Shown: positions 1-30,307, counted from the stretch's first letter. The stretch: 30,307 nt of DNA from a virus (IMGVR_UViG_3300035547_000103:1-30307), one strand, 5' to 3'. The notes: generated by a model from the sequence alone, not told the origin. A program made the numbers and translations.

Positions 1-59
1 TACCGACACGGCGGTTCTTTTGGCCATCTCTTGAAAATATTGGTTTTGCCTGTTTCTTA

Positions 60-72
60 TAAGTGCTTGATT
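60..72 (-). promoter_or_regulatory. IHF-binding site, left of att core
   Basis: Minus strand reads AATCAAGCACTTA, a perfect match to the IHF consensus WATCAANNNNTTR, next to the tRNA fragment. Confidence 0.6.
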
Positions 73-76
73 TTAC

Positions 77-127
77 TGGAGCCGGCGAGCAGACTCGAAC
101 TGCTGACTTGCTGATTACGAATCAGCT
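77..127 (-). tRNA. 3' half of tRNA-Thr(CGT); att core of the prophage, not a complete tRNA
   Basis: Minus strand shows anticodon arm GCTGA-TTCGTAA-TCAGC (anticodon CGT), variable loop, T arm AGCAG-TTCGAGT-CTGCT, acceptor 3' strand CGCCGGC, then T-CCA. There is no D arm or 5' acceptor strand beyond 127. The integrase is adjacent. Confidence 0.9.
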
Positions 128-141
128 TTCCATATTAATAA

Positions 142-184
142 AATCAGGTAGTTAGGGCCATGGGGAGCGCAAACGGAGCGAATT
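142..184 (+). promoter_or_regulatory. att arm: IHF-like site (142-154) and putative integrase arm-type direct repeat
   Basis: AATCAGGTAGTTA fits WATCARNNNNTTR. GGAGCG occurs twice (ggagcgcaaac-ggagcgaatt) between the core and the integrase stop. Confidence 0.5.
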
Positions 185-200
185 TCTTTGATTTTGTTTT

Positions 201-1175
201 TTAATATTTCAGCTTTTCCATTTCAGTTTTCAACCGATCCTGGACCACTTTGGCATATATCTGGGTGGTTCTCAGCTCCGTGTGCCCCAGGATCTTTTGC
301 ACCACCTCCAGGGGGATCCCGGCGGTGAGCATCTGGGTGGCGGCCGTGTGCCGCAGATCATGGAACCTGGATTTCACGCCGGCGGCCCGGGTAATCTCCC
401 GGTAATAGTTGGAAACGGTGGATGTGTGCTTGTATGAAAATATTTTCCCGATGTCCTGGGTCTTCACCACGTCGGCGGCACCGCCCACCAGCGGGATGGT
501 CCGCTCTTTTCCGCCCTTGCCATATATGGTGATGCTTCCGGCCTGGACATGCTCATATCTGGCGCGGATAATTTCACTGCGCCGGGTGCCGGTGAACAAT
601 GCAAACCGGATGATCCGGACCATCTCCGGTTTGTATGTGTCCGCCTGAGACTGGATCGCTTTGATTTCTGAATCGGTCATCACCCGGGGCAACGCCTGTC
701 CGGTCTTGACCATCCTGATCCTGGGCACGGCATCGATGAGCCCGGCGTCTTTGGCAAACCTCAGTGCCCCTTTGATGTGCCGCAGATAGGTGTTGATGGA
801 AGCCGGTCGTAGATCAGCCGTCCGGCACAGGGACTTGATTTTCTGGATGTCCTTGTCCGTGACCCGGTTGATCGGTACATCCCCGGCCGCGTCAATCAGC
901 TTTTTCAGTCCCAGGGCATCGGCCCGAAGCGTATCCGGAGACAGGTCCGCCCTGTCCGGGTGTTCAGTGTACCATTGCGTGTATTGTGACAGCAGCGGGC
1001 TGTTGTCTTTCTCCAGCTGCAAGATGTTGCCCCGGAGCACTTCCTTTTTGATCTCCGCAAATAGCCCTTTGGCAATCCTGGCGTCCCGGGTCTTCAGGCT
1101 TCGGCGCTTGCCGCCCGGGAATGCCACATACCACGTCTGTCTGTGCTGGTACAGCCTCATGATGCCCGGTATCAT
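201..1175 (-). CDS. int: Tyrosine recombinase / phage integrase
   Basis: Catalytic motifs TGTRRSEI (R), GKGGKER (K), FHDLRHT (HxxR), LGH and TTQIY (Y), plus an N-terminal arm-binding-like segment (WYVAFPGGKRRSLKT). Start at ATG 1175 or 1160 rather than 1307. Confidence 0.95.
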   Translation of the reverse strand: MIPGIMRLYQHRQTWYVAFPGGKRRSLKTRDARIAKGLFAEIKKEVLRGNILQLEKDNSPLLSQYTQWYTEHPDRADLSPDTLRADALGLKKLIDAAGDVPINRVTDKDIQKIKSLCRTADLRPASINTYLRHIKGALRFAKDAGLIDAVPRIRMVKTGQALPRVMTDSEIKAIQSQADTYKPEMVRIIRFALFTGTRRSEIIRARYEHVQAGSITIYGKGGKERTIPLVGGAADVVKTQDIGKIFSYKHTSTVSNYYREITRAAGVKSRFHDLRHTAATQMLTAGIPLEVVQKILGHTELRTTQIYAKVVQDRLKTEMEKLKY

Positions 1176-1176
1176 A

Positions 1177-1449
1177 TTACAGACTCCGCAAAATTGACAA
1201 GGCTTTTTCCCGGGTCCCGTAAAAATGGCTGAGCCGGTATTCGTCGATTGATTCTTTGTCAAAGATCCAGTCCCCGCGGTTGGAGTCCGGATCCGGATAC
1301 CCGACAATGTCCCGGCGCTCTGCCAGCTCGATCAGCTTTGCCCGGCTGTAACTGGAATACTTCACCGCTGCCGTCAGCTTCATCCACCTGGGGGAGGCGA
1401 TGCGTTCAGCAATCTTTGCGGCGAGTATGTCCAGTTCCGGGCCGGTCAT
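1177..1449 (-). CDS. xis: Excisionase-like winged-HTH protein
   Basis: About 90 aa immediately upstream of int. Pattern WMKLTAAVKYSSYSRAKLIELA...GDWIFDKESID resembles Xis/MerR-like HTH proteins. Confidence 0.7.
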   Translation of the reverse strand: MTGPELDILAAKIAERIASPRWMKLTAAVKYSSYSRAKLIELAERRDIVGYPDPDSNRGDWIFDKESIDEYRLSHFYGTREKALSILRSL

Positions 1450-1450
1450 A

Positions 1451-1540
1451 TCAGATGAATACCACTGCTCCGGCAAAATATCCGACTAATGCGGTGCACA
1501 ATAAAAAAACAACAAATAAGACATAATTGATTATCATCAT
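1451..1540 (-). CDS. 29-aa hydrophobic single-TM peptide (not in ORF track)
   Basis: Translates as MMIINYVLFVVFLLCTALVGYFAGAVVFI*. A GGAG SD-like sequence lies upstream (1548-1551), and the TGA stop is 1 nt before the xis ATG. Confidence 0.55.
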   Translation of the reverse strand: MMIINYVLFVVFLLCTALVGYFAGAVVFI

Positions 1541-1565
1541 TTTTCCACTCCATATTTTTTCCGGG

Positions 1566-2183
1566 TCATATCCCGGGCTTCATAAATACATACCAGTGTG
1601 TCATTGCCTTGCGGCCGCTTCTGTGGCCGAAGAGCGGCTGGAATGTGGCCACAGATAAAACATCTGCGGCTGGTACTTGCGTCTCATTCCATTTGAAGAC
1701 CAATACACCTTCCGGCTTCAGCACACGGAAACATTCATCGAATCCTCGCCGCAGATCATTTTTCCACTCCGGTCCCAACTTTCCATACTTAGCTGTCATC
1801 CAACTTCTTGGTCCGGCTCTGACAAGATGAGGCGGGTCAAATACGACAAGCCGAAATGAACAATCAGGGTATGGCATATCTCGAAAATCAACCAACTCAT
1901 CCGGGTCTATATTTACTGTGCGGGTGCCATCAGTTTTTCCGTGAGACCGATCAGATACCTTTAATGTTTCGCGCCGGTGATCGACATATAAAACGTCTGA
2001 ATTTTCACGATCAAACCACATCATGCGGCTACCACAACATGCGTCCAGAATTGGAGGAAGCCCAAAAAAAGGCCGGACCATCTTCAAAGAATCGTCTCTC
2101 ATGCTGTTTTTATTCCGTGGTGGAGCAGGTGGAGGTGGTGGCTTCACTGCACCTGCCGGGGGGTATGGATTTTTTATTCTCAT
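1566..2183 (-). CDS. Phage SAM-dependent DNA (amino, probably adenine) methyltransferase
   Basis: Motif I-like ILDACCGSRMMWFD and catalytic motif IV VVFDPPH, plus RVLKPEGVLVFKW. Pro-rich N-terminal extension, so the start is uncertain. Confidence 0.8.
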   Translation of the reverse strand: MRIKNPYPPAGAVKPPPPPAPPRNKNSMRDDSLKMVRPFFGLPPILDACCGSRMMWFDRENSDVLYVDHRRETLKVSDRSHGKTDGTRTVNIDPDELVDFRDMPYPDCSFRLVVFDPPHLVRAGPRSWMTAKYGKLGPEWKNDLRRGFDECFRVLKPEGVLVFKWNETQVPAADVLSVATFQPLFGHRSGRKAMTHWYVFMKPGI

Positions 2184-2236
2184 CTCGTTTCACTCCATTG
2201 GCCGGATGTTGTGTATGGTGACCTGGTCAGGCATAT

Positions 2237-2440
2237 TTAATTTTTAATTTCCTGCAAATCCTGATAAGCGGCGATCATCGCAACCAAATCACCAGACATA
2301 ACAGCCTTGTCTGCTTTTCTCAGGCTTTGTTCAATCATTGCAGCGCCGAACATTCCAGCAGGACCGATTTCTTTGTAATAACCTAACACTTTCCTTACTC
2401 TTGCCATTTCTTCAGGTAGTTTTTCTGCTAAAGTTCCCAT
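2237..2440 (-). CDS. Small phage hypothetical protein
   Basis: MGTLAEKLPEEMARVR..., with a GGAG SD upstream, inside the leftward operon. Confidence 0.65.
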   Translation of the reverse strand: MGTLAEKLPEEMARVRKVLGYYKEIGPAGMFGAAMIEQSLRKADKAVMSGDLVAMIAAYQDLQEIKN

Positions 2441-2457
2441 TATTTTATCTCCCTTAA

Positions 2458-3816
2458 TCACCTTATTAACTCCCTGCACAGCGCCCGGGCGGTCCGCCGT
2501 GGCACCGCGTTTCCAATCTGTTTCACTACCTGGCCCTTATTGCCGGCAAATTTATATCCGACAGGAAACCCCTGGGCCGCTGCCAGCTCATGGGGCTGCA
2601 ACATCCGCATACGGATATCCAAGGCTGGATGTTTTTCAAACACTTCGATCAGGCCGAATCGGTCCCGGGTGGTCACGGTGCCCAGCGGTCGGTCAATGCT
2701 TTGGGCTTTGCCTGTGCCGAAATATTTAATCAGGAACGGTTGAACCAGCTGTTCAGCCCCGGTGGTTGTCAATGTCGGCACAGGCATGTCAATGGACCTT
2801 ACCCTCATCTGTCCCGGGGCACCTTGTTGCTGTGGCAGCAAAAACGGTTCTATCAATCCATATCGGTTGCTTGTGTCAACCACGGGCAAGGGCTTGTCTG
2901 TCCCGTGTACCCGCTTTTCACCTCCTGCCCCGCCGTGGAATCTGGCCAAAAACGGCTGACACACACCCAGGTGCAAACCGCCCGCAGTGACGGCCGGAGC
3001 CGGGCGATCCACATCGGCCACGCGGCTGGTGCCAAAAAACTTCACCAGAAATTCCCTTCCGCCAAACTTATTCAACCCATATTCAATCCTGGCCAGGGTC
3101 TTTTCAGCCAGCGGCCGGCGGCGGTTGAATATGCTTTCCCCGGACAAAGACCAGTCTATAATTTCCCGGGCCGGGACCCATGGCATGGTTTTGCCGAACA
3201 AGTCCCGGCCACCCTGCTGGGTGTGAGTCGGTTCCGGCCACTGGATTTTTTTGTTCCCCCGCCGGGCGATCAGGAAAAACCGCTTCCGGGTGGTCGGGTC
3301 ACCGTAGTCAGCCGCATTCAGCACCCGGTAATCCACCCGGTATCCCAGGGACGTCAAAGCTGTGCAGAACGCCTGAAAAGTTGCACCACGTTTCGATTTC
3401 AAGGGCAATCCATTCACACCCAGCGGACCCCAGGTCTGGAACTCGGGCACATTTTCAATCAGGATGTTGTCAATATACAGGGCCTCCGCCCACCGGACGA
3501 TATGCCAGGCCGACGACCTGGACTGATCACACCGGGGAACACCGCCCCTGGCAATGCTGTGGTGGGTGCATTCGGGTGATGCCACAAGCAGGTTGATCCT
3601 GCCGGACGGATACAAGGTCCGGGGGTTGACAGCATCCAGGGTTTCACACAGATGTCTGGCCCCCGGGTAGTTTGCCGAGTGGGTTGCAACGGCGATATCC
3701 CAGTGGTTGATGGCGGTCAGGTCCACCCTAACCCCGATGGATTCAGCCGCCTGGAACAGCCCGGTGCTGGTGCCGCCGGCACCGCAGAAGAGGTCTGCTG
3801 CAAGGATGGTTTTCAT
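2458..3816 (-). CDS. DNA (cytosine-5)-methyltransferase
   Basis: Motifs DLFCGAGG (I), SPEC (IV, catalytic Cys), ENV (VI), TTRKRFF (VIII), RML...ELAAAQGF (IX) and QIGNAV (X). Confidence 0.93.
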   Translation of the reverse strand: MKTILAADLFCGAGGTSTGLFQAAESIGVRVDLTAINHWDIAVATHSANYPGARHLCETLDAVNPRTLYPSGRINLLVASPECTHHSIARGGVPRCDQSRSSAWHIVRWAEALYIDNILIENVPEFQTWGPLGVNGLPLKSKRGATFQAFCTALTSLGYRVDYRVLNAADYGDPTTRKRFFLIARRGNKKIQWPEPTHTQQGGRDLFGKTMPWVPAREIIDWSLSGESIFNRRRPLAEKTLARIEYGLNKFGGREFLVKFFGTSRVADVDRPAPAVTAGGLHLGVCQPFLARFHGGAGGEKRVHGTDKPLPVVDTSNRYGLIEPFLLPQQQGAPGQMRVRSIDMPVPTLTTTGAEQLVQPFLIKYFGTGKAQSIDRPLGTVTTRDRFGLIEVFEKHPALDIRMRMLQPHELAAAQGFPVGYKFAGNKGQVVKQIGNAVPRRTARALCRELIR

Positions 3817-4073
3817 ACCGACACCTTTTTATAAACCAGGCCTCTTTCTGGCTTGCAAAGAAGCGGGGGTCTGCATCCATAGCAGTAGTGGTCAAAAACA
3901 CGGATCCTGTCCGGATCTTCCATGCTGGCTGAAGCATTTCCGTCGCAATGAACACACCAAGACTCATGTTGTTTCCTGGTTAGACCAGATTTTGACAAAT
4001 CGACCAGGTGGTAACAAAGCCCTTCCATTTCAATAATCTGTTTTTGGGTCTCTCTGATTTCTGGTTCACTCAT
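3813..4073 (-). CDS. Cys-rich hypothetical protein
   Basis: ATGA-coupled at both ends; CVHC and CYGC motifs; GGAGG SD. Confidence 0.6.
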   Translation of the reverse strand: MSEPEIRETQKQIIEMEGLCYHLVDLSKSGLTRKQHESWCVHCDGNASASMEDPDRIRVFDHYCYGCRPPLLCKPERGLVYKKVSV

Positions 4074-4708
4074 GCCGTCACCTCCCACTTAAAACCAACC
4101 CCCACGCACATCACCCTGAAATGAACGAAGCTATAGCCATCGCGCTGCCTGTACCGGGTTGGGAATCCGGTATAGGGGTTGCGCTCCGGCACCTTCATTT
4201 CTATGATGCCGTCTTTGCCGATGCGTTCATGCCACATGGGGTTCCGATTCGGCGGGATGCTGCCGGGCTTGAAACTGCGTTTGTTCCGGCCGGTCAGTCC
4301 CTGGCCCTTGGTGCCGGCATTCCACGGCTTTCCGCCTTTTTGAAATTGACCCTTGAGCCCGGAAATGATCCGGCGATTTGCCATCAGGGCCCGGATCTGT
4401 TGCAGGGTGAAGTCGGTGCCGAACTTCTCGTTGACCATCCGGGTGATCTCCGGTTTCCATCGGCCCCGCGCGATTTTTCTGACATAGGCCACCTGGGCAC
4501 AGGTAAAAAGCCGCTCCCGATTTATCAGGCGTTTGCTATGTGGCCGGCCGCACTTGATTTTATTTTTTGCCAGGACGGTCCGGATGGCATTCACGGTACA
4601 GTCCATGCCGAATTTTTTGTTGAACGATGCTGTGACATCTTCCGCCTTCATTGTAGAATAAGCGTTTGCCAGAAACACCAGGTGGCGCTTGTTATATTTC
4701 TTTTTCAT
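4070..4708 (-). CDS. Phage HNH-family protein N-terminal region; catalytic HNH domain apparently missing
   Basis: Two repeated helical units followed by FQKGGKPWNAG...FKPGSIPPN...ERIGKDGIIEMKV, typical of phage HNH proteins. The ORF ends about 26 aa after TRY with no H-N-H motif. Confidence 0.65.
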   Translation of the reverse strand: MKKKYNKRHLVFLANAYSTMKAEDVTASFNKKFGMDCTVNAIRTVLAKNKIKCGRPHSKRLINRERLFTCAQVAYVRKIARGRWKPEITRMVNEKFGTDFTLQQIRALMANRRIISGLKGQFQKGGKPWNAGTKGQGLTGRNKRSFKPGSIPPNRNPMWHERIGKDGIIEMKVPERNPYTGFPTRYRQRDGYSFVHFRVMCVGVGFKWEVTA

Positions 4709-4940
4709 CGGATGCCCTCATGCCGATCATCTCCGGCGCTGACTTAATCAGCCCGTCATTGATTGATTTGTGCGCATCCAGTGCCAGCTTTGCGTTGTTG
4801 ATGATCTGGGATGCGATGCCGGTGATGGCTTTGGATCGTTGCAGTTCTTCCTGGAGCTGGTCTGCCTTGAGGTCGTCATCCGACAGCTTTTCCAGCTGGG
4901 CGAACAGGTGGTTGTTGAGATCGATGAGCTTGTTCTTCAT
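4692..4940 (-). CDS. Conserved small phage protein (commonly upstream of HNH genes)
   Basis: MKNKLIDLNNHLFAQLEKLSDDDL...RSKAITGIASQII; GGAGG SD and ATGA coupling at 4937-4940. Confidence 0.8.
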   Translation of the reverse strand: MKNKLIDLNNHLFAQLEKLSDDDLKADQLQEELQRSKAITGIASQIINNAKLALDAHKSINDGLIKSAPEMIGMRASDEKEI

Positions 4941-5587
4941 GCTGTCACCTCCCTGCCGATCGGCGGGCCTGCCTTCACCCATCCAGTGTTTTTCAGGAAA
5001 CCAGCCACTGCGTTCCGCCGGTCCTTTTCCTGTTTTTTTATCAGTGATTTTTTTTGTGTGGCGTTCTGGCAGACTTTGCAATAACAACTCAGACCGTCCA
5101 CATTGGTCCGATTCCGATAAAAATACTTGGGCGTGGCAGGCAACACCGGATCTTTGCATCTGGGGTTGCCACATTTTTTTGTCATGGGCGCGGGATCTGG
5201 ATTAGGTGGCGGGGCAGGTTTCTTTTCTATACCGGATTTTTTGGTATGGTCGGACAGTTTTTTTCTGTAGGCTTCTGTTTTTGAAGCAATGCCCGCATTG
5301 GCTTCAAACGCCAGGGCCGCCTTAATGGTTTTGAATCCAACCCTGTATCCCATTGTGATGGCCTGGGCCAGCGGGTCAACGCCGGGGAACAGCGGGATGA
5401 AGCGTTCACAGATCAAGCAGACGTTTTGGTCTTTATCGATTTTGTTTTGATTGGCGCAGACAAAATACCGGTGGCAGTAGTCACCGCGCCGGATCTGCCC
5501 GGGCTTGAGATTTATCGGCAGGTTTGAACGCAAAAAACCCGAAGCAGGGTTTCGGGCCTGTCCGGGTTTTTCAAATTGTCTTGCCAT
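4937..5587 (-). CDS. Zn-binding hypothetical protein, first gene of leftward operon
   Basis: AAGGAGG SD at 5593-5599; Cys clusters including KKCGNPRC...FYRNRTNVDGLSCYCKVC. Confidence 0.7.
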   Translation of the reverse strand: MARQFEKPGQARNPASGFLRSNLPINLKPGQIRRGDYCHRYFVCANQNKIDKDQNVCLICERFIPLFPGVDPLAQAITMGYRVGFKTIKAALAFEANAGIASKTEAYRKKLSDHTKKSGIEKKPAPPPNPDPAPMTKKCGNPRCKDPVLPATPKYFYRNRTNVDGLSCYCKVCQNATQKKSLIKKQEKDRRNAVAGFLKNTGWVKAGPPIGREVTA

Positions 5588-5604
5588 CGTGACCTCCTTG
5601 CAGA

Positions 5605-5626
5605 GGTCCGGGGGCGCTGTGTGATG
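5605..5626 (+). repeat. 22-bp exact repeat, copy 1 (GGTCCGGGGGCGCTGTGTGATG)
   Basis: Identical to 9718-9739. Confidence 0.95.
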
Positions 5627-5634
5627 TATCGATT

Positions 5635-5664
5635 ACGTTACAGGATGATTGCAGCGGGTGTCAA
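5635..5664 (-). promoter_or_regulatory. Leftward early promoter (pL-like)
   Basis: Minus strand TTGACA (5664-5659), 18-bp spacer, TAACGT (5640-5635); predicted start near 5628. Confidence 0.55.
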
Positions 5665-5692
5665 GAATTTTTTTTTCATGCGTATTTTTTTC

Positions 5693-5721
5693 TTGATTAT
5701 TTGTAGTCCATGGACTACATT
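5693..5721 (+). promoter_or_regulatory. TA operon promoter with 18-bp palindromic operator (5702-5719)
   Basis: TTGATT-17-TACATT. The perfect palindrome TGTAGTCCA-TGGACTACA overlaps the -10 box, and the toxin ATG follows at 5728. Confidence 0.75.
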
Positions 5722-5727
5722 GAAACC

Positions 5728-6021
5728 ATGCAATATGAAATCGAAAAAACCGACGTGTTTGACAAATGGCTCAAGAAACTTAGGGACAGACAGGCGGTCA
5801 TGGCTATTGCAAAACGGCTGGACCGGGTCATTCTCGGCAACTTCGGGGACGTGGCCCCGGTGGGGGACGGCATCAGCGAGATGCGCATTTTTGTCGGCAA
5901 GGGATATCGGCTGTATTATGTGATCCGCGACAACCGCATGGTCTTTTTGCTGTGCGGCGGGGACAAATCCACCCAGAAAAAAGACATCACCCGGGCCAAA
6001 ACCATGGCCAAAACAATATAG
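5728..6021 (+). CDS. Type II TA toxin, RelE/ParE superfamily (addiction module killer protein, HigB-like)
   Basis: FDKWLKKLRD...GNFGDVAPVGDGISEMRIFVGKGYRLYY...LLCGGDKSTQKKDI is the signature of this family. Confidence 0.92.
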   Translation: MQYEIEKTDVFDKWLKKLRDRQAVMAIAKRLDRVILGNFGDVAPVGDGISEMRIFVGKGYRLYYVIRDNRMVFLLCGGDKSTQKKDITRAKTMAKTI

Positions 6022-6029
6022 GAGGGCCT

Positions 6030-6308
6030 ATGAAAACAACCACCAGTCCATACAATCCGTTTGACTATCTGGAAACGGAAGAGGAAATCAACGAATATTT
6101 GAACGATGCGTTCGTGGACGATGACCCCCAGGTGTTTCTGGTCGCCCTGGGGCACCTGGCCAGAAAGCAGGGTATGCAGGAGGTGGCCAGAAGAACCGGT
6201 TTGAACCGGGAAAGCCTTTATAAATCGCTCTCAGGCGCCGGGAACCCGCACTTTATCACTGTGAAAAAAGTGATAAAGGCCCTGGGGTGCAAGTTGGAAG
6301 TGGCGTGA
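6030..6308 (+). CDS. Addiction module antidote (HigA-like HTH antitoxin)
   Basis: FDYLETEEEINEYL...ALGHLARKQGMQEVARRTGLNRESLYKSLS...NP; AGGAGG SD; toxin-first gene order. Confidence 0.92.
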   Translation: MKTTTSPYNPFDYLETEEEINEYLNDAFVDDDPQVFLVALGHLARKQGMQEVARRTGLNRESLYKSLSGAGNPHFITVKKVIKALGCKLEVA

Positions 6309-6559
6309 TGCTGCCGGAAAGCATTGAACCGGATTCCGTTCCCCGGGAAGTGGCGGAAAAAGCCATCCTGGAAGATATGCCGCTGATCAAAGCCTGGCGC
6401 CTTTACCTGGGCATGACACAGAAAGCGGTGGCAAAAAAAGCCGGCATCACCCAGGCGGCCCTGTCTCAGATGGAACGGGCGGAAAACACTAACCGGACCG
6501 CCACCCTGGAAAAGCTGGCCATGGCCCTGGGCGTGTCGGTGGCGCAGGTGCAGGATTGA
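6308..6559 (+). CDS. XRE-family HTH protein resembling the C-terminal part of a second, different HigA-type antitoxin
   Basis: TGATG-coupled to the antidote; VPREVAE...PLIKAWRLYLGMTQKAVAKKAGITQAALSQMER...TLEKLAMAL. Confidence 0.8.
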   Translation: MLPESIEPDSVPREVAEKAILEDMPLIKAWRLYLGMTQKAVAKKAGITQAALSQMERAENTNRTATLEKLAMALGVSVAQVQD

Positions 6560-6560
6560 T

Positions 6561-6605
6561 CTATGAAAACAACCACCTGTCCATACAATCCTTTTGACTA
6601 TTTGG
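6561..6605 (+). repeat. 45-bp imperfect copy of the antidote 5' end (6028-6072); gene stub
   Basis: Three mismatches in 45 bp; encodes MKTTTCPYNPFDYL and then diverges. Confidence 0.9.
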
Positions 6606-6607
6606 TT

Positions 6608-6641
6608 GTTGTCTATACATGTATATAAAAGTATAGACAAC
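6608..6641. promoter_or_regulatory. 11-bp inverted repeat, putative operator
   Basis: GTTGTCTATAC-N12-GTATAGACAAC with an AT-rich spacer. Confidence 0.5.
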
Positions 6642-6717
6642 CAGGGTTGCGTCTGATAAAATAATTGTCGTTTATATCTGCAACAGGCGACAACCATTTA
6701 ATGGAAAGGAATCCACC

Positions 6718-6951
6718 ATGGCCAAAAAAGAATCCGTCATTATCGACATTCGCATCAAACCGGGAACAATGGAAAAGATCGACGCGCTCACCCGCAGCCT
6801 TGAGGATTACCACCAGGCGAAACAGTCTGTTGATGCCTCCATCTAGGACCTTGAATCAGCGCTTACCCAAAGTCCGTTTCAGCTTGTCCAGACTGTTTTG
6901 AACAGACCGGAGGTCGTTGCCGCTGATCGTGAAGGAGAACTCACGGCATAG
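6718..6951 (+). pseudogene. Small ORF interrupted by in-frame TAG at 6844-6846
   Basis: AAAGGA SD; MAKKESVIIDIRIKPG...VDASI*DLESALTQ...ELTA*. The frame stays open for 34 more codons after the TAG. Confidence 0.4.
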
Positions 6952-6981
6952 GCATTCGATCTTTTGACAAAAATTTTTTGA

Positions 6982-7383
6982 TTACGATTTATTCAATTCT
7001 TTTAAAATGCGAGGCAAATCATGTCCATTAAAGTCAAGCTCAACTTTGCAACGGTCGCAAGCGTATGGGAAAAATTTTTCCATAGAGCCAAGAGGCATTC
7101 TGCATCCCGGGCAATACACGGTCGGATGATAATCTCCACCAGGCGTTTTTCTTTTGAAAAGTGCCCCCATGTGTTCCGTAAATTCTTCAACAACAGATTT
7201 TTCTTTCACCTGTTTGCGAAGGCCTGCAATCTCAACCTGGCTATCGGCAAGGGTTTTTTGCAGATATCGACATTTTTCCTCCAGTTCGCTCACTTTGTCT
7301 TTAAAGAGCGCCAGCCGCTCTCGAAGAATTGAAGCGCTGCCATGTTCGTTTATTAAATTTTGCAGTTCTTTAACCAGGTTCAA
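6982..7383 (-). CDS. Coiled-coil plus C-terminal Zn-ribbon protein, downstream of cI
   Basis: AAAGGAGG SD; heptad-rich N-terminal half; CPGC...CDRC; visibly AT-rich. Confidence 0.8.
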   Translation of the reverse strand: MNLVKELQNLINEHGSASILRERLALFKDKVSELEEKCRYLQKTLADSQVEIAGLRKQVKEKSVVEEFTEHMGALFKRKTPGGDYHPTVYCPGCRMPLGSMEKFFPYACDRCKVELDFNGHDLPRILKELNKS

Positions 7384-7487
7384 TAATGTGCCTCCTTTGT
7401 TTTTGATAGGGGAAACTACCTATATGCGCCTAAGGGTTTTCCCCAATTGAAACACTGTTAACTTTTCTGATAAAGGGTATGATCCGA

Positions 7488-8072
7488 CTATTGCCCTTGG
7501 TCGCTGCCGCCATCTCTTTTTTTGCGTTCGGCCTCCTGTTTTTTGGCCACGATCTCCTTTCTGGTCTCAATGTATTGAAGGATACCATTAAGCTCTAATG
7601 GGTCCATCGCTTCGAGTTCCACCAGCTCCTGGTTGATCTGGAGTGCCTTGTCTTTCTGCTGGAATTTCTCAACCACTTTCCAATGGAGATGGTCCAGGTC
7701 AATGACATTTTCATTTTCAGGCGGTGATCTCAAGGCGGCGAGAGACGCTTTCATTTCATTTCTGACAATCTCCCCTATTTGATTCCGCATATCGTTTTTA
7801 ATCGGATTGAGCTCATCCTGTCCAATGCGGATCGCCTCTGCATAGGACACCCCCGTGGCCGCTAATGCTTCTTGTCTAAGCTCAAAAGGGAATTTTTGAA
7901 AATACCTTTCACCGCTTTCTTTTGTCCGCCCGGTTAAAATATAGCTCAACTTAGATGCCGACATGTTCAGCTTTTTGGCAAGCTGTTTTCTGTTCATCCC
8001 CCGGTTATCAGCCAGGTACTTTCTCAACCAGGCGCGGAAAATTTCTTCATCATTTTTCATAATTTTTAACAT
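7488..8072 (-). CDS. CI-like immunity repressor (N-terminal HTH)
   Basis: GMNRKQLAKKLNMSASKLSYILTG HTH; divergent from the cro-like gene. Confidence 0.8.
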   Translation of the reverse strand: MLKIMKNDEEIFRAWLRKYLADNRGMNRKQLAKKLNMSASKLSYILTGRTKESGERYFQKFPFELRQEALAATGVSYAEAIRIGQDELNPIKNDMRNQIGEIVRNEMKASLAALRSPPENENVIDLDHLHWKVVEKFQQKDKALQINQELVELEAMDPLELNGILQYIETRKEIVAKKQEAERKKRDGGSDQGQ

Positions 8073-8132
8073 ACTGCACCCCTATTTAAAGGTCAAAGGC
8101 AATCTATGTTAAGTATTTTCAGACGCTTGTAT

Positions 8133-8187
8133 AATTATTTTCATTTTGAAAAAAAGTGTTGACAGATGAAAATAATTCCCGTAAATT
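8133..8187 (+). promoter_or_regulatory. Rightward early promoter (pR-like) with inverted-repeat operator
   Basis: TTGACA (8159-8164), 17-bp spacer, TAAATT (8182-8187). A 12-bp inverted repeat AATTATTTTCAT (8133-8144) / ATGAAAATAATT (8166-8177) flanks the -35 box. Confidence 0.75.
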
Positions 8188-8193
8188 AACGCC

Positions 8194-8397
8194 ATGAAAA
8201 TCAAACAAAAACATATTTGCAAAAGATACGGGCTAAGCCCTGCCATAGTCTCCCTGACGCTTTCAGGCAAGCGAGCAGTGTCGTGGCCATGGGCAATAAA
8301 GCTGGCAGAAGACTTTCCGGGGAAAACAGTCGTCCAGTGGAAAGAGGCAACCCCAGAAGATTTAAAGCGGGCGTTTGCCCAACATGAGGAGGCATAA
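8194..8397 (+). CDS. Cro-like HTH regulator
   Basis: 67 aa, KQKHICKRYGLSPAIVSLTLSGKR HTH; first gene of the rightward operon. Confidence 0.8.
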   Translation: MKIKQKHICKRYGLSPAIVSLTLSGKRAVSWPWAIKLAEDFPGKTVVQWKEATPEDLKRAFAQHEEA

Positions 8398-9129
8398 ATG
8401 TCAAAAGAATTGGTAGAGATTAAAGGCAAGGCCGTGGTCACAGACTCTTTGACTGTGGCTGAGAACTTCGGGAAACGGCACGACGATGTTTTAAAAAAAA
8501 TCAAAAACATCATGTTGGATGACGAAGAAGATCGCCTCAATTTTGCGGAGATGTCATACCCAGATTCATACGGTCGAGAGCAGAAAAAATACATCATGGA
8601 CCGCCGCTCTTTTTCAATTCTCTGCATGAGCTTCACCGGCAAAAAAGCATTGAGGTGGAAAAACCGTTTTTACGATGCCTTCGAGGCGATGGAAAAGGCC
8701 CTTGTCCAGATGTCTGTTCAGAAACAGTCTGATTCTTGGGTCGCCCAAAGACAAGCCGGAAAGCTGATCAGGCGCGAACAGACGGACACCATTCAAAAAT
8801 TTGTTGAGTATGCAACCGGCCAGGGCAGCACCCAGGCCAACCGCTATTACTGCAACATAACCAAAATGGAAAACCAGGCCCTTTTCCTCCTGGAGCAGAG
8901 ATTTCAAAATTTGCTGGAAATATTGGACCTGAATCAGCTTGGGCTTGTCAGAACCGCCGACAGCATTGTGAAAAAGGCTCTCCAGGATGGAATGACAGAC
9001 GGCCTTTTTTACAAAGACATCTACAAGCTGGCCAAACACAGAATCGAAACCCTGGCCGACATTCACGGCAAAACATACATACCTGCCAGTCAAATCAACC
9101 ACCATTACAGACAAGCAATAGGGGCTTAG
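8398..9129 (+). CDS. rha: Rha-family phage regulatory protein
   Basis: TDSLTVAENFGKRHDDVLKKI...YPDSYGREQKKYIMDRRSFSILCMSFTGKKALRWK...AFEAME. Confidence 0.9.
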   Translation: MSKELVEIKGKAVVTDSLTVAENFGKRHDDVLKKIKNIMLDDEEDRLNFAEMSYPDSYGREQKKYIMDRRSFSILCMSFTGKKALRWKNRFYDAFEAMEKALVQMSVQKQSDSWVAQRQAGKLIRREQTDTIQKFVEYATGQGSTQANRYYCNITKMENQALFLLEQRFQNLLEILDLNQLGLVRTADSIVKKALQDGMTDGLFYKDIYKLAKHRIETLADIHGKTYIPASQINHHYRQAIGA

Positions 9130-9246
9130 GGCCAAGGACCAGTCCATGTCTTTTTTATCAGCTAAAAAAAGCATATCGGTTTTCATAATCTGGTTCTCCT
9201 TATTGTCACATTAACCGAACCCAACAAGCAATGCGAGGTCAAAACA

Positions 9247-9711
9247 ATGGCAAAACAGACCACACTCCCCATTAAAACCTGGCAATTCTATCACGCCTGC
9301 AAACACCACCTGGGCGTTGCTACCATCCAGAAGCTGTTCAAGGTCTCACCCCGCCAGATCGACCGGTGGGCCTGTGACCCCGATTTTGCCGAATCGTCTC
9401 AAAGAAACCCCATGGACCGGTATGAAACCTTGCTGAAAAAGCTGATGGAGCTGGGCGCTGTCGATGTAGCCCGGGCAACGGTGGACCGCCAGGCAGCCAT
9501 TGTCGGTTGTTCGCTGCAATGCGAGGGCGATGTTGTGCCGGACAAGGAGACGCTTGAAGCCGAGTGCCTGGATGACCTGCCGGCCCTGGCCGTCCTTCAC
9601 CGGGCGATGCTGAACAAGGAGCCGATCCAGGTGGTCAATGACCTGGCGCGTAAAGCCATAAAAGACATCAAAGAAGACCTGGTTCTGTACCAGGAAAATA
9701 ACAACCAATAA
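9247..9711 (+). CDS. CII-like regulatory protein (putative)
   Basis: HTH-like IQKLFKVSPRQIDRWA...RNPMDR; position after cro/rha; GAGG SD. Confidence 0.55.
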   Translation: MAKQTTLPIKTWQFYHACKHHLGVATIQKLFKVSPRQIDRWACDPDFAESSQRNPMDRYETLLKKLMELGAVDVARATVDRQAAIVGCSLQCEGDVVPDKETLEAECLDDLPALAVLHRAMLNKEPIQVVNDLARKAIKDIKEDLVLYQENNNQ

Positions 9712-9717
9712 TAGGAT

Positions 9718-9753
9718 GGTCCGGGGGCGCTGTGTGATGACAGCACCCGGACC
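9718..9753 (+). repeat. GC-rich hairpin containing copy 2 (9718-9739) of the 22-bp repeat
   Basis: GGTCCGGG-GGC-GCTGT / loop GTGATG / ACAGC-A-CCCGGACC; directly before the SD of the 9766 gene; no U-tract. Confidence 0.85.
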
Positions 9754-9765
9754 GAAAGGAGTTCA

Positions 9766-9963
9766 ATGAAACAGGCAATCACAGCAATTTCAGCATTCAT
9801 CGCAATCATCGGTCTAAACATGGCCGGGGCCGAAGCAGACGTCAACCAGTTGGTTGTCAATTTGTCCGGGCTGGTTTTGACTGTGATCGGTGGGCTGGTG
9901 ATCTGGCTGGTGAATCGCCGCCAGCCCGGGTGGGAAATCAACGAAACAATCAACAGGAGGTAG
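9766..9963 (+). CDS. Small two-TM membrane protein
   Basis: AAAGGAG SD; two hydrophobic segments. Confidence 0.7.
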   Translation: MKQAITAISAFIAIIGLNMAGAEADVNQLVVNLSGLVLTVIGGLVIWLVNRRQPGWEINETINRR

Positions 9964-9965
9964 CA

Positions 9966-10364
9966 ATGTCAGAAATAAAGACTGTAAAAAGAACCGAATA
10001 CATCAAATACGTCTTTTCAGATGAAGAAAAGACCGAAATGGCCGGTGAAATGGCCCAGGCAATCAACGAAAAAGAATCTGCAGAACAGAAGCTCAAAGAA
10101 GTCCAGAAGGGCATCAAAGCCGAAATCGAAGCATGTCAGACGCGAATCAATACACTGTCCCGCCATTACAGTGCCGGTCACACATACCGGAACTGTCCCT
10201 GTGACGTTGAATATGATTTTACAGAAAAACAGGTCCGGACCTACCGCGAGGACACCGGGGAGCTGGTGGCCAGCAGGCCGATAAAAGCCAACGAGCTTCA
10301 AATTGAAATTTTCGACGATAATGCGATCACTGCGCCTGCGGAAGAACCGGAGGAGGTGTATTGA
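9966..10364 (+). CDS. Phage hypothetical protein
   Basis: AGGAGG SD; coiled coil followed by C...YDF...TYREDTGELV. Confidence 0.75.
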   Translation: MSEIKTVKRTEYIKYVFSDEEKTEMAGEMAQAINEKESAEQKLKEVQKGIKAEIEACQTRINTLSRHYSAGHTYRNCPCDVEYDFTEKQVRTYREDTGELVASRPIKANELQIEIFDDNAITAPAEEPEEVY

Positions 10365-10573
10365 TGGCAACATTCAACATCAAATGCGGCATATGCGGCC
10401 AGGACATGGCCGTCAAGCCGGACGTGAGCGAGGACGGAGGTTTGGTGTTTTTGGCTACCTGTCCGGGGTGCCAGCAGATGAACAAGGTCATCGGTGATCT
10501 GGAGGACACCAATTTTGATCTGGCTGTGGAGCTGGGGAAGTATGTGCGAAAGGAGCTGTCCCATGAAAATTAA
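10364..10573 (+). CDS. Small Zn-ribbon protein
   Basis: CGIC...CPGC; coupled to both neighbours. Confidence 0.65.
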   Translation: MATFNIKCGICGQDMAVKPDVSEDGGLVFLATCPGCQQMNKVIGDLEDTNFDLAVELGKYVRKELSHEN

Positions 10574-12503
10574 ACTGCAAAACCTTTATATCCAGAACTT
10601 TAAAGGCATTCCGGAATTCAACATTGTGGCTGCCGGGGAAAACCTAAGCATCACCGGCCAGAACGCCAGCGGAAAGACTACCGTGGCAGATGCTTTTTCC
10701 TGGTGTCTGTTCGGCAAGGATTCAAACGGCCAGGCGCAGTTCAGCATTAAGCCCCTGGATGAAGCCGGGCAGGATATCCACAACCTGGAAACGGTGGTTG
10801 AAGCGATTCTTTCCATTGACGGCAGGGACATGTCCCTGCGGAAAAGGTTCGAGGAAAAGTACACAAAAGCCCGAGGTTCAGCAAAGAAAGAATTTCAAGG
10901 CCATACCACAGACCATTTTATAGATGGCGTGCCGCTGAAAAAGAAAGACTATGATGCCAGGGTGGCGGACCTCTTTTCCCTGGAACAATTCAACCTGGTC
11001 ACCAACCCCGCCGCCTTCAACGCCCTGCACTGGACCAAACGCCGGGAGATCCTGTTGTCTATGTGCGACACAGTGCAGCCCGACGATGTGGCCGGCAGTG
11101 ACAAAGATCTAAAGCCCTTCCTTGACAAACTGAATGGCAGCAGCCTGGATGATTTTAAAGCCCGTCTGAAATCACAGCAAAAAGAAATAAACGATGAGCT
11201 CAAAGAGATCCCGGTCCGCATCCAGGAGCACCAAAACACCTTGCAATCTGCCAAGGCCCCCGACCAGGCCAAAAAGAAATCCCTGGATTATAATTTAAAA
11301 GAGGCCAGGGAAAAGCTGCGGCAGATCGAAAACAACGAGCGCCTTTCCGCTCTCCAGGTGCGCCGCAATGAAATCAATGCCGCCATCCTTGAAAAACAAT
11401 CAGCGGCAGGCCCCGGCATCGAAGAACAGCGAAAACCGATCAGAGAGCAGATCGAAAAGAAGGGCCAGCAGCTGCGGGATGTCAAGAACCGGATACAGTC
11501 CCTGCAGGACGAAATCACCCGCGATGAAAACAGAAACCGTCTTTCCCGGGAAGCTCTGGAAACCATGCGGACCGAATGGCAGCAGATCAAGGCCCGGGAA
11601 TATGACGGCAGCGAATCCTGCCCCACCTGCGGCCAGGATCTGCCTGCTGAAAAAATCGCCGATGCTGTTGCCAAATTCAACCAGGACAAGGCCCGGGACC
11701 TGAAACAGAACGAGGAAAAAGGCCGGGAGATTGCAGCCGGAACAACCGGCCGGCAGAACGCCATTGATGCGGCAAAGGCTAAGATTGGTGATCAACAGAA
11801 GATTGCTGACCGGTTGAAAAAAGAGATTGACCGGCTGGATCAGGAGTATGCCGACGTGCAGCCGGTGGCGGTTGATACCAGGGAGATGGATCAGGAGCTG
11901 GTCAATGTTGATGCTGAGATCGAGGCGATCAAATCCGGATCCGGCATCCAGGGGCGGGACATCAAAGCTAAAATCGAAAAGCTGGAAATCGAGATTGAGT
12001 ATTGGAACCAGGCCGATGCTGATTACCGGTCCGCCCAAAAATCCGGTGACCGCGTGAAGGAGCTGGAAGCGCAGGAAAAGAAACTGGCCGCTGCATACGA
12101 GACCCTGGAAGCTGATTTGTTTCTGGCTGAGCGGTTCACTGTCAGGCAGGCGGAGATGATCGAGGATAAGGCGAATGAGCTGTTTTCCCTGGTCAAATGG
12201 AAGCTGTTTGATAATCAGATCAACGGCGGGGTTAGCGAAACGTGTGTTGCCACATATCGCGGGGTTCCCTATCCGGACCTGAATACCGGGGCCCGGGTGC
12301 AAGTCGGGCTGGATATCATTAATACGCTGTCAAGGCATTATGACCTGGTGGCACCGGTATGGTTGGACAACAGAGAATCGGTTACCTGGCTGCCGGAGAT
12401 CGATGCCCAGGTTATCAGCATGAAGGTGGTTGACCGGAGAGACAAAGATTTTAACAAAATCGATGGATTGTTTATTGAAAATGAGGATGAACAGCATGCC
12501 TAA
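10563..12503 (+). CDS. SbcC/Rad50-like ATPase
   Basis: IQNFKG, Walker A GQNASGKTT, long coiled coils around a Zn hook CPTCGQ, signature-like LNTG, Walker B-like VWLDNRES. Confidence 0.88.
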   Translation: MKIKLQNLYIQNFKGIPEFNIVAAGENLSITGQNASGKTTVADAFSWCLFGKDSNGQAQFSIKPLDEAGQDIHNLETVVEAILSIDGRDMSLRKRFEEKYTKARGSAKKEFQGHTTDHFIDGVPLKKKDYDARVADLFSLEQFNLVTNPAAFNALHWTKRREILLSMCDTVQPDDVAGSDKDLKPFLDKLNGSSLDDFKARLKSQQKEINDELKEIPVRIQEHQNTLQSAKAPDQAKKKSLDYNLKEAREKLRQIENNERLSALQVRRNEINAAILEKQSAAGPGIEEQRKPIREQIEKKGQQLRDVKNRIQSLQDEITRDENRNRLSREALETMRTEWQQIKAREYDGSESCPTCGQDLPAEKIADAVAKFNQDKARDLKQNEEKGREIAAGTTGRQNAIDAAKAKIGDQQKIADRLKKEIDRLDQEYADVQPVAVDTREMDQELVNVDAEIEAIKSGSGIQGRDIKAKIEKLEIEIEYWNQADADYRSAQKSGDRVKELEAQEKKLAAAYETLEADLFLAERFTVRQAEMIEDKANELFSLVKWKLFDNQINGGVSETCVATYRGVPYPDLNTGARVQVGLDIINTLSRHYDLVAPVWLDNRESVTWLPEIDAQVISMKVVDRRDKDFNKIDGLFIENEDEQHA

Positions 12504-12562
12504 AAAAGTAATGTTCCTTGGAAAAAAATTTAACGACGCATCATTCAAGGAGGTATAGCAGC

Positions 12563-13429
12563 ATGACAAACCTACCCGCAATAAGAAAAACCCTCACCAG
12601 CGAAAACATGCAGGCCACCATCCGCCAGCGGATCGGCCAGAAGGCTGGAACATTCACCACATCTTTGCTCGATGTCATCGGCGACACACCGGCCCTTCAG
12701 CAGTGTGATCCTGCTCTGGTGGTCAAGGAGGCCCTCAAGGCAGCTGCGCTGGATCTGCCCATCAATAAGAACCTGGGATTTGCCTATGTGATCCCGTACA
12801 ACGAATCCCGCAAGGACGGCAATAAATGGATAAAGGAAATGCGGCCGTCTTTTCAGATGGGGTACAAAGGTTTTATCCAGCTGGCTATCCGTACCGGTCA
12901 ATTTAAGCACCTGAATGCAGGTGTTGTTTACAAGGGCGAGGAGATGGTTGAGGACCGGATCAAAGGCACAGTCCAGATTTTTGGAGAGCGCACCGGTGAT
13001 AAGGTGGTTGGATACTTCGCCTACATGCAGCTGGTGAATGGCTTTGAAAAGGCAGTTGCCTGGACAGCTGACATGGTTGTCAAGCATGCAGAGAAGTTTT
13101 CAAAATCCTACAGCGGCAAAAACTCACCCTGGAAAACCGACTTTGACGCCATGGCCAAAAAGACCATGATCCTGCAGCTCAAGAATTACATGCCCATGAC
13201 AATCGAAATGAGCCAGGCCATGGCTGCCGATTACTCAGACACCAGGCCGTCACCGGAGCATGAAGCCGACCGGCAGGCCAACCAGGAATATATCGACATT
13301 GAACCGGTTCAGGAAAAAGTCAACACACAGGAGCCAGATCATGTTCCCGACGACGGGGAAATGACCGATGAGGAAAAGGCGGAGATTCTGGAGCATGAGG
13401 CGAAAGAGGCGGCTGAGGCTCCGTATTGA
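12563..13429 (+). CDS. recT: RecT-family ssDNA annealing recombinase
   Basis: KAAALDLPINKNLGFAYVIPY...FQMGYKGFIQLAIRTGQ...SPWKTDFDAMAKKT; AAGGAGG SD. Confidence 0.93.
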   Translation: MTNLPAIRKTLTSENMQATIRQRIGQKAGTFTTSLLDVIGDTPALQQCDPALVVKEALKAAALDLPINKNLGFAYVIPYNESRKDGNKWIKEMRPSFQMGYKGFIQLAIRTGQFKHLNAGVVYKGEEMVEDRIKGTVQIFGERTGDKVVGYFAYMQLVNGFEKAVAWTADMVVKHAEKFSKSYSGKNSPWKTDFDAMAKKTMILQLKNYMPMTIEMSQAMAADYSDTRPSPEHEADRQANQEYIDIEPVQEKVNTQEPDHVPDDGEMTDEEKAEILEHEAKEAAEAPY

Positions 13430-13785
13430 TGCCAGTAGTCTACAGGATACAGGATAAGCACGGCAGGTGGCCATGGAAACCCGGCTTTTCCCATAAATGG
13501 GTTGAAAGCCGGGATGACCATAAAAACCTTTTGCCCTCATATCAGGACTTTTCAACAATCTTTTTTGGACTGCTACGGCCACATATTGGGTGTGGTTGTG
13601 CCACTATTGAGCAGCTGCAAAGATGGTTTACGGAATCGGAATATAAAACACTGATGAATTATGGATATATGGCCGTGAAGCTCAATGTGGATGAAATCAT
13701 AGCGAAGTCTGACACGCAGCTGTTGTTTAGGCGCAACCTGCCTTTGAGAAAGAAGGTTGTTAGAGTGAGGCTGTATGATGCCTGA
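13429..13785 (+). CDS. Phage hypothetical protein
   Basis: TGATG-coupled to recT; VYRIQD...GCGCATIEQLQRWF. Confidence 0.7.
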   Translation: MPVVYRIQDKHGRWPWKPGFSHKWVESRDDHKNLLPSYQDFSTIFFGLLRPHIGCGCATIEQLQRWFTESEYKTLMNYGYMAVKLNVDEIIAKSDTQLLFRRNLPLRKKVVRVRLYDA

Positions 13786-13987
13786 AAATGTGCCAAATAT
13801 AGAACGCCGCGATACGTTCTGGCATTACGCCGGCGTGATTAATTCTTATGACCGCTTGCATGAGCGGTGCCGGATCGCCCGTGCCAAGTATGACATCCAG
13901 TTTGGCAAAGGTCGGTTCCGGCGCATGAGGCGGTATCGTGACCCCAGGACCGGGGAAATCAGAAAGACCGTGGAGGTGTGGATATGA
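13775..13987 (+). CDS. Small basic hypothetical protein
   Basis: Overlaps both neighbours in the operon; GAGG SD. Confidence 0.55.
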   Translation: MMPENVPNIERRDTFWHYAGVINSYDRLHERCRIARAKYDIQFGKGRFRRMRRYRDPRTGEIRKTVEVWI

Positions 13988-14202
13988 GTAAAATAAAAAG
14001 CATTACGATTATAAAAAACCCTGCTGAAAAAGTTTTCAGTGTCGGGGATGTGTGTTCCGGTCTTGAAATAGCCAGTATTGAAAATTATTCCCAGGAATTT
14101 CCGGACGGCTGGAACAATTCATACATAGGCTTCACAAAAGACAGAAAGATGGTGTTTGAAGCTCTAAACGCCTCTGTTCTGATTAATTACGAGCTTGATT
14201 AA
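13984..14202 (+). CDS. Small hypothetical protein
   Basis: GGAGG SD; ATGA and TAATG coupling. Confidence 0.65.
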   Translation: MSKIKSITIIKNPAEKVFSVGDVCSGLEIASIENYSQEFPDGWNNSYIGFTKDRKMVFEALNASVLINYELD

Positions 14203-14924
14203 TGATTGACATCCAGGTTCATGCCTCTGGATCTTCTGGAAATTTATACCGCATTTCAGACGGAACCACCATACTGATGCTGGAATGCGGGTTACGTTTC
14301 CGGGAGATCCGGCAGGCGTTCAAATTTCAACTTTCCGGGGTGGATGGGTGCCTGCTATCCCATTGCCACCAGGACCACTCCAAATCAGCAAAAGACCTAA
14401 TGAAAGCCGGGGTACCGGTCTATATGTCAGCCGGGACAGCCGATCAATTATCACTAACCAGGCACAGGGCAAAAATAGTAAAACCGTTGATTAAATTTGA
14501 TGTTGGTGGTTTTACTGTTTTGCCGTTTCCTACCGAGCATGATTCAGCGGAGCCTTTTGGCTTTTTAGTAAAATCCAAATCCGGTGAAAAGCTGCTGTTT
14601 ATCACCGATTCATATTATTGCAAATATCGTTTTGCTAACGTCAATTATTTTCTTATTGAGTGTAATTACAGCAAAGATATTTTGGCTGTAAATGTCGCCG
14701 CAGGTCTTGTCTCGCCGTCCATAGAATCACGCATCAAAAGAAGTCATTTTGAGCTTGAGCGCGTCAAGGCGTTTTTCCGGGCAAATGATCTGAGCAGGGC
14801 CAGGGGGATATGGTTGATTCATGTGAGTAGGGGGAATGGTGATCCGGAGCGGTTTAAATCGGAAATAGAAGCCATGACCGGGGTCCCGGTTTATGTGGCC
14901 GAGGCGGATGGTGGGGTTGTATGA
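14202..14924 (+). CDS. Metallo-beta-lactamase-fold hydrolase (likely exonuclease partner of RecT)
   Basis: SGSSGN, SHCHQDH (HxHxDH), HD, ITD, IECNY, SH, LIHVS. Confidence 0.9.
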   Translation: MIDIQVHASGSSGNLYRISDGTTILMLECGLRFREIRQAFKFQLSGVDGCLLSHCHQDHSKSAKDLMKAGVPVYMSAGTADQLSLTRHRAKIVKPLIKFDVGGFTVLPFPTEHDSAEPFGFLVKSKSGEKLLFITDSYYCKYRFANVNYFLIECNYSKDILAVNVAAGLVSPSIESRIKRSHFELERVKAFFRANDLSRARGIWLIHVSRGNGDPERFKSEIEAMTGVPVYVAEADGGVV

Positions 14925-15730
14925 GCGGGCCGCAAAAAGAAAACGGATACACGGCCATTGCAAATGAAATCATGGAGGCTTTGGCTGCGTATCGTCTACC
15001 TGGTGAACAAATGCAGTGCCTGTGCTTTATTTTGCGGAAAACTTATGGCTTTAACAAAAAGTCTGATGAGATCAGCTTAACACAGTTTGAAAATGCCACC
15101 GGAATGGCCCGTAAAAGCGTGACCAGGGCGCTTTCCGGGCTGGATGACAAAAATATTATCAAACGACAAGGGATCAAAAAACATAGGGGCAAAAAAGCCC
15201 CTACAATGACAACAAGATACACGTTCAACAAGCATTTCGAGACCTGGATAGGTAGGGGCAAAAAAGCCCCCCATAGGGGCAATTTTGTGCTAAAGGTAGG
15301 GGCAAAAACGCGTAACACAAAAGACAATATTACAAAAGACAGTGATATACTATCGTATATCACACCTGACAACTCCGATTTCTGTAAAAAATTCATTGAA
15401 TATATCAAAAACTCAAAAGCGAACCTTGCACCATCGGGTGCCGATCTTTTCAAAAAAAGCGCCGACACGGTTGATAAACTGATTCGGCTGGACGGCTTCG
15501 CCCTTGATTACATCAAACACGTCCTGTGGTTTGCGGTCAATGATGATTTTTGGTCAGACAATATCCTTTCCCTGGCCGGGCTCCGGCGTAAAACAGACGG
15601 CCTCACCAAGTTTCAAAAGATCGCCAACAGTTTTGAAAAATCCAAAAAGAAAAAAATAAACGGCAGCGCCAGGTCTGAACAAAACGCCCGGGCCTGCCAT
15701 GATTTTATTTATGGGGGAAGCGATGAATAA
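14921..15730 (+). CDS. Lambda O-like replication initiator
   Basis: ENGYTAIANEIMEAL...ILRKTYGFNKKSDEISLTQF; C-terminal DDFWSDNILSLAGLRRK; internal iterons. Confidence 0.88.
   Translation: MSGPQKENGYTAIANEIMEALAAYRLPGEQMQCLCFILRKTYGFNKKSDEISLTQFENATGMARKSVTRALSGLDDKNIIKRQGIKKHRGKKAPTMTTRYTFNKHFETWIGRGKKAPHRGNFVLKVGAKTRNTKDNITKDSDILSYITPDNSDFCKKFIEYIKNSKANLAPSGADLFKKSADTVDKLIRLDGFALDYIKHVLWFAVNDDFWSDNILSLAGLRRKTDGLTKFQKIANSFEKSKKKKINGSARSEQNARACHDFIYGGSDE
15184..15345 (+). repeat. Replication origin: four TAGGGGCAA iterons followed by an A-rich tract
   Basis: TAGGGGCAA at 15184, 15253, 15274 and 15297; the first two extend to TAGGGGCAAAAAAGCCCC. CAAAAGACA occurs twice downstream. Confidence 0.8.
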
Positions 15731-16262
15731 CACCAGAGAGGAAAAAGAGCGTTTCGCCACGGTCATGTGGGGTTTGGCAGAAGACTTTGGCGGCAAGATC
15801 ACGTCCGAGGGCCTCAAGATCCGGTTTATGGCCTTAGAAGAATACACCATCGACCAGATAACCCAGGCGGCCACCTGGTTGTTGAAATACCGGGAAAAAA
15901 CATTTCCGGCAGTGCCGACAACAAAAGAGATCATTGGTGTGATCCAGAACAACGGTGCCGCTATTGATTACAAGAGCGCTGCCGAGGTCCAGGTTGACGT
16001 TGTTTTGAAAAAGCTGAAATTTGAGGGCCGAACCGGCGAGATTGATTTTGATGACCGGATCACCCGGCAGCTGATGTCTGTCCGGTGGCCTTATCACTCA
16101 TGGGCCGCATCTGTCATGGAAAAGGACCTGGTGTGGTTTCGGAAAGAATTTGTTGAGGCTTATCAGGCGTATGGATCGAATGAGAAGCAGTTGCCACTGC
16201 TGAACGCGCCGGACAATGTTTTGTCTATCGCGCAGAATTTGTCAAAAAAAATGCAGATGTAG
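15723..16262 (+). CDS. Putative helicase loader / replication accessory protein
   Basis: Follows the O-like gene; ...ALEEYTIDQITQAA...FPAVPTTKEII pattern. The call is largely positional. Confidence 0.55.
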   Translation: MNNTREEKERFATVMWGLAEDFGGKITSEGLKIRFMALEEYTIDQITQAATWLLKYREKTFPAVPTTKEIIGVIQNNGAAIDYKSAAEVQVDVVLKKLKFEGRTGEIDFDDRITRQLMSVRWPYHSWAASVMEKDLVWFRKEFVEAYQAYGSNEKQLPLLNAPDNVLSIAQNLSKKMQM

Positions 16263-16276
16263 GGAAGGGGCTGAAA

Positions 16277-16663
16277 TTGGAAAAAATCAAAATTACATTA
16301 CCAGGCAGTATCAGATCCAAAAAAAACAGCAAGATTGCCACAATCATCGGCGGCGTGAACAAGCCCAGCCGTGCCATGATCCTGCCGAGCAATGCTTACA
16401 AAAAATGGGAAGCTGTGGCCCGACAACATGCCGCGTTTCAGTATCCAGGTGAACCTATCACTGATCGGGTGGCGGTAACGGCCCGGATTTTTTACAAGGG
16501 TCAGCGGCCGGACTTGAGCGGATGTTTAGAAAGCGTCGGGGATTGTTTGGAGGGCCTGGTTTGGGGCGATGATAAACTGATCGAATCATGGGACGGCAGC
16601 CGCCTGGAAAAAGACAATGCCAATCCAAGAACGGAAGTTGAGGTGATGTTTTATGAAAAATAA
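16277..16663 (+). CDS. rusA: RusA-family Holliday junction resolvase
   Basis: PGSIRSKKNS...RPDL...DCLEG...DDKLI...NPRTEVEV; TTG start. Confidence 0.82.
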   Translation: MEKIKITLPGSIRSKKNSKIATIIGGVNKPSRAMILPSNAYKKWEAVARQHAAFQYPGEPITDRVAVTARIFYKGQRPDLSGCLESVGDCLEGLVWGDDKLIESWDGSRLEKDNANPRTEVEVMFYEK

Positions 16664-17240
16664 TCTGAATACATCTGTGAAGGTGGATGTGCATAACGAT
16701 TTAGGAAAGGGGATGATCATGGCTGAAGATATGGCGACCTATGAAGCAGCACCCAAAGACATGAAACGGGACTGTGACACCTGCGCGCGCCCCGGGGCAG
16801 GCAGCAAGGTATGCCCGATGCACAAAATAGACCTGGACATATGCCTGAATAATCAGGCCAGGCCGTTCTGGCGGCCTAAGGGACACGGCTGTCTCAGTGG
16901 CATTAATATTATAACTGCCGAGCAAAAGCCGGGGTCCGGCAAAAAATTCAAACCAAAAAATAACCAGAAAAAAACTGCAACTGCCCTGTTTAAATCAAGG
17001 GCTGCAAAACTCTTGGCTGAAGTGGACACAACGGAGCAAGGCGATACTATGTCTCAAGAGATTCATTCCGAAGTAGATACGATCACAATGGAGCTTGACG
17101 ACATGGTCGAACAGATCTGCGAGCGGGCCGGGTACCCAAAGCTGTACGAAGCGTTGAAAAAATCGGCGCTCAGAAACATGCGTCCACCGCATTTGCAGGC
17201 TCTGTTTCTTGTGACCCGAGCGCTCATGAAAGAGGCCTGA
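16653..17240 (+). CDS. Hypothetical protein with N-terminal Cys cluster (start uncertain)
   Basis: CDTC...CP...C; last ORF before the cos region. Confidence 0.6.
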   Translation: MKNNLNTSVKVDVHNDLGKGMIMAEDMATYEAAPKDMKRDCDTCARPGAGSKVCPMHKIDLDICLNNQARPFWRPKGHGCLSGINIITAEQKPGSGKKFKPKNNQKKTATALFKSRAAKLLAEVDTTEQGDTMSQEIHSEVDTITMELDDMVEQICERAGYPKLYEALKKSALRNMRPPHLQALFLVTRALMKEA

Positions 17241-17428
17241 CTTGATATGATCATCCATCCACCCCAATCCGGCCCGTTTTCCACAATTTCCGGGCCTCAA
17301 CGGGTGAGGGGGACCTCCTTGGCGTCTCAGGACGTTATAACATACCCCAGCCGGCGGCCAGGCGTCAGCCATGACAGGTGCCATGACAAATTCGGAAATG
17401 GTGCTGCCCTGGACCAAAAACATTCAAT

Positions 17429-17530
17429 GGGTCCTTCCTGGGAGAAAAATCAGTAGGGGTCACAAAGGCAAGATCTTTCAACACGTGAACATTTTTTTTC
17501 CAAGTTCCGTTTACCCCGTGAAACATTTTG
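17429..17530 (+). other. cos-like packaging site (cosQ, cosN, cosB)
   Basis: GGGTCCT at 17429-17435 is identical to lambda cosQ. A G-run follows about 21 nt later where cosN is expected, and CGTGAA(A)CATTTT occurs twice (17484, 17517) just before the terminase small subunit gene. Confidence 0.6.
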
Positions 17531-17540
17531 GGAGTATTGC

Positions 17541-18011
17541 ATGATAGTCACAACAAACCAGGTCGCTGACCTCTTCTCAATCACAGACCGGGCTGTCCGA
17601 AAATGGGCTGATCGCGGATGCCCCAGGGCCGGACATGGAAAATGGGATTTGAAACTGGTGATTCAGTGGTGGCTCGAAAATGTGTACCGGGCTGAGGACG
17701 ATGACCAGGAAGTCCAGGACGCCAAATCCAAATACTGGCAGGCCAAGGCCAGAAACGAAACCGTCAAGGCGGACCTGGCTGAAGGAAAGGTGATGCCGGT
17801 CGAAAATTTCAAAAAAGCCTGGGCCTGGCGCGTGTCTGAAATTTTCGGCGGGATACTGGGCTGGTCTATGCGGTTGTCTCCGCTGCTGGCTGGAAAGACC
17901 GACAAGGAGATACAGTCGATCATCTACAGCGAGGCGTGGAGCTTGTGCGACAAGTTCAGCCGGACCGGGAAGTTTACGCCGGCAGTGAAAAAACCGAAGC
18001 GGAAGAAATAA
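17541..18011 (+). CDS. Terminase small subunit (Nu1-like)
   Basis: N-terminal winged HTH QVADLFSITDRAVRKWADRGCP...WDLKLVIQW, then a coiled coil; directly upstream of terL. Confidence 0.88.
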   Translation: MIVTTNQVADLFSITDRAVRKWADRGCPRAGHGKWDLKLVIQWWLENVYRAEDDDQEVQDAKSKYWQAKARNETVKADLAEGKVMPVENFKKAWAWRVSEIFGGILGWSMRLSPLLAGKTDKEIQSIIYSEAWSLCDKFSRTGKFTPAVKKPKRKK

Positions 18012-19979
18012 ATGAAATTCGCATGGTACCCCGAAGAACTGGCCGCCGCCAAACCGCCCGAACGCCTGACCATTTCCCAATGGGCCTGTAAATACCGAGA
18101 GCTTGGCAAGCTATCCGCTATCACCGGCCTGTATTCTCTGGAGATGACACCATACTGGGGGCCGATCATGGACCGGTGCTGTTCACCTGATATTGATCAG
18201 GTGGTGGTGGTCGGCCCGGCTCAGTCCGGAAAGACCGTCGCCATCGTGGAAAACGTCACCGGGTACTATCTCCATCAGGACCCATCGTCCATCATGATTG
18301 TGTTGGCTGATGAAGACACCGCTTATTTTATTTCGGAAGAAAAGATCGCCCCGATGTTCAAGGACAGTGCGGCCCTGTCTTACCTTTACGACAAAAAAAC
18401 TTTCAACAAAGGCGAGATCGGAACACACAACGGGGGTCATGTGGATCTGGCCTGGGCGTCATCTGTTGCGAAGCTGGCTACAAAGCCGGAACGGATCGTA
18501 ATCTGTGACGAAGTAGACAAGCCCGGGTACGGCAAACAGAGCAAGGAGGCCGGAGCAATCTCCCTGGCCCGGGAGCGGACCGTATCATACCCGGACGGAT
18601 ATTTTAAACACATTTTTACCAGCACTCCGACCACCCCAGAAGGCAACATTATGACCCTTCTGGAGCAGTCAGATGTGATCTATGACTGGCATGTGCCCTG
18701 TCCCTATTGCGGCCAGTTCCAGCCGTTGCGGTGGAGTTCGGAATATTGCCATGGTTTTACGGATGGAAAGTACCGGGGCGATGATGGCGAGCTGCATCAG
18801 ATCGGCGGCGTGGTGTGGGATGGTGGCAGAAAAGCAACGCTCGACCAAATACAAGAAACAGCCCGGTACAGGTGCGGAGAGTGCGGGCAGCTGTGGGACA
18901 CCTGGCAGAAAAACAAAGCCGTTCAGGCCGGGAAGGAAGTGCCGAGAACAGAGGCGACCGGCAAAGAGCGAAAGACGGGGCACCATGTCAACCGGATTTA
19001 TTCTCTTTTTGATTCTGGCAAGCTGGAAAAGCTGGTGTCAGAATGGGTGTCGATCTGGAAGCTATTTGGTGCGCAACATGTCCGGTCCCTGCAGGGTTTT
19101 ATCAACTCCACCCTGGCCGAGCCGTTCAAGCGGGTGGTCCGCCAGAAAGCCGATTCTGTTGAAAAAATTCTGTCCGCCAGGTGCGACCTGCCGCCGCAGC
19201 TGGTGCCAACTGAGGCGGTGGCCCTGGTATGTTATGTGGACGTGCAGAAACATGGGTTCTGGTTTGTGGTGCGGGCATTTGCCGCTGATTACCGGTCCTG
19301 GAATATCCATCATGGATATCTGACCAGCTGGGAGGATGTGGAGACGCTTTTGTTTGTAACACAGTATCCTGTTGATGGTGACGGCGAGAAATTTTTCAGG
19401 ATCGGCCGGGCGGCGGTTGATACAGGCGGGACAGAAAAATGGGAAGATATGTCCATGACGGAAGAAACTTATTTCTGGTTGAGAAAAAACGGCACCGGCC
19501 GGGGGTGCCGGGTGTTCGGGACAAAGGGCAGCAATACCCCCTTGCCGTCAATCTTGCAGGTGATGAAGCCAATGGACAGCACACCGTCCGGCAAATCATT
19601 GCAGGGCGGGTTGCAGCTGATCCGGCTGGACACCCAAAAACTGAAAGACAAGTTTATCTATCGGCTGAATCAGGCGATAGATGGCGAATCATACCATGCA
19701 GCCTATCTCCACAAGAACACAGACGATGAATATGCAAAACACATCCTGGCGGAAGAAAAACAGACAGATCCGCAGGGAAACGAGATGTGGGTCAAGATCA
19801 GTGCCAGAAACGACCTGTTCGACTGCGAGTGCGGGTGTCTGGCTCTGGCAGAACCAGAATGGCCGGGGGGTGGGGTGAATTTGTTTGCAAAAAAACAGCC
19901 TGGCAGAGAATCGAAGGCGTCGGAATCAAAGCCAAACCAAAACGCTTTACCGAAAAAAAAGGACTGGTTTAAGCGATGA
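18012..19979 (+). CDS. Terminase large subunit (lambda GpA family)
   Basis: Walker A GPAQSGKT, Walker B VICDEVD, STPT, VPCPYCG, VDVQ, AVDTGG, RNDLFDC. Confidence 0.96.
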   Translation: MKFAWYPEELAAAKPPERLTISQWACKYRELGKLSAITGLYSLEMTPYWGPIMDRCCSPDIDQVVVVGPAQSGKTVAIVENVTGYYLHQDPSSIMIVLADEDTAYFISEEKIAPMFKDSAALSYLYDKKTFNKGEIGTHNGGHVDLAWASSVAKLATKPERIVICDEVDKPGYGKQSKEAGAISLARERTVSYPDGYFKHIFTSTPTTPEGNIMTLLEQSDVIYDWHVPCPYCGQFQPLRWSSEYCHGFTDGKYRGDDGELHQIGGVVWDGGRKATLDQIQETARYRCGECGQLWDTWQKNKAVQAGKEVPRTEATGKERKTGHHVNRIYSLFDSGKLEKLVSEWVSIWKLFGAQHVRSLQGFINSTLAEPFKRVVRQKADSVEKILSARCDLPPQLVPTEAVALVCYVDVQKHGFWFVVRAFAADYRSWNIHHGYLTSWEDVETLLFVTQYPVDGDGEKFFRIGRAAVDTGGTEKWEDMSMTEETYFWLRKNGTGRGCRVFGTKGSNTPLPSILQVMKPMDSTPSGKSLQGGLQLIRLDTQKLKDKFIYRLNQAIDGESYHAAYLHKNTDDEYAKHILAEEKQTDPQGNEMWVKISARNDLFDCECGCLALAEPEWPGGGVNLFAKKQPGRESKASESKPNQNALPKKKDWFKR

Positions 19980-20194
19980 CCATTAAAAAATCAGACAAGC
20001 TGCTCGTTCAGATTTCAGAAATCGTGGAATACACCGGTATCTCTGAACAGACCATCAAAAAAATGGTCGTTGAGGTTGGTTTTCCCGCCCGCAAGTTTTT
20101 GGGCTCGTGGTACTCATCGACTGATGCCATCGAGGACTGGATGTATGAGAACTGCTACAAGAAAAAAAAGGCCGTCGAAGTCATAAAAAAATAA
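19976..20194 (+). CDS. Small HTH DNA-binding protein (AlpA/Xis-like), candidate late regulator
   Basis: ISEIVEYTGISEQTIKKM...GFPARK...W; ATGA-coupled to terL. Confidence 0.7.
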   Translation: MTIKKSDKLLVQISEIVEYTGISEQTIKKMVVEVGFPARKFLGSWYSSTDAIEDWMYENCYKKKKAVEVIKK

Positions 20195-20207
20195 CCCTGT
20201 CAACCAC

Positions 20208-20263
20208 AAATAATACCATTCTAACGGGAAATAATACCATTCTAACGGGAAATACCGGGAAAT
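20208..20263 (+). repeat. Tandem 21-bp repeat (2 copies) plus partial copies
   Basis: AAATAATACCATTCTAACGGG at 20208-20228 and 20229-20249; CGGGAAATA occurs three times. Confidence 0.92.
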
Positions 20264-20264
20264 A

Positions 20265-20294
20265 GCAAAATCATGAAAAAACCGGGGGTATAAT
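20265..20294 (+). promoter_or_regulatory. Putative activator-dependent late promoter
   Basis: Perfect TATAAT at 20289-20294 with no recognisable -35, downstream of the tandem repeats. Confidence 0.5.
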
Positions 20295-20321
20295 GATCTC
20301 AATTTAAATTGGAGACATATT

Positions 20322-20621
20322 ATGGCCCCAAAGAAATCAGAAAAAAAGCAACCTGAAAAGAAAAAGGCGACGAAAAATGAAACCCGGACTGATGTAAAAA
20401 AAGCCGTCAAGTCACCCGCCCCTGAACCCGTCCAATCAAACACCACTAAATCAGAACCAGTCACCGACCGCGTGATCAGAACTATCCGGCCGAGTAAAAA
20501 CATCGCGTGTCCGGCATGTAAGGCTTTCCCGACGGCCACCATGATTCGGCGAGGAGACTACCAGCTCCGCAGGTGCCGTGAATGCGGACATCGGTTTGAA
20601 GTGAAAAAAGGTGGTCGTTGA
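20322..20621 (+). CDS. Lys-rich protein with C-terminal Zn ribbon
   Basis: GGAG SD; CPAC...RRCRECGHRF. Confidence 0.7.
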   Translation: MAPKKSEKKQPEKKKATKNETRTDVKKAVKSPAPEPVQSNTTKSEPVTDRVIRTIRPSKNIACPACKAFPTATMIRRGDYQLRRCRECGHRFEVKKGGR

Positions 20622-20845
20622 TGGCGGGGTTCACTACATTTTCTGCACTGAAAATTGCCATTCTTGATGCCATCGCGGACAGCGTGGCCGGATCTCCGTG
20701 TACTGGTGAATATCAGATCGGCGGCAGAACGATGAAGTACCGCAGCTACGAAGAGCTCATGTCTCTGTACAAAGAGGTCAGCGTTCTGGCCGCCAAAGAA
20801 TCAGGCCCGCGCAGCTCGTTCGGCCGATACAGGAGGTTCCGTTGA
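20621..20845 (+). CDS. gpW-like head-tail joining protein
   Basis: EYQIGGRTMKYRSYEEL; immediately upstream of the portal. Confidence 0.75.
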   Translation: MAGFTTFSALKIAILDAIADSVAGSPCTGEYQIGGRTMKYRSYEELMSLYKEVSVLAAKESGPRSSFGRYRRFR

Positions 20846-22413
20846 ATCTCCTTGGCCGCATGTTTCCGGAATGGGCACTGAAACGCAGCATAGCGCGCGC
20901 CCGCCTTGCACGCCTTGAAAAATTCCGGTCCCTCGATGCCGTGTCCGGCGAACGGCAGCGGTTCCGGATGAGTTCCACCTCCCAGAACATCAACTCCGAA
21001 GTTGCTGACAACATTGTGGGCTTGCGCGAGCAGATCAGGCGGTATGAACTTGAAAACGGCAATGTGTCCGGACCGTTCCGCCGGCTGAAAAAAAACGTGG
21101 TGGGCCATGGCATTCGCCTGAACGCTGAGATTACGGGCGATGATCCAAGTAGTAAAGAAATCCCAAAAATCACGAAAGACCAGGCAGAGGTCGCAAACCA
21201 CAAAGTTGAAAAGCTGTTCAATGTCTGGAACAGGGAAGCGGACAAGCGCCTGATGCTGCCGTTTTATGGATCAGATGGTATTCAGGGAATCGTTGAACAC
21301 GCCCTGGCCCGAGACAACGAAGCCATTGTCATCGGTAGGGTTAGCAGCCGGGTGGATCGCATTATTCCGTATTGCCTGGAAGTGCTGGAGTCAGACCGAC
21401 TCCAGACCCCGCCCGAGGAGATCGGAAACCCCCAGGTAGAAAACGGCATCCGGTTTGACGCAGAGGGTGCCCCGGCCGCTTATTTTATCCTCAAGGATCA
21501 CCCGGGAAACACCATGTCAGCCGTATTCAACAATCAGAACTTTGAGGAAGTTCCGGCTTACAATCCGAACGGCACCAAAAAAGTAATGTTTCTATTCAAC
21601 CCGATCCGGCCAGAACAAACCCGCGCGGTTTCATTGATGGCATCCGCACTCAAAGACATCCAGGACGCGGACCGGTACATGGAGGCAGAGAAGCTGGCCG
21701 CGCTCGAAGATGCCTGTCTGTTTGGAACTGTCAAAACAGATGACCCGGGCGGATGGGACAGCCTGAGCAACACGCCCAGCAACAACGACAAATACGACCG
21801 GATCCATGAGTTTGCCCCAAACGAAATCAAATACCTGTTCCCCGGGGAAGAGCTGGACGTCCACCGCCCGGAACGCCCTGGAGGTCAGTTTGAATCATTC
21901 ATTAATCAGATATGGCGCGGTCCGGCAAACGCCATGGATATCCCCCCTGAAGTCTTTTTGCAAAACTGGAAGGGCATGAACTACAGCAACGCGAGGACTG
22001 TTCTTTTACAGTTTTACGCCACATGTCGGGAGCGGCAGCGTTTCCTGGTCAACAATTTGTGCTGGCATGTGTACGACAATGTGTTCCGCTGGTTTTTGTT
22101 GAAAGGACTGATACAGGCCCCGTCGTTTTTTAGCCGTAAATATGACTGGCTGCAACACTCTTGGATCACCCCTGGGTGGCAGTGGGTTGACCCCGCAAAA
22201 GAAGCATCCGGAAAAGAAACGGAAGTCAACCTGGGCACGGAAAATATATCTGACATCATCCGTGCCCAGGGCGAAGATCCGGAAGTTAAGCTGGAGCGCC
22301 GGGCCAGGGAAAAACGACGGATCAGGGATCTGGAAGAAAAATATGACATCAAAATGTTTGATGAAAAACAGGTCAGAGCAATGACAGCAGCAAAGGATGA
22401 CGACGATGAATGA
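20842..22413 (+). CDS. Portal protein, lambda family
   Basis: NVVGHGI, NGIRFDAEGAPAAYFI, RPEQTRAVS, NYSNAR, PGWQWVDPAKE. Confidence 0.95.
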   Translation: MNLLGRMFPEWALKRSIARARLARLEKFRSLDAVSGERQRFRMSSTSQNINSEVADNIVGLREQIRRYELENGNVSGPFRRLKKNVVGHGIRLNAEITGDDPSSKEIPKITKDQAEVANHKVEKLFNVWNREADKRLMLPFYGSDGIQGIVEHALARDNEAIVIGRVSSRVDRIIPYCLEVLESDRLQTPPEEIGNPQVENGIRFDAEGAPAAYFILKDHPGNTMSAVFNNQNFEEVPAYNPNGTKKVMFLFNPIRPEQTRAVSLMASALKDIQDADRYMEAEKLAALEDACLFGTVKTDDPGGWDSLSNTPSNNDKYDRIHEFAPNEIKYLFPGEELDVHRPERPGGQFESFINQIWRGPANAMDIPPEVFLQNWKGMNYSNARTVLLQFYATCRERQRFLVNNLCWHVYDNVFRWFLLKGLIQAPSFFSRKYDWLQHSWITPGWQWVDPAKEASGKETEVNLGTENISDIIRAQGEDPEVKLERRAREKRRIRDLEEKYDIKMFDEKQVRAMTAAKDDDDE

Positions 22414-23377
22414 GCTATTTTTCAGAGCGGTCGGAGTAAAGCCGGAAAATATCGATGAGAAAAACAGGACAATGACGGTTTCTTTTTCTTCCGAGCACCC
22501 CGTAACCCGCAGGTGTTACGGCCAGGAGGTATTGCTCCACGGTGAAAACAATGTTGATTTTGAATATCTCAACACCGTTGGTTCAGTACTTCGAAAACAT
22601 GGCGGAGACATGGCGGATATAGTCGGGACCGTTGAAAAGTCATGGAACGAGGGTCGCAGAGGCATGGCAGTAATCAGGTTCGATGATGATGAAAACGGCA
22701 ATATGGCCATAAATAAAATCAAATCTGGAAGCCTGCGAGGGATTTCTGCCGGATACATGATCGAAAAGGGCATCCGGTTGGATAAAGAGTCCGATACCTG
22801 GATAGATCCGGAAACAAAGAGAGAATACGCCGGCCCGGCAATCATTGCCACCCGGTGGCGACCGCACGAAATAACACTGACACCAATACCAGCAGATCAT
22901 ACAGTCGGATTTGGACGGTCGCTGGTTGAAAATATAGACTTACAAACCATCAAAAATGAGGAAAACAAAATGAATGAGAACGAAATCAGAGAACTGATCA
23001 AAACCACAGTTGCCGACGCTGTTGCCAATATTCCGAAGCCTATGACAGCCGAAGAAATGGCCGCGTCCGTCCGCAACATTGTCAAGGAAGAGTCAACCCC
23101 GAAAATTCAGGTGGACCGGGACACCCTGTCTGATCTGTCCAGCCGGGCATCTGCTGTGTCTGATGCCTGCAAATCCAAGGTGTTTGACATGGCGCTTGAG
23201 GGCCGGTCCCACATTGAGATGCTGACCTTCATCAACGACGAAGCCGTCAAGGATCCGGACGCCAGACACAAACATTCGGCAGGAGACGATCAGCATAACA
23301 GGCGGACCGATCAGCAGCAGTACCGCAAGGTTGAAGAGATTCCGGACGATCTGTTTTCCGGCGCGTTCCGGGCATGA
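22406..23377 (+). CDS. Prohead maturation protease with C-terminal scaffold region
   Basis: VSFSSEHPV...EVLLH...KH...GSLRGISAGY...WRPHEITLTPIPAD..VG, followed by a helical C-terminal half. Confidence 0.85.
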   Translation: MNELFFRAVGVKPENIDEKNRTMTVSFSSEHPVTRRCYGQEVLLHGENNVDFEYLNTVGSVLRKHGGDMADIVGTVEKSWNEGRRGMAVIRFDDDENGNMAINKIKSGSLRGISAGYMIEKGIRLDKESDTWIDPETKREYAGPAIIATRWRPHEITLTPIPADHTVGFGRSLVENIDLQTIKNEENKMNENEIRELIKTTVADAVANIPKPMTAEEMAASVRNIVKEESTPKIQVDRDTLSDLSSRASAVSDACKSKVFDMALEGRSHIEMLTFINDEAVKDPDARHKHSAGDDQHNRRTDQQQYRKVEEIPDDLFSGAFRA

Positions 23378-23426
23378 TCAGCTTGTTAACGTAAAGCATT
23401 GAACCTAAAGATAAAGGGATAGAAAA

Positions 23427-24266
23427 ATGGGAACAAATAAATATCCGTTCGTGAAAAACATTTGCGGCGACGACGCTCCGCTGATTATGCCGATGAAGGC
23501 GGCTGCCGGCAGCACCAGAACCTTCAAGATGGGCGAAATCCTGACATACAACGAAAACGCAGGTGAAATAACCGCAGTGGACGCCGCTGCAGATCAGGCA
23601 TACAGCCTGGTGATCGCCAAAGAAGAACAGAAAGAAGCCGATCCGGCCCGGTACGTGCCCTGCTTTATGCTCCGCGAGGGTGATGTCTTTGAATTTGCCA
23701 TGGCCGCCGCCGCCGCTGTGGCATATGGCGACGGCCTGGCATTGACTGCCGATCAGAGCCAGCAGCTGACCCGGGATGTGGACGGCAATGCTGTGGCCAT
23801 GTCTGTCGGAACCGACAATGTGCCGCAGATCGGCACCACCCTGACCAGTAAGGCCCATGTCCAGTGTGTGTTCCATCCGGAATTTTCTTACTTTTGCAAA
23901 AACGTACTGCAGAAGAACCTTAAAAAAGTCATGGCCAAAACCGCTGCGTATACCCTGACTCTTGAAGATAATGGCGCGATCATCACCAACAAGGGCGCAT
24001 CCGGATCCGTGACCCTCACGGCCCCGACATCCGTTGTGCCGGTTGGCTGGAATTTTGTCCAGGTTGGTGCTGCGGCACAGGCGTTTGTTTTCGATCCGAA
24101 ACCCGATACGGCAAAGGTTATTATTAAGGGCGCTGCACAGGCGGCCGGGAAGTCCGCATCCATAACCGATGAAGGCGATTTTATCCATTGGGTATGGGAC
24201 GGCACCGACTGGCTGGCTTATGCGAGTCAATCTGGCGTCGAGGCTGACATCACAATTGAATCTTAA
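23427..24266 (+). CDS. Capsid decoration/cement protein with extra C-terminal beta domain
   Basis: Lies between protease and capsid (lambda gpD position); Ala/Gly/Thr-rich; C-terminal domain ends in WDGTDW. Confidence 0.6.
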   Translation: MGTNKYPFVKNICGDDAPLIMPMKAAAGSTRTFKMGEILTYNENAGEITAVDAAADQAYSLVIAKEEQKEADPARYVPCFMLREGDVFEFAMAAAAAVAYGDGLALTADQSQQLTRDVDGNAVAMSVGTDNVPQIGTTLTSKAHVQCVFHPEFSYFCKNVLQKNLKKVMAKTAAYTLTLEDNGAIITNKGASGSVTLTAPTSVVPVGWNFVQVGAAAQAFVFDPKPDTAKVIIKGAAQAAGKSASITDEGDFIHWVWDGTDWLAYASQSGVEADITIES

Positions 24267-24320
24267 TCGGGTGCTGCCTGATGACTGAGAATAAAAAATA
24301 AAATCGAAAGGATTTTAAAA

Positions 24321-25547
24321 ATGAATAAGGTTTTGATTAAAAGCGGCATCTCCTACGGGCGGGGTCTGAGCATGTATGACCTGGCACAGGCCGCCAAAAC
24401 AGACCCGGTTGGCTTCATGAGAAAAGCCGAAACAATGATCAACGAAGGCAAGCTGACACTCAGCGACATGCTGTCCGACTCCCGGGAGTTTTTCAGAAAC
24501 TTTTCCGGCATCGAAGTGCCTGTAACCGTGGCGGATGAGCTGGCACCGAACGGACAGCGTGCCATCACCACCAGCGCCATGCCGGTGCTGACCGGCACGG
24601 CCGTTGTCAAGATGATCAACGACAAGTATGCTTCCATCCCGACCATCGGCGAGCAGCTGGTTACTGATTTCGATGACAACAAAAAGGTGACCAGTATTGC
24701 GGCGGTGCATACCGATGACAAAAACATCGATGAGGTCAAAGAAACCGAGCAGTTCCCTGAAATCGGTGCCAGCGAAGAAACGGTAGAGATCCGGCACCGG
24801 AAAAACGGGCGGAAACTCACCCTGACCACTGAAATGCTCCGGGAAAACGATGCGCCGAACTTCATCATGAAAGTCAACGCCCTGGCTGAGATCGCTTCTG
24901 ATTACGTCGAAGAGCTGACCCTGATGCGTGTCACTGACTATCACGGATCCAAGGCATCCCCATCCGAGCCTTATGTGTACCGGCCGGAAGGCAGCGGCAC
25001 CGCGCTTTACAGCTCCACGGCGAAAAAGCCCGGCACCAGAGCACCGAGCGGAACACGAAAGACCTCCAATGCGCTCGTTGATGAAACAGACTTGGAAGCC
25101 GTTCGCGCCCTGCTGGCCGCAATGCTGAACAGCCGTGGCAAACGGATCAGCATTCCGTATTCCGAGCGGGTTCTGCTGGTGCCGGATGCCCTGGTTGGTA
25201 CCGCCTCAAAGCTCCTGAATTCCGAGTATGTGCCCGGCGTTGAAAATGAAAAATCGAACTGGGGCCCGGGCGGCCGGTGGCACATTCCGCCCGAAAGATT
25301 GCTGTCATCCCCGAAGCTGGACGACCTGTCCACTTCCGCCTGGTATTACGGCATTTTCAAAAAACAGTTCATGCGCAAATGGAAACTCAGATTCACCTAC
25401 GTGACCCTGGGGCAGAACACTCAGGCATATCTGGATCGCGACATTGCATTCCAGGCGCGGATCTCATGGGATTGTGAAGTTGGCGCGACTGATTATGTGC
25501 ATGTGGTGCAGTCCCTGAGCGGGACAGATTCCCCTGCTGACGAATAA
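24321..25547 (+). CDS. Major capsid protein (HK97 fold, Mu gpT-like)
   Basis: 408 aa at the capsid position; EVKETEQF...KNGRKLTLTTEMLREND, LLVPDAL, SPKLD...SAWY motifs. Confidence 0.85.
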   Translation: MNKVLIKSGISYGRGLSMYDLAQAAKTDPVGFMRKAETMINEGKLTLSDMLSDSREFFRNFSGIEVPVTVADELAPNGQRAITTSAMPVLTGTAVVKMINDKYASIPTIGEQLVTDFDDNKKVTSIAAVHTDDKNIDEVKETEQFPEIGASEETVEIRHRKNGRKLTLTTEMLRENDAPNFIMKVNALAEIASDYVEELTLMRVTDYHGSKASPSEPYVYRPEGSGTALYSSTAKKPGTRAPSGTRKTSNALVDETDLEAVRALLAAMLNSRGKRISIPYSERVLLVPDALVGTASKLLNSEYVPGVENEKSNWGPGGRWHIPPERLLSSPKLDDLSTSAWYYGIFKKQFMRKWKLRFTYVTLGQNTQAYLDRDIAFQARISWDCEVGATDYVHVVQSLSGTDSPADE

Positions 25548-25571
25548 TCAGAGTTTTTGGTAACTGACCAA

Positions 25572-25601
25572 CATCCGGGGGAGAGATTCCCCGGATGATT
25601 T
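25572..25601 (+). terminator. Hairpin after capsid gene (weak terminator or mRNA stabiliser)
   Basis: CATCCGGGG...CCCCGGATG stem, followed by ATTT and an A-run. Confidence 0.5.
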
Positions 25602-25622
25602 AAAAAAAAGAAGAGGGTTAAA

Positions 25623-26282
25623 ATGAAAAAAAACAGAATCATCTCCATAGTCCTGCTGGTGATATTTGCCATGGCGGCCTCTGCCTGGGCGGACACTGTG
25701 TCTGTCCGGCCCTACGGTATTGCCACGCCGAAGTGGTACTCTTACTCTGACGGCGAGAAATCTGACTATTACCTGGAACATCCGACGCTGAGCACAAACG
25801 ACCAGGTTGTCACCGAAGATGCCACGCAGATCATGACAAATAAGACGCTCACTTCTCCGACGATTTCCGGCCCGACACTCTCAAACTTTTTGCTGCCGGC
25901 CGAGGACACTACGGCGACCAACATATTGACCGCTTCAGAATCCGGCAAGGTGATCTGGCTGAACTCAGATACCGAGTTTGTGACTACCCTGCCTGCGCTG
26001 TCTACTGTTTCGGCCGGGACCCGTTTTAAGTTCATTGTCAAAGCGGCCCCGGCCAGCGCGGACTATACGGTTATTACCGGAAATTCCCTTGAAAATAAAA
26101 TTTATGGGCTTGCTGTGGTCAACGGGGCATCGGTGCCCGCAGCTGACGAAGACACCATTACCTTTGCTGACGGTGTTGCCGTGGTGGGGGACTGGGTTGA
26201 GGTCGTGAGCGATGGCACGAATTGGTATGTTTCCGGCCAGGGGCACGCCGCCGGAGCAATAACTTTGACAGCAGCGGATTAA
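25623..26282 (+). CDS. Signal-peptide-bearing protein with virion-fibre-like C-terminal domain
   Basis: MKKNRIISIVLLVIFAMAASAWA-D is a Sec signal with AxA site; TNKTLTSPTI motif; C-terminal VVSDGTNWYV. Confidence 0.75.
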   Translation: MKKNRIISIVLLVIFAMAASAWADTVSVRPYGIATPKWYSYSDGEKSDYYLEHPTLSTNDQVVTEDATQIMTNKTLTSPTISGPTLSNFLLPAEDTTATNILTASESGKVIWLNSDTEFVTTLPALSTVSAGTRFKFIVKAAPASADYTVITGNSLENKIYGLAVVNGASVPAADEDTITFADGVAVVGDWVEVVSDGTNWYVSGQGHAAGAITLTAAD

Positions 26283-26295
26283 AGGTGGTGATCTG

Positions 26296-26622
26296 ATGCA
26301 GTTTTCCACACTCGAACTCACGCTGATGTCCGGCTTGTTCACTGCCCTGGGGGCGGTGATCGCCGGGGTCGTGATCCGGATGCTGACCGGGGGCCGGTGG
26401 GTCACTCAGTCCGAGTGCGCGGCCCGGCATGCCAGTGACTGCCAGATGAGTTCTCAGCTCATTGCCAAGATCGATGAGTTGAGGTCCGGGCAGGAGCGGT
26501 TTCAGGAATCTGTGGACGCGAAAAACAGCATGCTGTTCCGGATGTTGCGGTCTATGGTGGCACACATGAATTTGTCTCCGGATCAGCGGGAGCGAATCCT
26601 GAATGAAAGGTCAGGTGACTGA
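26296..26622 (+). CDS. Single-TM plus coiled-coil protein (holin/antiholin-like)
   Basis: N-terminal TM, WVTQSECAARH, coiled coil; first gene of the lysis block. Confidence 0.55.
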   Translation: MQFSTLELTLMSGLFTALGAVIAGVVIRMLTGGRWVTQSECAARHASDCQMSSQLIAKIDELRSGQERFQESVDAKNSMLFRMLRSMVAHMNLSPDQRERILNERSGD

Positions 26623-26990
26623 TGACAGCCAGCGGTCTGATTGTATTTATGCGGACGGTGCCGGACAAACCCCTGCACCGGGCGCTGACAATCCCGATGC
26701 CGTATCGCAAAATGGACGGCACTATGGGGCTGATCCCGGCCGGGTTTGAATCGGACGGCAGCAGCGTGCCATGGATATTTCAGGGGTTTTTCCCAAGGCA
26801 CCGGCACCCGATTGCCTTTTTCCGGCATGACTGGCGATGCCGACTGGCAAAAACTCCGGCGGAGCGGTTGTTCGCGGATCAGGAATTCCGGAAAGATGTT
26901 CGGCGGACCTCCTGGTTGATCACGGCCTGGGCCGGATATGCCGGGGTCCGGGTCGGCGCCTGGCTGGGTGTGGGCGTTTATAATTATTGA
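26622..26990 (+). CDS. DUF1353-like protein
   Basis: IPAGFESDGSSVP...HDW...RLFADQEF...YAGVRVG. Confidence 0.8.
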   Translation: MTASGLIVFMRTVPDKPLHRALTIPMPYRKMDGTMGLIPAGFESDGSSVPWIFQGFFPRHRHPIAFFRHDWRCRLAKTPAERLFADQEFRKDVRRTSWLITAWAGYAGVRVGAWLGVGVYNY

Positions 26991-27002
26991 AAGGACAGTG
27001 AT

Positions 27003-27464
27003 ATGAAAAACAAATTGATGGACATATTGACGTTTTTGCTGGTGCTAATCGTGTTTGCCATGATGGTGACCGGGTGCGTCACTTCCAGTGTGGGAGACGG
27101 CCAGGTGGATCAGGTGGAAGCCGCTACCATCCGGGCGGCTGTGGGTGTGTCCATGTCGGCACGGCCGGAAACTGTGGTGCCGGCGTATGCCGTGACCAAG
27201 GCTTTGCTGGCGATCATGGACGGCGGGGAGCCGGTCCAGCTCAAGGACCTGGAGTCCGCACTCAATGATCAGATCGACACCCTCCAACTGTCTCCCATGG
27301 AAAAGGCAGCGGTGCTGGATCTGGCCGCATTGGTCCAGGTGAACATCGAGGCCCGCCTGGTTGGGCTGATTCCCGACATGCACCTGGTGGTAGTGCGGGC
27401 CGTGATCGAGATTGTGCATGAAACGGCCGCGTATAGATTGAATCTGGTCAAGGCGGGGGTATGA
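27003..27464 (+). CDS. Lipoprotein in lysis block
   Basis: Hydrophobic leader with lipobox VTG-C; AAAGGA SD. Confidence 0.7.
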   Translation: MKNKLMDILTFLLVLIVFAMMVTGCVTSSVGDGQVDQVEAATIRAAVGVSMSARPETVVPAYAVTKALLAIMDGGEPVQLKDLESALNDQIDTLQLSPMEKAAVLDLAALVQVNIEARLVGLIPDMHLVVVRAVIEIVHETAAYRLNLVKAGV

Positions 27465-27865
27465 CAAACAGCATCTCCATAAACTGGGCCGATTATTTTC
27501 CATATCTACAGCCCCATGAATTTGAATGCAACTGCACCCATAAATGCGGGCTACAGAACATGACTAAAGAACACATGGACCGGCTGTATGCTGCCAGAAT
27601 GATGGTGGACAAGCGCGGTATAAAGTTTGACATCATCAGCGGATCACGCTGCGCTCCATGGAACAAACACGAGGGCGGATCTTTCAGAAGCGACCACCTT
27701 ACCGGGGAGGGGACAGATATTTTTGTGCCTGGCAGCCGGCACCGGTTTTTGATTTTAGAGGCCCTGATGAAAGCGGGGTTCCGGCGAATAGGGATAGGGC
27801 ACACTTTTTTACATGCCGGCAGCAGCGCGGGCAGAAATCCACAGGAAGTGTGCTGGCTGTATTAA
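27461..27865 (+). CDS. Endolysin, peptidase M15A family
   Basis: EFECNC...CG...ISGSRCAPWN...GG...SDHLTGEGTDI...GFRRIGIGHTFLH. Confidence 0.88.
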   Translation: MTNSISINWADYFPYLQPHEFECNCTHKCGLQNMTKEHMDRLYAARMMVDKRGIKFDIISGSRCAPWNKHEGGSFRSDHLTGEGTDIFVPGSRHRFLILEALMKAGFRRIGIGHTFLHAGSSAGRNPQEVCWLY

Positions 27866-27884
27866 GCCATAAAAAAGAGGTGTC

Positions 27885-28232
27885 ATGACCACATTTAAAG
27901 AACAGGTGCAACTCGACCTGGATGTGTTTTTCAACACAGATGAATTTGCCGAGTCAGTCGTATATACCCCCGCTTCCGGCGGGGAGGCCGTGGCCGTGCA
28001 GGCCATTGTGGATTACGGCGGTACCGGCAGCATGGACGAAGGCAAGGAAAGTGACGGCTATGTCTGGCGGTTGATGTGCGCCAAGGGTGTGCGGCCGGAC
28101 TTTGACCGGGGACGGGTCAGAGAAACCGCCCTGGTGGAGGTCAGAAAAGACCAGATCCCTTCCCCGGGATACCGGGACACATTCACAATCGATGGTGAGA
28201 CGTGGACCATCACGGATATATGGGAGCGCTGA
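27885..28232 (+). CDS. Head-tail joining protein (FII-like)
   Basis: TFKEQVQLDLDVFFNTDEFAESV...P...DTFTIDGETWTI. Confidence 0.75.
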   Translation: MTTFKEQVQLDLDVFFNTDEFAESVVYTPASGGEAVAVQAIVDYGGTGSMDEGKESDGYVWRLMCAKGVRPDFDRGRVRETALVEVRKDQIPSPGYRDTFTIDGETWTITDIWER

Positions 28233-28235
28233 CCC

Positions 28236-28919
28236 ATGCTTGAGATCTACATGGACGAACGGGGCGAGCTGGCCATTGAAAACATGGAGGCCCTGATCAA
28301 GGCGTTCCCGCAGTTTGCGGACCGGGCCACAGCATCGGCCCTGAAATCGGAGGGATGGCGGCTGAGAGAACTGATCAAAGACGCGATCCAGGCGGGAGGT
28401 CCGAAGAACGCAAAATGGCAGGACTTACACAGAAAAACACCCAGGCTTGCAGCGCAGAAACGCGGATGGGTCAAAAACTATCGGATGGTCTGGAAAGGCG
28501 AAAAAGGCAGCAAGCGCCGGGTAAGAGAGTATTGGGTAAATCAACCAGGCGGGGGTAAATTCCGGATAAAACGGAAAGGTGGTCCATTGTCCAAGCTGGC
28601 CGGGGCCGTGCGGTATGAATACGACAAGGACCTGGAAGCGGTCAGCATCGGATTTATCCGTGACCGCGGCGTGTCTGACCGGATGCTGAGCCTGGCCCGG
28701 TTGCATGCCAAAGGGGAAAAAACTAAAATCACGCCCCGGATGCGCAAGATGCTGTTTGCCATGGGAGTTCCCATCAAAAAAACCACCACCACTTTGGAAA
28801 CCCCGGCCAGGCCGGTCATCGAGCCGGTGTTCCGGATGGAAAAGGACAATATCCCGAAGAACATTGAAAAGAAATTTCTGGCCGCCATCCGGCGGTACAT
28901 GGAGGCAAAAGAAAAATAA
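28236..28919 (+). CDS. Basic neck/tail completion protein
   Basis: Very basic; TPARPVIEP motif; lies between the FII-like gene and the tail terminator. Confidence 0.6.
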   Translation: MLEIYMDERGELAIENMEALIKAFPQFADRATASALKSEGWRLRELIKDAIQAGGPKNAKWQDLHRKTPRLAAQKRGWVKNYRMVWKGEKGSKRRVREYWVNQPGGGKFRIKRKGGPLSKLAGAVRYEYDKDLEAVSIGFIRDRGVSDRMLSLARLHAKGEKTKITPRMRKMLFAMGVPIKKTTTTLETPARPVIEPVFRMEKDNIPKNIEKKFLAAIRRYMEAKEK

Positions 28920-29383
28920 TGACCACGTCCCTGCAGCTGATCGAGCAGATCCGGACCGCCCTTGCCGATGACGCGGCTGTCACCGCCTGGTGCGTGGAGC
29001 ATTTCGGGAAATCCCACACGGTGTTCATCGATGTGGATGAACGCCAGCCGCCGGATCCTTCCACTGATTACCCGGCCATTGTCGTGACCGGCCTTAGCCA
29101 GGTCCGGGGAGACTCACACCGGGATCTGGCCTGGGAACTGGAAATCGGGGTCGGTGTGGTCAATGAAGAAATTGTGGAATCCGGCAACACAAAGACCATG
29201 ACCGGGTTCTGCCAGGCCGAGACCCTCCGGGAGCTGGCGGAAAACGCCATTTACCGGGCCGGTATCGGCAGCGTAACCACCCGGGCAGAATCCGGATCCG
29301 CCAGTTTTTTCCCGCTGTTCATCAGCGGTTCAGTCATACCCATCACAACGCTTAAAACCACCCGGCGGGCAATGCCGGTATAA
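28919..29383 (+). CDS. Tail terminator-like protein
   Basis: TAATG coupling; DYPAIVV motif; directly before the tail tube gene. Confidence 0.6.
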   Translation: MTTSLQLIEQIRTALADDAAVTAWCVEHFGKSHTVFIDVDERQPPDPSTDYPAIVVTGLSQVRGDSHRDLAWELEIGVGVVNEEIVESGNTKTMTGFCQAETLRELAENAIYRAGIGSVTTRAESGSASFFPLFISGSVIPITTLKTTRRAMPV

Positions 29384-29404
29384 TCACTGAAAAGGAGTAT
29401 CACT

Positions 29405-30307
29405 ATGTCAAATCTGACTTCCAACCCCGCAAACATTCGGTTCAACGGCACCGGCCGGGCATATGCCGGGGCCGTGGCCGGCGCGTCCTTTGACGACCTG
29501 GGCGAGCTGGACGGCATCAACTTCAACGTGGAGGTATCCACCGAGACGCTCCAGTCCACCCGGAACGCGGCCAGGGGGACCATCATCGAGCGCGAGACCG
29601 AGCGCAACGCCTCCCTGTCCTTTGGCCTGAGAGAAATGTCCAACAACAACCTGCAAATGGTGCTGCTGGGATCTGCGATCGTGGCAGCCAACCAGGCGGC
29701 CGCCGGCGTGTTCCAGGAAGAAAAAACTTTTGTCGATGATCTGTATGTGGATCTGGGCAAGGTCAACGTGTTTGTCACCAAGATCACCGGCACTATTACC
29801 GGGGTGCTGGCTGTGGGGGATGAGGTGACCGGCGCTTTATCCGGAGCCACCGGCAAGGTCGCGTTTGTTGGCACCGGCCATGTGGTATTGATCAATGTGT
29901 CCGGCACGTTTCAGACGGGCGAGGCAATTGAAGAGACCGCGGACACCAATTATATCACGCCCACCGGCATTGAAACCGAGGAAGATGTGTGTATCACATC
30001 CGCTGCCGGAGACGTGCGGCGCGCCCAGGGCACCGATTACACCATTGATCCGGATTACGGCTATGTCCGCCAGCTGTCCACCGGGGACATGACCGGCACG
30101 GACGTGGTGTCATACGACCATGAAGCCGTGGACATCGATTATCTGCACGGCATGTCTGCCGGATCGGTGGAGAAGAAAATCATTTTTGTCACGGATAAAG
30201 ATGACCAGGGTCCCCGGTTCCGGTACACGTTCCACAAAGTCCAGATCAGCCTGTCCGGCGAGTTCCCCCTGATCGGTGACGGGGCCTCCGTGCTCCAGGT
30301 CTCCGGA
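29405..30307 (+). CDS. Major tail (tube) protein, runs off window (not in ORF track)
   Basis: AAGGAG SD; open frame of 301 codons: MSNLTSNPANIRFNGTGRAY...DLGELDGINFNVE...LREMSNNNLQMVLLG...GTDYTID...FHKVQISLSGEFPLIGD. Confidence 0.85.
   Translation, partial: MSNLTSNPANIRFNGTGRAYAGAVAGASFDDLGELDGINFNVEVSTETLQSTRNAARGTIIERETERNASLSFGLREMSNNNLQMVLLGSAIVAANQAAAGVFQEEKTFVDDLYVDLGKVNVFVTKITGTITGVLAVGDEVTGALSGATGKVAFVGTGHVVLINVSGTFQTGEAIEETADTNYITPTGIETEEDVCITSAAGDVRRAQGTDYTIDPDYGYVRQLSTGDMTGTDVVSYDHEAVDIDYLHGMSAGSVEKKIIFVTDKDDQGPRFRYTFHKVQISLSGEFPLIGDGASVLQVSG

Follow-up and report, generated by a model that had tools for sequence, protein, structure and literature searches.

Can a phage couple its two divergent early operons by letting their transcripts pair with each other? 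The question arises from an exact 22-bp sequence that occurs twice on the same strand of the window, i.e. the whole 30,307-nt viral stretch IMGVR_UViG_3300035547_000103:1-30307, analysed as one strand. Copy 1 lies at 5605-5626 and copy 2 at 9718-9739, 4.1 kb apart, as an earlier note on this DNA had described, and the repeat was not reproduced in any of 100 dinucleotide shuffles (0.00 expected). It is the longest exact dispersed repeat of the window; a longer, 26-nt repeat at 20208/20229 was set aside, being a tandem duplication and not dispersed. As a direct repeat on one DNA strand, the 22-mer has opposite sense in the two divergent transcripts, and the distinction already drawn from the lambda nut and HK022 put sites is borne out: those are matched sites in both early operons which have the same sense, act in cis and control readthrough. 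The features of the window on which the following argument draws are:

88-144, minus strand: tRNA fragment, probably representing the att core (Rfam tRNA at 23.6 bits, short of the gathering score)
201-1307, minus strand: tyrosine integrase (phrog_1, E 7.5e-58)
1177-1476, minus strand: probable excisionase, a positional call (weak HTH_17 match, E 0.045, below cut-off)
1566-5174, minus strand: middle of the leftward operon with small ORFs, an HNH-type gene and two DNA methyltransferases (PHROGs)
4937-5587, minus strand: first leftward ORF, 216 aa, no PHROG or Pfam match
5532-5572, minus strand: intrinsic terminator lying within the first leftward ORF, with its U-tract at +50 relative to the AUG
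5585-5615, minus strand: hairpin GACCUC/GAGGUC burying the SD AAGGAGG (5599-5593) and part of AUG 5587
5605-5626, minus strand: copy 1, predicted single-stranded 5' toehold entering the anti-SD arm of the leftward leader
5659-5664, minus strand: TTGACA, −35 box of the predicted leftward promoter (from sequence; invariant in 5/5 aligned leaders)
7488-8072, minus strand: CI-like repressor (HTH matches)
8159-8187, plus strand: pR, predicted rightward lytic promoter (10/12 consensus)
8194-9129, plus strand: cro-like ORF (positional) and Rha-family gene (PF09669, E 3.4e-24)
9247-9711, plus strand: CII-like gene (CP76/186-type lead only), the anchor for finding relatives
9718-9753, plus strand: trigger hairpin with loop GUGAUG; copy 2 (9718-9739) forms the 5' arm and the loop
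9756-9963, plus strand: small hydrophobic ORF (ATG 9766) with its SD, immediately after the trigger hairpin

On the leftward side, the −35 box upstream of the start formerly placed at ~5628 is perfect (TTGACA, 5664-5659), while the −10 candidate at 5640-5635 is weak (18-nt spacer, 3/6 consensus, absent from the promoter-scan list) and the +1 near 5628 is a predicted position. In the predicted fold the first 10 nt of the leader are unpaired (p 0.9-1.0), and the hairpin claimed to cover the AAGGAGG SD before ATG 5587 was recovered at −18.8 kcal/mol (z −3.5). Read in order, the leader sequence presents the complement of the trigger loop and 5' arm, the SD/AUG stem and then the terminator at 5572-5532, which the earlier note had overlooked. 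The 216-aa product of the first ORF is 94% and 52% identical in two relatives. At the far end of the operon, ARAGORN found no whole tRNA at 88-144.

On the rightward side, the terminator scan listed no plus-strand terminator between pR and copy 2. The cro-like ORF matches no PHROG or Pfam family, and the designation cII used in the earlier note lacks support from both databases as well; the sole pointer to CP76/CII comes from the ESM Atlas (score 0.92, with 201 features in common and the family on 56% of the cluster). The description of copy 2 as the 5' arm and the GUGAUG loop of a hairpin at 9718-9753 held (−25.3 kcal/mol, z −2.9, fold prediction); its flank at 9700-9717 is A/U-rich and unstructured, and the recombination and replication genes lie downstream of the small hydrophobic ORF.

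RNA–RNA pairing between the rightward and leftward transcripts is, in our judgement, quite likely. We propose, with a probability of roughly 0.55, that the rightward lytic hairpin pairs with the xis/int leader and turns the leftward operon on. In the lysogen, transcription from the leftward promoter alone would give an untranslated leader of about 95 nt that ends at the in-ORF terminator, and the operon would therefore be off. Upon loss of CI, transcription from pR would run past cII, the loop GUGAUG would begin to pair with the free CAUCAC at the leader's 5' end, and strand exchange would proceed from there into the anti-SD arm, a pairing which in our computation cuts the RBS-opening cost from 17.7 to 4.3 kcal/mol. 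A ribosome could then load and cover the 5' arm of the terminator, allowing RNA polymerase to read through to the excisionase and integrase genes, so that excision would be tied to, and delayed behind, lytic transcription.

Relatives were collected via the neighbouring CII-like gene, giving 34 loci with the window included. The repeat-pair layout is present in 11/34 (again counting the window), ten found by the scan and L040 in addition, with its copy 1 at 17.2 kb from copy 2; the other 23 are negative. Across the positives the copies lie 2.1-17.2 kb apart, could pair over 18-44 near-perfect, phage-specific nucleotides, and copy 1 ends 32-38 nt from the leftward TTGAC. The repeat sequences are mostly unrelated between phages, and both copies match within each phage. 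Copy 1 precedes a structured start site of the leftward gene in ten of the eleven, the exception being L048 with repeat and promoter and no obvious SD/AUG stem, and in four loci (L027, L034, L038 and, judged from ORFs, G053) the leader stands just before a small gene and the integrase. A U-tailed terminator 48-50 nt past the AUG is found in five (window, L011, L024, L028, L025), four of them from the eight leaders tested and L025 added from the same sequence layout; the leaders of L027, L032, L034 and L038 gave no in-ORF terminator. This spacing is retained ahead of unrelated first ORFs.

A different explanation would be that the repeat arose by chance, is a host REP element or is a rearrangement scar. 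Unrelated repeats of this length do exist: L043 holds one of 21 nt without a promoter, which we take to resemble an IS end, and L069 gave a REP-like false positive among host genes; both loci were rejected, as was L017, where the repeat is at chance level. However, besides the shuffle result, a search of the entire genome G863 (5.1 Mb), in which the L025 phage resides, gave only these two copies, and the same architecture recurs with differing sequences on many branches of the CII-like tree. In L025, moreover, the hairpin is of the window type and fits the leader of that phage, which is of the window type too, although the flanks on both sides of the hairpin are of the L028/L030 type. We therefore consider this explanation largely refuted.

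A promoter-anchored detector marked 11/529 against 3/523, 1/529 and 3/468 in controls and, at a score of 17 or more, 8 against 1, 0 and 0, with L048 missed; since it was built after the positives had been seen, it serves as a description of the pattern and not as independent evidence for it. An extension set of 17 loci (16 regions from a class-level search and one viral locus) yielded no new case, with 3/287 against 2/286, 0/287 and 3/304 in controls. In four of these loci less than 2.5 kb of sequence lies upstream, L061 and L025 are one and the same phage, L069 is the false positive named above, and neighbour genes were annotated for L069 alone, so that the number of prophages among the 17 is uncertain. 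Family-level genome searches added nothing, a phylum-level draw added two weak matches, and no CII-like relatives were found among 50,697 GenBank phages.

The comparison of relatives suggested in the earlier note went in favour of pairing, since relatives keep both copies and the copies co-vary. The cores of the window and L025 are identical, those of L038 and L040 are one base apart and the other seven all differ. Where L038 and G053 differ by one base, the change appears in each of the two copies, and although several positions distinguish the core of L028 from that of the window, the two L028 copies match each other at 20/21. Internal transitions between copies are G·U-compatible for the proposed strand pair in 6/7 cases (counted by eye, p 0.0625), which is suggestive only. 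A wide-window comparison of duplex energies, in which the opposite pair was lower in 6/8, is confounded by the flanks and was discarded as lending no support to the proposed strand pair.

Could the repeat instead act as DNA, either bound by Cro, CI or CII or serving as a site of recombination or module exchange flanking the immunity region? Copy 1 does sit just behind the predicted start site, where repressors bind, and the window and L025 share their core while their Cro-like proteins are 81% identical. The same two phages, however, keep identical cores despite only 41% identity in CI and 47% in the CII-like protein, and the 22-mer has no symmetry or dyad and no third match in the window, including near pR, even at three mismatches. 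In relatives, copy 2 resides in hairpins whose 3' arm changes along with it, and the pairing in L024 and L032 is gapped. No deletion joint from 5626 to 9740 was seen in four DNA runs, although contigs can demonstrate presence only and drop rare forms. We consequently rate a role as DNA element as very improbable.

For the proposed activation, the direction of control matters as much as the pairing. In an in silico 8×8 matrix each leader binds its own trigger best and is opened best by it (8/8), with cognate binding energies of −12 to −31 kcal/mol against a non-cognate mean of −5.9. Pairing lowers the computed RBS-opening cost by 4-14 kcal/mol in 9/9 loci; for a third G053 leader the cost barely changes (11.2 to 10.7 kcal/mol). 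The downstream rightward SD changes by less than 2 kcal/mol in 5/6 loci and becomes less accessible in the sixth, and the computed energetics favour the first of the two directions considered before, namely opening of the leftward RBS by the rightward RNA. The toehold-switch reading is supported in part: conserved and co-varying pairs with favourable computed energetics stand, and activation is somewhat more probable than not, but in only 3/9 loci does the one complex of lowest energy capture the RBS arm completely or nearly so, and in L011, L027 and L032 it captures none of it. The 5' toehold is unpaired over at least 5 nt in the window leader and 5/8 leaders; L011 and L024 fold their 5' ends and L032 does so partly.

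Another reading keeps the same pairing with the opposite sign, by analogy with IstR-1/tisB; in it the 5' end would be a ribosome standby site that the rightward RNA blocks with RNase III cleavage, so that lytic growth would shut xis/int off. A structured RBS behind a single-stranded stretch perfectly complementary to an RNA is the tisB/IstR-1 layout, as given in the part of PMC6690012 used here, and the RBS stem survives in the best complex at several loci. Blocking a standby site needs no stem invasion, yet the opening cost falls in all nine loci, and L032, which pairs in two blocks with an insert skipped, keeps its second block on the RBS-stem arm. Furthermore, if the xis-int operon were on by default, the lysogen would be unstable in the absence of repression, and at L024, L032 and L038 a shared operator was sought and none was seen. 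We regard this alternative as quite unlikely.

The roles of the two RNAs might also be exchanged. The leader RNA would then be the regulator which antiterminates, re-folds or, via RNase III, processes the lytic transcript ahead of the recombination and replication genes, possibly in a reciprocal manner. When cut short at the terminator, the leader would amount to a separate small RNA of about 95 nt, and hairpins comparable to the trigger of the window are present in relatives and adjoin the next SD in most loci. In L027 the hairpin of copy 2 stands after cro and has a U7 tract at its end, a terminator-like structure that pairing would destroy, which points to an effect on the rightward operon. 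However, no U-tract directly follows the window hairpin, the rightward SD is already open and changes little on pairing, and both the pairing into the anti-SD arm and the conserved AUG–terminator spacing would be left unexplained. The exchanged roles hence appear unlikely, and we retain activation of the leftward leader by the rightward hairpin as the preferred reading.

The model lambdoid phages use proteins to couple excision to induction, namely CI at both promoters, N and Xis/Cox. If the proposed activation is true, the coupling would be achieved by RNA alone, between two divergent operons. A regulatory RNA acting on translation-coupled premature termination in an early operon of a temperate phage is known from P1 C4. 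For P4, CI RNA and seqA-seqC likewise provide RNA control of translation-coupled premature termination in the early operon, in the passages of PMC4825925 consulted. The P4 CI and P1 C4 RNAs are processed from the controlled transcript or its cistron and repress, whereas activation is predicted here; regulator and targets there share strand and unit, while here a direct repeat is used on opposite strands.

The closest precedent in sign is IsrK-orf45-anrP of the Salmonella prophage Gifsy-1, where, according to the same portion of PMC4825925, a trans RNA activates a translationally inactive leader and the downstream genes are switched on via translation, linked to induction. The phage RNA described here is likewise predicted to activate an inactive leader in trans, and for RBS exposure of the IsrK type the computations give a mixed picture, the opening cost falling in 9/9 loci and the RBS arm being captured fully or nearly so in the best complex of 3/9. 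Unlike IsrK, described there as a short form of the transcript it activates, trigger and target belong to opposite operons 2-17 kb apart. The excerpt of PMC6690012 presents IstR-1 as a dedicated repressing sRNA pairing at the tisB standby site about 100 nt from the RBS; perfect pairing over a single-stranded leader segment upstream of a structured RBS is common to both systems, but here the pairing reaches up to or into the RBS stem, and its predicted partner is a segment within a polycistronic lytic RNA. Lambda OOP, P22 sar and lambda aQ are likewise antisense regulators of the early region, and OOP acts close to the 3' end of cII, which is also the position of copy 2; in the sections of PMC12197685 drawn upon, these RNAs are transcribed opposite their targets at the same locus, whereas here the complementarity stems from a dispersed direct repeat 4.1 kb away. 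With synthetic toehold switches, as outlined in the part of PMC8601185 at hand, the leaders share an RBS-sequestering stem, a complementary trigger, a cognate-only response in silico and, in some of the loci, a predicted unpaired 5' toehold; they differ in being natural, in a hairpin trigger that presents its loop and in an output that an in-ORF terminator would help to control where one is present. That same part calls natural toehold switches scarce, and the nine sequence types found here, orthogonal in silico, would, if the reading is true, represent a natural library of orthogonal toehold switches.

We found no description of this arrangement in the literature searched, which comprised main texts and was thin on subscription papers including older P1, P4 and HK022 work. 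Rfam returned only the partial tRNA and two chance matches for window positions 1-17000 at E ≤ 5, and two tRNAs only for nine related loci at gathering score, with no C4, IsrK or other family. In the lambda, HK022, 186 and Mx8 regions the longest exact same-strand repeats more than 500 nt apart measure 13-14 nt.

Beyond the single locus, we tentatively suggest, at somewhat below even odds, that a phage family found mainly in Desulfobacterales-type genomes relies on phage-specific complementary RNA modules to link both early operons, and not on an N-type protein or a pL under repressor control. A lytic-transcript trigger would unlock xis/int translation and readthrough, and some leaders would reciprocally antiterminate the lytic transcript. 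Such a trigger would be free to diffuse and could thereby act on a second element as well, mobilising it if it has the same leader, and G053 does have such an element. The phage-specific repeat sequences could accordingly form a second layer of specificity beside immunity. The signature can be searched for in other prophages as a repeat on one strand, with one copy whose end lies about 36 nt from a leftward TTGAC and a second copy in a rightward hairpin. Operator-like half sites are present upstream of the leftward −35 box in the window, in L025 and perhaps in L027 and L028, in AT-rich and hence ambiguous sequence, suggesting that CI or Cro may also control the leftward promoter.

In this analysis, we found that the sequence pair in the window is real, conserved and co-varying, and that it probably constitutes trans-acting riboregulation in a new variant whose sign is likewise a prediction. 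The window comes from a temperate phage and carries integrase, CI-like, Rha, RecT-like, O-like, terminase and portal genes.

201-1307, integrase gene
5664-5659, leftward promoter, perfect -35 (its -10 is weak)
5605-5626, read leftward, copy 1; predicted unpaired 5' end running into a stem over the SD and AUG 5587
7488-8072, CI-like gene
8398-9129, Rha gene
9718-9739, read rightward, copy 2; 5' arm and loop of a hairpin

The exact 22-mer claimed in the earlier note could be confirmed at both positions; allowing 3 mismatches revealed no third copy, and 100 shuffles gave 0 occurrences. Both hairpins described there also form in computed folds, at -18.8 kcal/mol for the leader stem that buries the SD and start codon, and at -25.3 kcal/mol for the hairpin of copy 2, the predicted trigger. 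The leftward start near 5628 is a prediction, and a U-tailed terminator at 5572-5532, within the first leftward ORF, had been overlooked.

The exact 22-mer is present at both positions in one viral contig, whose cII-like region is only ~70% alike. Relatives were gathered with the CII-like gene (9247-9711) as anchor; removal of duplicates (L001, L002, L035, L056, L058, L059) and of loci with less than 2.5 kb upstream left 34 loci including the window. A same-strand repeat with a leftward TTGAC 32-38 nt from the end of copy 1, and copy 2 in a predicted rightward hairpin, was observed in 10 of these 34 (window, L011, L024, L025, L027, L028, L032, L034, L038, L048). L040 is an eleventh positive, its copy 1 lying 17.2 kb away before a small gene, an integrase-like ORF and tRNAs. 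The remaining 23 loci were negative, some being too short; among them, L029 carries the hairpin of L028 with only 3.6 kb of upstream sequence. No new case emerged from 17 additional loci. Positives are spread over many branches of the CII-like tree, and we can only infer the host range, since most genome-derived positives come from sampling one order, that of a Desulfobacteraceae-titled record.

As the earlier note had proposed to look for, both copies are kept and match within each positive phage, across nine sequence types of the core. L038 and genome G053 differ by one base, changed in both copies, while the core of L028 departs from that of the window at several positions, again in both copies, those of L028 matching each other at 20/21. 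L025 reads as a swap made by nature: the genes on either side of its hairpin, the cII-like one before and another behind, belong to the L028/L030 type, whereas the hairpin itself is of window type, like its own leader, and the trigger therefore tracks the leader rather than the neighbouring genes. Judged by eye, the hairpin 3' arm varies together with the 5' arm. Of 7 internal transitions between copies, 6 were G.U-compatible with pairing of the left leader and right hairpin (p 0.0625), which is only suggestive, and strand comparison over wide windows gave no support for this pair.

Chance or a REP element is excluded for this core, because G863, the genome carrying the L025 phage, holds only two copies. 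It is also unlikely that the repeat is a DNA site, as it lacks a dyad, has no copy at pR, and is identical between phages with CI only 41% and CII-like proteins 47% identical, although their Cro-like proteins are 81% identical. CI/Cro may additionally control the leftward promoter, given operator-like half sites upstream of its -35 in the window (5665-5700) and in L025; those of the window resemble the inverted-repeat sites on both sides of the pR -35 (8108-8178), and those of L025 differ in sequence, matching its own pR.

In an in silico 8x8 leader/trigger matrix, leaders bound their own trigger best (mean -22 versus -5.9 kcal/mol), and the cost of opening each RBS was lowest with it. As to the proposed unmasking of the leftward RBS by the rightward RNA, pairing lowered the computed opening cost by 4-14 kcal/mol in 9/9 loci (window, 17.7 to 4.3); against it, the anti-SD arm was captured fully or almost fully in just 3/9 best single complexes, and the switch would therefore be a poised strand exchange, tipped by ribosome binding. 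Translation-coupled attenuation is an established principle that would fit the terminator U-tracts lying 48-50 nt past the AUG in five loci (window, L011, L024, L028 and L025); L011 and L024 keep this spacing although their first ORFs show no relation to that of the window. In L027, L034, L038 and G053, the leader lies immediately before a small gene and integrase, and being off by default there would protect the lysogen.

We propose, with a probability of roughly 0.55, that pairing of the lytic transcript's hairpin with the leftward leader exposes the leader's RBS and permits readthrough to xis/int; RNA-RNA pairing of some sign is highly probable. It is less likely that the leader instead acts upon the rightward RNA. 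In favour of this reading, the L027 hairpin (L027:4230-4275) directly follows cro rather than the cII-like gene, has a U7 end and resembles a tR1-type terminator open to disruption by the leftward leader; against it, the rightward SD hardly changes on pairing in 5/6 loci (computed). Somewhat less probable still is that pairing obstructs standby binding, as PMC6690012 describes for IstR-1 and tisB.

Rfam gave no match, and in lambda, HK022, 186 and Mx8 the early region contains no exact dispersed repeat >14 nt. The predicted RNA pair does not belong with OOP/sar, nor with P1 C4, nut or put as generally known; its mode of action would resemble that of a toehold switch or an anti-antisense activator. 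In the literature covered, the closest known system is Gifsy-1 IsrK, which activates the long form of its own transcript (PMC4825925); the pair belongs neither there nor with P4 CI as described in that source. The cis-antisense and host-targeting phage RNAs listed in the parts covered of the review PMC12197685 and of PMC7067206 include nothing with this layout, and no description of it was found in literature in which subscription journals are thinly covered.

G053 carries a third exact core copy (G053:C1:4432308; L079:6291-6327), which forms another leftward promoter-leader, followed by a short and an integrase-like ORF, in a second, decayed element with IS insertions nearby, 3.8 Mb from the genome's only trigger. 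The first element's RNA could bind this leader (computed at -30.6 kcal/mol, with slight RBS opening). In sequencing runs X3 and X8, contigs share the first leftward ORF start (window 5587) and then carry different leaders, one of L028 type; further leader variants therefore exist in those samples.

In positive loci the hairpin is preceded by an A/U-rich flank (window 9700-9717), which in several resembles a -10 box 5-7 nt before the hairpin (AATAAT at 9707-9712) and may serve for cleavage or as the trigger's own promoter. Between the leftward promoter and cI lie RelE/HigB-like toxin, HI1420-type antitoxin and third HTH genes (5710-6559), of which an 18-bp palindrome (5702-5719) is likely the operator; a 45-nt duplication lies at 6028/6561. 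A leftward ORF antisense to rha (8614-9186; plausible SD before ATG 9186) has no PHROG match, and its position suits a pE-type transcript. One clade of CII-like homologues (L064-L070, L042, L043) appears to lie outside evident prophages and is possibly a domesticated phage regulator; L069, for example, has host genes around it, a uvrA-like ORF being one of them. Further repeats are iteron-like ones within the O-like gene (15184-15310) and a 21-nt tandem duplication past the terminase gene (20208-20254).
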